From assembly GCA_001661245.1 (NCBI GenBank), contig KV454013.1, positions 1,272,502 through 1,336,501 of the forward strand: a stretch of 64,000 bases of DNA. Direction: 5' to 3'. The translations under genes and the position numbers were made by a program. Positions 1 through 64,000 of this stretch are shown here, in pieces; the stretch's first letter is position 1, and the number at the start of each line of letters is the position of its first letter. The DNA comes from Pachysolen tannophilus NRRL Y-2460 (lineage: Eukaryota). The notes beneath the pieces are model-generated. The model saw only the letters and a list, made by a program, of their open reading frames with translations, did not search any database and had not been told where the DNA came from.

Positions 1-183
1 ATGTTTCCTTTAATTTGAATAATTATCAATTAATTTTCAATTCAAAAATTTTTCAGTTTTTTCAAAATCTATTTTTCATTTTATTTTTGTATTTTATTTT
101 TTTGTCAAGGTATTAAAGAACTTGTTCAAACTACAAAAAATATTCAATTTATACAATTATTGGAGAAGGTCAGAGTAAACAGT

Positions 184-2769
184 ATGTCTAGATTGATTAG
201 ATCATGGTTGGTGATTAGTAGGAGATCATTTTCGGCTACTTCATTTAAACTTAATGGTGAGAAATCGAGTATATTGTCTGCAACTCCAGATAAAATAAGA
301 AATATCGGTATTATTGCCCATATAGATGCTGGGAAGACCACAACGACTGAACGGATGTTATACTATAGTGGGATAACGCAGAGAATAGGGAATGTTGATG
401 AAGGAGATACTGTCACTGATTATCTTACAGCAGAGCGAGAAAGAGGAATAACTATACAGTCAGCAGCAGTGACAATGCCATGGAATAGGCATAGAGTGAA
501 TTTAATTGATACACCAGGACATGCTGATTTTACGTTTGAAGTTATACGGTCATTAAGAGTGTTAGATGGTGCAGTGACGATATTGGATGGAGTTGCAGGT
601 GTGGAGGCTCAGACGGAAAAAGTTTGGAAGCAAGCAAAGGAATTACATATTCCTAGAATAGTTTTCGTTAATAAGATGGATAGAGAAGGTGCTGGTTTTA
701 GTAGAACAGTAAAAGAAGTTGTATCGAGATTAGGTACAAAGATAGTTTTCGTAAATATTCCTTATTTTGTTAAAGATGTTAAAACTGGAGAAAGGGTTTT
801 CCATGGTGTTTTAGATGTTTTAAATAAAAAATTATTGAAATGGGATAAAGAAGGTGATGGTAAACTGGTACAAGTTATTGATATTAAGGAAAATGATGAT
901 GATACTGCTGAATTGTATGAACAATGCTTGAAATGTATTGAATCAGCAGTGGATACTCTTGGAGAATTTGACGAAAGTGTCATTGAATCATTTTTGGAAA
1001 CTGAAGATTATATGAAAGTTCCAATACCAGTTATAAAAAAAGCTTTAAGAGATGCAACTATTAAGAATCTTGTAGTTCCAGTTTTATGTGGAGCAAGTTT
1101 TAAAAATATTGGTGTTCAACCTTTGTTAGATGCTGTTGTTGATTATTTACCTTCTCCAATCGATGCAAGGCCACCAGTTGTTATAACAGATGGTGGTGGT
1201 ATGTTATCTAAAAGAAAGAAGACAAATAAAAATAAATCTAAAAAAATTACTTCATTGGAAATGAATGAAGTATTACCTGTTATAATTGATCAAAAATCCG
1301 GATGTATTATAAATAACAATAAAAATTTAACTATGGCTTTAGCTTTTAAAGTAATAACTGATCCAATTAGAGGCATAATGGTATTTGTGAGAATTTATAG
1401 TGGGAAACTTAATTCTGGTACTTCTATAATTGATACAAGAACTGGTAAAAAGATTAAAATTGGGAAATTATTATTAATGCATGCTGATATGCCTCATGAA
1501 GTACCTTCATTAAGTGCAGGAAACATTGGAGTTATAACTGGAACTGAAGGAGAAATTATTACTGGAGATACTTTGATTCTGAATTCTATTAAAAACAATT
1601 TAAGTTCATTTAATAAAAATGAACAATCTGCAACATTGAGTAATATAATTGTTCCACCACCTGTATTTTCTGTTAGTTTAGAACCTAGAACTTTAGGTGA
1701 TAGGAGAAAATGTGAAGAAGCTTTAGAGATTTTACTTAGAGAAGATCCAAGTTTAAAATTAAGCATTGATGAAGAAAGTGGACAAACAATTTTAAGTGGT
1801 ATGGGAGAATTACATTTAGAAATTGCAAAATATAGATTATTAAATGATTTAAAGGCAAAAGTTGAAGTTGGTGAAGTTATGGTTACTTATAAGGAAACTT
1901 TATTAGCACCTTCTAAACGTATTATTAAATCTTCAAGTAATGATAATTCTGGTGAATCCAGTAATGATTTTAAGATTCAATTGAAACTTGAGCCTTGTGA
2001 TGGATTAGTAGAAGAATCTTTATATGCAGAACAAGAAGGTGCTATTCTTTTAGATATGGATAACAATATTATAATTTTTGAAGATAGCTCTCAACCAGAA
2101 TTTATAACAAAACTGTTAAAAGAAGTTCTGCTGAAAAAAATCATATGGCCTTATAAAGTTAGTTATGATTCTATTATAAATTCCATGGTAGCTGGAATTA
2201 GTGCCTCATTACAAGTTGGTGGACCAATTGCAAAATTACCTTTACATTCAACTATTGTCAAGATTGAAAAATGGTCAATTCCACAAGATATTGAAAATGT
2301 TAGTGAATTACTTACTTTATCTAGAAGAGCAGTCTTAGAAGCCATTACATCTATTGATTTGAAAAATATCACTTTTTTAGAACCAATCATGAATGTTAGC
2401 GTTTATGTAACTGATGAAGATTTAGGAAATGTTACTCAAGATTTAATGAGTGCTAGAAAAGCTTCAATAACAAGTATCGATGAAGAAGAAATACAAAACA
2501 ATGGTATAAATTCTGGAGAAGATATGTATGCTGCAAAAGAATTATCTGAAAAGATGTATGTTCCAGAAGATCCAACTCTTGAATATTTGAAAAAATCCAC
2601 AACTATAAGAGGTAACAAAGTAGTTAAAGCAACTTCTCCTTTAAAAGAAATGATTGGATATTTACCAAGATTGAGAAGCTTAACCCAAGGCCGTGGTAAC
2701 TACGATATGGAGTATCATGGAATGCAAAGAGTCTCTCCAGATAGGTTACGAACCATTTTGGATCACTAA
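184..2769 (+). CDS. MEF2: Mitochondrial elongation factor G2 / ribosome-releasing factor 2
   Basis: EF-G GTPase motifs AHIDAGKTT, ERERGITI, DTPGH, NKMD; GMGELHL; C-terminal LRSLTQGRG; N-terminal R/S-rich presequence. First ATG is 184 (ORF track starts at a TTG at 160). Confidence 0.9.
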   Translation: MSRLIRSWLVISRRSFSATSFKLNGEKSSILSATPDKIRNIGIIAHIDAGKTTTTERMLYYSGITQRIGNVDEGDTVTDYLTAERERGITIQSAAVTMPWNRHRVNLIDTPGHADFTFEVIRSLRVLDGAVTILDGVAGVEAQTEKVWKQAKELHIPRIVFVNKMDREGAGFSRTVKEVVSRLGTKIVFVNIPYFVKDVKTGERVFHGVLDVLNKKLLKWDKEGDGKLVQVIDIKENDDDTAELYEQCLKCIESAVDTLGEFDESVIESFLETEDYMKVPIPVIKKALRDATIKNLVVPVLCGASFKNIGVQPLLDAVVDYLPSPIDARPPVVITDGGGMLSKRKKTNKNKSKKITSLEMNEVLPVIIDQKSGCIINNNKNLTMALAFKVITDPIRGIMVFVRIYSGKLNSGTSIIDTRTGKKIKIGKLLLMHADMPHEVPSLSAGNIGVITGTEGEIITGDTLILNSIKNNLSSFNKNEQSATLSNIIVPPPVFSVSLEPRTLGDRRKCEEALEILLREDPSLKLSIDEESGQTILSGMGELHLEIAKYRLLNDLKAKVEVGEVMVTYKETLLAPSKRIIKSSSNDNSGESSNDFKIQLKLEPCDGLVEESLYAEQEGAILLDMDNNIIIFEDSSQPEFITKLLKEVLLKKIIWPYKVSYDSIINSMVAGISASLQVGGPIAKLPLHSTIVKIEKWSIPQDIENVSELLTLSRRAVLEAITSIDLKNITFLEPIMNVSVYVTDEDLGNVTQDLMSARKASITSIDEEEIQNNGINSGEDMYAAKELSEKMYVPEDPTLEYLKKSTTIRGNKVVKATSPLKEMIGYLPRLRSLTQGRGNYDMEYHGMQRVSPDRLRTILDH

Positions 2770-3154
2770 ATGATCCAATCCATCTTTGATCAAAAGTTGT
2801 TTGTTGGTAATGACAATGACCCAATTAAGCCATTAACTGACCCTATTTTATTCATTTATCACATTTATCTTGTATATAGTTGCGCATTATCATTTTGCGT
2901 GTGCGTGTGCGTGTGCTTTTTGCGTGTGCTCTTGTGTATATCTATTGCGTAAGTTCTTGCGTATGCATTTTTTATTACGCAAATGCGTTTTAGGTTGCTT
3001 TTATTATGCGCGCTTATGTTACCGCACAATTTTGTTAATAAACGCGGTGCGCACTTTTAAATACGCACTTTTACTTATCTTGTGCACATGTAGATGCGCT
3101 TTCTGATGCGCTTTTATATTTTGTACAAAGATTAAAAAAAATAAGAACGAAAAC

Positions 3155-3160
3155 ACGCGT
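3155..3160. promoter_or_regulatory. MCB element (ACGCGT) upstream of RFA2
   Basis: Perfect ACGCGT ~120 bp before the ATG of a replication gene, the typical MBF target arrangement. Confidence 0.6.
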
Positions 3161-3278
3161 CGCAATGATATAGATGTTGCTTTATTGTTTTAATTAATTG
3201 ATATTCTTTTTGTATTTTACTAGTTCTTAAGTGAAGTAATTGGATGAAATATTGATCAAGTGATAGTAGTTGTATATA

Positions 3279-4192
3279 ATGGCGAGTGAGTAGAAATTAC
3301 AGTGATAATATCTTTATGAATGATTAAACAGTGGTTCTTTTTTTGTTTTTCTTTCTTTTGGCCTTTTTTAGTGATTAATTAAATACTAACAATTTTTTTT
3401 TTTTCCAAAATTTATGTTTAAGCTTATCTGACTAATGGATATCAAGACTATAATGGTGGAGGTTTTACTCATACCAACAATTATAATGCAGGAAGTGCGG
3501 GTGATTTTCAAGATAGCTCTTCACAAAATAAAGCTCAACAACGTAATACTTTAACTCCAGTTACTATTAAACAGATTAATGAAAGTACTCAATTGGTACC
3601 TGATGGTGAATTCATTATAAATAATGTGGAATTGGCTTTTGTTTCGTTTATTGGTGTTATTCGAAATGTAGTTGATAATACTTCCAGTTTAACGTTAACG
3701 GTTGAAGATGGAACTGGTTCCATCGATGTTAGAAAATGGTTGGATGATAGTGCTAATGAAAGCCCAGCTTCACAATTACCTGTTGGTATTTACGTTTATG
3801 TAACAGGTGCTTTGAAAGAATTTAATGGTAAGAAAAATTTACAACATGCTACTGTCAGACCAATAATAGACCATAATGAAGTATTATATCATCATTTATC
3901 TGCTATCGTAACACATCTTCATGCTCAAGGTTTAAGTACAAATAATAATGGACAAAATTCAAATCCATTATTTGTACCAAATACAGATGGAAATGAATCA
4001 AAAAGTAACGTTGAAAGAATCTATGAATTTATACATGATCAAACCCCAAGTATGCCTGAAGGTGTTCCAATACAGTTGATTGCGCAAACATTAAATTTGA
4101 TGGTAGAAGATGTTCAATTACATTGTGCTAAGTTAACTGAAGATGGTAAAGTTTATCATGGTTATGACGATAATGGATTCCTTGCCGTCTGA
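3279..4192 (+). CDS. RFA2: Replication protein A 32 kDa subunit; exons 3279-3285 and 3423-4192
   Basis: ATGGCGA|GTGAGT...TACTAAC...AAG|CT gives MATY-x-TNGYQDYNGGGF...TLTPVTIKQI; OB fold (EDGTGSIDVRKW) and C-terminal winged helix. A 7-nt exon 1 matches yeast RFA2. Confidence 0.92.
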
Positions 4193-4435
4193 AAAAAATT
4201 TTTGTTTTTTTTTTTTTATATCACTTTTCTTTCTATGGTTAATACATCTGTATAGCGAGAGTATATTTACAATAGTATGCTTATCATTAGCTACATTTTA
4301 TAAAACAAAAAAAAAAAAAAAAAAATGAAAAAATGAAAAAATGAAAAATATCCAAATAATGAATCTTAATTAATATAAAAACTCCTATTAAATATATGTT
4401 TATAAACTAAAAGCGATTTTCCTTTTTTTTTTTTT

Positions 4436-7400
4436 CTAGCTGAAAAAGCTAGCCCACAAATCTTCATTTACTACAACTTCTCCACCATAAATCTTCTTAT
4501 CAACTAAACCATCGAGTGTTTTAGTTAATTCAACAGTATTGAATGTTTCAATCTTTCCTTCATCTAAAACTTCATCTTCTCCTATGGTTTCAGAACTATT
4601 CTCGTTGGTATCTCCGTCGCTGCTGTTGTTCTCCTTCAACAATTCCAATCTTCTCCTAGTAGATAGCTTCACTATTGACTCTTCAACTGTATTAGAAATA
4701 GCAAACATCCAAATAGTCGTTGGCTTCTTTTGTCCAATACGATGTATACGACTTATAGCTTGTAACTCTAACGCAGTGTTCACTAATGGCTCACAAAGGA
4801 AAACATGAGAAGCATTAACTAAGGTTAAACCTGCCGCTTGGGCTTTGGCATTTAATAAAAAACATGTTATACTTTTATTTTTTTTAAATATATCAACGTC
4901 AGCAAATTTTCTTGATCTTCTCCCACTTCCCAATTCTGCTGATAAAGTTTCATTAGAACCTAAAAATTTGATATCATTGAATTTTAGTGCAGCGCCAATA
5001 ATATGTAATAATTCAGCCCATTGAGAAAACACAACGATTTGAACACCTGGCTCTTTACTCTTCAACCATTTCACCTGTTTGATGATAATATCAATTTTTG
5101 AACCATATGATCTATACAAATGAATATCCTCAATTTCTTTTAAAACCTCTTCGTCCATTGGTTTATAAATACTGTGCATGATTTTTTTAGAATCACTGTT
5201 TAATTCTTCGCCAGTAATTAAGTTTCCTTTTAAACCAGCCCGTGTATATGTAAAATTATAAATTGAATCTTTACTCAATGGATTTTTACATAATGGACAA
5301 TTTTTTTTATTTTGTAACCAAGTTTCCAAACATTCCTTACAATATTGATGACCACATGAAGTTAATATTCCTGTCACAATTGGTCCCCTACAAATAATAC
5401 AAAACCGTTCTTCTTCTGAAATGGCATCCTCTGTATTAGCGAAAGTGGTATTTTTTAAAGATTCCAAGTACCGAACTCTGTTTTTGGTTTGAGTCTTGAG
5501 TTTTTCAGCTATTGCGATTCTTTGATCAACTTGTTTCAAACGGTATTCTTCTTCCGACAATCCTGGAAAATAGTCATAAATTGCCTTCCGCTCATACTCC
5601 TTGACACTATCTGAAAGTGACTGCAAGCTCCGGTAATACTCAATTCTTGCATTGTATAGATCATTTAATTGATTGAAAAAATCTTTTCTTAATTTCGTTA
5701 AATTTTGCTTTTGAGCATCTAAATTCTTTTTCAAACTTGCTGATACTTTTTCAAATACCAGAATTTCCAATTTATACCTGTCTTCAGACTGAGAATAAGA
5801 CGCATTATCCAATAAAGTTTCTGGAATTTCTTTTGCCTTGAGAACCATGGTCCTCAAAGATTTTTCGGGATTATTAGAAGCATCGGGTCTAATTTCCTTC
5901 CTTATTTTATCCAACTCTTTATGAAAATCTGACTTAGTTGCAGCAGATTTCGAAAGGACTATCTGACTTTCATCATCCTCGGATTTTTTTGTTATTAAAC
6001 TTCCAATGGCAGACTGATCCTTCAAACTCATAACAGCTTCATATCTGTCATTCAATGCTTTTTGAATTACGTCTAAATAAGCGTAAGACTTTTCTTGATC
6101 GAGAATTGAGTCTTCATACTCATTGGCAATATTATTGTCATCATCATCTGTACTACTTAAAGACTTGGTCAAAATTTCTTTCACCTCTTGAAACCAACCA
6201 TTTAATTTTTCTGCTTGTTGATTTAATTCGTTGCATAGTGCTGAGTATTTGAAATAAAAAAATTGTGATTCTAACCCAAGAAATTCATTTTTACCCAAAT
6301 CTATTTTCAAAACCTCCGAAGTTTTATCATTTTCAGATTTGTTTCTTAAAGCATTAACTAAATTTTCCACTTTTTTTATTGGTTCCACCAAAATCTGTCT
6401 ACGTAACAATTCTGCCTTGTCATAATATTCTTTTTCCAGTAACCTATGGGCCAAATCTTCCGGGTTCAACTCTTCATCTGGTATATCGTTCCTGTCCTTA
6501 AATTGTTCTGTTTTTTCCGCCGAATCTTCATCCAGTAGTAGTTCTTCCGGCTGAGGATTATATGCTTGATAATGGCCAGATGCAATGAAAAAATATATAC
6601 GATGTAAAAGCTCAGACCATGACCGTAACCTCGCTCTTACTTTAGTAGATTCTTCTACTATTATTTGCTGTTCTTTGCCCATTTTTTTATCCAATAGTTC
6701 AACTTCTTGTCTTTCCAACCTTGCCAACTCTTCTCTCAAATCTGTTACAGTTTTTAAAGTAAGTGGTAGGCAACTTTCCCAAACTTCTAACGATTTCAAA
6801 GGTTTTTTATAGGATTCATAAATTTGACCTTTTTCTAATTTGAAACTTACAATTTTACGTTCATTATTAATAACTGCAGTCAGGGAATCCGCAATCATGT
6901 TATCAAGAACTTCATCAACTGTTCTCAAGTTTATGTCATTATCCGAATTTCGAGATCTTTTGATAATAGTACCGGTACCAATTTGAGCATGACAACAAGC
7001 TAATCTTAATCTCACTAACCATTCTCGCATATACGCTAAGATGGTGGTGGTTGGTTCCCAGCCTTCTACAACGGGTTCACCTTTATCGTTAAGGCAAACT
7101 GTTGATAAAAATTCTTCAAATAAATGATCATAATTATTTTGCTCAACTGGCGTAAATGGTAATGTTAACAATATTCTTCTTTGTAAAGGCAATTTTATAT
7201 CTTCACTAACCATCTTCTTTGTATGCTTCAATGTAATATTTTTGAAAAGTCTGATAAAATGCAACGGCAAACTAGAATTATCATCAATTAATTTCATCCA
7301 TGTAGCATTACTCGATTTCAATCTTGATCCCTGGTTATCAAATGGATATAAATGACTAAATGATAAAAATGATTGTAAATCATCCAAATTCTTCCTAATA

Positions 7401-9286
7401 GGAGTACCAGAAACACCCCATGAATGGAAACGTGGAATGACTTTAGCAATTTTTGCAGCATTTGATATTTTATTAGAAACCATTTGAACTTCGTCCAATA
7501 CAATTCTCCAAAATTGTAACAAGACTAATGGAGATGAATAATCATACCTTTCTTCCTCATTTTCGAAATCTTCAGTATTTATGGAACTTGGATTCTCAGA
7601 ATAATCTTCTAATTCTTGGTTGGCTAATTTCATCCGTGATCTACTAGTTTTAGCACAATGTCTCTTTGGTCTTATAGAAGGGTTATATAAAGCATGATGA
7701 ACTTCACGAGCCACTGTCTGATAAGTAGCTAATACAACATCGAATTTACTCAAATCTTTTGCAATTTGAGCTGGTGTCTTGTATGATTTAGAGTTGACAT
7801 CATTATTATTTGCCTTATTATATGCATAAATACCTTTATATATTGTAATTTTCAAATTTGAAGTCAAATTATTGATTTCTTGATACCATTGTTTCAAGAT
7901 AGATTCTGGACAAATAATTAAGGTTGCCTTTGATGCTAATATAGATCTTTCTGAAAAATGATCTCTAATAATTGTTCCTTCATCTTTTTGCAGTCTTTTA
8001 TTTAATAATATAAGAGATAAAATCTCTACTGTTTTACCTAATCCCATCTCTTCTGCTAAAAGTCCTTGAGCTGGTTGATTAGGTAATTTTTCAAGAAAAT
8101 TTTGAGCAAAAATTGTTGAACAAATATTTCCTGTATATCTATTATACCATAATATATCATTTTCATTATTTTTCATTTTTATTCTTGACCAACCAAATGC
8201 AACTCTATCTAAACATTCACAAACTTTAGAATCATCATTTTGATTTTTTTCATAAAATTTTTGCTCTGATGTAGAATTTGTTTTTGAATCATATTTTACA
8301 CCTTCTAAACTTAATAACCAATTGACAGTAGTATTTTGGAAATTAAATAATTCAGTATCTAATTCAGGTATAATTAATCTTTGTTTAAAATTTAAAATTC
8401 TATCAGTAATTAAATTATAAAACATATTAGGTGTAACTTTATCAAATTTTTTTTTCAAAATTGTTTCTGTTGAATATACTTGCTCATAATTTGTAGGTAT
8501 ATCTTTTTTTGTTAATAAAAGTAAATTATCAATATTTATAATAATATCATATGGATGTTTTAATAAAATTCCTTCTTGTAATTCAATTTTATAATTTATT
8601 TTCAATTTCAGATTAAATTTCAAATTTTTTCCAATTGTTTTCAATTCTTTTAATTCCAAAACCATTGATGGAAATGTTAATTTTACATAATCTGATCTTT
8701 GATATATTCTAACAGGTTTGAAAAAAATTATTTCTGTTTTTAGTTTCAGTATATCTTCTTCATTAGTAATGATAGTCAACAATTTTGCCTTTTTCAATCG
8801 TGTCTTTGTGATATTGGAAACAATTAAAGTATTATTATTATCCTGATCAAATTCTAAAGAAATATCTTTAACAGGTAAAGAATAAAAAATTTCATTATTA
8901 TTTTTATTTTCAAATTTATTAATTTCGTTATTATTTAAAAAATTCAAATCTTTCTCTTCTAATGATAACTCCTTTTCACAAGTAAATGTTCTATCCGATA
9001 TGGTTATGAAATTGTTACTAAAACTTTCTAAAATTTGTAAATCATTGGATACTTCCCCTACTGTTTCTGTTTGTGTTTCTATTTCTGGTTCTCTTTCTCT
9101 TCCTCTTCCTTTTTCCAGTTTTAAAGCATCATCTTCAATTTCTAATGAATTATAAGTTCTCTTTCTAGATACCGGTTCTCTATTTTTAGGAAGTTTCCTA
9201 AAAGACTTATAAACTGAAGCCTTGACTATATTTTCAAGATAAAAATCCTTAACATCCATATGATCGCCTATAGTCATTATTTCCAT
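4436..9286 (-). CDS. IRC20: SNF2-family helicase / RING E3 ligase (SHPRH/Irc20 type)
   Basis: LAEEMGLGKT, LDEVQM, SGTP, C3HC4 RING (CIIC...CGHQYCKEC...CPLC), QAISRIHRIGQ; neighbours YEF3 as in S. cerevisiae YLR247C/YLR249W. Confidence 0.88.
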   Translation of the reverse strand: MEIMTIGDHMDVKDFYLENIVKASVYKSFRKLPKNREPVSRKRTYNSLEIEDDALKLEKGRGREREPEIETQTETVGEVSNDLQILESFSNNFITISDRTFTCEKELSLEEKDLNFLNNNEINKFENKNNNEIFYSLPVKDISLEFDQDNNNTLIVSNITKTRLKKAKLLTIITNEEDILKLKTEIIFFKPVRIYQRSDYVKLTFPSMVLELKELKTIGKNLKFNLKLKINYKIELQEGILLKHPYDIIINIDNLLLLTKKDIPTNYEQVYSTETILKKKFDKVTPNMFYNLITDRILNFKQRLIIPELDTELFNFQNTTVNWLLSLEGVKYDSKTNSTSEQKFYEKNQNDDSKVCECLDRVAFGWSRIKMKNNENDILWYNRYTGNICSTIFAQNFLEKLPNQPAQGLLAEEMGLGKTVEILSLILLNKRLQKDEGTIIRDHFSERSILASKATLIICPESILKQWYQEINNLTSNLKITIYKGIYAYNKANNNDVNSKSYKTPAQIAKDLSKFDVVLATYQTVAREVHHALYNPSIRPKRHCAKTSRSRMKLANQELEDYSENPSSINTEDFENEEERYDYSSPLVLLQFWRIVLDEVQMVSNKISNAAKIAKVIPRFHSWGVSGTPIRKNLDDLQSFLSFSHLYPFDNQGSRLKSSNATWMKLIDDNSSLPLHFIRLFKNITLKHTKKMVSEDIKLPLQRRILLTLPFTPVEQNNYDHLFEEFLSTVCLNDKGEPVVEGWEPTTTILAYMREWLVRLRLACCHAQIGTGTIIKRSRNSDNDINLRTVDEVLDNMIADSLTAVINNERKIVSFKLEKGQIYESYKKPLKSLEVWESCLPLTLKTVTDLREELARLERQEVELLDKKMGKEQQIIVEESTKVRARLRSWSELLHRIYFFIASGHYQAYNPQPEELLLDEDSAEKTEQFKDRNDIPDEELNPEDLAHRLLEKEYYDKAELLRRQILVEPIKKVENLVNALRNKSENDKTSEVLKIDLGKNEFLGLESQFFYFKYSALCNELNQQAEKLNGWFQEVKEILTKSLSSTDDDDNNIANEYEDSILDQEKSYAYLDVIQKALNDRYEAVMSLKDQSAIGSLITKKSEDDESQIVLSKSAATKSDFHKELDKIRKEIRPDASNNPEKSLRTMVLKAKEIPETLLDNASYSQSEDRYKLEILVFEKVSASLKKNLDAQKQNLTKLRKDFFNQLNDLYNARIEYYRSLQSLSDSVKEYERKAIYDYFPGLSEEEYRLKQVDQRIAIAEKLKTQTKNRVRYLESLKNTTFANTEDAISEEERFCIICRGPIVTGILTSCGHQYCKECLETWLQNKKNCPLCKNPLSKDSIYNFTYTRAGLKGNLITGEELNSDSKKIMHSIYKPMDEEVLKEIEDIHLYRSYGSKIDIIIKQVKWLKSKEPGVQIVVFSQWAELLHIIGAALKFNDIKFLGSNETLSAELGSGRRSRKFADVDIFKKNKSITCFLLNAKAQAAGLTLVNASHVFLCEPLVNTALELQAISRIHRIGQKKPTTIWMFAISNTVEESIVKLSTRRRLELLKENNSSDGDTNENSSETIGEDEVLDEGKIETFNTVELTKTLDGLVDKKIYGGEVVVNEDLWASFFS

Positions 9287-9821
9287 ATAAAATCGTATTG
9301 ATTATAATTAATAAATTTCTTTTAAAACCATGAAAATTCAAACAAACTCAAACATGAAATAAATCAATTTTTTTTTTTTATTTTAAGAAAAAAAAAGAAA
9401 AAAAAGAAGAAAAAAATAATAATGATCTACATATACAAACATAAACTGTGTCACCACAAATGAAAAAAATAAAATAATGAATTATATTAAAACAATTTTG
9501 AAACTATAAAGATGTTCTCTTTCTCTTATTTATTTATCTACTATAGATCCAATAAGTGGTGCATCATCTCTTCCTTTATCAGTTCCATATATTGATTTTG
9601 CAGACACGACTTTTTTCCTTTTTCTCCATTTTCTCCATTTTTCATCCATTTTTCATCCATTTTCTCTCCATTTTTAGTGTTAATACAATAATAATTAATG
9701 GAATATAAGTATCAGTTAATAAAATATAAAATTCAATATTTCCAACAACATGACAAAGCAAGTATTTAATAATATAATAAAACTCAGAAATTAAAAGACA
9801 ATAAAAAAAAAAANAAAAAAA

Positions 9822-10213
9822 NNNNNNNNNNNNNNNNNNNNNNNNNNNNNNNNNNNNNNNNNNNNNNNNNNNNNNNNNNNNNNNNNNNNNNNNNNNNNNN
9901 NNNNNNNNNNNNNNNNNNNNNNNNNNNNNNNNNNNNNNNNNNNNNNNNNNNNNNNNNNNNNNNNNNNNNNNNNNNNNNNNNNNNNNNNNNNNNNNNNNNN
10001 NNNNNNNNNNNNNNNNNNNNNNNNNNNNNNNNNNNNNNNNNNNNNNNNNNNNNNNNNNNNNNNNNNNNNNNNNNNNNNNNNNNNNNNNNNNNNNNNNNNN
10101 NNNNNNNNNNNNNNNNNNNNNNNNNNNNNNNNNNNNNNNNNNNNNNNNNNNNNNNNNNNNNNNNNNNNNNNNNNNNNNNNNNNNNNNNNNNNNNNNNNNN
10201 NNNNNNNNNNNNN
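9822..10213. other. Assembly gap (N run)
   Basis: Run of N flanked by poly-A. Confidence 0.99.
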
Positions 10214-10449
10214 TTTAAAAAAAAAATTATTAAAAAAAATTAAAAAAAATTAATTAATAATAATTAAAAAAAAAGAGATGATGATGTATATATATATATA
10301 TAAAGATATATATAACTGTATATAAACAATGAAGAACAACAGTTTTAAGAAAAAGAAAAAGAGAATAATAATAATAATAATAAAAAAAATTAAAAAAAAA
10401 AAAAAAAAAAAAATAAATACTAAAAATTCACCTATTTTTTCCCTTTTTA

Positions 10450-13400
10450 TTAAAATTCTTCATCGGATGAAACATAAGCATCACCTAATTCCTTCTTCTT
10501 CTTCATTCTTTCCTTCTTCTTCTTTCTCAATTCTGCGGATGACAACTTTGTCTTCTTCTTAGCGGCGGCAATCTTGTTACCCATAGCATCGAATTTATCT
10601 CCTTCATCTTCATTCTTGGTCAATCTTGGACCTGCACCTTGACCACTAACCCAGTTGTGACCTGAAGGAACCATAACACCGTTGTTGACGGTCCAGACTT
10701 CTTCGGTCAAGTTCTTGGTGAATTCAGCAGAATGGGTAATGATAACAACACCACCTTCAAAAGCCTTGATGGCCTTAGATAAGGCACCCAATGAATCTCT
10801 ATCCAAATAATTGGTTGGTTCATCCAAGACAATTAAATGAGGTCTTTGCCATGTACAAGCAGCCAAGACTAATTTAACTTTTTGACCACCAGATAAACCT
10901 CTAATACGTGAGTGAGAAACTAATTCAGTTTCTAAACCCATCATAGCACAATGTTGTTCAATTTCCTTTCTTGTTAAAGGACGGAATTGACCAGATGCCA
11001 AGGCTTCCTTCATATCAATTTCAGCAACCATCTTTGAATGAGTTTCAATTAATTCACCTCTTGGTAACCAAGTATTATCAACAGACATCATTGGAACCCA
11101 TCTTTCACTCTTCATACCAAGATTTTCACCTAATAACCAAGAACATTCATATTCATAAGTATTTTTAAACTTTCTTCTAGCATGAACACCAGCAACTCTT
11201 CTTGGAGTACCTTCAATTTTGAAAATTTTCTTCATACCTTCTTCATCATTTTCATTAATTTGTCTAGAAGCACGATCCATAGTTTCTCTATCTTCACCAG
11301 TTTGGAATCTCCATTGAATATATTCAGAAGGAGTTTTATCTAAATGAGAATCAATATGAGCAAAAGCATGTTGTTTAATATAAGCGATACGACAATTTTC
11401 ATGAACATAAACTTCACCTTCAGTTGGTAATAATTCACCAGTTAAAACATTGATTAAAGTTGATTTACCAGCACCATTTGGACCAATAACAGCAATTCTT
11501 GAAGATAAAGAACATTGGAAATTAATGTTTTGAATTTGTGGTTTTGAAGTTCCTGGATATTGGAAAGACATATTACTAACTTTAACAATAGCTTTTTGTT
11601 TTGTCTTAACACCTTCCAAGAAACCTGGTTCTGGGAATTTAAATTCTAATTCAGAAGCACCTAATTCATAATAAGATTTAGCAGCTGGAACACGTCTAAC
11701 AAATTCAGATAAATTACCTTTATATTTTCTTAATTTAAAACCTTCATAATGAATAATATATTGACAAACATTATCCAAGAAACCTGAATCATGAGAAACA
11801 ATAATTGAAGAAATACCACAAGTATTTAAATAATTGACTAACCATGCAACATTAACAGTATCTAAATGATTAGTTGGTTCATCTAATAATAAGATATCAG
11901 CATTTTTTAAAACTGCTCTAGCCAAGGCTAATTTCATTTTCCAACCACCTGATAATGATTGAATTGACATATTAATCATATCTTCTGAAAATCCAAATTC
12001 TCTTAATTTTTCAGAAATTGTTTCTCTTGAACCAAGAGCACCAGCAGTTTCACCTTCACCATAAACGAAATCAAGAACTGAAGTTTCAGCATGAGTACCA
12101 TCGATATCATGTTCAACGTAAACAGTTCTACATTCATCTTGAGTTGGGAAACCATCAACTTGACCATTAGCAATTGCTCTCATCAAGGTAGATTTACCAG
12201 CACCATTTGGACCACATAAACCATATCTTCTACCTCTTTTTAAACGTAATTGAGTTTTATTTAATAAGATTTTAGCACCATAAGCTAAAGAAAATTCACA
12301 ATTACATAAATCTTCACCTTCATCATCTTCATCTTCAAAAGATGGAGGTTGTGGGATATTATCAACAGATCTTTTTCTAAATTCTTCAAGTAAATCTTTT
12401 GAAGTTTTTTCATGTAAGAAAATAGTCAAGAATGGGAGAACATTTGAAGACCAATTTTCTGGATCAATAATTCTTTCATCAATTAAATCACCAGCAATTG
12501 CAGCAATATAATTTTTAACAACATCGAATCTTGGAGCAACTTTTTCATCTTTTAATAATTCATTCAAGATTTCTAAATTGACTTGAACATCACCAGCAGT
12601 TGAAACTTCTGGAATAACATCATCTTCTTTAACATCACCAACTCTTTTCAAAGTATTTAAAGCTCTTAAAGTAACTTCACGAGCTTCTGGATCAGCAATG
12701 TTTGTATAATTTGTTTTCAAAGAAGGTAATAATTTACCCATGAATGGAGCAACAACTTGTGGATCATCAACCAATTTACACATATTATCAACAATAACAG
12801 CAGCTTTACGTTTAATAGAAGTTTCACGTTCAGCTAAACCTCTTGATAATAATGGAACCATGATGGATAAAGTAGAAATTGTAACTTCAGCAACAAAAGT
12901 TGTTGCACCCAATGTATGAACAGTTTCTGGAACTTCAGTTGGTTTAGCAATAGATTCAATTAATTTTGGTAAGAAAGGTTTAACATCTTTATTTTCAACA
13001 GTTTCTGTACATTTAGTCATAGTATCTGTAGCAGCTTTCTTAACTTCAACTTTAGTATCCCACATTGCTTCAGATAAAACTGGAATTAATTCAGGCATAC
13101 GTAATGCAATTTGATCTTTTGCAGAATCAACCAATTGTGAAATAGTTGCTAAAATAGCAGTTTTTTCAGTCCATTTATTTGTTGTTTCTAAATTAGATAA
13201 CAATTTTGGTAAAATGGCTTTAACCGCTGTTGGTGTAATAGCAGAAGCAATGGTCAATAAAGTTTTTGAAGCAGCAAGTCTAACATCATTATTTTTATCA
13301 CCCGCTCTGGTGGCAATATCAGATACTAATTCAACAATATATGGTTCAACAGATGGTGATAAACCAGAAGCAGAAGAAATATGACAAGTTGCTTCCAAAG

Positions 13401-13614
13401 CATTAATAACCCCATTGACATTCTTCTTATCATTAATCGATTTTCTCAACTCTTCAAAAAATTCATAAGGAACATCATGCTCTATAATACTACCATTTAA
13501 AAATGATGCAACATTAGTGGCAGCGCTATCACGTTCTTCTGGAGAAGCAACAGAAAGTTTACCAAATAATTCCGAAAGAACTTCAGCAGATTGTTTTGAA
13601 TCGCTAGAAGCCAT
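10450..13614 (-). CDS. YEF3: Fungal translation elongation factor 3
   Basis: HEAT N-terminus, two ABC cassettes ([20 protein letters not shown]), chromodomain insert, K-rich tail ending VSSDEEF. Confidence 0.98.
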
Positions 13615-13707
13615 TTTCTTTGAAAATTTTTTTTTTACTTATATATTAATTGGATATTTAAAACAAAGAAAAAAAAAAAAAAAAAAAAATTACTCTTCTA
13701 TATATTT

Positions 13708-14005
13708 NNNNNNNNNNNNNNNNNNNNNNNNNNNNNNNNNNNNNNNNNNNNNNNNNNNNNNNNNNNNNNNNNNNNNNNNNNNNNNNNNNNNNNNNNNNNN
13801 NNNNNNNNNNNNNNNNNNNNNNNNNNNNNNNNNNNNNNNNNNNNNNNNNNNNNNNNNNNNNNNNNNNNNNNNNNNNNNNNNNNNNNNNNNNNNNNNNNNN
13901 NNNNNNNNNNNNNNNNNNNNNNNNNNNNNNNNNNNNNNNNNNNNNNNNNNNNNNNNNNNNNNNNNNNNNNNNNNNNNNNNNNNNNNNNNNNNNNNNNNNN
14001 NNNNN
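13708..14005. other. Assembly gap (N run)
   Basis: Run of N. Confidence 0.99.
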
Positions 14006-14053
14006 TATAATGAACAATTTTTTTTTAAAAAGAGAAAAAAACCATTAAAAAAA

Positions 14054-14376
14054 AAAATTTTCACATCGCCAGCGCTTTTTAGAAAAGAAAAGAAAAAGAA
14101 AAAAAAAAAAGAAAAGAAAAAAAGTAGTGTTGAATCTGATTAAAATGATTAAAGAGGAAACTGTTTTTTTTTGTTTTTTGCTTTTTTGTTTCAATTACAA
14201 AATAAAAAATAAAAAAAAAAAAATTTTTTTAATTTCGGGTTCGATAGGGTAACTAAAAAGATATTTACCCGGTAGTTACCCTGCTTTGTTGGCAGCAAAA
14301 ATAAAAAAGAGAAAAAGAAAAAAAGAAAAAAAGGTAGTCATTTCAAATGAAATGCACGTGCCGGTGTGCTCACGTG
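14054..14376. promoter_or_regulatory. YEF3 upstream cluster: RRPE + PAC-like, three Reb1-like sites, two CACGTG E-boxes
   Basis: AAAATTTTCA followed by CATCGC (~14054-14069); GGGTAA 14247, TTACCCGG 14265, TTACCCT 14276; CACGTG 14355 and 14371. Confidence 0.55.
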
Positions 14377-14517
14377 TTTTGCGCTTTTTTTTTTTTTTTT
14401 TTTTTTTTTTCCTTTTCTTTTCTTTTCTTTTCTTTTTTTAAGTGCATGTCTGACTACGACGATGGTTGTTAAGACAGTGCAGATGTAATGATTTTTTTAC
14501 CTCTTAGTAACTTCTAA

Positions 14518-14589
14518 GGTTGTGTAGTGTAGAGGTTATCACCGTTGATTCTGATTCAACTAACCCTGGTTCGAATCCAGGCTCGACCA
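14518..14589 (+). tRNA. tRNA-Gln (anticodon CTG)
   Basis: Cloverleaf: acceptor GGTTGTG/CTCGACC (one T-T mismatch), anticodon arm GTTGA-TTCTGAT-TCAAC, T arm CCTGG-TTCGAAT-CCAGG; no intron. Confidence 0.93.
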
Positions 14590-14687
14590 AAAATTAAAAA
14601 CGAAGTTGAATTTTTTTTTTTATATATATATATATATATATATACTTTTTATATACTATTTACAACGTCTATATATTTTTATATATA

Positions 14688-16276
14688 TTATAATTTTTTA
14701 GCTAATAATGAAGTTGCAATAACAACACCTAAACTAATTTTTCTTTCTTCTTTGTTAAAATCTTCTAATTTAATTTCTGATGTATGTTGCATTAAATTAT
14801 TAATTTCATTTGCCATTTTTTTTTCAAAGTTTCATCTCTTGTTATTAATATTGCATTTGATTCTAAATCTAAAGAATAAGCTCTTCGAGTATAATTTGAT
14901 GAACCAACAACTGTTATTGATGGTTCTTTTTCTTCTGGACAAGTTATCCATATTCCCTTTGCATGATATGACCATCCATTTGGTGTATTAACTATTCCAT
15001 TTTGCCATTCATATACTTTAATCAATTTTTGTTTACCAAATTTTGAAATTTTTTTAAGAAATTTTCTTGTTAAATAAAGATATGCATCTGGTAAATATTT
15101 TGATATACCTTTTGATTTATAAAAAGAATTTGCTTGTGGTGATGCTGTTATAATATTACCTAAAGCTGTAGAATTTAATAATTTTTCACTAATATCTGGA
15201 TGCATATTAAAATATCCAGCTGTAAATGTCCATTTTATTGTTGGTAAATCTAAAAAAGTTAATAAACGTAAAATTGCTGGTTTTTCAGTTGATTGATCAG
15301 GTTTTAATAATGGTGTGAATTGTGATATAGGATAAACAACTGTTGTAATTTCTTTTTCTTTTTCTTTTTCTTTTTCTTGATCAATTTTGACAGTATCATC
15401 ATTAAAATGTTGTTTTAATAAAGGTGTTAATAAAAAAGTTGCATCTTTAATATATCTATCTATATTTAAATGTGGTTCTGATGATTTATTAGAACTAGGC
15501 CATGATAATCTATAATTTTTAGATGATTTTGAAGAAAATAATTGATAACTTAATGAACTTAAAGCTTTTTGAATATTAAAATAATAATTTGTTAATTTTT
15601 CATCTTTAAAAATATAATATCGATCTTGCCTATTTGTAAAATAATCTTCTGATAAATTTGCACCTGATAAAATTATTTCATCATCAAAACCATATAATTT
15701 AGCATGTTGTAAACCCCATCCTTCATTAATTCTTTTAGGTAATAAAGCTTTTTCAATTCCTTTTAAATGTGGTGTATGATATAATCTAATATCAACTCTA
15801 TTATGACCAAATTTTTCTACTAAAGTTGAAAGTAATGATGCAGGACATTTACCAGGACTCTCTCTAGTAGATCTTAAATAATCTGTCAAGATATAAACTT
15901 TTAAATCTTCATTCATATCTAATGCTTTGGATAAACATTCAATTAATTCATCTTGTGTCTTTCCAATATATAATGAACTTAAAAAAACTCTTTTCTTAGA
16001 TTTAAGAATTTTTTCTTTTAAACTACAATAAAATTCTTCAGGATCATTTAATATTTCAACATCTCCTTTCCCTAATTCAAATCGAGGTGCTAACAGATCT
16101 AACTGTTCCATAACAACTTGAATCCTAGGATGAAACTTATGAGCATACTGGAAAGGTGAATTATTCACAGACACCAGCATAGAATAATTCTTACTTGAAT
16201 TATGTATAGCATTATTTATCTTCATGGAACTTCGACACTGTAAAAGATAACTAAACGCTGTTTGAAACATAGTCAT
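14688..16276 (-). CDS. PGS1: Phosphatidylglycerophosphate synthase; apparent frameshift at T9 14816-14824
   Basis: PLD-type motifs QHAKLYGFDD...SGANLS and YHAKGIW...GSSN. The conserved tail (MANEINNL...VIATSLLAKKL*) continues in another frame to the stop at 14688. Confidence 0.9.
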
Positions 16277-16519
16277 TGAAATTTTCCTTCAAACTCCATC
16301 GACTCTTCTACTAACTTTTCAAACTGAAAACCTTTTTTTTTCTTTCTTTCTTTCTTCAGCACAATATATACTCAACAAGAGACAAAGAAAGAAAGAGATA
16401 ATTAGAAGGTGATGTCCGTTCTGTTTCTGGTATTTTTTTTTTGTTTTCGCTTTATTTTTTTTTTTGGCCTGACCTTGACCGCTCAAGTTTGTAAAACGGT
16501 TGTGCTTGTCATTATAATT

Positions 16520-16593
16520 GGTTTTGTGGTCTAGTTGGTTATGGCATCTGCTTAACACGCAGAACGTCCCCAGTTCGATCCTGGGCAAAATCA
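16520..16593 (+). tRNA. tRNA-Val (anticodon AAC)
   Basis: GGTTTTG...CAAAATC acceptor, TCTGC-TTAACAC-GCAGA anticodon arm, CCCAG-TTCGATC-CTGGG T arm, immediate poly-T Pol III terminator. Confidence 0.96.
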
Positions 16594-16710
16594 ATTTTTT
16601 TTTTTTTTGGTCTTTGGTATTATTATTTCTTTACCAATTTTTTTTTTCTTGATTTTGGGTTTAATCTATTTGTTTCCAATTTCTAAAGTTGAATTGAAAA
16701 GAAAAAGATT

Positions 16711-17199
16711 ATGGGTTTAGATCCATTGATGGTAGATGATTCAATTAAAGTTTATTTAAAAAATGAAATTTTAGAATCTCAAGAAGCTATAAATTTTGTT
16801 AAATCTCCTGAAGCAGGTGCAATAATTTTTTTTGGAGGTACTACAAGAAATAACTTTGAATCCAAAATTGTTACAAAACTTTCTTATGAGGCACATCATA
16901 AATTAGCTTTAAAAACAATAATTAAAATAGCACAAACAGCAAAAAAAAATTTTGCAGATGAATCTGTAGATAAAAAAATTCATAAAATTTTTATTAGTCA
17001 TAGACTTGGAGTAGTACCTGTTAGTGAAGAAAGTATTATTATAGCTTTAAGTAGCACACATAGAGAAGAAGGTTGGCAAGCTGCCATGTTCATATTAGAA
17101 GAAATAAAGAAAAAAGCAGAGATTTGGAAAAATGAAATATATGAAGATGGGAGCTCAAGTTGGAAAGAAAATGAAAACTCAAATGTTTTAATCAGATGA
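16711..17199 (+). CDS. MOCS2B: Molybdopterin synthase catalytic (large) subunit, MoaE family
   Basis: GAIIFFGGTTR, LSYEA, HRLGVVPVSEESI, SSTHR, EIWKNEIY are MoaE signature segments. Confidence 0.9.
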   Translation: MGLDPLMVDDSIKVYLKNEILESQEAINFVKSPEAGAIIFFGGTTRNNFESKIVTKLSYEAHHKLALKTIIKIAQTAKKNFADESVDKKIHKIFISHRLGVVPVSEESIIIALSSTHREEGWQAAMFILEEIKKKAEIWKNEIYEDGSSSWKENENSNVLIR

Positions 17200-17293
17200 A
17201 TAAATGAAATGAAATGAAATGTAATGTGAAATATTTTTAGTTTATATATATATATATATGATTATTTATTTACAAGAAATAAAATGGGTAAAA

Positions 17294-18460
17294 TTAATTA
17301 ACCTGTGGAAGGAAAGCTTCTTTTGTTCTAGTGATCACTTCTACTTTCCTTGTTTCATAGTTGTAACGTCTAATAACAACTGCTTTCTTTGTATTCTTTT
17401 CAGCTATTGCAAATTCCTCAGAAGCAACTGGTTTTAAATACATTCTTCTTAACCTAACTTGCATCGATAAATCAAATACATGAGAATCATGAATCAATTT
17501 TTCAATTTCAATTCTAGCTTCTTTAGTAATTATTTTAATTCCTGAAAATTTTTCTTTTAAAATATTTAATATTTCATTTTGTTTTAATAAAATTTCATCA
17601 GAATTAAGATATGGATATAATCTAAATTGAGCATCAAATGAAATTTTAGAATCAATTAATTTTGATAAAAATTCATATTTATTTAATAAATTTGTTAATT
17701 CTTCTTTTGATATTTCTCCTCTTTTATATGATAATTTTAAATCATAATTATAATTAAAAGTTGTATAAAATTGTGCATCTTTTAAAAATTTCCCTCCTCT
17801 TAAATAACCATCAATTTTTACTAATCTTTCAGCAGCTAATTCTAATAAATCATCATTTAATTCAGAATTATTAATAAATTTTGGAATTTCCAATTTAAAT
17901 TGTTGTCTTTTTTGATCACGTTTTAATTCACGTTCTCTTTTCTTGGCTAATATTTCTGGTAATGATAAATCTTCTTTTCTACTTTTCCTATCTTCTTCTA
18001 ATTTAGCTTTTGATGGATTTATCAATACCGAAAGACCTAATCTTCTCATTCTTGGTTCCCAGTGAGGTGATGGTAAACGTACATCTTTATTTAAAGCAAT
18101 ACCAATAAATTTTCTCTTTGGATGGAAAGGATCTAAATAATAACGTACATAACCAGGTTCTAATGCAAATATAGTATGATCTCTACCAATACCTACATTT
18201 TCTCCAGGATAAAATTTAGTACCACGTTGTCTCATTATAATTTGTCCCGGTTTAACCAACTGTCCATCTTGTTTCTTAGAACCTAAACGACGACCAGCTG
18301 AATCTTTCATATGAGTTCTTGAACCAGAAGTTTTTTTAGTAGCTGTACGAACTTGAATAATAATATTATTATTTCTTTGATTTATTATTGATGAATAAAC
18401 AGAGCCTACCCTATTTTTTGTAGAGCCTGCAAACTCTTTTAAAAACAGTGGGAAAGACAT
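17294..18460 (-). CDS. MRP7: Mitochondrial ribosomal protein bL27m
   Basis: ATKKTSGS...DSAGRRLG...RQRGTKFYPGENVGIGRDHTIFA L27 domain plus fungal C-terminal extension; first ATG 18460. Confidence 0.95.
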   Translation of the reverse strand: MSFPLFLKEFAGSTKNRVGSVYSSIINQRNNNIIIQVRTATKKTSGSRTHMKDSAGRRLGSKKQDGQLVKPGQIIMRQRGTKFYPGENVGIGRDHTIFALEPGYVRYYLDPFHPKRKFIGIALNKDVRLPSPHWEPRMRRLGLSVLINPSKAKLEEDRKSRKEDLSLPEILAKKRERELKRDQKRQQFKLEIPKFINNSELNDDLLELAAERLVKIDGYLRGGKFLKDAQFYTTFNYNYDLKLSYKRGEISKEELTNLLNKYEFLSKLIDSKISFDAQFRLYPYLNSDEILLKQNEILNILKEKFSGIKIITKEARIEIEKLIHDSHVFDLSMQVRLRRMYLKPVASEEFAIAEKNTKKAVVIRRYNYETRKVEVITRTKEAFLPQVN

Positions 18461-18507
18461 TATCAATAATTAAAAATTATATATTTCTAATCTTCCCTCT
18501 ATTTTTT

Positions 18508-18556
<49 letters not shown>

Positions 18557-18578
18557 CTTAAACTTTACTTATTATTTA

Positions 18579-18950
18579 NNNNNNNNNNNNNNNNNNNNNN
18601 NNNNNNNNNNNNNNNNNNNNNNNNNNNNNNNNNNNNNNNNNNNNNNNNNNNNNNNNNNNNNNNNNNNNNNNNNNNNNNNNNNNNNNNNNNNNNNNNNNNN
18701 NNNNNNNNNNNNNNNNNNNNNNNNNNNNNNNNNNNNNNNNNNNNNNNNNNNNNNNNNNNNNNNNNNNNNNNNNNNNNNNNNNNNNNNNNNNNNNNNNNNN
18801 NNNNNNNNNNNNNNNNNNNNNNNNNNNNNNNNNNNNNNNNNNNNNNNNNNNNNNNNNNNNNNNNNNNNNNNNNNNNNNNNNNNNNNNNNNNNNNNNNNNN
18901 NNNNNNNNNNNNNNNNNNNNNNNNNNNNNNNNNNNNNNNNNNNNNNNNNN
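18579..18950. other. Assembly gap flanked by (AT)n microsatellites
   Basis: N run with long AT dinucleotide tracts on both sides. Confidence 0.99.
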
Positions 18951-18956
18951 CTTATT

Positions 18957-19001
<45 letters not shown>

Positions 19002-19309
19002 TTATTCAAAAAACTTTTCATATTTTCAAGTTTTCATCCATTTTTTTTTCTTTGGTTTGGTTTAGTTTGGTGAAAAATAGCCCTCAAAATGACCCAATTT
19101 GGAAAAATGACCAAAATGGGTCATTTGATGAGACAAAAAGGTTGCGCGTATTAAAAGTAAACTATAATGAATCGAATAGATTAAATAATTTATATTAATT
19201 GAGATCAAGTTGATAAAAGTTTATCAAAGTTGTGGAGTGGGAAGGATTTGTAGTATATTTTTTTGTATTTTCGTTTATTTTTTTTTTTTTTTTTTTGGTT
19301 ATAGTTATT

Positions 19310-20231
19310 ATGGCTGCTGGGAAATGGGATGTAACAACATCTTTATTACAAGATATTTTTAATGCAAATGAAAATAATGGTTTAGATTCAATTTATAATC
19401 TGTCTTGGTTAAATACTATAAATTTAAATTCCATGTCAAAAGATGAATTAAATTTATTAAGAGAAAAGATAAATATTCATAAGGAAAATGCTGAAAAATC
19501 AACAAGAATTTTAGAAAATGTAATTGAAAATGTAACTATATTAAGTAATATGAATATTTCAACTTCTAATAATGTTACAACTGATTCTAATAGTTCACCA
19601 ATTGCAAAATCCAAACAAAAGACAGGTAAAAGGTATGTATTATAAATCAAATTACTTAATGAATAAGATGATACTAACAAGTTTTTTTTTTTTTTTTTAT
19701 CTTGGGAAAGTTTTTATCAAAGTGTATACAATGCTTCAGAACCTGTAGTTGTAGGTTCAGAAGTAGCTTTCAAATTACGCCATAAAGGAATGGATGCAGA
19801 ATGGATTCAATGTGAATGTACAAAAATAATATCAGAAACAAAGTACGTTATATTTTTAATAAAAAAAAAAAAGAGAGAAAAGAAAAATAAAATAAAATAC
19901 TAACCAACTATTTCTTTTTTTGTTTTTGGTACAATTTAGACTTGAAGTTCGTGATCCTGAACCGGACGAAAATAATAACCCTGGACAGACGTATAAGGCA
20001 ACATGGAAAGAAATCATTTTATTACCTCCAAAAGAAGATGCACATAATTTAATAAATTATCCATATGGAACAAAAGTATTGGCAAGGTACCCTGAAACTA
20101 CAACTTTTTACCCTGCAGAAGTTATAGGTACAAAAAGAGATGGACGTTGTAGACTCAGATTCGAAGGTGAAGAAGAAATCTCAAAAGAAACAGAAGTTGA
20201 AAGAAGATTAGTTCTTCCATTCCCAAGATAA
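19310..20231 (+). CDS. SGF29: SAGA subunit Sgf29 (tandem Tudor); exons 19310-19632, 19711-19842, 19940-20231
   Basis: WDVTTSLLQDIFNAN start; splicing (GTATGT..TACTAAC..AAG; GTACGT..TACTAAC..TAG) gives GKSFYQSVYN...VGSEVAFK...EWIQCE...EVRDPEPDE...VLARYPETTTFYPAEV. Confidence 0.93.
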
Positions 20232-20612
20232 CAAACATGTTAAAAAATGAATCAAATATTTAAAATATTAAATACTAAACAAATTGTGGTAGTGCGCCAA
20301 ATGGCCAAAAGTTGTTTTTTTTAACAAATTTTCATTTTCTTAAAAAAAAAAGCAAAAAAATTTTCTGTATGCCGTCGTAATAATAGTTCAACGCAAAACT
20401 TGTAAAAGTGTAGTATAATAATAATAATAGTAGTTGGTAGCTGGTAGTTTAAAAAATTAATTAAAAGAAAAGAAAATAAAAAAAAAAATAAAAAATAAAA
20501 AGGATATAACCCCATTAGTTAAAAATTGAGGTGTTTATCAACAGATTGATAATCAGTGGTTAAAAATTTCTAATTAAAAAAGGGATAGTATAGGTTTTCA
20601 AAGGAAAAAAAA

Positions 20613-21995
20613 ATGGTTGTTGAAGATATGGAAATTGATGATTATCAAAGAGTATGTGTTGAATAAATTAAGAAGATGAATAAAATAAATTTAAGAAAGA
20701 AAAAAAAAATTATTTCTTTTTTTTTTTTCTTTATTATATTATTATATATTTCACTTTTTAACAATATGTCCATGGAAAGGTAAATCCATTTTGAAATATG
20801 ATTTTATATAACAAATTACTAACTAAATATAATTTTATGTTAGGATCGTTCGCGTTCTCCTAAGAGAGATGATGAAGGTTCAAGATCTAGGTCTCCACCA
20901 GCAAGGGATAGGTCACCTCGTAGAAATTTTGATAGAAGACCAACATACAGAGATAGTTATAGATCTTCTTCATATAGAGATTCAAGATCAAGAGATCAAA
21001 AGGATAATGAATATAGAGCCAAAACTGAAAGAAATCATGGGAACAGTATTTTTATTGGTAATTTACCATTTAATTGTGAATGGCATGATTTAAAAGATCA
21101 TTTTAAAGCTGTTGGTGAAATCATTAGAGCTGATATTGTTACAAATCATGGTAAATCAAGAGGTATGGGTACTGTTGAATTTACAGATAAAGAATCAGTT
21201 CAAAAAGCAATTGATGAATTTAATCATACTGAATTTTTAAGCCGTGAAATTTTTGTAAGACAAGATTATCCACCTCCTGAAAGTAAACGTGATAGATATG
21301 ATGAAAGAAGATCTAATAGAAGATATGAAGAAAGAAGATATGATGATAGAAGAAGTAATAGATATGAAGAAAGAAGATCATTTGATAGACGTACTATTAA
21401 TGCCCCACCTCCTCCACCTGAAGGTTGTGAAATATTTGTTGGTAATTTACCATTTAGAACAAATTGGCAAGATTTAAAAGATTTATTTCGTAATGTTGGT
21501 GATGTTACACGTGCAGATGTTAGATTAGATGATCGTGGTAGATCAAGAGGTTTTGGTACAGTAATTTTCTCTAATAAAGAAGATGCTGAAAAGGCAATAG
21601 AAACTTATCAAGGATATGAAATAGATGGTAGAAAAATAGATATTCGTGCAGGAAATTCTGGTAAAAGAATAGTAGAAGAAGATTTAAGACCAAAATTTAC
21701 AGCAAAGAAAAATTCAGAATTTACTGAAGATGTTGTTGGTGATGGAGAACCAAGTGAAACTATATTTGCAGATAATTTACCATTTGCTACAGCTAATGAA
21801 GATTTATTTGATTTATTTGAAACTGTTGGTAAAGTTGAAAAAGCAGAAATCAAATATAATTCAGATGGTAGAGCTTCAGGTAGTGCTGTTGTTCGTTTTA
21901 CAAATGCAGATGATGCTGCTTCTGCAATCCAAAAATTAAATAACTATGAATATGGTAACAGACCATTAAAACTTTCGTATGCTAAATTACCTTAA
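20613..21995 (+). CDS. GBP2: SR-like three-RRM mRNA-binding protein (Gbp2/Hrb1); exons 20613-20651 and 20844-21995
   Basis: GTATGT..TACTAAC..TAG intron; RS-rich N-terminus (DRSRSP), RRMs with IFIGNL..WHDLKD, IFVGNLPF..WQDLKD, SRGMGTVEF. Confidence 0.9.
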
Positions 21996-22822
21996 ATCGT
22001 TTAATAATTTGTTTTAACTCATCTTTCTTTCTTTCTTTCTTTTTTTTTTTCTTTTTCTTTTTCTTTTATTATTATTATTATTATGATTGATATATTTTAG
22101 TTGACAAAAAAGCAAACAAAAAAAAAAAAAGTTCAATTTGTATTATATTATAAGAATTACTCTTTTTTTTTTTTTTTTTTTTTTGAATTTTACTTTTAAT
22201 TATTCTCTCTTTTTCTCCTTTATAGTCAGTGTGAATTTAGAAAGAATACAAGTGAAAAAAAAAATGATATAGCTAATTAGCTGAATAGCTGAAATAGTTT
22301 ATGTAATTTTTCAAAATGGGTCACATAATGACCATGAAAATTTTCATTATTTTATCAATTGGTTCATTAAATGATCCTTTTTTAATTAATCATCTTTTTG
22401 ACTCTTTTAGTCAATTTTGTTTATTTTTCTTTTTGTCTCATTTTTTGATATACTTTTTTAATTATAAGCCAAAATAAAACTTTAATTTTTTCTTTGTTTT
22501 TTCTTTGTTTGTTTAATCAAAATATATATGGGCGCTTAAGCTTGTCTTATTCGGAACGAGGTGAAGAAAGTGTTCCGGACACTTAGTGCTGGGCCTTTCC
22601 CCAATTCGGACACATTGCTTGTGATAAGTAGCCATCGGGTGTCCGATTTAGATGGAATTCTCCCCAATTTCAGCTCAATTCTTTTAGTATCTAAAAGTTA
22701 AATAGTTTTTATAATAAATCGAATCAAAAAAAAACCTGGATTCCAGGTTTCTTAACTTATTTATAATAAGAAATTGAATAATTTTCTCTTTTATTTTGAT
22801 TGATAAAGAGTTTGATATATAT

Positions 22823-22872
<50 letters not shown>

Positions 22873-22989
22873 ATATTATACATACATATATGAAAGATTT
22901 TTTTTTTTTTTTACTTACTCTTTTTATTTTTTGCAAATTTAACTCTAGGTAATTATTGATTAGCCATATCAATTCATCTTATTATATGG

Positions 22990-24807
22990 ATGAAAGAAAA
23001 TCATAGTAAATTCAATTCGATAATGCGTCGTCATCAATTGAGGTTAATTGTTGTATCGTTATTAATATTTTTAGGAATAATATTTCTTTTAAATCGTTCT
23101 TCTAATGATACAAAACCATCAAATTTAATGTTAAGTAAAAAAAAATCGTTATCATATGCTGAAGTACAAGCAAGATTACTGAAAGAAAGAGAATCAAAGA
23201 AAACAGATGATTCCAAAATAACTTCAACAATTTCAGAAGATCAAGAAAAAATTAAATTAATAAATCAAAATCCAGAAAATGATAAAACTGGTTCAAGAAT
23301 TAAAAAAGCTCAAGATTTTTATACATTGGTTTTTAACATTTTTGAAGAAGGTAAACCAAAAATTCCTGCATTGAATAGATATAAAGATGATCAAAGAATA
23401 TATCATGCTGGTTATGAAGGATTAGCAGAAGGACCTGTTTTCACAGAAGAATATTTGAAAAGTTTTTTACAGTTAACAGAAGAAGAAGTAGAATCTTTAA
23501 AACATTCTCATAAGGCTGTTGTAAATAAATTACCTGCAAATTGCCCCGAAGGTTTATATCAAGGTAATGGTATCGTATATGTTGGAGGTGGTAAATATAA
23601 TTGGTTGGCTTTATTATCAATTAAAACTTTGAGATCTGTTGGTTCTGAATTACCAGTGGAAGTATTAATTCCATCTATTGAAGAGTTTGAAGTTGATCTT
23701 TGTGGTAGAGTATTTCCTGCTTTAAATGCAAGATGTATCTTATTAGCTAAAGAATTAGGAAATAAAGTTGCTACTGATAATTCATTTTATGGTTATCAAT
23801 ATAAATCATTAGCAATTATAACATCTTCTTTTGAAAAAGTTTTACTTTTGGATTCGGATAATGTTCCAATTCATGCACCTGATTATTTATTTGATGTGGA
23901 ACCATTTGCTTCAAATGGATTAATTGTTTGGCCAGATTTTTGGAAAAGAGCTACATCTCCGTATTATTATCAAATTGCTGGTAGAGAACTTGGTTCTAGA
24001 GTAAGGTTTGGTCGTAATAATTATGGTACTAATGAACCAAATAATGTTAATGATATAGATTTTAGTGAAGATATTCCAGTGGAGAAAGTACCATTACATG
24101 ATAGAGAAGGAGCGATACCTGATCCAACTTCAGAATCTGGTCAATTGATGGTATCAAAGAAAACACATTCAAAAGCTCTTTTTTTGGCATTGTATTATAA
24201 TTTATTTGGTCCTGATTATTATTATCCATTATTTTCTCAAGGTTCAGATGGTGAAGGAGATAAAGAAACATTTTTAGCAGCATCAGTGATATTAAACAAA
24301 AAGTTTTATCAAGTGAATAAATTTTTAAATGCATTTGGACATTTTGATTCAGATGGGAATTTCATAGGTACAGGAATGGGACAATATGATCCTGTTGAAG
24401 ATTATAGAATACTACAAAGGAAATTGAAACTGAAAGACAATGAAGATTTATTAAAATTACAAGATTCTGGAGAAGGTTCTGATTTTGAAGTTAAAACTCA
24501 ACCAAAGATTCTCTTTGTTCATGCTAATTTTCCAAAATTAAACCCATGGGATTTAAAAACAACAAAAGAAATTTTTGATAAAGATGGAAGTAGGAAAAGA
24601 TTATATGGAACCGGAATGGCAAAAAGAATTGGATATGATTTTGAATTAGTTCAATGGCAAAATATGCATTTTTTAATTTGTGAATTAAAATTAAAACTTA
24701 ATACTTTTAAGGATATAGATCCAGAAGATTTATGCATAGAAATATCAGAGCAATTACAACATTTGGAAGATAGTATTGCAACCTTGGAAACAGACTTTAA
24801 CTTTTAA
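22990..24807 (+). CDS. MNN2: Golgi alpha-1,2-mannosyltransferase, Mnn2/Mnn5 (GT71) family
   Basis: Type II TM anchor, GIVYVGGG, LLLDSDN (DxD), WPDFW, ESGQ, GEGDKETF, FVHANFPK. Exact paralogue uncertain. Confidence 0.8.
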   Translation: MKENHSKFNSIMRRHQLRLIVVSLLIFLGIIFLLNRSSNDTKPSNLMLSKKKSLSYAEVQARLLKERESKKTDDSKITSTISEDQEKIKLINQNPENDKTGSRIKKAQDFYTLVFNIFEEGKPKIPALNRYKDDQRIYHAGYEGLAEGPVFTEEYLKSFLQLTEEEVESLKHSHKAVVNKLPANCPEGLYQGNGIVYVGGGKYNWLALLSIKTLRSVGSELPVEVLIPSIEEFEVDLCGRVFPALNARCILLAKELGNKVATDNSFYGYQYKSLAIITSSFEKVLLLDSDNVPIHAPDYLFDVEPFASNGLIVWPDFWKRATSPYYYQIAGRELGSRVRFGRNNYGTNEPNNVNDIDFSEDIPVEKVPLHDREGAIPDPTSESGQLMVSKKTHSKALFLALYYNLFGPDYYYPLFSQGSDGEGDKETFLAASVILNKKFYQVNKFLNAFGHFDSDGNFIGTGMGQYDPVEDYRILQRKLKLKDNEDLLKLQDSGEGSDFEVKTQPKILFVHANFPKLNPWDLKTTKEIFDKDGSRKRLYGTGMAKRIGYDFELVQWQNMHFLICELKLKLNTFKDIDPEDLCIEISEQLQHLEDSIATLETDFNF

Positions 24808-25381
24808 TTTAATTCTTTACTTTTTTTTTTTTTTTCTTCTTTTCTTCTTTTCTTCTTCTTATTTTTATTTTGGCTGCCATTTTTGAATGAAAAAGAAATA
24901 ATTTTTTATGTCATTGTTTGAAAAGTTTCACATTGTTTTGTTCATGTATTCTATATAATAAGTAAATATATATATATATATATGTTTTTTTTTTCAAGAT
25001 ATTTCTCTATATATTTTTTCCCACTAATTTAATGAGAACTTAGCTATTCGAATCAAATATTGACTCATTTTGTAAAAAATACACAAAGATAGATAAATAT
25101 ATATTAAAAAGAGTTGAAGTTAGTCAAATTATTAGTTATCGCTGAAATATCAAACGATGTCTTCAACTACATTTTTTGGTAGTGTTCGAAATATTCAAAT
25201 TTTTAGAAAGGTTCACTTACTGACCCATTTTTTTTTTTTTAGAAATTCTTTATACCAAGTTTTATTATTATATTTCATAAAGTGTTTTTTTTGAAATAGA
25301 ATTGATTGATTCAGTTTTTGTTATAATCTTTTTTGAAGGTTATCATCATTATTAATATTTTATTAGTATTGATCATTTAAT

Positions 25382-25843
25382 ATGGCAATTCGTTATATAA
25401 TTTTACTATCCAGACAGGGGAAAGTAAGACTTACAAAATGGTATACTGCTATACCTCAAAAGGACAGATTGAAGATAATTAGAGAATTAACTGCAATTGT
25501 TCTTTCACGTCGTGCTAAGATGTGTAATGTATTAGAATATAAAGATAGTAAATTGATTTATAGGCGGTATGCATCATTATTTTTTGTTGCAGGAATAGAT
25601 AATAATGATAATGAATTATTATCTTTAGAGATTATACATCGATATGTTGAACAGATGGATAAATCTTATGGAAATGTATGTGAATTAGATATTATATATG
25701 ATTTTGAAAGAGCATTAAGTATATTGGATCAATTGATTGTTAATGGTGAGATTATTGAGAGCTCTAAAACCAGTGTTTTGAAAACAATGGCACAACAACA
25801 ACAATTAGAAACCACAGATGAATTAGATGATTATTTTGCTTAA
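25382..25843 (+). CDS. APS1: AP-1 adaptor complex sigma subunit
   Basis: SRQGKVRLTKWY, YRRYASLFF, YGNVCELDII. Confidence 0.9.
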   Translation: MAIRYIILLSRQGKVRLTKWYTAIPQKDRLKIIRELTAIVLSRRAKMCNVLEYKDSKLIYRRYASLFFVAGIDNNDNELLSLEIIHRYVEQMDKSYGNVCELDIIYDFERALSILDQLIVNGEIIESSKTSVLKTMAQQQQLETTDELDDYFA

Positions 25844-25960
25844 ATTAATAATATAATTTTTTTTTATAATTTAAATAAAAACTACACTTCAATTAAAATA
25901 TGATAAGATATGATTTAGAAAGAAAAAAAAAAACAGAAAAAAAAAAAAAATCTATATAAA

Positions 25961-26731
25961 TTAATTTTTATTTTCAACAAAATCTTTTATATTTTTTTCA
26001 CCAGAAACAATTGCCTTAACACCATTTAAAATATCTTTAAAACTATCAAATTGGGTATATTTAATGTTTTCCCTTTCACAGAATTTAATTAAATCTTTAC
26101 CTCTTTTAGCAAATAATAAATCAGTTTCTCTAGCAGCAGATAAATCCGATACACCATCACCACAATAAAATAAAATTGGTCTTTCACCTTTTGGTAAAGA
26201 AGAATATGGTTTTAATGATCTTGATTTATCATGACCAAATCCCGAATCTTCATGTCTATAAACAATGTCCCACGTTCCGTCATCATTGATCTTAACATCA
26301 TTTGCAATAATTTCAATATTTTGACATTCTTTTTCACCAACCAATTTTTTTAACAAGGCCAAAATAATAGGTTTCATACCACTTGAAACAACAACAACAG
26401 GAATATTATTTTCAGTACACCATCTATGAGTTTCAATAAATCCTGAATCTAATTCAATAGTATCCAAAAGAAATTGAACACATTCATCAAAAGGAGCATG
26501 AATCGAATCCAACATTTCTCTAAAACCTTCTCTAAAATTAATATCCCCAGCTAATATCTTATTATTAACTTCCAATCTTTTAGCCTTACCAAACCCCAAT
26601 TCATGTGTCATATGATCATTCGAATCTTGTAAAGTAATTGTACCATCAAAATCACTAAACAAAATAGCCTTGGCTTTAACCTTCTCACTAAGAGTCATTG
26701 GTCTATCATAAATATCAATACCAGTAGTCAT
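25961..26731 (-). CDS. PYP1: HAD-family phosphatase (YNL010W/Pyp1 polyol phosphatase-like)
   Basis: FSDFDGTIT, VVSSGM, GHDKS, GDGVSDLSAA; lies with YNL011C and SPO1 orthologues. Confidence 0.82.
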   Translation of the reverse strand: MTTGIDIYDRPMTLSEKVKAKAILFSDFDGTITLQDSNDHMTHELGFGKAKRLEVNNKILAGDINFREGFREMLDSIHAPFDECVQFLLDTIELDSGFIETHRWCTENNIPVVVVSSGMKPIILALLKKLVGEKECQNIEIIANDVKINDDGTWDIVYRHEDSGFGHDKSRSLKPYSSLPKGERPILFYCGDGVSDLSAARETDLLFAKRGKDLIKFCERENIKYTQFDSFKDILNGVKAIVSGEKNIKDFVENKN

Positions 26732-27458
26732 TTTTTTTTTCCAATATTTTTTTGTTAATCAAATTTCTATATATCTAAACTAATTCTTTATTTCAAATAA
26801 CGAAATAATAAATAAATGAAATAATAAGAAAGTAAAAATAAAAAATAAAAAATAAAAATAAAAAATTAAAAAAAAAAACGGGATTCTTCACACTGAAATA
26901 CTCTTTTTCTTTTAACGTTACGTTTCGTTTTTCTTTTGTTTTTGTTTTGTTCTTTTAATTGAATTTAGGGAAAAACTACATCAATTTGCTTTTTTTTTGT
27001 TCTTCAATAGTATTAAAAGCTAATAATAATACGTTTACGTATTGTATTTCCCGATACCTGCCTGTCTGCCTGCAATTACGTCATAAAACTGTAAAAATAA
27101 AATAAAAAACCCAAAAATAAAAAAAAAATTTGGACAAATTTTTCCGATTTTGAAAAGAAAAAAAAGGGCAAAAAAAAAAAAAAATTTTTGAAAACAAAGG
27201 TAGTGTTCAATGAGAGAATGAAACAAAACAAAAAAAAATTGTAAATTTTTGGGTCGTGTGAAGTTTTTGCAATTTGGCCTGATTGGGAATTAGAAGATTT
27301 AGGTTTCAAGAGCTAAGAAGCACAAATAGTAATAGTATGAGATAGAAGTTATATTTTGTATGTATATGTATTATATTCATTCTTTTTATTTGTACTAAAT
27401 TTATAGCTTTTTCTTTTTTTTTTTTTGTTGCTATTGTGGTTAATCTTGAGGTTAGTAA

Positions 27459-28172
27459 ATGAAGTCACAATTATTTGGAATTTCAGTTTTTTGCTTGGTT
27501 GGGGTTTTCCCGTTTTTGGGGTTAGCTCATGAAGATGTTGATGCTAAGAAAATTGCAACAAATTTAGCTGAAAAACCACCAAATGGGTTAACATGGCAAC
27601 AATGGCATATGCAATCAGAACATGGTTTAGATGAATATGATTCAAATTCGGTTTTCAAATTACACGATTTGAGAAATAAAAATTCTTTGAATTCAGATGA
27701 TATATTGAAATTATATGGCCTATATAGGGATGAAGTAGTTGGAAGTGGTAATGGAATGGGTAGTCATGATAATAGTGAAGGAATTTCTGAAAATTTGAAA
27801 AAAGATGTTATTTCTAAAATTTTATATTTAATGGATACAAATAATGATGGTGAAGTATCATTGGAAGAATGGCAACAATATTCAAAGGATGGTAAAGAAT
27901 TCCCAGATATGAATGTAGGTGTTGGTCATCATTTAAGTTTTGAAGAAGAATATGAACAACATCATTGGAATAAATATCATGCTAAAGATGATCCAGACGT
28001 AAATACTGTTCACCGCGAAGATATAGAACATGAATTACTACACCATGAACATGAACTTGAACATGGACATAATGAAGATGGTGAAACTGGAAAAATTCAA
28101 ATTCCAAATAACGACAAAACTTATAATCAAATCCATTTGGAAAATATCCCATTCAAATTTAAAGCAAATTAA
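27459..28172 (+). CDS. SSP120: Secretory EF-hand, His-rich protein
   Basis: Signal peptide, WQQWHMQSEH, EF hand DTNNDGEVSLEE, EEEYEQHHW, EDIEHELLHHEHE. Confidence 0.88.
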   Translation: MKSQLFGISVFCLVGVFPFLGLAHEDVDAKKIATNLAEKPPNGLTWQQWHMQSEHGLDEYDSNSVFKLHDLRNKNSLNSDDILKLYGLYRDEVVGSGNGMGSHDNSEGISENLKKDVISKILYLMDTNNDGEVSLEEWQQYSKDGKEFPDMNVGVGHHLSFEEEYEQHHWNKYHAKDDPDVNTVHREDIEHELLHHEHELEHGHNEDGETGKIQIPNNDKTYNQIHLENIPFKFKAN

Positions 28173-28251
28173 AAATTATCATAAAATTATTTTATAAAAT
28201 TAAAACAACAACAAATAAGAAAAAATCAAATTTGAAATATACACAATAAAC

Positions 28252-29817
28252 TTAATCTATTATTTCCTTTAATTTTATTTCTAAATCATCCAAGTCATAT
28301 TTATTTTTTTCAAAATTTTTAACAGCAACACATTTAATACCGTGTGATTCTATTTCACTAACATCAACTTTTATATCTCCTGTCTCATCTAAATAAATTA
28401 AATGTGTAATATATTTCGACCAAATTTTTTCTTCAAATGTAGAGTTATTTTGTGTCTTGTTTCTTTCTAATTTCATACTATATTCTATCGAAGAAATTAT
28501 TGTCTTGATAAAACCAGTAGCATTTAAACCATAAGTTTCTCTATCATGAGAACCATTCAATAATAAAATTTTTTTCTTATGCTTCCCATCTTTGGCTAAA
28601 TCTTTTAAAATTGCTTGACCAACACCTTGTAAAATTAATACCGGAACCGTACTAGTCATTAAAGACCCTATAGAATAAATAATGATATCTGATTCTATCA
28701 AAGATTTTAAAACTCTGTTTTGTGCAATTGGGAAAATTTCTTCTCCATAAGGTGATATGTAAAAAATTCGTTCTATTGGAGATGGCAACGGAATATTAAC
28801 ATCTTTACTAAAATGTAAATTTGAATGTTTCAAATCTGGGTGTATGTATAAAGGTGTCGCGTATTCATGTTCATCAATAACAGCATCGTCATCATCATCA
28901 TCATCATCGTTATTATTATTATTATTGCCATTACCACTATAATTGTTATTCTTAGCTGAATACAAATCTGCTGAACTAAAGTAACTTCCACCTTCTTCTT
29001 CTGCAATTTTATTATCTTTTGTAACTTCCAGAGAATTTAAATGGGTAGTCATCAATGCATTTTTAACATTTGGAAAATGAGATTCACCTCCTAATGCCAC
29101 GCTAAAAGCTTCATTATCAGATTGACAAGCTGAAACCAAATTTTGACGATCAAATGGTAAATTTTCTCCTTCTTTCAGAGGAGTATGATTTAAACTTGGG
29201 TGTGAAATTTGTGATTGACCTGTAACGATACTACCATCTGCTAATATCGCGCTAATATGGTATGTAAAATTTGTATTTAAACATGGTAAAACTTTATTTT
29301 CTTTTGGAATTCTAGTTATTCTTGAAAATAATTCAATTGCACTATCTAATGAACCACAAAACAATCTCGCTCCAGTTAAAAACATATTTCCAATACTAGC
29401 TAATTCATATTTAAAATTTTTCGAACTTTGCCTTGACCTTTTCAACAATTCCATATGAACATGGATTAAAAAACTTCTAATAATCTCTTTACATGAAGGT
29501 TCAATAGAATGCCATAATAAACTTGTACCTTCAACAATTTCTAACCATTCTCTTTTTGCCTCAACTGGATCATTTGACAATCTGTGCAACATTAAATTTT
29601 TCAAACTCAACGATTCTTTATCATCCGTAGGTATTAACCTGGTCAATCGTGATCTTATATCTCCCACAGCTGGACCCGATAAAATTCTTATCAATTCAGC
29701 GGTAGATCCACCATTGTCTGAAATAGGAATTATATACGCTAAATTTGGAGTAATTCTATTAAACACAGGTACAAGCTCATTAGAAGCTGTTCCACCACTA
29801 ATAATTGATAACTTCAT
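28252..29817 (-). CDS. CofD/UPF0052-family protein (YNL011C-like)
   Basis: SGGTA, PISDNGGST, GDIRSRL, SIGNMFLTGARLF, GQSQISHP, YSIGSLMTS, LNGSHDRET; Asn/Asp-run insert. Confidence 0.85.
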   Translation of the reverse strand: MKLSIISGGTASNELVPVFNRITPNLAYIIPISDNGGSTAELIRILSGPAVGDIRSRLTRLIPTDDKESLSLKNLMLHRLSNDPVEAKREWLEIVEGTSLLWHSIEPSCKEIIRSFLIHVHMELLKRSRQSSKNFKYELASIGNMFLTGARLFCGSLDSAIELFSRITRIPKENKVLPCLNTNFTYHISAILADGSIVTGQSQISHPSLNHTPLKEGENLPFDRQNLVSACQSDNEAFSVALGGESHFPNVKNALMTTHLNSLEVTKDNKIAEEEGGSYFSSADLYSAKNNNYSGNGNNNNNNDDDDDDDDAVIDEHEYATPLYIHPDLKHSNLHFSKDVNIPLPSPIERIFYISPYGEEIFPIAQNRVLKSLIESDIIIYSIGSLMTSTVPVLILQGVGQAILKDLAKDGKHKKKILLLNGSHDRETYGLNATGFIKTIISSIEYSMKLERNKTQNNSTFEEKIWSKYITHLIYLDETGDIKVDVSEIESHGIKCVAVKNFEKNKYDLDDLEIKLKEIID

Positions 29818-30075
29818 TTTCCAAAACTTCTCTTTTCACCAAATCCGTTTTTTTCCAAATTTTATTCTTCAATATAAGAGCAAAAACTCTTTTAATAAGA
29901 TAATAAATAAATGTTCCCAAGTCTACTAAGATAAGGTAATCTAAACTAATACTAGGAATCTCATCTACATTTCACACTACAAAATGGAAAACATTAATAA
30001 TGAAAACAATTTGTATTTTGATACACTAAGCAAAAAGACAGTAAACAGAAATTACCCCCAAATTTCGTTAAGCTT

Positions 30076-32583
30076 TTAAGTGTTGGTTTTATTGCTCCAA
30101 CAATATTTCTTGTAACAATTTTGACAAAATTGAGGTATTTCAAAATTTTTTTCCTCATAGACTCTTAGTCTTCTATCAAACTCTCTTTTCAAGATTGCAC
30201 AACTAACACATTGAGCAAAGCTTGTGTCTAAAGTTGAATTTTTAAAAGTTGCAATGTTATAACCATTTTCAATCATTTTAAATACTTCATTATCATTGTA
30301 AGTTAATTTAAAAGTTGAAGTATTTGATTTATAAGACTGTTCTGAGTTGGAATAGTAAATGATAAGTGGTGGAAGCCACAAATCTTTTTCTTCTTTTCTA
30401 GAAAGAGAAGTTTCTTCAACTTCTTCAATAGATGTATAGTCTTTATCTAAATCACATCCAAAAAATATTGGTCTTCTATTATAATTTTTTTCAACAATAT
30501 CTTTTGTAAAAGGAACAGATGGAAAGACCGTTTTATGGAAACTTTTCTTGTTATTTGAAGTTTTCAATGGTGGGATTATAGTTTTATAAGAATAAGGAGA
30601 ATATTGTGACCAATATCTTTGAAAAGAAAAATTGATTGAGGTTCCATTGGGCCAATTATCATAATCACTAGTTGAATCAATGGCAAATATAATGTCTAAT
30701 TTTCTCTTATTTTGTAATAATGGTTGAAAAGGTATATTTTGACCATCTTCCCCACCATCAGCTAGAAATAAATTTGTAGAATTATAAATATCTTCTTTAG
30801 GATTTTCAGAACGTTTAAATCCATAAAAAGGATTTGGTGAAAATAATGCATAGTCTGAGTGTACAACTTTTTGAGTATCATCAATTTTATCAATATTTAA
30901 ACCAAAATTAGTTAATATTTTTTTAATTGCATTATAAGTTTCCTTTTTAGTTGAAGCAGCAACTTGCCATATATAAATCAATACATTGTTAAATAATGAA
31001 GATGAAGTTCCGGTTATAAATCCTGCATTATCAAATCCTTCAACGCAAATATAATCTTTCCCATTTTGTGCTTTATTAATTGGATCACCATTAAAGAAAT
31101 TAGAACCCAAATATTTAATATCAACAAAAGCTTTTAAGAAAGAATCCCAAGATCCAAATTCAAATGGACTAAATTCAAATATTTGAGAATTTAAACTTGT
31201 AAATTCTGTATTTGGACTTTGAGAATTAGCTACCAACAATGGGAAAGGTTGATCAAAAGATTTAAAACTTTTAATTCTTCTAATATCTGAAATTGTGATA
31301 CCTTTTTCTTTATTAAATAAAGGAAATATTCTTTTAGAAATTGCTCTTCCCCAATAATCAGTGAATGAAATTTGAAATCCTTCAGTTCTTTTGGGTCTTA
31401 CATCCAAATGAATATCAGAATAATATTTTAAAATATCTTTCATTCCTCCTTTATTTTTATTTGGAGTAACCAATGTGGATGTTTCATTAATATTTTTATT
31501 ATTTTCTTTTACATTTCCAAGAGAAATTTTAATTAAATCTATTATAGATAATTGAGTTTCACCAATATCTTCCAGTTTTCCATTATTAATTTTTTTAAAA
31601 TTTTCAGAATCAGAATTTAATTCGTTTTGTTCATTTTCAATTTCAAATTCGTCAGTTTTTTTAATTTCATACCAACTTTTCAATTGTGATATTCCTCTTT
31701 TAGCTAGTTCTTTAATTTCTTTATCATGATTTAATTGTTGAAGATTTTTTTTCTTTTTATCATCTTCTGAAATTGGAACAGCTGTTCTTGAAACATCAAA
31801 GTTTGGTATTCCTTCTAATAAAGGTTCATTAGTTTTCCATAATGATTTATCTCTTATTTTAGTAACAGGTAAATAATCATATAACGCCAATGAAGTTACA
31901 AGCCAACTTCCTCCAGAGACTCCAGCAATATATGAAGAAGATTGAAGTAATCCACCTAAATGGCCACTTTCAGTTGAATTTATAGTTCTATCATCCAAAG
32001 CTGATATAAACCCTCCAGAAGTTAACATTGATCTATAACCTCCGCCAGAAATTGCTAATCCTATTATAACTGGTTTTATTGATTTTTGTAAAAAATCAGT
32101 TGAATTTAAACCTGGTATTTCAAATCTTTTCAAATAATTTTCAAAAGAAGATTGTGTCTTTTCAGTTCTCTTTTTGATATAATTTGATTCCCCATCACAA
32201 AGATCCTAAATATTTTAAAAAAAAAAAAAAAAAAATAATAATAAATCAGTCTTGTTAGAAATATTCAAGAAATTGAAAATAACCGCCAGTACCAATACCA
32301 ATGACAATAATATTGGTATTAATCATAACCATCCACTTACAGTTGCTTCTCTAACAAATTTTTTTTCTCTTGGACATTTAACAAGAAACGGAGCATAAGA
32401 CTCATCCCTCACAACTTCTTGTCCTTTTAACGGTAAAGCCTTTTGTGATTTTTGATCATTGAAGTTACCGCCCAGTTTACCAATTACTGGCCGTATTAAA
32501 TTCCCCCATCCAGCTAAAGAAACGAAAACAAAACACGTTAAAAGTAACAAGATTAATCTAGTTAAATTTCTACTTGGACTCAT
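30076..32583 (-). CDS. SPO1: Meiotic phospholipase B-like protein; exons 32583-32341 and 32205-30076
   Basis: Signal peptide, YAPFLVKCP; GTAAGT..TTCTAAC..TAG intron in phase 0; SGGGYRSML, GVSGGSW, DGGEDGQNIP; next to YNL011C as for YNL012W. Confidence 0.87.
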
Positions 32584-33648
32584 AGATCAATTAAAAGAAA
32601 GAAAGAAAAAAAGATCCTCCAGAAACAGAAATACTCAATGGAAATATACTAGTCTTGAAACTTAATTAAAATTCAACTAATTAAACAAAAGTATAAAAAC
32701 TTCAACTTGTATTCTTCTTCTTCAACAGCGGTTAAATCTTATCGAAGAAATTACTCTTTTCGGAAACAGACCCCAAAATCCCAAAATCCCAAAATCCGCT
32801 AGCAAAAAAAAAAAAAGAAAGAAAAAAGAAGAAAAGGATGATTATGGTAGTGTGCATATTTACAGTGTTTTTACAAAAAGGGTAATAACAGAGCCTGGGC
32901 GTGGGCTTCTTTAATTTTCTCTCTACTTTTGATTTACTTCGATGATATTTAAAAAGTAAAGTAAAGTAAAGTAAGAATTTGCTCGATTTATTTGTATACT
33001 TTTATTAACACTTTACTATAAAATCATTAATCATTTTGCTCTTTTTTTGACAAAAACAAAATTTTTATCAAAAAAAAAAAAAAAAAAAAAACTTATTGAT
33101 ATATCATATCTAATCATATCAGATATATATACAGATTTATTCTTTAGATTCATCATTAAAGTTTTTTTGAAAAAGAAAGCGAAATTTTTTTTTTTTTAAT
33201 TTTTTAATTTTAATTTTGCTTTTTTTTTTTTTTTTGCTCTACGGTTTTGCATACCGCTGTTAATATTTAAAACTTTTTGCTAAATTTCGTTAGTTTAATA
33301 TTATTATTATTTAGCAATAATAATTTAGGATCCCCGTTAATATATTCTAAATCTTTAATATAAATATAAATATATATATATATATTCATATATATATATA
33401 TATTCATATATATATATATTATATTATATTATATATTACATTTTTAAGATAAATTTGACTAGTATTCGGATTTAACTGATTTCTTTTATTTTTTGGATGA
33501 AAAAAAAAATTAAAAAAATAGAGTGAATTATTGCTTTCAAGAGATAAAAATAGGATATATAAAAGTGATAATTCTAGTTTGAAAAATAAGATAGATACCA
33601 CCAAAATTTTTTTAAAAAAAAAAACTTTTTTCATTATAAAATAAAACT

Positions 33649-35462
33649 ATGTTTGAAGTAAGTATATATTATAGACTCATTTATCATGTTTTGAAGACTT
33701 ATTAGTGACTAACAAAAAAAACTATATTTAGAATTTAAAAAATTTCATTAGACATGGCAAACAGGCGCATGACACTCAGGTGAGAAATGTTGAAAACTTT
33801 GATTTATTTGCTAGTTCATCAACGTTGAACACACCTGCTGGTGAACCAGATATGGAAATCAAAAATTTGATAAACTCGGATAACAATAATGTTAAAGAAT
33901 CTAAATATTCGAAATGTGTTGCTGATATCGTTAAACAAGAAAATGAAGAACGTAAAAAATTGCCGAGTTATCCATATTTAACAGATTATGCTTTATTAGG
34001 CAAAATGGGAGAAGGTGCCTTCTCTATAGTTTATAAGGCAAAAGATTTAAAAACTGGAGACTTGGTTGCAGTGAAAATAATAAGAAAGTATCAAATGGAT
34101 CAAAAACAACAGGCATTAGTGTTGAAAGAAGTCACTATAATGAGACAGTTAAATCATCCAAATATTGTGAAATTCATTAATTTTCATGAATGTGAAGAAT
34201 ATTATTATATTGTTCAAGAATTGGTGAGCGGAGGTGAAATATTTACAGAAATTGTTAAATATACTTATTTTAGTGAAGATTTAGCAAGACATGTTGTATT
34301 ACAATTAGCAAATGCTATAAAATACTTACACGAAGAAGTTGGAGTTGTTCATAGAGATATTAAACCAGAAAATTTATTATTTGAACCAATTGATTTTATT
34401 CCATCAAAAGAAGTAAAATATAGAAAAAGTGATGACATTAGTACTAAAAAAGATGAAGGTGAATTTATCTACAATGTTGGTGGTGGTGGTATTGGGATTG
34501 TAAAGTTGGCAGATTTTGGTTTATCGAAGCAAATCTGGGAACATAATACAAAGACACCTGTTGGGACAATAGGTTATACAGCACCAGAAATTGTAAGGGA
34601 TGAAAGATATTCGAAACAAGTCGATATGTGGGGGATTGGTTGCATATTATATACGCTATTATGTGGATTCCCACCATTTTATGATGAAAAAATAGAAGCT
34701 TTAACTGAAAAAGTTGCTAGTGGTCAATTTACATTTTTGAAACCATGGTGGGATGAAATATCATATGGTGCTAAAAACTGCGTTTCCTGTTTATTAACTG
34801 TGGATCCAAATAAGCGTTATACCATTGTTGATTTTTTCAATGATCCATGGATTTTGAACTATATTCATAAATGTAAGAAGTACGAGTTGAAGAAGAATTC
34901 AGAAATAGTTGATTCTTCTAGCAACACCTCAGCAAGCAGTTTAACAATGGCCCCACCTCAAATACCTCAAAATCTCAAAGGTTTGTCAAGCTCAAGTGCT
35001 ACTTATACATTCAGTCCTACTACTAGAACTAAATCTAATCATCCAATTCAATCAATCGAAACATATCAACCAATTCAGCAGAAAAAGAAATCGCATTTCA
35101 AGAATTCTGTTGATACAAAAGCTATGTATTCACCAGCTGCTGTTGCATTAAGAGACGCTTTTGATATTTCTAATGCTGTTCACAGAAAACAAGCTGAACA
35201 AGAGTTATTAAAAAAATTTAATTCGAGTTTCAATGATTCGAAAATGGTAATCGATGAAAATGAAGAAGAAAATGAAGATAGTATAGGCGAAAATCAAAGA
35301 ACTTATGGTTACAGCACAGATCCTAAAGCTAAAGCTAAAGCTTCCAATAAACATGGAAAGGATCTTTTTGAATTAAATCTTACTAGCTCTGCCATACTAG
35401 AAAGAAGAAAGAAAAATCAAAATAAAAGTAATAGGCAAATTCCACTTGTTATAAAGGAATAA
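33649..35462 (+). CDS. RCK2: CaMK-like MAPK-activated kinase; exons 33649-33657 and 33732-35462
   Basis: ATGTTTGAA|GTAAGT..GACTAAC..TAG gives MFENLKNFIRHGKQA; GEGAFS, HRDIKPEN, Rck-specific DEGEF..GGGGIG insert, DFGLSK. Confidence 0.92.
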
Positions 35463-36111
35463 AAAGGCATTTTTTTTTTTTTTTTTTTTTTCTAGAATGG
35501 GTTTTATTCTGTATTATATTTGATGTTTTGGATTTAACTTTTTATACATTATTTTTTTTTTTGTTCTCACAGTTCTCATCGTTATCGTTGAATTCATTGT
35601 TGAATTACTATTGTGGATCATATTTCATTCTTATTTTTCAGTTCTGAATTTATTGTCTTCTTTCTATATACTTTAAACTCTCTATATAGATGATTTTCTT
35701 TTTATTTTTTTAAAATGTTCTTTTTGTTTCTGGTCTTGGAGATATATTATTTTTCATTTATATATGACAATGCTCACTATATACTAATGATAATCCAAAG
35801 AGAAGTTGCATCAAATAAAATAAAACTAATCAACCAATTGTAGCCTACATTTGCTCAAGTTCATGGTTTTATAAACGACATAGATTTATAATGGAAGTGT
35901 ATGAAATATCAAATGTGAATTAAATTTATTTGTTCTCATAATGTCAACACATCTTCGCCAACAAATCTATATCTGTTTACTTACCTTTAATTAATCCACC
36001 AATTCATTTTCACCGAGGTCATATATTAATTAGACTGTTCCATAGTATTGAATAAGCTACAGAAATTTAGCTTGATTGACTAAATAATAAAGAAAAAAGA
36101 AAAGAAAAAAA

Positions 36112-36678
36112 ATGGACAACGAGGAAGACGGTAGTAATAACAAATACTATAATGATTTTTTGAAACAAGTAAACCGTGCTAAGTTAACCTATCAAACATA
36201 CTTGGATAAAATAACTCCACATGCGGTTTATAGGTGGGCATCTTTTTATGTTTTGATATTTCTGTTTATGCTCAGAATATTCATGACAGAAAGTTGGTAC
36301 ATTGTTTGTTATACCCATGCTATATATCTTTTAAATTTGTTTTTGGCCTTTTTGACCCCGAAGTTTGACCCCTCGTTGGAACAGGAGCAACGTGATGAAT
36401 CTATGGAAGAAGGAGCTGCTGCAATGAATGAGGAAGATTTCAGGCCTTTTATTAGAAGATTGCCCGAGTTTAAGTTTTGGTATAATGCTACCTGGGCTAC
36501 CATTTTAGCGTTGTTTAGTACATTGTTCAAATTCCTTGATATTCCAGTTTTTTGGCCAATTTTGCTCATGTATTTCATCATACTTTTCACGTTGACTATG
36601 AAGAAACAAATTCAGCACATGATTAAGTACAAATATATTCCATGGGATTTAGGTAAGAAACATTACTCAAGAAAATGA
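36112..36678 (+). CDS. RER1: Golgi-to-ER retrieval receptor
   Basis: LLNLFLAFLTPKFDP, FRPFIRRLPEFKFW, DIPVFWPILL, QIQHMIKYKYIP. Confidence 0.96.
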   Translation: MDNEEDGSNNKYYNDFLKQVNRAKLTYQTYLDKITPHAVYRWASFYVLIFLFMLRIFMTESWYIVCYTHAIYLLNLFLAFLTPKFDPSLEQEQRDESMEEGAAAMNEEDFRPFIRRLPEFKFWYNATWATILALFSTLFKFLDIPVFWPILLMYFIILFTLTMKKQIQHMIKYKYIPWDLGKKHYSRK

Positions 36679-39600
36679 TTGAATCTAGAACAAGAGGAAA
36701 AAAATTGGTTAACTATAATTTATATATATAGCTAAGTCGATTAAATGTCAGTGGACTGGGAATTTTTGAAATGGCAGTCAGTAATTTTATTGTTGATATT
36801 TTTCTCATTTTTTCTTTATAATTCTTTGTTGCACTCTACTGTATTTTATTATTTTATCGTTTCTTTCTTCGCCAAATTTTCTCATATACATATATATATA
36901 TACGTAAGTTTGAAAGTACCAAATTTGCTTTCAAGATAGATCAAAGAAGACAATTAATTAGAACTTTGAAAGTAGGATCAACTATGTTTTTAGTAAATTC
37001 CTTTAAGATTTATAAACACATTTTGTTTAGGCAAGTAAGAATGATTTTACTTTGGAGCTCGGAGCTCGGAGCTTGGAGCTTGATCTCATCTGTGAAATGT
37101 AAAATATTGGAAAAAAAAAATAATTTTGGTAAATGCAGTAAAACATTTGTTAACTTTTACTATTAATTTGAATTCTATCAAACTCTATTACAAGTTTTGA
37201 TTTCTAGTAATATAAAGCCGTTGTAGAGGAGCGAAAACATAAATATTATGTTTTCACTGCACCAGCAGATCATTTATCGCTCTAAAATCTATGATCATTT
37301 TGATTTGACAACATTTTTAAATAGTTCTCATGAAGTGCTATTCTTTTCTTGAAACCTACAGTATTGCAGTCAGCCTTAAAGTAAGTTATTCAAAATTTTG
37401 TCTTTCATAGTCACCATTACATTATTCTTTTAATTTCAAATGAATCTCAGAAAGCAAAAAAATTAAAAAACGAAAAACAAAAAAAATAGCAAAGAAAATG
37501 CAAAAAAAATGCAAAAAAAAAAAGTAAAAAAAAACATTTTGGCTATTGATGCAATCAATATTCAATCTTGAGAAATCAGAAATTATGATATCCTTCGAGG
37601 ATAATTTTAAAAAAATTGAAGTTTTACTTACTAGCTTTCATAAAAAAAATAAATATTTTTAAAATTATATGTAAAAAGAACTATCTCCAAGTTATTTTTA
37701 CAGAGTTGTTATATTAATTAATTTAAATTATTCAATAAGCGGTCCTGCCTAAGAACATTCTATATTCATAAAGATAAAGTGCCTGATTGGAAAACAACAA
37801 AAACGGTTGTTTCTGTTAAGCAAATACTGTAATTACAAAAAAAAAAAGCTAGCTTTCAGCAGAATTCAAAAATATCTCGTAAGAGCAAATTAATATCAGA
37901 AAGAAAGAATATATATTAGACAGTAATTCGTAATCAAGATCACTTCTATTAGGTCGCCAAAATTTTTTTTAGTTCAATGAAGACAAACATAAAAAAACAT
38001 TTGTGAACATATCATTGAAATCATGTTCTTGTTTAACTCGCAATCCTGAGAATTCAAAAAAATAATGGAAGCGATTAAATTCGAATACGTCTCTTTTAAT
38101 AAACGACTTCATTAATTAATAAAAAAGGTTAGTAAACGAAGGTAATCTTCCCGACGAATTACCTAACTTGGTATAAGTAGTTTCATTATTTCAGTTTGTA
38201 TCCGAGTTTCCAAAACGTAAATTTGCTTACAGTTATCTCAATCTTCAAGATATCACTTTCATCTTATAACCTCTCAGTACTACCGCAACGTTGTGCCCCC
38301 ACAATTTCTTTCTGACAACTGTGTTTATTGTTTATTCTCAAAGCAGCGGAATCAAACTTCATTTTACGATTGAAATCACTCAAGAAGCAAAATATTCATA
38401 CTCTACTGGTTCACATTCATAAGAACTTTCCATGAAGGAACTCATCCTATCTAAGTTCATGTGACATTTTTACTAGAATGAAGTTCATTTTGATTTCCTA
38501 TACTAAAATTTATTAAGAACTACAACCTATCAACCTTACTGTAACTTACTGATTTACAGAGGGCGTAAAATATTTTTTAAGTAACTTGCCTACATACAGC
38601 AAATTTCTAATTTCCTCCGAACTTAAAAGTCACGAAGACTCATGAAATGCAACATGCTACAGCGATATTAATTATTTTCTCATTTATGTTTCAATTTCCA
38701 TAGTGGGTGTTAAACACTGAAAAGTTCGAAACTTTCAACTTCAGCGTAACTCACAATAAGATAGCTTTCTTCGTTAGAGAAAGCAAAAAACAATTTAAAA
38801 CATGAGCTTATTTTATATAAAGAAATATCACAATTCAGTTAAAAAATTTATGGTTTTCATTTTCTCTTGAAACAAAAAAAGATCAAATAAAAGTCTTATG
38901 CTCCACTGTTTCCAGTCACTGTTAAAAGGAGGTTTCTAATTGTGGTTAACTACCGCACTGACTTTGAATTTTGTCTCAATATTACAAAGTTCTCAGAAAC
39001 ACTGGCGACTCTTATTAAATAAATTAAGAATAAATTAAAAATGAGTGTTCCTAACCGTTAGACATTTTTTTTCAACTTTTTGCTTGGAGACGTAGAAGGA
39101 AGGAAACATACTTCATAACTTAAAATCAATTCGACCAGTTTTCTAGCAATGAACACAAAACAATAATTCCTTGCGGGTTTTTCCATCCTTACCCAATCTT
39201 GATCTTAGAGCAACAGAGATACCTGTTGCGTAGAAATAAAAAACACTTTTTTGAAAATATGCCTGCTGAAGCAATATGACACTTAAGGAAGATAAACTAA
39301 ACTTTTGTTGATACTCAGACAAACTAATTTCTCGGAGCTGCAATTTGGCACCTTCTGGAACAGCAAGCAAATTGAATAAGGATAAGGTTCTCCCTTTAAT
39401 TTGACTCTCGTTAGTATAACATTCTAAGATCATGTCTAGAGCCTAAGGAAGAAGGTCTCATTGAGGAACTCTCAAATTAAAATATACGACATGTTTTGCT
39501 GGTCTAGAAAACGATAGTCACTAGGCGGGAACAGCAATCAGCCATACTGTGGGTAGCCTCATTAAATAGATGATAAGATATAGACGATACCGAGAGATAT

Positions 39601-42600
39601 CGGATGAGGTTAATTATCAAGAGTAGATCACTTTTTCTTTGTTTCAAACCCTACATTTATAAAGTTTGTAGGTTTATAGCTTTTATAAAGCAATTAGTCA
39701 ATAGATTTAGTTTTTTAAGCAATCATGACTTGCCATATGATTTTTACATATCATTAGTTATTTCGTATTTGCTACTTTCCTCATAACAATATTGATTAAA
39801 AGTTCCTCCGTAAACCAATTCAATTTAACACAAAGTCAAAGTTATATTTCTATTAGGCATTGTTAATGCTGCAACTGGGTTACTTGAAATTGGGCCTACT
39901 TTTCAAATTCATTTCAGGCATTCAGCAGCTCATATCTATTTTGAAAAAAGACACATGAACCAGAGTCGTTTTTGACTAGATTATATCAGTTGGTTTTTTG
40001 TAAATCCTTGTAATTTTCTTAAAGCTCTGAACATTTACAGCACTTAATAGTTATTTATATCCTTGAATAAGTATTATACTAACCCGAACTTTTTTTTTAC
40101 TATTTCATCAGAAAAGAGACAGTAAATGGAATACTTTTATCTTGCGCTACAGTGTCTTATCGGTACTTCTCGACCATCAAATGATAATTTTAACAGCGAA
40201 AAAAAAAAAAAGGTCCTTCAGAAATGTTCTAGGTGGTTAGGAACCCCTTCCCTGGCTACAGTAAGATACTAAAAACTTCATGCTGCTTTGTATAAAGTAA
40301 ACTCAAAATTGTAACTATTATCTTTATGAAACAGTCAATAATAAACTCGATATTTAACTCCATAGAGGCCTTCTTTTGGTTTTCCTGCAGAACTTCCATA
40401 TGGTGACAGTTACATCGTGGAAACTGGAAAAATCATTATTCTTGCTCTACCCTCTAACGTTTTTAAATGGCCATCTACAGGCAGTATCATCAATTCTCTC
40501 AATCGGTCTTCTCATCTTCTCATACTATCGATCCACTAACGATTAGAATAGATTTGGAAATATCCTTTCTGTATCTACAACTTTTGCCTGAACTAATTTA
40601 GCTTACAGGTGACTATTGTATGTTCGATGCCCATTTCAACTATCTAGATTTTTTGGCTTCCATAATTCAAATTAATGCATAAGCAATAGAGATGGCGAAC
40701 CTTAAAGTATTTTTAATTCTCTCAGACTGTTATAGCCAGAAAGCTTTTTAGTGCATATTCTGCCTGCAACAATAGGGTTAAGCCTCAGAAATGTATAGAT
40801 GCTTGCAAAACGAGATCTTTGGGAGATATGCATCTCAATTCAATTTTGTTTCATCAAGTTTAGTTCACATTAGTAGGTGTATACACAAAAAATAGTTTAT
40901 TTTCTTTCTGATCCGAGAAGAAATGCATTAATGCTTTTAATGAAGTGGTTATTTCTTTCCGGCTATAAGAAGAGGAATTTAAAAATTTGATTTTTTGAAA
41001 GAAAGTTCTTTAAATCATGTCGTACTTCATTAATAGTAAAAGTAGATAAAAAGTTTTCCTGCCATGTATATAGAATATTCAGAATAACAAGAAATAACGC
41101 ACTATTCATTAAATGTCAGATCTGACTACATCAAAAAATCTAAAACCCGTATGGAGATACTTATCCAGTTTTTTTTGGCATATAGAATATTTGAGTAAGA
41201 AAACAGATAACATCTAAAGGGCATATTGCAGTAGAAATTATTACTTTGTAAAAGTAGATTTGGGCTCCTAACCATCAGAAGTTTTTTATCATATACTATT
41301 GTGAGAGATGTTTTGCGTTTGTTATTTCGTTAAGTTAGGCGCTTTTGAATAACCCTTGGTTTCAATGATTTGTTTTGAAATCTTATATGGATAGTATTGT
41401 AAGTTGAAACTCCCATAAAGTCTAATTTGAGGAGACACAAGAAGGTGGGTCATTTATGTATGTTCTTGAGCTTCTGCAGTAATTAGTAAATCTAAAACAT
41501 TAAAAAGAAAGAAAAACTTTGGCTGGTTTTTCTTGCATCTACAATGTTTATAGCTACTAGTTTCAGATTTATCTCTCAAAATTAGGAGAGATGGAGTAAT
41601 TATTAGAAGTTCCTTGATCTTTCGTCTTAGGTCAGTGAACTGTCAATTTTGCTTCTAAATTGTAAACTGAATTCAAAGATATATGGAATTGTTATTATTA
41701 TCATCAACAAAATTTGCAGAATTAGAGTTTAGAACGTTGAGTGGCTATTATTTGGGTCTATAGTTTTCAAGTATTAACGTAAGGCAAGTATTGAGAATTG
41801 TACTGTCTGATTCCAGACAAACTTTAAATAATCTTCGCAGTCATAATTATTATATCTTCAGAAATTGGAATACCTAGTTGCTATTAATTGGCGAGTTAGC
41901 TATAGTGGATATAACTTAAAATATAATTTAAATAACATTTTATAATAATGGAGAAACTAGAAAGTAAAACTTCTAAATGTTCTTGGAAGGCTTTGACTAT
42001 CCTTAACTTAAATCAAGTTATTGGGAATGGTCATGCAAGATAATGTTTTGAGTGAATATAATTTGATCAATGTCATCTATAGGTAATTATTTCAGCTTAA
42101 TTTCAAAGAAACAATACGAGGCAAACGTAAACGAAGAAGAAATCCGACAAGGAATTTAGAAAAAATTGAAAGGTATTTAAATATTTTCTGAAAAAGGTCT
42201 GGTTTGATGCTAAGACAATTACATTTTACAAGAAGTACATAAAATAAATTGATATTTCAGATAAAGAGATGATGAATTCAAAGAAACAAAAGTCTATATA
42301 TGAAGTTTGGGGCATTCAAACATTGTCGGAGGTACTGAATAAAGCGATATTTTCTGAAATCCTCAGAAAATGAAGTGTAACCTCTGTTTGAAGAAATTAA
42401 TAAGTAAAACTATTTATCTTTAAATCCAGCGGACACATTCCGATGTTAATATTTTTTGGTATCCAAAAATGCAAATTCAGTATTATTTGAAATTTGGGAA
42501 AGAATTTTCATGTTTAAGTTTCTGTGCAAAAGTTAGCTGGAGTGCAAACCTGCTTGAAATGAAAAATAGTGAGTGGTAAGTGTTACATTCAGTAAAGAAA

Positions 42601-43431
42601 TATTAACAGAAATTAGACTAGACTAATTCGCGTATAACTAATAGTCGAATTTGATAAAAGTTTATAAGTTATTTGAATTAAAGAAATAGAAGAAAAGAAT
42701 ACTTATCTGTAGATATTTACAGATTTTTGAGTGAAATAACCTCTAAGATTTCTCACCATAATGCACTCTGAAATATCTTAGGCTAGAAAGGTTTGTATTT
42801 TTGATTGAAATTTCGAAACTTTTATGATTTTTCTACTTTAGAAGTGTTGAGAAGTACATAGTACAAGAGTAAAGAAATCAAAGGTCAGGAGATTGTATTT
42901 TTTGTGAGGGAATCAACCACCTATCGTAGAAGAGGCGGTTGAAAAAATATAATTTTGTTTTCACTTAAGCGTTAATTATTCAATTTCTTACGACAGTAAA
43001 TTTTATGTTTCAGTTAGCGTTCTTCAAATGACTGGAAAGCAGATCTTTCTGGCTCGTTTATTCACTGTCCATTTTTTTTCGTATTTTAGCTTGTTTTTGA
43101 TTATAGATATTGCTAATCTACATCACTTACTTACATTTAAATTTTTTTTAAAAAAGTAGGGCTGCATAGCATCTATTTTTCAAGTAGATGCATTAAGAAA
43201 AATGTTAGCAATTATCTCAGTAATATTATTGATATTATTTTTATTATTTATATTATTTATATTATGAGGAGAAATCAGAAATCATCATTGATTGTCACGA
43301 GTGTGATGTATTACTGAGGTTGTTTTCAAGCTGGAATTTGTACTTGGAAAATAAGTGAAAAGTTTGATGGTGAATACTCGTTTCAGAGAGAGTACTTTAG
43401 TATCATTTGTTATCATCGGCAAAGAAGTAAT
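36679..43431. other. 6.75 kb gene-free interval; candidate regional centromere / replication origin
   Basis: No credible ORF; by far the longest intergenic in the window; GC-skew switch; centromere-linked orthologues on both sides. Function is inferred. Confidence 0.65.
37054..37080 (+). repeat. Short tandem repeat (GGAGCTY)x4
   Basis: ggagctc ggagctc ggagctt ggagct. Confidence 0.8.
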
Positions 43432-45207
43432 ATGGGGAAAATCCGCCGAAGCAGAACTGGCTGTTTTAATTGCAAATCCAGGCGTCGAAAATGTGATGAA
43501 TCCAAGCCAGCTTGTCAAAATTGTCTTAAAAGTGGTAGGAATTGCGAATATGGTATAAGATTGTCTTTTGATGTTGATGACAGTAGATATGATTCGAATA
43601 ATTTTCATGTGAATGATAAAGGTGTGATAAAGTATGGCTTTAGAGGACGACCACGTTTGAAGGAAAGCATAGGCGAGAGAGGAACAAATGATTCCGGAAA
43701 TTCATCGTTTCAACAGATGACGAGTTCAAGGGAAACTCTAGGAAAAAATATTGATAGTCAATTAAAGCCTGTTGAAGATTCAACTGTACTCGATATTCTC
43801 AGTTCGGACTTTAACATCAACAATTTGTTGAACAGTCCTAAAAATTCGGAGTCTTTGAATGAGTCATTGAATTTAACTAATAACCAGAATCTTAATTGCA
43901 ACGATACTTCAGAGGTTTTGACTCTTGTGGATAATGAAAATTTATATCTGTCAACCCAATTGTCATATGCTGAAGAGAATATGATGTTGCAACATTTTTT
44001 TGCAAACTTGTTGCCGTTATTAGATTCACATCCAAATGCGCCTTGGCCTAAGCTAGCTTTAAAATATTGTGATTTTGAGATTGCTCGCAGTTGTTTTATA
44101 TCATTATCCTGTATGCATTTGTATGAAAGCACAGGAGATAAAGAATTTTATAGCAAAGGATTAGTTCATATTGATAATGCAATGGAATGCTTGAAAAATC
44201 ATATGAAACAGGGCCATATGTTAAATAACAATATGATAAATAGCCATTATAGTGGAAAAATCAATATCAATGTTGATATTATAGTTGGTCATTTAAAAGA
44301 AGAAACCATGAAGAAAAAACAATCAAGTTTTTTCGTTATTTTAATTTTGATATATGTTCATCTTTTATTTTCAGTTTTGGAATCAGGAAGGTCAATGCTA
44401 ACGAGAATTTTTTGGAAATTGTTTGCTACCATTACAGAAGATCCACTTTTCAAGCAAGTTTTAGGGAAAATAGATCAATCTCAAACTTTTATATGTGTTT
44501 TATCCTGGTTTGACACTATAACCGCAGTGGTTTCACCTGATTGTAGACTTCCGTATTGTAGTCCAAGATGTTATGGGACCAAAAATGATGCGATTTCAAT
44601 TGCTAAAATGAATGGATGCCCAGGTGAGATTTTCACTTGTATTGCTAAAATTTGTAAATTAAGAAGAGATATCAAATATAATCAGATTGAACTAGATGTA
44701 TTAATGAAAAAATATACAGAAATCAAATTTGAGTTACTTAATTATAGAGAATATGTATCATTACAAGTTGTAAATCAGATAGAAAATGATGATAGTATAT
44801 GTTTAAAATCTGAAGATAAATATGATGTTAGATTAAGGGGTGCACAATGCTGGGCATTATCGTCTTTAATCAAATTGGTTTCTGTTGTTAAACCTGAAGG
44901 TTATAGAGTAATAATACAGCAATTAATTAGTGAATTTATTCAAGTTTATCATTCAATGGATCCTAAATCTTCAATTATTGTTCAAATGGTTTGGCCTATA
45001 TTTAATGTTGGTTGTGAGTGTATCGAAGAACATGATAAGGAAAAATTGAGAATTTTTATGACTAGGTTATATCAGAATGCTCAGATGGGTACTTTATTCA
45101 CTTTAAGGAAAATTGTTGAAGAAGTTTGGGAAACTGGTAAGACATCTGAGGAAATTTTATCCGGTAAAGAATGGTTGGGATCTGGTATCGATTATTTACC
45201 GTTATGA
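43432..45207 (+). CDS. Zn(II)2Cys6 transcription factor with Fungal_trans_2-like C-terminal domain
   Basis: [34 protein letters not shown]-terminal WPIFNVGCE. Confidence 0.88.
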
Positions 45208-45381
45208 AAAGAAACATAGATTTAAAAATTTAAATTAACCAAAACTAATTAGTATATATATATATATATATATATATTTGTATAATTGTAGGTAAAATAA
45301 ATTTACAAAAAAAAAAAAAAAAAATTAAAAGAAATTAAAGAACAAAAAGCTAACAAAACAGATACAAGAAAAAAACTTGAC

Positions 45382-46932
45382 TTATAATTTTTGCATAGCA
45401 GCAACATCAGTGGATTGAACGTGATCTTCATCTTCTTCAATAGCTTGTTGCAATGCATCTAATGAGACTTTTTCATCTTCGATGACTAAGTTAATTTGTA
45501 ATTTCTTAATACCGTAACCAACTGGGATCAATTGATGAGCACCCCAGACTAAACCATCTTGTTCAATAGCTCTAACATTAGCTATTAATTCATCCATATT
45601 GGTTTCATCATCCCATGGTTTAACATCCAAGGTGACTATAGATTTAGCAGCTGGTTTTGGGCCCTTAGCAGCCTTCTTTGCAGCATATTCAGCTAATCTT
45701 TGTTGTTTCAATTTTTCAGCTTCTTCATCAACTTCTTCATCATCAGAACCAAACAAATCGACATCATCGTCATCTTCTGCAGCGGCAGAGGCAGCAGCAG
45801 CTGGAACTTTACCTGCAGGTAAAGTTGCAAATTCATCTGTGAATGAAGCAATGTGGTTGAACCATCTTGCAAAATTTGGAAATTCCTTTTGGAAATTTTT
45901 GTAAACGGTAACGTCAGCTTGTGTTGCTGAAGAACTAAATACAAGAAAATAATAAAAAAAAAAAAAAAGAAAAAAATTGTTAGCAGTCAATTCGAATTAT
46001 AAAAATTTTTTATTTTTTTTTCTTCTTCTTCTCAACTTTCTTTAATGAATCTAGTATGATCTATAGTTATACTTTATGGATCAGGAAAGTGAATTGGTTT
46101 TGATACTCATACAATGGGTCTTGAGTCCATCTCATAAACACGGACCAAAGATTATGTTCATCATTCTAAAAGTATAAATATAAATAACTAGATCAAAACT
46201 CAAAGCCAATCTTTTTTCTTTTAAAAATTTTTTTTCTTAAGCAATGAGTAAAAGAAAGAGAGAGCACGAGGAATGAAATATTAACAAAAAAAAAAAAATT
46301 TTTTTTTTTTTTTTTAAATGAATTTGTATACNNNNNNNNNNNNNNNNNNNNNNNNNNNNNNNNNNNNNNNNNNNNNNNNNNNNNNNNNNNNNNNNNNNNN
46401 NNNNNNNNNNNNNNNNNNNNNNNNNNNNNNNNNNNNNNNNNNNNNNNNNNNNNNNNNNNNNNNNNNNNNNNNNNNNNNNNNNNNNNNNNNNNNNNNNNNN
46501 NNNNNNNNNNNNNNNNNNNNNNNNNNNNNNNNNNNNNNNNNNNNNNNNNNNNNNNNNNNNNNNNNNNNNNNNNNNNNNNNNNNNNNNNNNNNNNNNNNNN
46601 NNNNNNNNNNNNNNNNNNNNNNNNNNNNNNNNNNNNNNNNNNNNNNNNNNNNNNNNNNNNNNNNNNNNNNNNNNNNNNNNNNNNNNNNNNNNNNNNNNNN
46701 NNNNNNNNNNNNNNNNNNNNNNNNNNNNNNNNNNNNNNNNNNNNNNNNNNNNNNNNNNNNNNNNNNNNNNNNNNNNNNNNNNNNNNNNNNNNNNNNAAAT
46801 ATTAAACAAAAAAAAATTTTTTTTTTTTTTTTAAATGAATTTGTATACATACCCTTCAATATAAGATTTATCAGCTAAGAAAGTATTCAAAGCAGCAACC
46901 GATTCAATCTTTGAGAAATCTGAAAAGCTCAT
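45382..46932 (-). CDS. EFB1: Translation elongation factor 1B alpha (EF-1 beta); exons 46932-46853 and 45934-45382
   Basis: 80-nt exon 1 MSFSDFSK...[57 protein letters not shown]. Confidence 0.97.
46077..46168 (-). ncRNA. SNR18: Box C/D snoRNA snR18 (U18) in the EFB1 intron
   Basis: Minus strand: box C ATGATGA (46164-46158), guide CTTTGGTCCGTGTTT followed by D' ATGA, box D CTGA (46084-46081). Same host intron as yeast snR18. Ends approximate. Confidence 0.9.
46332..46796. other. Assembly gap, probably spurious (flanks overlap)
   Basis: Near-identical ~55 bp (AAATATTAA..A-run..T-run..AAATGAATTTGTATAC) on both sides of the Ns. Confidence 0.9.
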
Positions 46933-47385
46933 TTTTATTATTTATTAATTGATGGTATATTTTGTAAAAATAAAAAAAAAATATATATATATATATAAAT
47001 ATATGTATCTTATATAGGAGGACAATTCAATTGGTATAGTGTTAACCGCTGAAAAAATTTTTTTTCTCTTCAACAAAAACAATGGAAAAATTAACAAAAA
47101 AAAAAAAGTAGATGAAAAATAGGGTAACTTTGACTTAACTTTGAATTTTTTTTTCTATTAAGGGCCAGCCAGCCCTAAAAACAAAAATGAACCAACAAAC
47201 AATAAACAAGAAAGGGGCTGGTTGTGTGTGTATAATTTTTTTTTTAAATTTCTGTTTCAGGGGCTGGCGCTTAATTTGCGTTTTTTTTTTTTTTTGTTAA
47301 AACTTTTATTTATAACAAGGGACAATAATATATATATATATATATAATAAATAATTAAAACAAAGGAATTAATTATTTTATTGAA

Positions 47386-48468
47386 ATGGCGGAGGTAGAG
47401 AAACCAACATTTCCGCAGGCGCTTACCACTTCTTTCCCGTCGCGGTTGAAGAATGAGAATACTGCGTTATTTATTACTTTAAATACCGGTAGGAATACAA
47501 AGAGAAATGCAACACATGTTGTTAATTATGCTGAATTTGATAATGATTTCTTCGATGATAATGATAATGACCAGGATTTTGTGTTAGAGAATGCATCTTC
47601 ATCGTTACCTCAGCAGAATAATCTTGATTTGTCAAATTTTGAAGGTAAATTGGCAACTATGACAAAACATTTGGAATATAATGAAAATGATTTAATATAT
47701 AATGCTTCATTACCAGAAATTTTAATTCCAATTAGAATTAGTTTGGATTATCAAACAAATAAAATTACTGATTTTTTCATGTGGAATATAAATGAAACTT
47801 TGATGACACCAGAAAATTTTGCAATTATTACATGTAATGATTTAGAATTACCAAATTCATATCTGAATCAAATTTCAAATTCAATAAGACAACAAGTTGA
47901 AGAATATCAAAATTTAGCATCAATTCCATTACCAGAAGGTGAAACTCATGTAATAATAAATTTATCAGTAAATTTAGATAAACAATTTTATGAAGATAAA
48001 TTTGAATGGGATTTAGCAAATTCACAATTACTTCCTGAAGATTTTGCTGAAACAGTTGCAAGAGATTTAGGTTTATCATTAGAATTTAAACTGGCAATTG
48101 CTCACTCATTACATGAAACATTATTAAAATTGAAAAAAGAATTCATAGAAAATAATCAATTAACTTTATTACAACAATATGATATTTCAAAATTGAATTT
48201 TTGTTATCAAACAACATCAAATCTGTATGGAATTAGTTATGATCAACAAGGTTTAAGATATGATACAAAAAATTTTGGAAGTGATTGGTCCCCAGCTGTA
48301 GAAACTTTATCACAATGGGAAATAGAGAAAAGAGAAATCGAAAGAGAAAGAAATATTAGAAGATTGAAAAGAGAAACTATGAGAATAGGTGATGATTATG
48401 GAGGACCAACAAAGAGACGTTATAGAAGAAGGTTGGATGAATTGGATGGATCATATAGAAAAAATTGA
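47386..48468 (+). CDS. SFH1: RSC complex Snf5-homology subunit
   Basis: VVNYAEFD, LIPIRI, DFFMWNINE, YEDKFEWDL, EIEKREIERERNIRRLKRE. Confidence 0.92.
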   Translation: MAEVEKPTFPQALTTSFPSRLKNENTALFITLNTGRNTKRNATHVVNYAEFDNDFFDDNDNDQDFVLENASSSLPQQNNLDLSNFEGKLATMTKHLEYNENDLIYNASLPEILIPIRISLDYQTNKITDFFMWNINETLMTPENFAIITCNDLELPNSYLNQISNSIRQQVEEYQNLASIPLPEGETHVIINLSVNLDKQFYEDKFEWDLANSQLLPEDFAETVARDLGLSLEFKLAIAHSLHETLLKLKKEFIENNQLTLLQQYDISKLNFCYQTTSNLYGISYDQQGLRYDTKNFGSDWSPAVETLSQWEIEKREIERERNIRRLKRETMRIGDDYGGPTKRRYRRRLDELDGSYRKN

Positions 48469-48534
48469 GAAAAAAAAAAAAAAAACAATTAAAAATTTGT
48501 ACATTTATAACTACTACTTAAAATAAATAAATAA

Positions 48535-48535
<1 letters not shown>

Positions 48536-48582
<47 letters not shown>
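48536..48582 (+). repeat. (AAAT)n microsatellite
   Basis: About 11 tandem AAAT units. Confidence 0.9.
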
Positions 48583-48634
48583 CAAGGTAGATAGATTGAT
48601 AAATAGATATTACGCGTAATTTTATCGAAGAATA

Positions 48635-49186
48635 ATGGACCAATCTCAACAATCCAAGAAATTGGTTGAACACTATTTACTTTCAAAATCTTCCTTTAAA
48701 ACTATAATAACAAAAGATCAATTTAAATTACAAGTAAACAAGGTGAATAAATCAGTTGATGATTCAACAATTGATGAATTATATAATTTATTAGCTTTCC
48801 AGAATAACAAAAGAGTAAAAGAGATCAGTCGAGCTATAAAACAAGATTTTCAAATTTCTGATATCAACAAGGATTTAACTAATAAAACACTGAATATCAA
48901 TACAAATCTGAGTTTTTCAGGAGAAGAAGAATTTTTATTACAAAGTGCTGATAAGGAAACATTAGAATCAGTTGTACAAGAATTAGAATTATTGAATGAT
49001 TGTTTAGGAAAAGAAATTCAAATAGTAGAATCACAATCATCTCAAATTTTACAAAATATAAATTCAACCATAGATGAGTTGAGTGATTTAAAATATGGAA
49101 AATTATTATTTATGTCTTCAATAGAAGAAGCTTGCAAATCATTAGAAAATTTAGAACAAAATATTATTAACAAAGTTTCTATATGA
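48635..49186 (+). CDS. NKP2: Probable kinetochore protein Nkp2/Cnl2 family
   Basis: N-terminal HYLLSKSSFKTIITKDQF and C-terminal IDELSDLKYG resemble Cnl2/Nkp2; convergent with TAD3 as for YLR315W/YLR316C; ACGCGT at 48612. Confidence 0.7.
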   Translation: MDQSQQSKKLVEHYLLSKSSFKTIITKDQFKLQVNKVNKSVDDSTIDELYNLLAFQNNKRVKEISRAIKQDFQISDINKDLTNKTLNINTNLSFSGEEEFLLQSADKETLESVVQELELLNDCLGKEIQIVESQSSQILQNINSTIDELSDLKYGKLLFMSSIEEACKSLENLEQNIINKVSI

Positions 49187-50277
49187 ACAAATTTTCATCA
49201 ACGTTACCTGTATGAAACTCATCTTTAGTACTGCACCATTTCCAACTATCAAATTTCCAATTTAAGTTATTGAATTTTTCAATACCAATACATAACCCAC
49301 TTGTCTTTTCTATGGCACCAGTTACAGGTGCAGATTTAATATATGTTAATTTCCCAATTCTTGAATGAACCAAAGCCATTGCACACATAGAGCATGGTTC
49401 ATGAGTTGTATAAACATGGTAGTTTAAACAAAGATAGTTTTTAATATTACAAGAATCAATATTAGTGTCTTTTTCTCCATGAGATTGTCTTCTTTGCAAT
49501 TCTTTGAGTGCAATTTCTTCTATACATTCAATAATAGTATGATTTAATGGGTTCTTCCATCTATTGTCAGTTTTTAAACTCATTGTTTCATTGGTGTTTG
49601 GATTTACAAAAAGAGTGACTATTGGAATTTCCTGTACAAAATTAATTATCGTTAGTATATAAAGAAATGCAATTTAAAAATAAAAGAAATTATTGTAGAC
49701 ATACCCCTTTATTTTCTAAACTTGATGAAATTTCACTAATTTTTTGTAAATATTTTTTCTCTCTTTCAATATCAATTTTAATTTGATTAAGCTCTTGAAT
49801 AATAGGATTACCTTTCCAAATAACTGGCCAATATTTTGCAGACCATTGCAAGGCCAAATCTTTTGAAGAAGGATAATTCTTAGGAACTTGAAAAATATTA
49901 ATTTCACTAGCTAGATCCAGATCGTATCTTACCAACATTGAAACAAGTTCATCTTTATTTTTGATATAGTCTTTGCTACAGACTAAAGTCAATAACTTAG
50001 TTGGAGTTTCTCCTTGTCGTATCTTTAATTGCTGAAATCTTTTCAAATATGGGAAATCAAGTGGATCGTTACCTGTAATATTCTCTTTAATAAATTTTAA
50101 TATAGAACTCGATTTTATCGAGGGAATCACCGCTACCCAAACTTCTTCCAATTGTACTTCATCATTTATTAAACCATTCTCGGTCCCAATTATTTTTTGC
50201 AAACAATCATCAAAAACATAGTTCTTCTCATCTATCTTGTGAAATGACCTATTTCTTCCACATTTTTTGTTCAACAT
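49179..50277 (-). CDS. TAD3: tRNA adenosine-34 deaminase non-catalytic subunit; exons 50277-49705 and 49631-49179
   Basis: WSAKYWPVIWKGNP; GTATGT..TACTAAC..CAG intron fuses two track ORFs in phase 0; HTI in place of catalytic HAE; EPCSMCAMALVHSRI. Confidence 0.92.
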
Positions 50278-50450
50278 CTTCTATTTTTTAATCCATATTA
50301 AAATTTATGACATTTCAAATGTTGTATTTTCAAAAATTCAAAATTTTTTCTGCATCAAATTTTGTTTTGTTTTGTTTTGTTTTTTTTTTTTTTTTTTTAC
50401 ATTATATAAATAACGCTTAATATCTCATCAAGTTAATTGATTTCTGATCA

Positions 50451-53051
50451 ATGATTACATTAGAACAGTTTTTTGCTGATAAGGAGATTCTAGAAGATAA
50501 TGATTACCAAGATTATATAGATCTATTAAAAAATTGTTTAATAACTGATCAATTGATAAAGAGGGATAATTTAGATATTCTTGATTCGATAAAGCAGCAG
50601 TTACTTAATCAAGAATCAAGTCATAATGAGTTGATAGACCATTTGTTATTGTTGTTATTAAAAAGAAAACAGAAAAATGTATTAGTTATGGGTTATGAAT
50701 TTGGAGGAGAATCAAGTGATGTTTCTTCAAAAATTTATTGCAGACATATAAATTTTCAAATTAGTTATTTAAAATCAACCGCGTTTAATATTTTACATTC
50801 TAGAATTGGTTCAAGATGTTTTATAGATTTATTGTTAGACCATAAAGGATTTTTACAAGTGAGAAACAGCAGGTCTGGAACTATCAATCATATTCAATTA
50901 TTTGGTGAAAATGGAATCTCTTTTGTTGGAAAAATTGTACCCAAAGATAGCTGGATCACAAAAGATTCAATGCTTTATAAAGAAGAACGTCAAGCTAAAA
51001 ATTTGAACCCAATGCTTGAGACGCCGAAAGAAATTTTAAGGTCAGTTTTTCACAAAGATTTTATTGGTAAAAGTCTGAAGTATATGCCAAAGAAATTCAG
51101 GAAATTTTATGGGTTATGCATAAAAATGATAAAAAATCATCAGCGATGCGATTATACTTATATAATAAATCATTATTGCCCTTTGAACAAAAATTTCAAA
51201 AATTATGATCTTAAATCTTCAAGCGATTATTATAAAGATGTAATTAGAGCTATTATATGCATTTATGACAAAGTTTTCCCTTTAGAACTTCTTGGCTCAA
51301 AATATAATAAACAAGTTCTTTTTTCCAAGATATCAAAATTTATAGGTGGAACTACAAAAGATAAGATTTTGATAACATCACTCTTGGATGATATTAGAAT
51401 TAAAGATATAAGTTGGCTAAGCACTAATGTGACTAATCAGCTGAAAATGAATAAACACGATTTTGAAAAAAGGAAAAAATTGATGACTTCTTTTTTGGAA
51501 TGGGTTTTTAAATATTATCTTTCAAAATTGGTACTGTGTTTTTGGCATGTTACCGAGGGCTCACAAACATCATCTTTATTTTTCTACAGACATCATGTTT
51601 GGAAAAAATTGTCAAAACCATTTATGGATAGATATTTTGAAAAATATTTATCAGAAGAAAGTTCTAACCAATGCGATTCTCATTATTCTTTCAAGAGTTC
51701 TAAAATTATACACGGAAAATTGAGATTACTACCAAAATCAAATGATTTTAGAGTCATAAGTATTCCAATGAAAGGTGATACAGAAGATAAATTTCATTAC
51801 TTGAATTTTCTAAATAATGAGATAAAGCCTGTCAGAGAAATATTGAAAGATTTAAGAAGAAAAAGTGACTTGTCCAATCAACGTTGTTTTGCCATAGATG
51901 ATATTACTAAAAAGTTGTCAAATTATAGGACGGAATTGATTCTGTGTAATGGTGAAATACCAGAATTGTTTTTCATAAAATTTGACGTTAAATCTTGTTA
52001 TGATACTATTCCCAAGGAAAAAGTACTCTCGTGTACAGAAAAGTTATTAGACAAAACTGAATACTTTCTATATAGAAATTTGGCTATTGGATCCGAAAAA
52101 AACCTACATTTTTTCAAACAGTCGAGTTTTATAACAAGTTTAAATAATGTTGAAGCCTTAAATTTTGTGGAAAATGGAATTGAAAAGTTCAAAAATAAGT
52201 TGATCGTTGATAAGATAAAAACTATAATTTTCAGCAGGGATGAAATTATGAAAGTCATTCACCAGCAAATTGATGATCTTTCTATTGTTATAAGAGGACG
52301 TTGTTATGGGAGAAAAAATGGATTATTTCAAGGGTTTCCGTTGTCTGCAGTTTTTTGCGATATTGTATATGATCAACTAGTAGAAGAAAAATTCCGTTAT
52401 TTATTGAAAGATAAAGATAGTTTGGTATTGAGATTAGCAGATGACTTTTTGATATTCTCCACAGACCCACGCAAGATCCATCAGACTTATAAATTGATCG
52501 AAACAGGATTTATGGATTATTCTATGAAAGTCAATAGAGACAAAACAATTTTCAAAATGAAGCTGAGAGCGCTGAAATCTATAGTGACTTTTTGTGGCTT
52601 GAATATAAATACTGTAAACTTGTCTGCAGTAAAAGATGGAGACTCATATGGTAATCTCAACTTTCTTGGAAGATCGTATAAAGGACTATATGACCGTCTA
52701 TTTTGGTTATTTAGTATGAGATTAACAAATCAAATGATTGATGTATCATGCGAGGAATCCGTGTTGGAGAACATTTTCATTGCTACTAAAAGTATTTTAA
52801 ACTCTTTTAAAATCTCGTCCAGGAATTTAAGGGGAATAGATGTTTTTGACGAATACCAGTTTTTACTATTTTGCCAAAGAATGGATACCTTTGTTGAGAT
52901 GAAATTAAATTTATTAGAAAATTATAATTGCAATTACTTCAAATTTAAGAAAGAAGGAAAACTGCAATTTGTAAAAGCAATATTTTCGGAATTACTACCG
53001 GTTCAGACAAAGTACAGAACTGTAATCTCTAAACTTCTGTTTCAAATTTAA
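50451..53051 (+). CDS. EST2: Telomerase reverse transcriptase
   Basis: NVLVMGY, CP motif, T motif FWHVTE, LRLLPK/FRVI, motif A KFDVKSCYDTI, B' GLFQGFPLS, C LRLADDFL, E FCG; syntenic with TAD3 and BUD6. Confidence 0.95.
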   Translation: MITLEQFFADKEILEDNDYQDYIDLLKNCLITDQLIKRDNLDILDSIKQQLLNQESSHNELIDHLLLLLLKRKQKNVLVMGYEFGGESSDVSSKIYCRHINFQISYLKSTAFNILHSRIGSRCFIDLLLDHKGFLQVRNSRSGTINHIQLFGENGISFVGKIVPKDSWITKDSMLYKEERQAKNLNPMLETPKEILRSVFHKDFIGKSLKYMPKKFRKFYGLCIKMIKNHQRCDYTYIINHYCPLNKNFKNYDLKSSSDYYKDVIRAIICIYDKVFPLELLGSKYNKQVLFSKISKFIGGTTKDKILITSLLDDIRIKDISWLSTNVTNQLKMNKHDFEKRKKLMTSFLEWVFKYYLSKLVLCFWHVTEGSQTSSLFFYRHHVWKKLSKPFMDRYFEKYLSEESSNQCDSHYSFKSSKIIHGKLRLLPKSNDFRVISIPMKGDTEDKFHYLNFLNNEIKPVREILKDLRRKSDLSNQRCFAIDDITKKLSNYRTELILCNGEIPELFFIKFDVKSCYDTIPKEKVLSCTEKLLDKTEYFLYRNLAIGSEKNLHFFKQSSFITSLNNVEALNFVENGIEKFKNKLIVDKIKTIIFSRDEIMKVIHQQIDDLSIVIRGRCYGRKNGLFQGFPLSAVFCDIVYDQLVEEKFRYLLKDKDSLVLRLADDFLIFSTDPRKIHQTYKLIETGFMDYSMKVNRDKTIFKMKLRALKSIVTFCGLNINTVNLSAVKDGDSYGNLNFLGRSYKGLYDRLFWLFSMRLTNQMIDVSCEESVLENIFIATKSILNSFKISSRNLRGIDVFDEYQFLLFCQRMDTFVEMKLNLLENYNCNYFKFKKEGKLQFVKAIFSELLPVQTKYRTVISKLLFQI

Positions 53052-53061
53052 AAACTATCGA

Positions 53062-54105
53062 TCATATGATATCAACTATACGGTTGCAACCAACTAGTCC
53101 ATATTTATCACTAGTATATAATCCACTTTCAATTAATTTTAACTCAGTCTCTTTCCAGTACTCAAATTTTAAACTCGTTTTCAAATCTAAGTCAATAAGT
53201 TTACAATCAACTTCAAAAAAAGAATCATTATTGATACTTATTAAAGTCTTTGGTTTATCTACTGTATCTTTAACTATATCATAATTATTTCTCGACAAAC
53301 TGTGAATATTCAAAAAAAGGGTAACATCACGTAAGGTCTGGCTCTCAATTAATTCGATAGGAACTTCATCGGCTGATTTTAAATTTAGTATTCTTCTGTT
53401 ATATGACTCTCTGCTTGAATCATAATACCGGTTCTGTAACATGAATAGATACCCAATTATTTTATTTTTCATAAAAAACTCAGTCAATATGAGTTCTAAT
53501 GAATTTATGTAATTAATAGAGTGTTCTGAATCACGTAATTTTTGAACAATTCTTTTACTCCAATTTGGTATTTTATTCTCACATAATAAATCCAAAGGAC
53601 AATTGATAATTTGCTTACCTCTGTATTTACTCAAGCAGCAATTTCTGCAATTCCTGGTTTTCAAATTATATAGCCATTTTGGTTTCATCTCGAGGACTAA
53701 TTCCGAATCACCATAATGTACTTTGAGATGGTTTCCTAGGTGCACAGTATTATTCACTTCATTTAAAAGATTTGGCATCAAAATTCCATGATTTCTAGCA
53801 AAAATACTGATTAATAATATTTCACCATTCGTAGAAGCAGGTACAGCAAGTTCTGGATTTGTTTTGATCAACTTGTGGTTTAAATCAAGCAAAAACTTGC
53901 TGGACAACTCAATGCACTTTGAATGTAGAAAATAATCTTTCAACAAGTCAGATTTTATTCTCTCATCACAATTTTTATTTCCAACTCTTTTTAACCTCAA
54001 TAATTTTTTAGTAAGATTAGGATCACTATTTCCAACATATTTTAGTAATATATTTGCGTTACCGCTTGAAAAATATACCCATTCTCTGGCGTCAAAAGTA
54101 GTCAT
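53062..54105 (-). CDS. IPK1: Inositol pentakisphosphate 2-kinase
   Basis: YFSSGNANIL, LEMKPKWL, CRNC, CPLDL, TLRDVT, IDLDLK motifs. Confidence 0.9.
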   Translation of the reverse strand: MTTFDAREWVYFSSGNANILLKYVGNSDPNLTKKLLRLKRVGNKNCDERIKSDLLKDYFLHSKCIELSSKFLLDLNHKLIKTNPELAVPASTNGEILLISIFARNHGILMPNLLNEVNNTVHLGNHLKVHYGDSELVLEMKPKWLYNLKTRNCRNCCLSKYRGKQIINCPLDLLCENKIPNWSKRIVQKLRDSEHSINYINSLELILTEFFMKNKIIGYLFMLQNRYYDSSRESYNRRILNLKSADEVPIELIESQTLRDVTLFLNIHSLSRNNYDIVKDTVDKPKTLISINNDSFFEVDCKLIDLDLKTSLKFEYWKETELKLIESGLYTSDKYGLVGCNRIVDII

Positions 54106-54415
54106 TATATTTATTACATAGAAACAAAAATTACAACTTGAAATTAAATCTATTCATCTTGCTTTAACTATATTACTCTGTTTTATTTAAGACCCCCGAG
54201 TGTCACTTCTAATGAACTCTGTTCAACAACTAATTGTTTAATCAATTAAATAGATCTTGATCTAGTACTAGTCAACACGAGAAAGTTTGATATTTCCCAA
54301 ACTACTCAATGTAATAGTAATCGAACAATTTATTCAACTCAGTTTCTGCTATTTTATTAAGACATGTTGACATATATAATTACACACTGAACAATATGCT
54401 TGATTTATCTTGTGT

Positions 54416-56768
54416 TCAGAATTCAGAAAACTGGCTCTTCAAATTTTGTTCATCTTTTAATTTTCTAAGTCTTTCTGTTTCTTCTATTCCACCAGATTTT
54501 TTCAATTTATTAGCACCAACAAAACCACCCAACTCTTCTTGAAAATTGTCAGTCATAGTCATCATCTTTTGCATTTCTCTTAATCTTTCTGCTTTCGCTA
54601 TAGCTTCCACCCTACCTTCATGATTAGGCTGCAATGCAACAACTTCTGATAACAAGGCATCTCTGATACCTGTTATACTTTCACCGGGTTCAGGAATTGG
54701 CAAATTCGGAATTGCTTTGAAATTAGGATTTTTGGTAAGTTGAACAGAGCATTCTTTAACTAATTCAAATGTTTCAAATGCCTTTTCTAGATCCTCTTTA
54801 AGATCCATTACTAACTCTTCTTGCAAGTTAAAGAATTGTTGTTCTTCACAAACAGTATTCAATTCGCTTTCCCAAATTTTTTTCCAATTTTGCTTTTCAG
54901 TTGAAATATATTCTTTTACTTTCTCTAAATTTTCATTAGCAGAAATCAATTCTTTAGAAATAAACAGCAATTGCTTCTGAGGAGGTCTTGCACGCCTTTG
55001 GGCGACGTCTTTCCTTAAAGCTTCAATGATGTCTTGTATATCATCCGTCCTGGTCAACAAGTTTTCACAATCTGTTGATAATTTTGAATGACAGCTTTCC
55101 ATATATACTCTGTTCGAGGACTTTGAAATGTTATAACTGGATGATTGGAATTCCTTGACTTTTTCTATTAAAGATGCTATTGTATCTTTGAACGTTGACT
55201 TATTTGTAGAACTAATCTGTTTAATAACAGTTAACTCTCGCCGTATATCTTCAATTTCTTTGAGGTTTGTATTTACTACAGAACTTGACTTCAGAACTGG
55301 TACATGAATTTCCTTTTCGTGTTCTTCTTCCACTGAATTCTTATCGCTCTTACCTGAATTTGTCACAATAGTTTGAATATTTGATAAAAGACTTTCTTGC
55401 ATCAGCGACATTTGCAATTTCAAAGAATCCATTTGAGCTTCCAAATTCTTTACTGCGAATGTGGTTGACTCTGGTTCATTCAATGATAATAAAGAACCAG
55501 GCTGAATATCATTTAAATATTGTTCTTCCAATTCATATGATACGTTTGAATTTGGGTCTTGAATATACAACTCTGGGAAAGAATCTGTTCCTGGAGAATA
55601 TGCAAATCTTTCAACAAATAGCAATCTTAAAGATGGAAACGTTATTGGAAATTCAATCTTTGCTTTTTTCACTTTTTGATTTATCTTTAAATATATTAAA
55701 ATTTCCTCATTATTTTGTTCCTCTCTGTGTTGTTGCGGCACTGGTTTACCATCTTCCAGCGAGGAAAAATTGTTATTTAATAATGAAGATCTTTTTGTTG
55801 GAGTATCATAAATTTTTTCATTTATATTTCCAGGTAAATCAGAGTCTCTATCTGGGGTGAAACTTGTTAGTTTAGCGTACTGATAAGCAGAAAATCTTTT
55901 GGACGCCCTTCTTTTCAACGAATCACCCTGTTGCAATTGTGATAGCAAATCTTTGGAATCTCTTTTATTCAAGATTTCTGGATTAGAGATAGAACTTAAT
56001 GATTGGGGTTGATAAAATGAAGAATGCGAGGATGAATTTTCTTGAATTGAATTGTTATCAGAAATATCGGTCGTAGTTCCAGCTGCAACTTCTAGAGTCT
56101 TTGAAAATTGGGAGGGAGTGCTTTCGCTGCTATTTGGGTATAACAGTGGACTTGGAATTGATCTAATATTTTGTTGACTTTCTTGTTGTTGTTGTTTCTG
56201 TTGCTGTTGCTGTTGTTGTTGTTGTTGTTGTTGATAAATCTTTGCAGAGGCTTGTTTTTTCTTCAAGTTTTGTAATAGATTAACAATTATTTCTCTAATT
56301 GAAGGTAGAAAATTATCTAAACTTTCCTGGGATGGCTCTTCGCACAAAGCTTCTTCTAACACCAATCTCAAAGTATGAGGCACATCTCCTAAATCGCTGA
56401 CATCGACTCCAGAATTTGAAAAAGATCGACAAGCAATCTTGAATTCATTACCAAGATTAACATAACAATCAGAAACATCATTTTCAGTGGCCTCACGTTT
56501 CGCCCATTGTGTAAGACTTTCCAACAATTTTTTAGTAGCAACTAGTAACCTTGTAACACTTGATTCAATTGTAATCTACATAGATAATACATTCATTCAA
56601 AGTTTGAAACTCGAGTTAGCATATGATCTAAAATCACAAATTACTAAAATACCAAAGAAAATAAAAAATAAAATTAAAAAAAAAAAAAATCTAACTTACT
56701 GATTGTTTCTGTTTAGATATCGAGGCCATCTCACCATTGGAATTTCCATTCGACAGAGGCATTTGCAT
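54416..56768 (-). CDS. BUD6: Actin/formin-interacting polarity protein; exons 56768-56700 and 56575-54416
   Basis: GTAAGT..TGCTAAC..TAG intron restores IESSVTRLLVATK; LKRRASKRFSAYQ, LRLLFVERFAYSPG, WKKIWESEL, KLKKSGGIEE; poly-Q tract. Confidence 0.93.
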
Positions 56769-57064
56769 TCAACACCAACTGATCTGTTTCTCTCTATATG
56801 AACTCAATGTTCTTACTTATAATAATAAACTCATCAACTTCTTCTTCTTCTTCTTGTATATTGGCGCTTAATTTATTGAAGTCTGCACAGAATTTGATAT
56901 TCTGGAAACGACTTTTGTTTTTTTTTGATATAAAATATTTAACGGCGCGTAATTCTTTTCTCTGTAATCTAAAGGATTTAAACAAAGGGTATTTCGAATT
57001 CGAAAGAGATTACAAGATAGAAAAAGGAATATTGAATGAGTATATAGCTTTGAATGTGCTGGAA

Positions 57065-60000
57065 ATGGATGTCATTCCAGATTCAGATGTTGAATTGGAA
57101 GTTTTAGGAGTTCCGGTACCGAATGACGATGATGATGATGATGATAATAATAATAATAATAATAATAATATTGAAATTGCTAATAACTCAAATAGAAATG
57201 AGATAGATGATGATAAGGGGAATGAGAATTTATCATTTAGAAGATCTGTATCACCATTAGAGACTACTAGAAACCTTAGACGAAGCGATTTTTTCAAGCG
57301 CCATGTATATACTGTTGATTTTGCGTTATATTTGAAATTATCTACAAGACAAAAATTACAAGAATTATCCAAATTATTAACTGATGAAGAAATTTTAAAA
57401 TATTTGAATAATAGATTTTTAAGAAATAGAAGGAAATATTTGAAAAGGAATACAAATAATGTATTTACCAAATCTGAAAATTTAAATGAATCTATAGAAA
57501 AATATAAACGTAATGGGAGATCATTTTATAATTTTGCTGCCAACTTTACCTCCGATTCAGAATCAGAAGATGAAATTGATAATCTTAATTCTTTAAACAA
57601 GAAGACGATTGATGATATGAATAATATACTGGATAATAGGGATCCCATAAATTTGTTAATTTCCGCGGAAAACCCAAGAGAAAAAGAGCACATGAAAAAA
57701 TTGAAACCCGTTACTAACATTAATCTTGATAATAATGAACACCCTCTAGAACCAGTAACCTTAACAGACCCAGAAGAAGATATTATAGACCAGCGACATG
57801 AAAATAGTAACGACGAAGAAGAAATTGAAGAAATTGAAGAAATAGAAGAAAAAGAAGAAGATGAAAAGAAAGAGGATAAAGAACCTGTACATAATGCCAT
57901 AAATGTTGACCAACAAATCAACTTTGAAAACTTTGTTGAAAGACCTTCCAGAGGTCTTCGACAAAAGAAATTCTCTCAAAATCATATTTATACTGTTGAT
58001 CTTGCTTCTGTTTTAAATTTATCCACAACGACAGAATTGGATGATTTATCTAAAAATGGGAAATCAGAAGAAGAAATAATGGATCTTTTAAACAAATTAT
58101 ATTTAAAACAAAAAAGAAAAAATAACGGTGATAAATATCGGTATAATTCTTTTTCTGAACATTTATTTAGCTATGCTGCAAGATTTGATCGAAATAGAAG
58201 CCATGAATTCCACAGTGATAATGGAGAAAATCAAAATCGTCTTAGAAGAAAATCAGTTGAAATTGAATCTCATTCCCAAGATTCTGATTTCAATCCAAAT
58301 GAATTGTCAAACAATGAAGATGAAAATAGTTATAAAGATGATGAACAAAACATCGCTTATGAATTAATGGAACATGCAAACCAACCTTCACTTGAAACTT
58401 ATCTTTCAAGGTTGGAATTACACTCAGAAAGCGAAATTCAGCAAGAATACAGCGATGAGGAAGAAAGAGAATATAAGAAATTTGCGAAAAAGTTAAAAGG
58501 TGTCCTTCCAGGATCTTATTTAAAACAAAATTGGACCTCTAGAATTGAAAATCAACATTCAAAGAGATATCGTATACAAGCTGATAGAAGAGGTTTGGCT
58601 AAAAGGAAAAGGCAAAAAATTTCGCACTTGAGTTCTAAAGACAGTAATAGTAATGATTATGATAAAAATTTTATAAATGATCTTGAGTTGGATGAGAATG
58701 ATGATAATTTAGAATTCTATCATCGTAACAATGTTAACGTTGAAACTGGCTCAAACGGACAAGAAGATCTTGAAGTCATAGTGATTTCGCCGGATGAAGA
58801 CGAACAACAACAATATGAGAGTATCGAGGAGTTTGAAGATACTGAAATTTTACCAGACAGTAAATTTGAAAGCTCTTCTTTTGATCTATTTGGTTTTGCC
58901 GAAGAGGATTACTCGAGTGGTATAAACTATATGCTTAGCAGAAACAACAGGACAAATTCAGATATAAAGAAACAAAGATCACTGTCTTCGAAAAGATATG
59001 ATAAAAGATTCACAACACCAAAAAAAAAGACTACAATGTTTCTAGAATACTGACATTACCTTTATCTTACCGATCAAAAAACAATAGAAAGTGGACACAG
59101 CAACAACTTCCTTTTAGGGAGATTGGACTAGATGATGACGAAGAAGATATTCTGTCAGCTGCAAGGGTCGACAGCTATATTAATTCATTATCGTCATATT
59201 CATCTTCATCTTTAACTTCAGAATTGGAATCACTTAGAGCAACAGATAGAAAGTTTCATAAGAATGGCAATAAAATAAAGAATATTAATCAAAATAGGGC
59301 GAGGCCTTTTATGTTACCTTTATCAGGTACTTCAAGAAATAATGGTGAATCATCTAGCTTCCAACAAAATGATTTTTTAAGAAAAAAGAAAAATGAAATT
59401 ACTAATAAAAAACTGCAGTCCCATTTTGGTATACTTCCAGATCTAAATAAGTTTGAGCTTTCTAGAAATGCGCAAATGTTAACAACGATAGTAGAATCTC
59501 GAACAAACAAATACAGGTTGTTAAATAAAAACGTTACCAATTCAAAAAGCCACCTAGCTCCATTGGAACCTACGAAATATTATGAAAGAGGAAATTTACG
59601 TTCCCATAATGATGAAGATAATATTTACGATTATTTCAAAAACAATTATATCACAGAAGGAAAAAAGTCAGATTATGGAATTGTTCACGATTTAGTACAT
59701 GAGTGCGATGATTATTCTAATAAAGACTCTGTTTTCAGTGAAATCTTGAAAATTCAATTTTCATTCAACTCATCAATAGACACTATTAGAATCAATATAA
59801 AAGATAACAATTTTATATTAACCAAATTCAATCTGGAATCATCACGTCAAAATATCAAAAAGTCAGTTGAAGCACTGTATGACGTTTTGAAAAGTTATAT
59901 ATTACGAAAAGGCTCTATTGACGAAAATGAATTATATATATTTTTGAAGAAACTATGTAAGTACGTGCTTATCACTTCAGATGTATCGTACCTGGATTCT

Positions 60001-62928
60001 TTTTTTTTGTGTTCTCAACTATTTAAAGTTGCTGATTTGTTATTAGATGGTTTGGCAAGCCATAAAAGAAAGAATGACCAGCCGCTAATGTTTTTGGTTG
60101 TGGCGATATCGTTCAACTGTTTGCTATTTTGGGAGTGCAGACAGATTTACAACAGATATAATCCGGGAAGAGATATGATCAGCGTTGATGACTACTTGCT
60201 TGAGCTTTTTGGATTGTACTTTTACCATCTAATCAATACCTTTTCATCAGAACATTTTGAAAAAGCTTTAATTAAGGAAAATGGTACAACTTCTTATTAC
60301 TATGAATCTTTGTTCATAATAAAATCACTTTGTGAGTCCCCGGATTCGATTCCTGAGTTATCATATTGGTCCTTAATAACTGAAGCTTTTGAAAAAAGCG
60401 TTACTACGACCAGATTTAAATGGTTTATGGAGTATATATTAATCTTCGCAAGTTTCAGTAAACGAAGCTATTTGCATAAATGGGGACCAGTTTATGCTGT
60501 GATCGATAAGTTCATCAAAAATCCTAACTTGATATCACAGGATTTACAATTACTGTTCTTCGAAAAATCTATTGAATTGATTTTTGAGCTTCATGAAAAC
60601 TTTGGTTGGGAACTAGAAGAAGAAGTAATAATAAGAGTTTATAATATCATTGGTTGTAAAAAATTTGGTAATTTCAAAAACGAACCGAGAGATTTTTCTG
60701 TTCGACTAATCAATGGAAACAGATCTACTTTAGCTAAATATTTTTCATTATTAAGGTTATATTTATCGAAATCGGGATCTAAAAACTCAAAATTAATAGA
60801 AAAAATTGTTCCTGTTAGTCATTTGCGAGTACATGAAAATGATGGTTCATGGATGCAAATTTTTTGTAATAGAATAAATTTATTATTAACATATTCAGAT
60901 TTATTTCATAAGGATTACTCAAATCATTTATTAACATTAATGAAGCCTACTCTTGGCAGTAATGACATCAACGTTTTAGAAATTGAGTTGAAAGCATCAC
61001 TTTTAATCTTTAAGTTGAATTTAGGAAATTCATTTCAAATACCCTACTACATGTTTAACGAACTATTTTCGAAAGTAGTTGAAAAGTGTAATAACAGCTT
61101 GAATGGTATTTCACAATGGAAAGATGAGGAAATCCTGAAAATCAATTGTATATTGTCTGACTTCGTAAATGAGATTTCATTTTTAGTTAATAGTTTCAAA
61201 GATAACTATAAAATGTTATCCAAAACTTTGAGGAGTATAACATTGTTATTTTCAATTCAATTCCAATCAACATTGAAATTGAATAAATTATTGGATAATT
61301 TAATTCGTTTCTCGAAAACCTGTATGGACTGCATAAAAATGATTCCAACATCCGAAAGGGTTGTAGTGAAATATATTAATGGGGATTTTTTTCAGCGGTT
61401 AAGCAATCTCATAAAGTTGGAAATATCATCAATAACGGATAAATATTTGCATTACAATGAATTTTTGATATCAAGATTGATTATTTTATTTTGCGATGTG
61501 GCAGATTATTTAGTTCAACATAATTTGAATCTGTGGCATACTTTACTCTGGTCGTGGTCTTTTTTTGGCACTTTAGAGCAAAGATCACATTATGAACTTG
61601 TTTTCTACGAAAAGATTTTACAATATGTAGGATTTGATGTTTATAAAAGTCACATTGATGAATTTTTTGGAGCATTTGCTAGAAATCTTCCTAAATTGTC
61701 GAACAGTAATGTATTCAAATATCTTTTATGCTTATATAAAAAAGATTCGAATAATCCGTTTTTAAGTTTCAGGAAGGAGGTAAATTTGAATAATATCACT
61801 AAATTACAATTCGATTCTTCACGAGTTCAGATTGTGATCACATTTATTATAAACATTAAGAAGGCCTCTAGGGAATCTACCTCTTCGTTCAAAAAATCTG
61901 AGTTTCTCTTGAATGAACTAGTTAGTGGATTGAGACAAGAATACCAGTTACAAAAAAGAAAAATTATTCAATTTAATTGGTATTCTCATTTTACAACAAA
62001 AATTGTTAAATATATCAATTATTCGTCGCTTGATTTGGTAAAAACGTCAAAAGATTTTTCATTTTTGAGAAAGGAATTGAATATATCGACATTTGAAAAT
62101 TTGGATCACAGTTCAGAGTTCAAGCATAAATTAGTTTCGTGTAAGAACGAGGCAGATAAAATCATAGTTATTGAGGAAGAGTTTATCTCTTCAATCATCC
62201 AGAGAAGTCAAGTCGAGTTTATCAAAAACTTTAAATCCTCGCTACTTGAGACTTTTAAGGATGCTTATTATGAAGATGATGCAGAACTATTTGGAAAAGA
62301 CTACACCTCATCATTGTTTTTCTCTTTATGTTCGTTGATATCCATACACTTGCATTTACTGTCGATTCATAGCACTTCCACAAATTGGTATTTTTTGTAT
62401 CAATACACATCAATGCTCGTTGATAGCGTTGTTGACAAAGGCTCTCTTTGTACTTATGATCTTCATTGTATTTTGAACTTAGTGGATGCCTTGAAACATC
62501 TTGCGTCTGTTAAATTAAACCAACCTACATTCTTAAAATTAAATTTAAGAGTGATGACGATGAGTAAGGTTTACGATTTGTTAGTAGCATTATATCATTT
62601 GTTTACCACATATAAAGACCAACTGAACTATTTAGAATTTATCAAGCCGTATTTGGACTCAAAATTTTATTTGTTTGAGTTTGGGAAAATTCCCTATGAG
62701 ACCTTCAAGGTACCCGACTCTTACATTGAAACTATAAAGAATATTTTAAAAAGACATGATATTACTGACATAATAGATGAAATTGCTGACGTTGATATAA
62801 TTGAGGTTAGAAACACAGAGCAAAATTTACGATTAAACTATCAGAGGTTCAAATATAATGTTGAAGGTAACAACAATTACATTGAAAGCACAAATACATT
62901 TATAAATGAATTAACTGTTTTTATTTAA
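57065..62928 (+). CDS. MMS22: Mms22/Mus7 DNA-repair adaptor; apparent frameshift at A9 59020-59028
   Basis: MDVIPDSD start, acidic N-terminus, LKGVLPGSY, GLAKRK, INYMLS; large helical C-terminal ORF open from 59005; divergent from BUD6 as YLR320W/YLR319C. Confidence 0.8.
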
Positions 62929-63242
62929 AGTTAATTTTAGTTTTTTTTTTTTTTTTGGGGAGGTTTTATTTGATTTATTTAGTTTTATTTTTCAAATTTT
63001 TGGGTGTAATAATTTAATTTTTTAATAAGGATGGTTTAAATAAAAGATTTAATTTAATCTACAATTACAATTAATTATACTCAATAAAAATTCATTTAAA
63101 TTGATACATCTCAATCAATTCACGAAAAAATTTTGATAAGCAAAATTTAAGTCGATCTGAGTATATAACAAGATACAGGATCTTGAAATATTTTATTATA
63201 ATGTCGTTTTCATACCTACCAATCACTAATTTTTTCAAAAAT

Positions 63243-64000
63243 TTAACTTGAAATAGTAACGGTGGTACCACTTTCGCTTAACCAGTCAGAAACTGTGTCA
63301 GAATCAATTGTCGATTCAAAAGAGGTACTGTTATCAACGACGGTAATATGAACTTCACTGTCATAGAAGATGACTGCAGCTTTCATTGTAGAAGAAGTTG
63401 GTCTAGCGAAGTAATCTTGAGAACCACCACCACCGTCAGAGGTACCGTTATCACCTTCACCATCGTGTAAGTGAGAAATTAATTTGTCTTCACCTGCAGA
63501 TAAAATTTCGAATAAATCAAGTTCACCACAACCAGTTGCCCAACATGAACAAGTGCCATATTGAGTAGTTCTTGGGATCTTGGCATTTAATAACCAAATA
63601 GCTGGCATATCGTAGTTTTCGGTTGTATCTGAAACAGTTGATTCAGTTGGCATTAAAAATTCGAAAACAAACATTTTTGAGGCACCAGCAAATCCATGAT
63701 AAGCTGGAATGTCAGATCTATAATAACCACAATCACCAACCGAAGTGTCACTACATTCAGAACCTGAGAAAATTATGTATTCAACATCAGAGGCAATAGT
63801 AACCTCATCCAAAGCAACAGCTTCTGATGCTGCGGTAGTACCATCTGAGTTACAGTAGGATAAAGAGTTACCAAAACATGTTGACCAAGTACCTGAACCA
63901 TTAACTCCACCTAAATTATTCATGAAAGTGACATTAGTAGTTGAACCCGGTTCATAGTAAGAAACTCTTTCCCAACCACTTGTTGAAGTCGATGAGGAAG
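63243..64000 (-). CDS. TOS1: TOS1-like secreted/cell-wall protein (DUF2401/GH16-like), 5' end outside window
   Basis: KMFVFEFLMP, YDMPAIWLLNAKIPRTTQY, CSCWATGCGELDLFE; frame open to the window edge; no GPI-type tail. Confidence 0.75.
   Translation of the reverse strand, partial: SSSTSTSGWERVSYYEPGSTTNVTFMNNLGGVNGSGTWSTCFGNSLSYCNSDGTTAASEAVALDEVTIASDVEYIIFSGSECSDTSVGDCGYYRSDIPAYHGFAGASKMFVFEFLMPTESTVSDTTENYDMPAIWLLNAKIPRTTQYGTCSCWATGCGELDLFEILSAGEDKLISHLHDGEGDNGTSDGGGGSQDYFARPTSSTMKAAVIFYDSEVHITVVDNSTSFESTIDSDTVSDWLSESGTTVTISS

Follow-up and report, generated by a model that had tools for sequence, protein, structure and literature searches.

Small regional centromeres have been described in Candida albicans and C. 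dubliniensis (Sanyal 2004; Koren 2010). As characterized by Koren et al. (2010, PMC2924309), all eight C. albicans centromeres lie in a long intergenic region, show raised GC content and have a GC skew that changes from negative to positive over ~3 kb on each side; they also carry an AT skew, which is weaker and opposite in sign. The same report used the combination of long intergenic region, skew and GC content to predict centromeres in other yeasts. In Clavispora lusitaniae, the centromeres are described as unique, non-repetitive sequences, Cse4-bound over 4-5 kb, in deep GC-poor troughs (Kapoor 2015). In Komagataella phaffii (order Pichiales), centromere gaps of 6-9 kb contain a 1 kb core flanked by a 2 kb inverted repeat (Coughlan et al. 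2016). These gaps are reportedly untranscribed, one per chromosome and unrelated in sequence between chromosomes.

According to two recent papers, the centromeres of budding yeasts stay at their chromosomal positions as one structure gives way to another; the two disagree on whether the Ty5 cluster is the ancestral form (Hession 2025, PMC12711049; Haase 2026, PMC13017519). Across three orders, Hession et al. (2025, PMC12711049) report centromeres of changing structure at conserved locations; they place CEN1 of the Phaffomycetales between RER1 and SSL1, and the ancestral Anc_CEN1 between DOM34 and MRPL32. Genes linked to centromeres keep that linkage in both Pichiomycetes and Saccharomycetes, as described by Haase et al. 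(2026, PMC13017519), who date the split of these two classes to ~250-310 My and place the Alaninales among the orders of Pichiomycetes. As presented in these two papers, conservation of location is demonstrated for orders other than Alaninales, and none of the five species in the Ty5-cluster table of Haase et al. (2026, PMC13017519; Supplementary Data 3) comes from this order. Our literature search found no published centromere for any Alaninales species, Pachysolen tannophilus (CUG=Ala) included.

Here we describe a gene-free interval of P. tannophilus, found within a 64 kb window (the whole stretch of DNA analysed, 64,000 nucleotides), that probably holds the centromere of its chromosome, as judged from features of the sequence. 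Its position, GC skew and GC content support this reading, the latter two being features that the initial annotation of the locus had not considered.

A gene-free interval bounded by RER1 and a Zn2Cys6 gene

The interval spans 6,753 bp (36679-43431) between the RER1 orthologue and a gene for a Zn2Cys6 transcription factor, which falls nearest to clusters of generic Zn(2)-C6 factors in the ESM Atlas (Table 1). The 27 other intergenic segments of the window, counted after the addition of small genes found later, have a median length of 310 bp and a maximum of 1,526 bp, so the earlier size estimate of about 1 kb or less broadly holds. As had also been stated, these segments are rich in A/T tracts, with 5.47 tracts of at least 8 nt per kb.

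Table 1. Features of the interval and of its left flank, in positions of the 64 kb window.
Feature	Position	Strand	Basis or detail
Left flank genes, part 1	14792-35462		PGS1-like, MoaE, MRP7-like, SGF29, GBP2/HRB1-like, mannosyltransferase (Pfam)
Left flank genes, part 2	14792-35462		AP small chain, YNL010W-like HAD, EF-hand, YNL011C-like CofD, SPO1/PLB-like, RCK2 (Pfam; RCK2/Srk1 name matches)
RER1 orthologue, left boundary	36112-36678	+	188-aa ORF; Pfam Rer1, E 6.8e-73
A/T-tract-rich ordinary intergenic DNA, 3' of RER1	36679-38060		GC 0.258, GC skew 0.02
Complex, repeat-free, non-coding core, ~5 kb	38061-43070		GC, A/T tracts, coding and repeat searches
Left skew arm, C > G on + strand	38000-40769		Cumulative minimum at 40770
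T9 and A13 tracts, ~100 bp apart	40090-40211		Skew switch lies 0.6 kb to their right
Right skew arm, G > C on + strand	40770-43431		Counts and 2x2 test
Promoter-like A/T-tract and (ATATTATTT)n stretch upstream of the Zn2Cys6 gene	43071-43431	+	
Zn2Cys6 / Fungal_trans_2 transcription factor, right boundary	43432-45207	+	591-aa ORF; Pfam

The interval is divided into three parts. Its first segment contains 15 A/T or (AT)n tracts of at least 7 nt (36698-38062) and is probably outside the proposed centromere core. The central ~5 kb contains only five A/T tracts, and its density of tracts of at least 8 nt is 0.98 per kb, against the density given above for other intergenic DNA; we counted this near-absence of promoter-type tracts in favour of a centromere. 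The segment is the proposed CENP-A (Cse4) domain. The final 0.36 kb before the Zn2Cys6 gene looks, from its sequence, like an ordinary promoter. The view of the interval as mostly complex sequence thus applies to ~38,060-43,070 and fails for the first 1.4 kb and the last 0.36 kb.

Base composition, GC skew and coding signal

The GC content of the core, 0.310 +/- 0.021, exceeds that of the remaining intergenic DNA (0.229) and of fourfold sites (0.158), in a window of 28% GC whose coding sequences have a GC content of ~0.30. The skew of the core is two-armed. On the left (38000-40699), 390 G and 486 C give a GC skew of -0.110 (p 0.0013), and on the right (40700-43431), 473 G and 326 C give +0.184 (p 2.2e-7); a 2x2 test at 40770 gave a chi2 of 39 (p 4e-10). 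The negative-to-positive switch at 40,770 is the strongest within the window, with a V statistic of 117 that was reached by none of 5,000 permutations (permutation maximum 87). AT skew is absent from both halves of the interval (-0.007, p 0.8, and -0.010, p 0.68), which we counted against a centromere.

The genes at the two ends do not explain these arms, which lie beside the 3' end of RER1 and the 5' end of the factor gene, because the fungal coding-strand bias described by McLean and Tirosh (2011), towards C at 5' ends and promoters and towards G at 3' ends, predicts the opposite signs. Divergent pairs of coding genes in the window show equally strong skew (V of 116, 114 and 102), and divergent non-coding transcription could therefore also write the pattern seen in the interval.

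The prior claims of a 6.75 kb gene desert and of no credible ORF are both borne out. The longest stop-free frame in the interval has 114 codons, against a longest frame of 92.5 +/- 16.3 in 200 shuffles, and 19 frames reach at least 50 codons, against 16.3 +/- 3.6. Coding signal is absent, as the best 100-codon codon-usage score is 0.103 (shuffles 0.096 +/- 0.038; mean of real genes in the window 0.380) and the period-3 signal is 0.25-1.5, compared with 8-39 in the genes of the window. Six-frame translations, with X at stops, matched no Pfam family (E<=1), and hence no reverse transcriptase, integrase or gag, and no PDB sequence (E<=0.1). Similarity to proteins had been named beforehand as what would expose the interval as a decayed gene or transposon, and these searches returned none.

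We consider it highly improbable that the interval consists of decayed protein-coding genes or of a degenerate retrotransposon (a Ty5-like relic) in two opposite orientations. Such an origin would suit a core GC content equal to that of coding sequence, a GC skew of the same size as that of coding strands in the window (0.17) and a core about as long as an LTR retrotransposon, and Ty5 clusters have been proposed as the ancestral centromere state (Haase 2026, PMC13017519). Besides the missing codon-usage and period-3 signals and the empty Pfam and PDB searches, however, the interval shows no LTR-like direct repeats, and its AT skew is ~0 in both halves as against +0.078 on coding strands. A relic that has lost every protein signal should, moreover, have drifted to the GC content of 0.16-0.23 seen at unconstrained sites.

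Some yeast master regulators, for example in C. albicans, are preceded by intergenic regions of many kb. The interval could by the same token be a long regulatory region of the downstream Zn2Cys6 factor, with or without long non-coding RNAs, in which divergent transcription from the middle of the gap would produce the two-armed skew. The right boundary gene is indeed a + strand transcription factor, the excess of core GC over fourfold sites might stem from selective constraint, the skew matches that of the divergently transcribed gene pairs, and the centrally placed T9/A13 pair might serve as a bidirectional promoter. We nevertheless regard this explanation as unlikely. It leaves unexplained the placement of the gap in the ancestral centromere neighbourhood, exactly at its RER1 end (see below), and the 5 kb core nearly lacks the A/T tracts that mark promoters or nucleosome-free regulatory sites elsewhere in the window, while the final 0.36 kb already includes a promoter-like segment. 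Over the 2.7 kb preceding the factor gene the bias is towards G (+0.184), whereas promoter-proximal fungal DNA is described as C-biased on the coding strand (McLean and Tirosh 2011). An Rfam search of 35500-46300 (E<=1) gave no match within the interval. Furthermore, the genome scan of C. albicans for skew and GC recovered, besides the 8 centromeres, 2 weaker internal origins and 11 telomeric sites, of which 9 reached comparable levels, and no further class of site figures in its results as described by Koren et al. (2010, PMC2924309).

Gene neighbourhood and ancestral centromere location

RER1 adjoins the interval, and the 22 kb to the left contain seven further genes that belong to the ancestral CEN1 neighbourhood. 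The genes named in the initial annotation were mostly recovered, with Pfam support for the PGS1-like and MRP7-like proteins, the SGF29 tudor protein, a three-RRM protein (GBP2/HRB1-like), the HAD protein (YNL010W-like), the CofD protein (YNL011C-like) and the PLB/SPO1-like protein; EFB1, also named, was not found in the window. We take RER1 together with the orthologues of PGS1, MRP7, SGF29, GBP2/HRB1, YNL010W, YNL011C and SPO1 to represent the neighbourhood of S. cerevisiae CEN3/CEN14 (Anc_CEN1).

To the right of the Zn2Cys6 gene we identified SFH1-, NKP2-, TAD3-, EST2-, IPK1-, BUD6- and MMS22-like genes, presumably a block like YLR315W-YLR321C. The change between the two gene-order blocks falls exactly at the interval, which fits an exchange of chromosome arms at the centromere. 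The second conserved flank (SSL1, or DOM34/MRPL32) was not found to the right of the interval, and DOM34, which is located between RER1 and Anc_CEN1, is absent from the window. Because EST2 is nearby, we considered a telomerase RNA inside the interval; it could not fill 6.7 kb.

The neighbourhood is the same as that of CEN1 in Phaffomycetales and of Anc_CEN1 in Saccharomycetales (Hession et al. 2025, PMC12711049). RER1 is the flanking gene, and the PGS1-to-SPO1 orthologues are nearby. At the P. tannophilus interval, in contrast, the other flank, SSL1 or MRPL32 in those orders, is replaced by the YLR315W-321C-like block.

The same position could be held by a former centromere or by a strong constitutive replication origin, with the active centromere elsewhere on the chromosome and possibly close by. 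GC skew, as discussed for C. albicans, reports the long-term use of an origin and not kinetochore function (Koren 2010, PMC2924309), and centromeres have occasionally moved, by ~12 kb in B. discipulorum and by 250 kb in B. californica (Hession 2025, PMC12711049). Four runs of N (298-465 nt) sit in other intergenic regions of the window, and these masked stretches nearby conceal sequence in which a small centromere might lie. This alternative appears quite unlikely, however, as a long-distance move is reported for only 1 of 49 Phaffomycetales centromeres (Hession 2025, PMC12711049), and ordinary C. albicans origins are described as generally without stronger skew than non-origin sites (Koren 2010, PMC2924309). 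A dead centromere would also be expected to shrink, or to fill with genes and A/T tracts.

Form of the candidate centromere

Neither inverted nor direct repeats were found in the interval, where the longest matches are low-complexity A/T runs, and its tandem repeats are tiny. A word-7 blastn comparison of the interval with the whole window returned matches of at most 68 nt (best E 2e-4). There is no kb-scale inverted repeat, the longest inverted matches being at most 44 nt at 70% or at most 68 nt at 71% and of low complexity, in agreement with the earlier impression, gained by eye, that no large one exists. The point-centromere layout that had likewise been reported missing (CDEI and a CCGAA-containing CDEIII, separated by ~80-200 bp of A/T-rich spacer) has no match in the interval, and loose CDEIII occurs 5 times where 5.46 are expected. 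Six-frame Pfam and direct-repeat searches found no Ty5-like reverse transcriptase or integrase and no repeated LTRs in the interval, very old solo LTRs aside.

These results separate the interval from several known types. It lacks the repeat of K. phaffii, which belongs to the same class (Pichiomycetes) and has gaps of similar size, and more generally the kb-scale repeat that defines the inverted-repeat type (K. phaffii, C. tropicalis, C. parapsilosis). It also lacks the point-like motifs, inverted repeats and Ty5 clusters described for Phaffomycetales and Saccharomycetales centromeres (Hession 2025, PMC12711049). The interval is non-repetitive, as are the centromeres of Clavispora lusitaniae, whereas its core is GC-richer than the non-coding surroundings and those centromeres are described in GC-poor troughs. 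Many yeast centromeres are reported to sit in such troughs or in Ty5 clusters (Hession 2025, PMC12711049; Haase 2026, PMC13017519); that the interval is neither was counted against a centromere.

The likeness is with C. albicans and C. dubliniensis. The interval is likewise gene-free, falls within their 4-18 kb size class, has neither repeats nor a motif, and shows a similar skew switch (~3 kb on each side there) and a GC content above that of the surrounding non-coding DNA. In combination, a long gap, a skew switch and raised GC content form the signature shared by all C. albicans centromeres (Koren 2010, PMC2924309). The differences are the AT skew of C. albicans, absent here, and the taxonomic distance, as C. 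albicans belongs to the Serinales and P. tannophilus to the Alaninales, with a much more AT-rich genome. The original proposal of a centromere was partly supported, through the CEN1-flank genes with RER1 abutting the gap, the C. albicans/K. phaffii size class and the repeat-free sequence.

If the interval does hold the centromere, this may instead be a short, sequence-defined element, a motif tens to hundreds of bp long that the chromosomes have in common, with the rest of the interval as spacer. Centromeres of this kind occur in Kuraishia capsulata, Wickerhamomyces anomalus and Starmera quercuum. The evidence from location would be identical, and motifs of 17-200 bp are reported to have arisen repeatedly in neighbouring orders (Hession 2025, PMC12711049). 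Such an element would, however, leave 5 kb of raised GC content and skew over ~2.7 kb on each side unaccounted for, and no repeated motif was found within the interval. We consider this form doubtful and assign it a small part of the likelihood given to a centromere as a whole.

A unique-sequence, regional and epigenetic centromere is the form that we prefer, at slightly less than an even chance. It would occupy a location inherited from the ancestral budding-yeast CEN1 at its RER1 flank, most likely as a small regional centromere like those of Candida albicans. Approximately 3-5 kb of repeat-free DNA within the 38.06-43.07 kb core would be packaged into Cse4/CENP-A nucleosomes and kept promoter-free. 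The core would double as a constitutive, early-firing replication origin, from which two diverging forks may have written the negative-to-positive GC skew around ~40,770. What the sequence shows is the anatomy, composition, GC skew and gene neighbourhood; Cse4 occupancy, kinetochore function, origin activity, epigenetic instead of sequence-defined specification and transcriptional silence of the core are what we infer.

If true, this would be the first centromere located in the order Alaninales, and a mapped centromere at the RER1 site that lacks Ty5, inverted repeats and any motif would supply evidence from a missing order. The RER1-flanked site would be common to the P. tannophilus gap, S. 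cerevisiae CEN3/CEN14 and Phaffomycetales CEN1, extending the principle of conserved location and structure replaced in situ across the Pichiomycetes/Saccharomycetes split, and the 'featureless' type of centromere would have arisen more than once. We tentatively suggest that Alaninales may have regional centromeres of the C. albicans kind, free of repeats, Ty5 and inverted repeats, that double as constitutive origins and have a GC content twice that of neutral sites, this one lying at the shared RER1-flanked site. The finding would also bear on the repression of the silent MAT orientation in P. tannophilus, for which the mechanism is called unclear in the account of Krassowski (2019), and would provide a candidate sequence for stable centromeric plasmids in this xylose-fermenting yeast.

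Within the core, the T9 and A13 tracts to the left of the skew switch possibly mark a nucleosome-free spot or an origin.

A gene-free interval beside RER1

The window is AT-rich budding-yeast DNA (GC 28.1%) of Pachysolen tannophilus, a member of the order Alaninales that reads CUG as alanine (table 26). Its longest intergenic segment, hereafter the gap (36679-43431; 6,753 bp), is flanked by an RER1-family gene and a Zn2Cys6/Fungal_trans_2 gene (the factor gene), both assigned by Pfam. The remaining 27 intergenic segments have a median of 310 bp and a maximum of 1,526 bp, the gap being 4.4 times as long as the longest of these. This census was taken after adding an RFA2-like gene, SGF29, a longer GBP2/HRB1-like frame, TAD3-like pieces, two tRNAs and a snoRNA-like match. 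Four N runs (9822-10213, 13708-14005, 18579-18950 and 46332-46796; 298-465 nt), which are assembly gaps or masked stretches, hide sequence in other intergenic regions; a single N at 9814 is also intergenic. N runs produce spurious ‘ORFs’ at 46314-46878.

The longest stop-free frame in the gap is 114 codons (92.5 ± 16.3 in shuffles with the same bases). A codon-usage log-odds model trained on 25 ORFs of the window gave a best 100-codon score over six frames of 0.103 (shuffled gap, 0.096 ± 0.038), compared with a leave-one-out mean of 0.380 for the window's real genes. The left and right halves of the gap have a period-3 power of 0.25 and 1.53, versus 8-39 in four genes. Six-frame translations with X at stops matched no Pfam family at E≤1 and none of 177,635 PDB sequences at E≤0.1, and thus contain no trace of a reverse transcriptase, integrase or other domain; Rfam gave no match inside the gap at E≤1. 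The protein-similarity check for a decayed gene or transposon, suggested in the initial annotation, is therefore negative. Every protein-level and frame-level test, together with absent AT skew, argues against decayed genes or a transposon, an explanation that we regard as highly improbable.

A repeat search of the gap returned only low-complexity A/T-rich matches, and TRF found tiny arrays only, including a 7-mer repeat at 37052-37082 (4.4 copies, 91% matches) within the A/T-tract-rich stretch immediately 3' of RER1. The longest blastn match (word 7) of the gap to the whole window is at most 68 nt (best E 2e-4). A CDEI-spacer-CDEIII pattern had no match, and a loose CDEIII pattern had 5 matches, versus 5.46 expected. 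The probability that we give below to a centromere in the gap also covers a short, sequence-defined one. The initial description of a gene-free 6.75 kb interval with no credible ORF, no point-centromere layout and no large inverted repeat is borne out by these results.

Composition and GC skew of the gap

Composition is not uniform along the gap. The segment 36698-38062 carries 15 A/T or (AT)n tracts of at least 7 nt, has a GC of ~0.26 and looks like ordinary intergenic DNA of the window. The following 5 kb (38063-43071), here termed the core, contains five such tracts. T tracts return in the final 0.36 kb, along with a (ATATTATTT)n array, and this segment looks like a putative normal promoter for the factor gene. 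Core GC is 0.310 ± 0.021 (500 bp windows) versus 0.229 in other intergenic DNA (Mann-Whitney p 0.001); third codon positions in the window have 0.198 and fourfold-degenerate sites 0.158. Core composition is thus kept far above that of the least constrained sites, yet there is no coding signal. The strongest of the five core tracts, T9 and A13 (40090-40211, ~100 bp apart), sit ~0.6 kb left of the GC-skew minimum and are a candidate nucleosome-free or origin site.

Cumulative G-minus-C drops by 117 from 37,231 to a minimum at 40,770 and then climbs by 152 to the gap end, a two-armed switch unmatched in 5,000 shuffles of G/C labels (maximum 87). GC skew is -0.110 in the left arm (38000-40699; p 0.0013) and +0.184 in the right arm (40700-43431; p 2.2e-7). 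Neither arm shows AT skew; the window's coding strands have +0.078. The switch is the strongest from negative to positive in the 64 kb, tied with three others (V, a statistic for switch size, of 116, 114 and 102) that fall between divergently oriented coding genes. Fungal coding strands, according to McLean and Tirosh 2011, carry an excess of C over the promoter and 5' end and an excess of G at the 3' end. For flanking genes that are both on the + strand, this bias predicts skews of the reverse sign beside the 3' end of RER1 and the 5' end of the factor gene, so their transcription does not explain the gap skew. Unannotated divergent non-coding transcription could be its source. An extended regulatory or lncRNA region belonging to the factor gene would account for the constraint and possibly the skew, but leaves unexplained the location, the scarcity of A/T tracts and the G bias upstream of the factor gene, and we consider it unlikely.

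In the passages of Koren 2010 (PMC2924309) on centromeric skew, all C. albicans centromeres have asymmetric GC skew, negative to positive over ~3 kb each side, with GC raised relative to intergenic and fourfold sites. The skew is absent from ordinary origins there, and is interpreted as the mark left by a constitutive origin that fires earliest. A C. albicans scan by intergenic length, GC and skew, described in the same passages, yielded the eight centromeres, some telomeric sites and two weaker internal origins. The Pachysolen core resembles these centromeres, as so described, in length, raised GC, and GC-skew sign and span, but does not reproduce their weaker, opposite AT skew. The gap probably contains a centromere; its assignment to the repeat-free regional, epigenetic type is more tentative. 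On this reading, the 5 kb core would serve both as a small regional centromere and as an origin. That the gap is instead an origin or a former centromere appears improbable.

Gene neighbourhood and the ancestral CEN1 location

The genes in the 22 kb left of the gap, identified by Pfam, are listed in map order below. On the standard S. cerevisiae gene map, eight of them lie beside CEN3 or CEN14, in agreement with the CEN3/CEN14 neighbourhood proposed initially. S. cerevisiae is not known to have the molybdenum cofactor pathway.

Genes and an RNA candidate around the gap, from left to right
Feature	Position	Strand	Remark
PGS1-like PLD protein			Pfam
MoaE, molybdopterin synthase large subunit	16711-17199	+	Pfam; between PGS1 and MRP7
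MRP7-like mitochondrial L27			Pfam
SGF29 (tudor domain)			Pfam
Three-RRM GBP2/HRB1-like protein			Pfam
Mannosyltransferase			Pfam
AP small chain			Pfam
YNL010W-like HAD phosphatase			Pfam
EF-hand protein			Pfam
YNL011C-like CofD protein			Pfam
SPO1/PLB-like lysophospholipase			Pfam
RCK2 (kinase)	33852-35462	+	
RER1 (Rer1 family)	36112-36678	+	Pfam; left edge of gap
Zn2Cys6/Fungal_trans_2 gene	43432-45207	+	Pfam; right edge of gap
SNORD18-like C/D box snoRNA candidate	46077-46169	-	Between Zn2Cys6 gene and SFH1
Cnl2/NKP2-family kinetochore gene	48635-49186	+	E 1.8e-9
Two adjoining ORFs	49179-50277	-	Between NKP2 and EST2
BUD6/AIP3-like ORF	54416-56797	-	

To the right lie SFH1-, NKP2-, TAD3-, EST2-, IPK1-, BUD6- and MMS22-like genes, which we take to be another conserved block, YLR315W-YLR321C. 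As the conserved blocks on its two sides differ, the gap coincides exactly with a synteny junction, which is what an exchange of chromosome arms at a centromere would be expected to produce. In the sections of Hession 2025 (PMC12711049) on centromere location, arm exchanges are among the usual rearrangements near centromeres, Anc_CEN1 lies between DOM34 and MRPL32, RER1 and SSL1 flank CEN1 in three Phaffomycetales species and W. canadensis, and location, not structure, is conserved over three orders. The corresponding portions of Haase 2026 (PMC13017519) place Alaninales in the class Pichiomycetes and report that point-centromere-linked genes are still centromere-linked in Ty5-cluster species across Pichiomycetes and Saccharomycetes. 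The H. uvarum expression table in that paper gives RER1, PGS1 and MRP7 as g002232, g002234 and g002263, which fits RER1-PGS1-MRP7 linkage if numbering follows map order.

A centromere in the gap, inherited from ancestral CEN1, is the most economical account. Length, GC, GC skew and location give partial support to the initial annotation's regional centromere of the C. albicans size class, with kinetochore function a prediction. We rank the alternatives as a regulatory or lncRNA region, a short sequence-defined centromere, an origin or former centromere, and decayed genes or a transposon. The literature searched (coverage incomplete; an earlier report is possible) held no published mapping of a Pachysolen or Alaninales centromere, nor does Supplementary Data 3 of Haase 2026 (PMC13017519) include one. 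The relevant part of Krassowski 2019 calls the basis of MAT silencing in P. tannophilus unclear. A centromere in the gap is a prediction that is well founded and open to direct test, for an order without a mapped centromere; the predicted centromere is of an already known kind, not a new one.

Observations on neighbouring genes

IRC20-like and YEF3 genes are neighbours at 4436-13614, and RCK2 is 20 kb off beside RER1, with the PGS1-to-SPO1 block between; in S. cerevisiae, IRC20 and YEF3 flank RCK2. Its displacement points to local rearrangement, by inversion or insertion, next to the candidate centromere. RCK2 is an unbroken 536-aa ORF here (full-length homologues in other yeasts, 489-640 aa). 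The partial public protein of strain NRRL Y-2460 (385 aa) is 100% identical over 64% of the query (next best match, 64%), and this model looks truncated. The SNORD18-like candidate scores 38.5 bits (E 2e-4), just below the Rfam gathering score of 41. The two adjoining ORFs resemble the two parts of an intron-containing TAD3 orthologue; the 134-aa one has a cytidine/deoxycytidylate deaminase zinc-binding region. The BUD6/AIP3-like ORF (338 aa) covers only profile positions 74-406, and the 1.4 kb upstream has a coding-like GC of 0.33; an intron or frameshift probably falls within its N-terminal part. The distance between the NKP2-family gene and the candidate centromere is 5 kb, a proximity that is probably coincidental.

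What the first reader, a model, noticed from the sequence alone, without database searches (positions are those of the whole stretch)
38200..42900. GC-skew inversion inside the desert, an imprint of a long-lived origin
Hand counts on the + strand: six 60-nt lines within 38221-38640 gave about G41/C83, and six lines within 42121-42900 gave about G78/C31. The lines were sampled by eye, not exhaustively. The centre (39.4-40.9 kb) is mixed, with the last clearly C-rich lines ending near 40.7 kb. A C>G to G>C switch in non-coding DNA is the polarity expected at a stable bidirectional origin, as described for C. albicans centromeres. This is independent support for the centromere call and suggests where its core lies.
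Basis: partly seen in the sequence, partly recalled or inferred. Interest (0 to 1): 0.75.

Follow-up and report, generated by a model that had tools for sequence, protein, structure and literature searches.

The report
GC-skew switch in a yeast centromere candidate
A 6.7-kb gene-free stretch next to the RER1 gene of an AT-rich budding yeast really does flip from C-rich to G-rich at its middle, a pattern known from Candida albicans centromeres, but the sequence alone cannot show whether replication or transcription made it.

Summary
Full counts give GC skew -0.118 over 38200-40700 and +0.184 over 40700-42900. The cumulative G-C minimum is at 40770. A negative-to-positive switch this strong occurred in 0 of 5000 base shuffles and 0 of 3000 100-bp block shuffles.

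The arms are not decayed genes. They have no period-3 signal, random ORF lengths, negative codon scores, 0 Pfam families in six frames, and no repeats, inverted repeats or retroelement traces.

The host uses CTG=Ala, so it is a CUG-Ala clade yeast. The desert abuts RER1, which flanks ancestral centromere CEN1 in three other yeast orders (PMC12711049). That supports the centromere call independently.

Three things count against a firm origin reading:
- The opposite AT skew expected from Koren et al. 2010 is not significant.
- Genes and their 200-bp upstream regions carry the same GC skew (+0.18, +0.17), so divergent non-coding transcription is a live rival.
- No genome, RNA or ChIP data could be used.

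Verdict: real feature, interpretation partly supported, a new member of a known kind.

The parts
36679..43431 (.). ORF-free desert of 6753 bp between RER1 and a Zn2Cys6 gene. It is the largest gap between ORFs of 150 aa or more in the window.
   Evidence: ORF lists and the intergenic table. The next largest gap is 2704 bp.
36679..37999 (.). Ordinary AT-rich flank downstream of RER1, with poly-A-rich tandem tracts. GC is 0.258 and there is no consistent skew. It is not part of the skewed core.
38000..40770 (.). Left arm, C>G on the + strand. It is patchy, with two steep C-rich stretches (about 38.1-38.7 kb and 39.9-40.8 kb) around a neutral middle.
   Evidence: 30 of 45 lines are C>G and 9 of 11 250-bp bins are negative.
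39271..41242 (.). Interval holding the skew switch. The point estimate is 40770-40775 and this interval is the bootstrap 95% range. It is the inferred fork-divergence point or core, if the origin reading is right.
   Evidence: a single change point at 40775 with log-likelihood gain 17.7, and 83% of bootstraps fall within 40400-41000.
40771..43431 (.). Right arm, uniformly G>C on the + strand (skew +0.196).
   Evidence: 33 of 43 lines are G>C and 11 of 11 bins are positive.
36112..36678 (+). RER1 gene, a centromere-adjacent marker gene in other budding-yeast orders.
   Evidence: Pfam Rer1 with E = 6.8e-73. Homologues named RER1. The one CTG codon is read as Ala in the database copy. Literature.
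43432..45207 (+). Zn2Cys6 fungal transcription factor gene on the right flank. Its upstream region is the right arm.
   Evidence: Pfam Zn_clus and Fungal_trans_2.

Best explanation
The 5.4-kb core (about 38.0-43.4 kb) of the RER1-adjacent gene desert is a unique-sequence, non-coding region. It is most likely the small regional centromere of this chromosome in a CUG-Ala clade yeast. Its strand composition flips at about 40.77 kb.

The most economical mechanism is the one proposed for Candida albicans centromeres. One fixed, efficiently used bidirectional replication origin fires inside the region generation after generation. DNA to its right is then always copied with the + strand as leading strand, and DNA to its left with the + strand as lagging strand. 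Strand-specific mutation enriches G over C on the leading strand of each arm.

Shown here: the switch is real and its polarity is right; there is no coding, repeat or retroelement content; G+C is raised; and the desert sits beside RER1.

Inferred: that the cause is replication rather than transcription; that an origin sits at the switch; and that Cse4 binds here.
For: - The switch is real and strong.
- It runs negative to positive, with arms of about 2.7 kb each. This compares with the roughly 3-kb arms and negative-to-positive definition in Koren et al. 2010.
- Core G+C is 0.310, against 0.254 for other non-ORF DNA. Koren et al. link skew with raised G+C.
- Its change-point statistic (246) is the largest of 16 intergenic regions. 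The next is 142, in a region that holds unannotated gene parts, and the other 14 are 78 or less.
- There is no coding remnant although the skew is at full genic strength. Period-3 signal is 0.90 and 0.88, against 4.81 in genes and 1.01 in shuffles. ORF lengths are as in shuffles and codon log-odds are -0.19 to -0.24, against +0.233 in genes. Pfam finds 0 families in 6 read-through frames. The 96-aa ORF has no homologue. This argues for an ongoing asymmetric process rather than a fading relic.
- No annotated gene can explain the left arm. The two left neighbours are on the + strand, and the nearest - strand ORF ends at 32028.
- Typical upstream skew fades within 400 bp, whereas the right arm is 2.66 kb long.
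- Position: RER1 flanks CEN1 in Phaffomycetales, and that centromere location is conserved with two further orders.
Against: - The opposite-sign AT skew that accompanies the GC skew in C. albicans is not significant here. The statistic is 181 at 39627, reached by 90 of 3000 base shuffles and 499 of 3000 block shuffles.
- Arm AT skews are -0.008 and +0.019.
- All 25 ORFs have sense-strand G>C (mean +0.181). The 200 bp upstream of ORFs has +0.166 with AT skew near zero, the same signature as the arms. Divergent transcription would therefore look identical.
- The left arm is patchy.
- With 500-bp block shuffles, 52 of 3000 reach the observed value.
- This is one locus only. The one-per-chromosome criterion could not be tested because no genome is held.
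- Skew-based candidates in L. elongisporus included transcribed regions.
- Conservation of the RER1-CEN link is documented for Saccharomycetes orders, not for the CUG-Ala clade.
Confidence: 0.42

Rival explanations
1. The asymmetry is transcription-associated. Two non-coding transcription units diverge from about 40.8 kb. One could be a long leader or upstream transcript of the Zn2Cys6 gene on the + strand, the other a - strand non-coding RNA. They would impose the same sense-strand G>C bias that this genome's genes and 5' regions carry. This is compatible with the region being a centromere, since centromeres are often transcribed, but then the skew says nothing about an origin.
For: Sense-strand GC skew is positive in 25 of 25 ORFs (mean +0.181, sd 0.081). 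The 200 bp upstream of ORFs has +0.166 (17 of 21 positive) with AT skew -0.024, the same GC-only signature as the arms. McLean and Tirosh 2011 (PMC3315797, abstract read) report gene-linked skews that extend into promoters and UTRs in unicellular fungi. Ola et al. 2020 note that two L. elongisporus skew candidates lie in strongly transcribed, probably mis-annotated regions. The right arm lies directly upstream of a + strand gene.
Against: Upstream skew normally fades by 201-400 bp (+0.053), and the arms are 2.7 kb. No Rfam family matches in the desert. No - strand gene lies near the left arm.
Confidence: 0.33
2. The arms are two oppositely oriented relic genes (pseudogenes) or decayed mobile elements. 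The skew is then the leftover of former sense strands.
For: The arm orientation (left as a - strand gene, right as a + strand gene) and the coding-like G+C of 0.31 fit this. The longest open stretch on the - strand of the left arm, 99 codons, is reached by only 29 of 500 shuffles.
Against: Pfam finds 0 families at E up to 1 in six frames read through with X. Period-3 signal equals that of shuffled sequence. Codon log-odds are negative in all frames and on both strands. The other three strand-arm combinations have ordinary ORF lengths. The 96-aa ORF has no homologue among 14 candidates. There are no internal or window-wide repeats; the longest non-self match is 54 nt at 76% identity. A relic old enough to lose all of this should also have lost a full-strength skew.
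Confidence: 0.05
3. The pattern is a chance juxtaposition of a few compositionally odd patches with no common cause.
For: The left arm consists of two C-rich patches separated by 1.2 kb of neutral sequence. With 500-bp blocks, 52 of 3000 shuffles reach the statistic. Only one locus was examined.
Against: No shuffle reaches it among 5000 base shuffles or 3000 block shuffles at 20-200 bp. All 11 right-arm bins are positive. Binary segmentation finds a single change point.
Confidence: 0.06

Closest known systems
Candida albicans / C. dubliniensis small regional centromeres with a constitutive early origin (Koren et al. 2010, PMC2924309; passages read)
   Same: A long ORF-free region of unique sequence, a negative-to-positive GC-skew switch, arms of about 3 kb, G+C raised above other intergenic DNA, and no conserved motif or repeat.
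   Different: There is no significant opposite AT skew and no local G+C dip at the switch. The lineage differs (CUG-Ala clade, not Serinales). Cse4 binding, ORC binding and early replication are unknown here. One-per-chromosome could not be checked.
Ancestral CEN1 of Saccharomycetales, Saccharomycodales and Phaffomycetales (Hession et al. 2025, PMC12711049; sections 4, 9, 11, 15 and passages read)
   Same: RER1 lies immediately beside the candidate region, as it does beside CEN1 in Starmera, Wickerhamomyces and Cyberlindnera.
   Different: SSL1, the partner on the other side in Phaffomycetales, is not among the window's 27 ORFs with a Pfam annotation. The right side instead carries an SFH1-NKP2-EST2-BUD6-like block. 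The structure is neither a short motif, an inverted repeat nor a Ty5 cluster, which are the three types that paper describes.
GC-poor-trough, inverted-repeat and Ty5-cluster centromeres of Pichiales and others (Kuraishia, Komagataella, Ogataea, Pichia; PMC3879985 and PMC13017519, passages read)
   Same: These are the closest named relatives by RER1 identity (65-69%). The size range overlaps; Ty5-LTR clusters of Cyberlindnera sargentensis are 4.4-8.9 kb.
   Different: The core here is not GC-poor. It has no inverted repeat, no reverse transcriptase or integrase trace and no repeated LTR-like copies.

Membership tests
Koren-type skewed regional centromere/origin (C. albicans type) | Long ORF-free intergenic region (4-18 kb in C. 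albicans) | tested here: met
   6753 bp, the largest of 16 intergenic regions in the window.
Koren-type skewed regional centromere/origin (C. albicans type) | GC skew switching from negative to positive inside that region, beyond chance | tested here: met
   V = 246-248, z = 8.1, reached by 0 of 5000 base shuffles and 0 of 3000 100-bp block shuffles. The switch is at 40770.
Koren-type skewed regional centromere/origin (C. albicans type) | Weaker AT skew of opposite sign switching at essentially the same point | tested here: not met
   The positive-to-negative AT statistic is 181 at 39627. It is reached by 90 of 3000 base shuffles and 499 of 3000 block shuffles, and it lies 1.1 kb from the GC switch.
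Koren-type skewed regional centromere/origin (C. albicans type) | G+C content raised relative to other intergenic DNA | tested here: met
   The core is 0.310, other non-ORF DNA 0.254 and ORFs 0.300. The rise is modest by 500-bp tiles: 0.311 against 0.274 +/- 0.054.
Koren-type skewed regional centromere/origin (C. albicans type) | Exactly one such site per chromosome | not testable with these tools
   No whole genome is held. Only this 64-kb window was available.
Koren-type skewed regional centromere/origin (C. albicans type) | Cse4/CENP-A occupancy, ORC binding and earliest replication | not testable with these tools
   These need ChIP-seq, Hi-C and replication timing.
Ancestral CEN1 location | RER1 immediately adjacent to the centromere interval | tested here: met
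   RER1 ends at 36678 and the desert begins at 36679.
Point centromere (CDEI-CDEII-CDEIII) | CACRTG, then a highly AT-rich spacer, then a CCGAA element | tested here: not met
   One motif pair was found, with a 126-bp spacer of only 73% AT. The AT-richest 100 bp in the core is 82% AT. The motifs were recalled, not taken from a tool.
Inverted-repeat centromere (Komagataella, C. tropicalis type) | Kilobase-scale inverted repeats flanking a mid region | tested here: not met
   There are only low-complexity inverted matches of 44 nt or less. blastn self-comparison gives no match longer than 54 nt.
Ty5-cluster centromere | Ty5-like coding remnants and repeated LTRs | tested here: not met
   Pfam finds 0 families in six frames. 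There are no repeated copies. Highly diverged solo LTRs cannot be excluded.
Relic gene pair | Residual codon periodicity, long ORF fragments or protein homology | tested here: not met

The most novel reading that the evidence does not exclude
The desert is a C. albicans-style, sequence-featureless, epigenetically specified centromere coupled to a constitutive origin, in the CUG-Ala clade (Alaninales). It sits at the ancestral RER1-linked CEN1 position. If so, that centromere position has been held since before Pichiomycetes and Saccharomycetes split. It would also mean the centromere-origin coupling that writes a skew into DNA is not confined to Candida relatives and Yarrowia.
Probability: 0.35. 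Interest if true: 0.6.

Novelty: new member of a known kind. Interest (0 to 1): 0.45.

Why it matters
My two literature searches and the passages I read found no described centromere in the CUG-Ala clade. Hession et al. 2025 say centromere structure in most other orders remains under-investigated.

If this locus is confirmed, it would add a 'featureless, skewed' centromere type to a lineage whose nearest studied neighbours (Pichiales) have motif, inverted-repeat or Ty5-cluster centromeres. It would also extend the RER1-CEN1 positional conservation to a further order.

It gives a sharp, cheap target of 39.3-41.2 kb for Cse4 ChIP, Hi-C and origin mapping.

If the skew turns out to be transcriptional, that is a useful warning: in this genome, skew alone cannot mark origins.

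Tried and rejected
- The whole genome for a one-per-chromosome scan is not held.
- Earlier scan notes by place, words and sequence returned nothing.
- Sequencing runs: no RNA holder was listed, and 5 rows (2 studies) hold the DNA, one of them possibly the source. Expression could therefore not be examined.
It was redone with stops read as X and found 0 families.
- Rfam found nothing inside the desert.
- tRNA genes: none in the desert.
- Tandem, direct and inverted repeats: only low-complexity A/T-rich matches.
- A point-centromere-like pattern was not found.
- RER1-based fetch of 80 metagenome loci: the best is 62% identical, so there is no close relative. In the 17 loci examined (15 of them over 10 kb), the gaps directly flanking RER1 are about 2 kb or less. 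They gave no replicate of the desert.
- Supplementary Data 3 of PMC13017519 lists Ty5-cluster coordinates for five species, none from Alaninales. That paper's supplementary figures PDF was too large to read and may show more.
- The single phmmer-versus-representatives job was not spent. One frame of six would have changed little.
Full report
**Setting.** The window is AT-rich (about 28-31% G+C in 2-kb windows) and densely packed with intron-poor ORFs that carry fungal Pfam families.
- The ORF at 36112-36678 is RER1 (Pfam Rer1, E = 6.8e-73).
- Its database copy is identical at 187 of 188 residues. The only difference is Ala in place of Leu at the single CTG codon. The annotators therefore used CTG=Ala, and the organism belongs to the CUG-Ala clade (Pachysolen-like).
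- The best named RER1 relatives are Kuraishia, Ambrosiozyma and Ogataea at 65-69% identity.
- No whole genome is held.

**The observation.** Between RER1 and a Zn2Cys6 transcription-factor gene (43432-45207, +) lie 6753 bp with no ORF of 150 aa or more. This is the largest such gap in the window; the next is 2704 bp.
38221-38640 has G48/C90 and 42121-42900 has G139/C83. 38200-40700 has skew -0.118 and 40700-42900 has +0.184. The cumulative G-C minimum (-97) is at 40770.
The counts were accurate, but the selection overstated the right arm.
- The negative-to-positive change-point statistic (248) exceeds all 5000 base shuffles (79.5 +/- 21.4). It also exceeds all 3000 block shuffles at 20, 50, 100 and 200 bp. 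8 of 3000 reach it at 300 bp and 52 of 3000 at 500 bp (repeated with z = 8.1).
- Segmentation finds a single change point at 40775, with a bootstrap 95% range of 39271-41242.
- The right arm is uniform: 11 of 11 250-bp bins are positive. The left arm is patchy: 9 of 11 bins are negative, and it is neutral to slightly positive at 39.25-39.75 kb.
- The first 1.3 kb of the desert (36679-37999) is ordinary AT-rich flank (G+C 0.258) without consistent skew.

**What it is not.**
- The coding half can be rejected.
  - Six frames read through with X at stops hit 0 Pfam families at E up to 1.
  - Period-3 signal-to-noise in 300-nt tiles is 0.90 (left arm, n = 17) and 0.88 (right arm, n = 16). Genes score 4.81 (n = 215) and shuffled desert scores 1.01.
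  - The longest open stretches match shuffles on three of four strand-arm combinations. On the fourth (left arm, - strand, 99 codons), 29 of 500 shuffles reach it.
  - Best-frame codon log-odds are -0.19 to -0.24, against +0.233 +/- 0.115 for genes.
  - The 96-aa ORF at 39143-39433 (-) has no homologue.
- The desert holds no Rfam match and no tRNA.
- It has no tandem, direct or inverted repeats beyond low-complexity A/T tracts.
- blastn finds no self or window match longer than 54 nt.
- It has no CDEI-CDEII-CDEIII-like arrangement (motifs recalled).
- The region is therefore unique, non-coding DNA. It is not a point centromere, an inverted-repeat centromere or a recognisable Ty5 cluster.

**Why the skew is still ambiguous.** In this genome, strand asymmetry of this size is the normal mark of transcribed DNA.
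- All 25 ORFs of 150 aa or more have sense-strand G>C (mean +0.181, sd 0.081), with A>T of +0.079.
- The 200 bp upstream of ORFs carries +0.166 (17 of 21 positive) with AT skew about zero. That is the same GC-only signature as the desert arms (-0.118 and +0.184, with AT -0.008 and +0.019).
- The desert thus looks, compositionally, like a divergent pair of transcription units.
- Against that reading:
  - upstream skew normally fades by 201-400 bp (+0.053), while the arms are about 2.7 kb each;
  - no - strand gene lies anywhere near the left arm.
- Expression could not be examined.

**Comparison with the known signature.** Koren et al. 2010 (PMC2924309, passages read) describe, for all C. albicans centromeres:
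- a GC skew that changes from negative to positive within a long intergenic region;
- association with raised G+C;
- a weaker AT skew of opposite sign switching at essentially the same place.

They interpret this as the footprint of a constitutive origin. They found similar once-per-chromosome patterns in L. elongisporus and C. lusitaniae, and an AT-only pattern in Y. lipolytica.

Here three of these four sequence features are met: the long desert, the negative-to-positive GC switch, and G+C of 0.310 against 0.254 in other non-ORF DNA. The AT criterion is not met. The positive-to-negative AT statistic (181, at 39627) is reached by 499 of 3000 block shuffles. The one-per-chromosome criterion and all experimental criteria are untestable here.

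Ola et al. 2020 (PMC7263194, passages) caution that three of the nine L. elongisporus skew candidates may not be true centromeres: one lies beside the rDNA and two lie in strongly transcribed regions.

**Independent support for a centromere at this place.** Hession et al. 2025 (PMC12711049; sections 4, 9, 11, 15 and passages read) make three relevant points:
- Centromere locations are largely conserved among Saccharomycetales, Saccharomycodales and Phaffomycetales.
- In Starmera, Wickerhamomyces anomalus and Cyberlindnera sargentensis, CEN1 lies between RER1 and SSL1.
- RER1 stays next to a centromere even after an arm exchange in Barnettozyma.

Haase et al. 2026 (PMC13017519, passages and Supplementary Data 3) report that centromere-linked genes remain centromere-linked across Pichiomycetes and Saccharomycetes. 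In this window the desert starts one base after the RER1 stop codon.

From recall, not from a tool:
- RER1 is YCL001W, the first ORF left of CEN3 in S. cerevisiae.
- Several genes in the left 36 kb resemble CEN3/CEN14-proximal genes. These are the bL27m/MRP7-like ORF, the HRB1/GBP2-like ORF, the PLD-type PGS1-like ORF, EF3, and a HAD-CofD-phospholipase B trio.

Family-level identity was tested; orthology and systematic names were not. SSL1 is not among the ORFs annotated in the window, so only one side of the ancestral arrangement is present.

**Verdict.**
- The desert is a good centromere candidate on positional grounds. It resembles the C. albicans type of small, unique-sequence regional centromere. 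I put the chance that it holds the centromere at about 0.6.
- Whether the skew reports a long-lived origin (about 0.4) or divergent non-coding transcription (about 0.33) cannot be settled from this window.
- The searches I ran found no described centromere for the CUG-Ala clade, so this would be a new member of a known kind, not a new kind.

Noticed in passing
36112-36678 (+): The database copy of this RER1 protein has Ala where table 11 gives Leu, at its only CTG codon. The genome was therefore annotated with CTG=Ala (NCBI table 26), which places it in the CUG-Ala clade.
   Followed up: partly
10450-36678: The left part of the window carries ORFs of these families: EF3, a PLD-type (PGS1-like) ORF, bL27m (the best PDB match is yeast 54S ribosomal protein L2), HRB1/GBP2-like, HAD, CofD-like, phospholipase B and RER1. 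From recall, their S. cerevisiae counterparts cluster next to CEN3 and CEN14. That suggests wider synteny with ancestral CEN1. Orthology was not tested.
   Followed up: partly
47386-55432: The right-hand block carries SNF5-family (SFH1-like), NKP2, telomerase reverse transcriptase, IPK1-like and AIP3/BUD6 ORFs. From recall it resembles the S. cerevisiae chromosome XII YLR315W-YLR321C neighbourhood. The desert would then be a synteny junction. NKP2 is a kinetochore gene only 5 kb from the candidate centromere, which is probably coincidence.
   Followed up: no
46077-46169 (-): An Rfam SNORD18 (C/D box snoRNA) match at 38.5 bits, E = 0.00021. This is just below the gathering score of 41.
   Followed up: no
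19050-21164: A G>C stretch of about 2.1 kb upstream of the HRB1-like ORF (21165-21995), with small + strand ORFs at 19310-19645 and 20869-21093. It probably holds an unannotated upstream exon or small gene. It is the second-largest skew sum among the intergenic regions.
   Followed up: partly
9814, 9822-10213, 13708-14005, 18579-18950, 46332-46796: Runs of N, 1528 in total, all in intergenic positions. Their content could not be examined.
   Followed up: no
37052-37082 and 37451-37534: A 7-nt tandem repeat (TTGGAGC, 4.4 copies) and A-rich 11-23-nt tandem tracts in the AT-rich flank just downstream of RER1, outside the skewed core.
   Followed up: no
49690-50277 (-), 56798-59053 (+): Two ORFs (195 aa and 751 aa) with no Pfam family at E up to 1e-5.
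   Followed up: no
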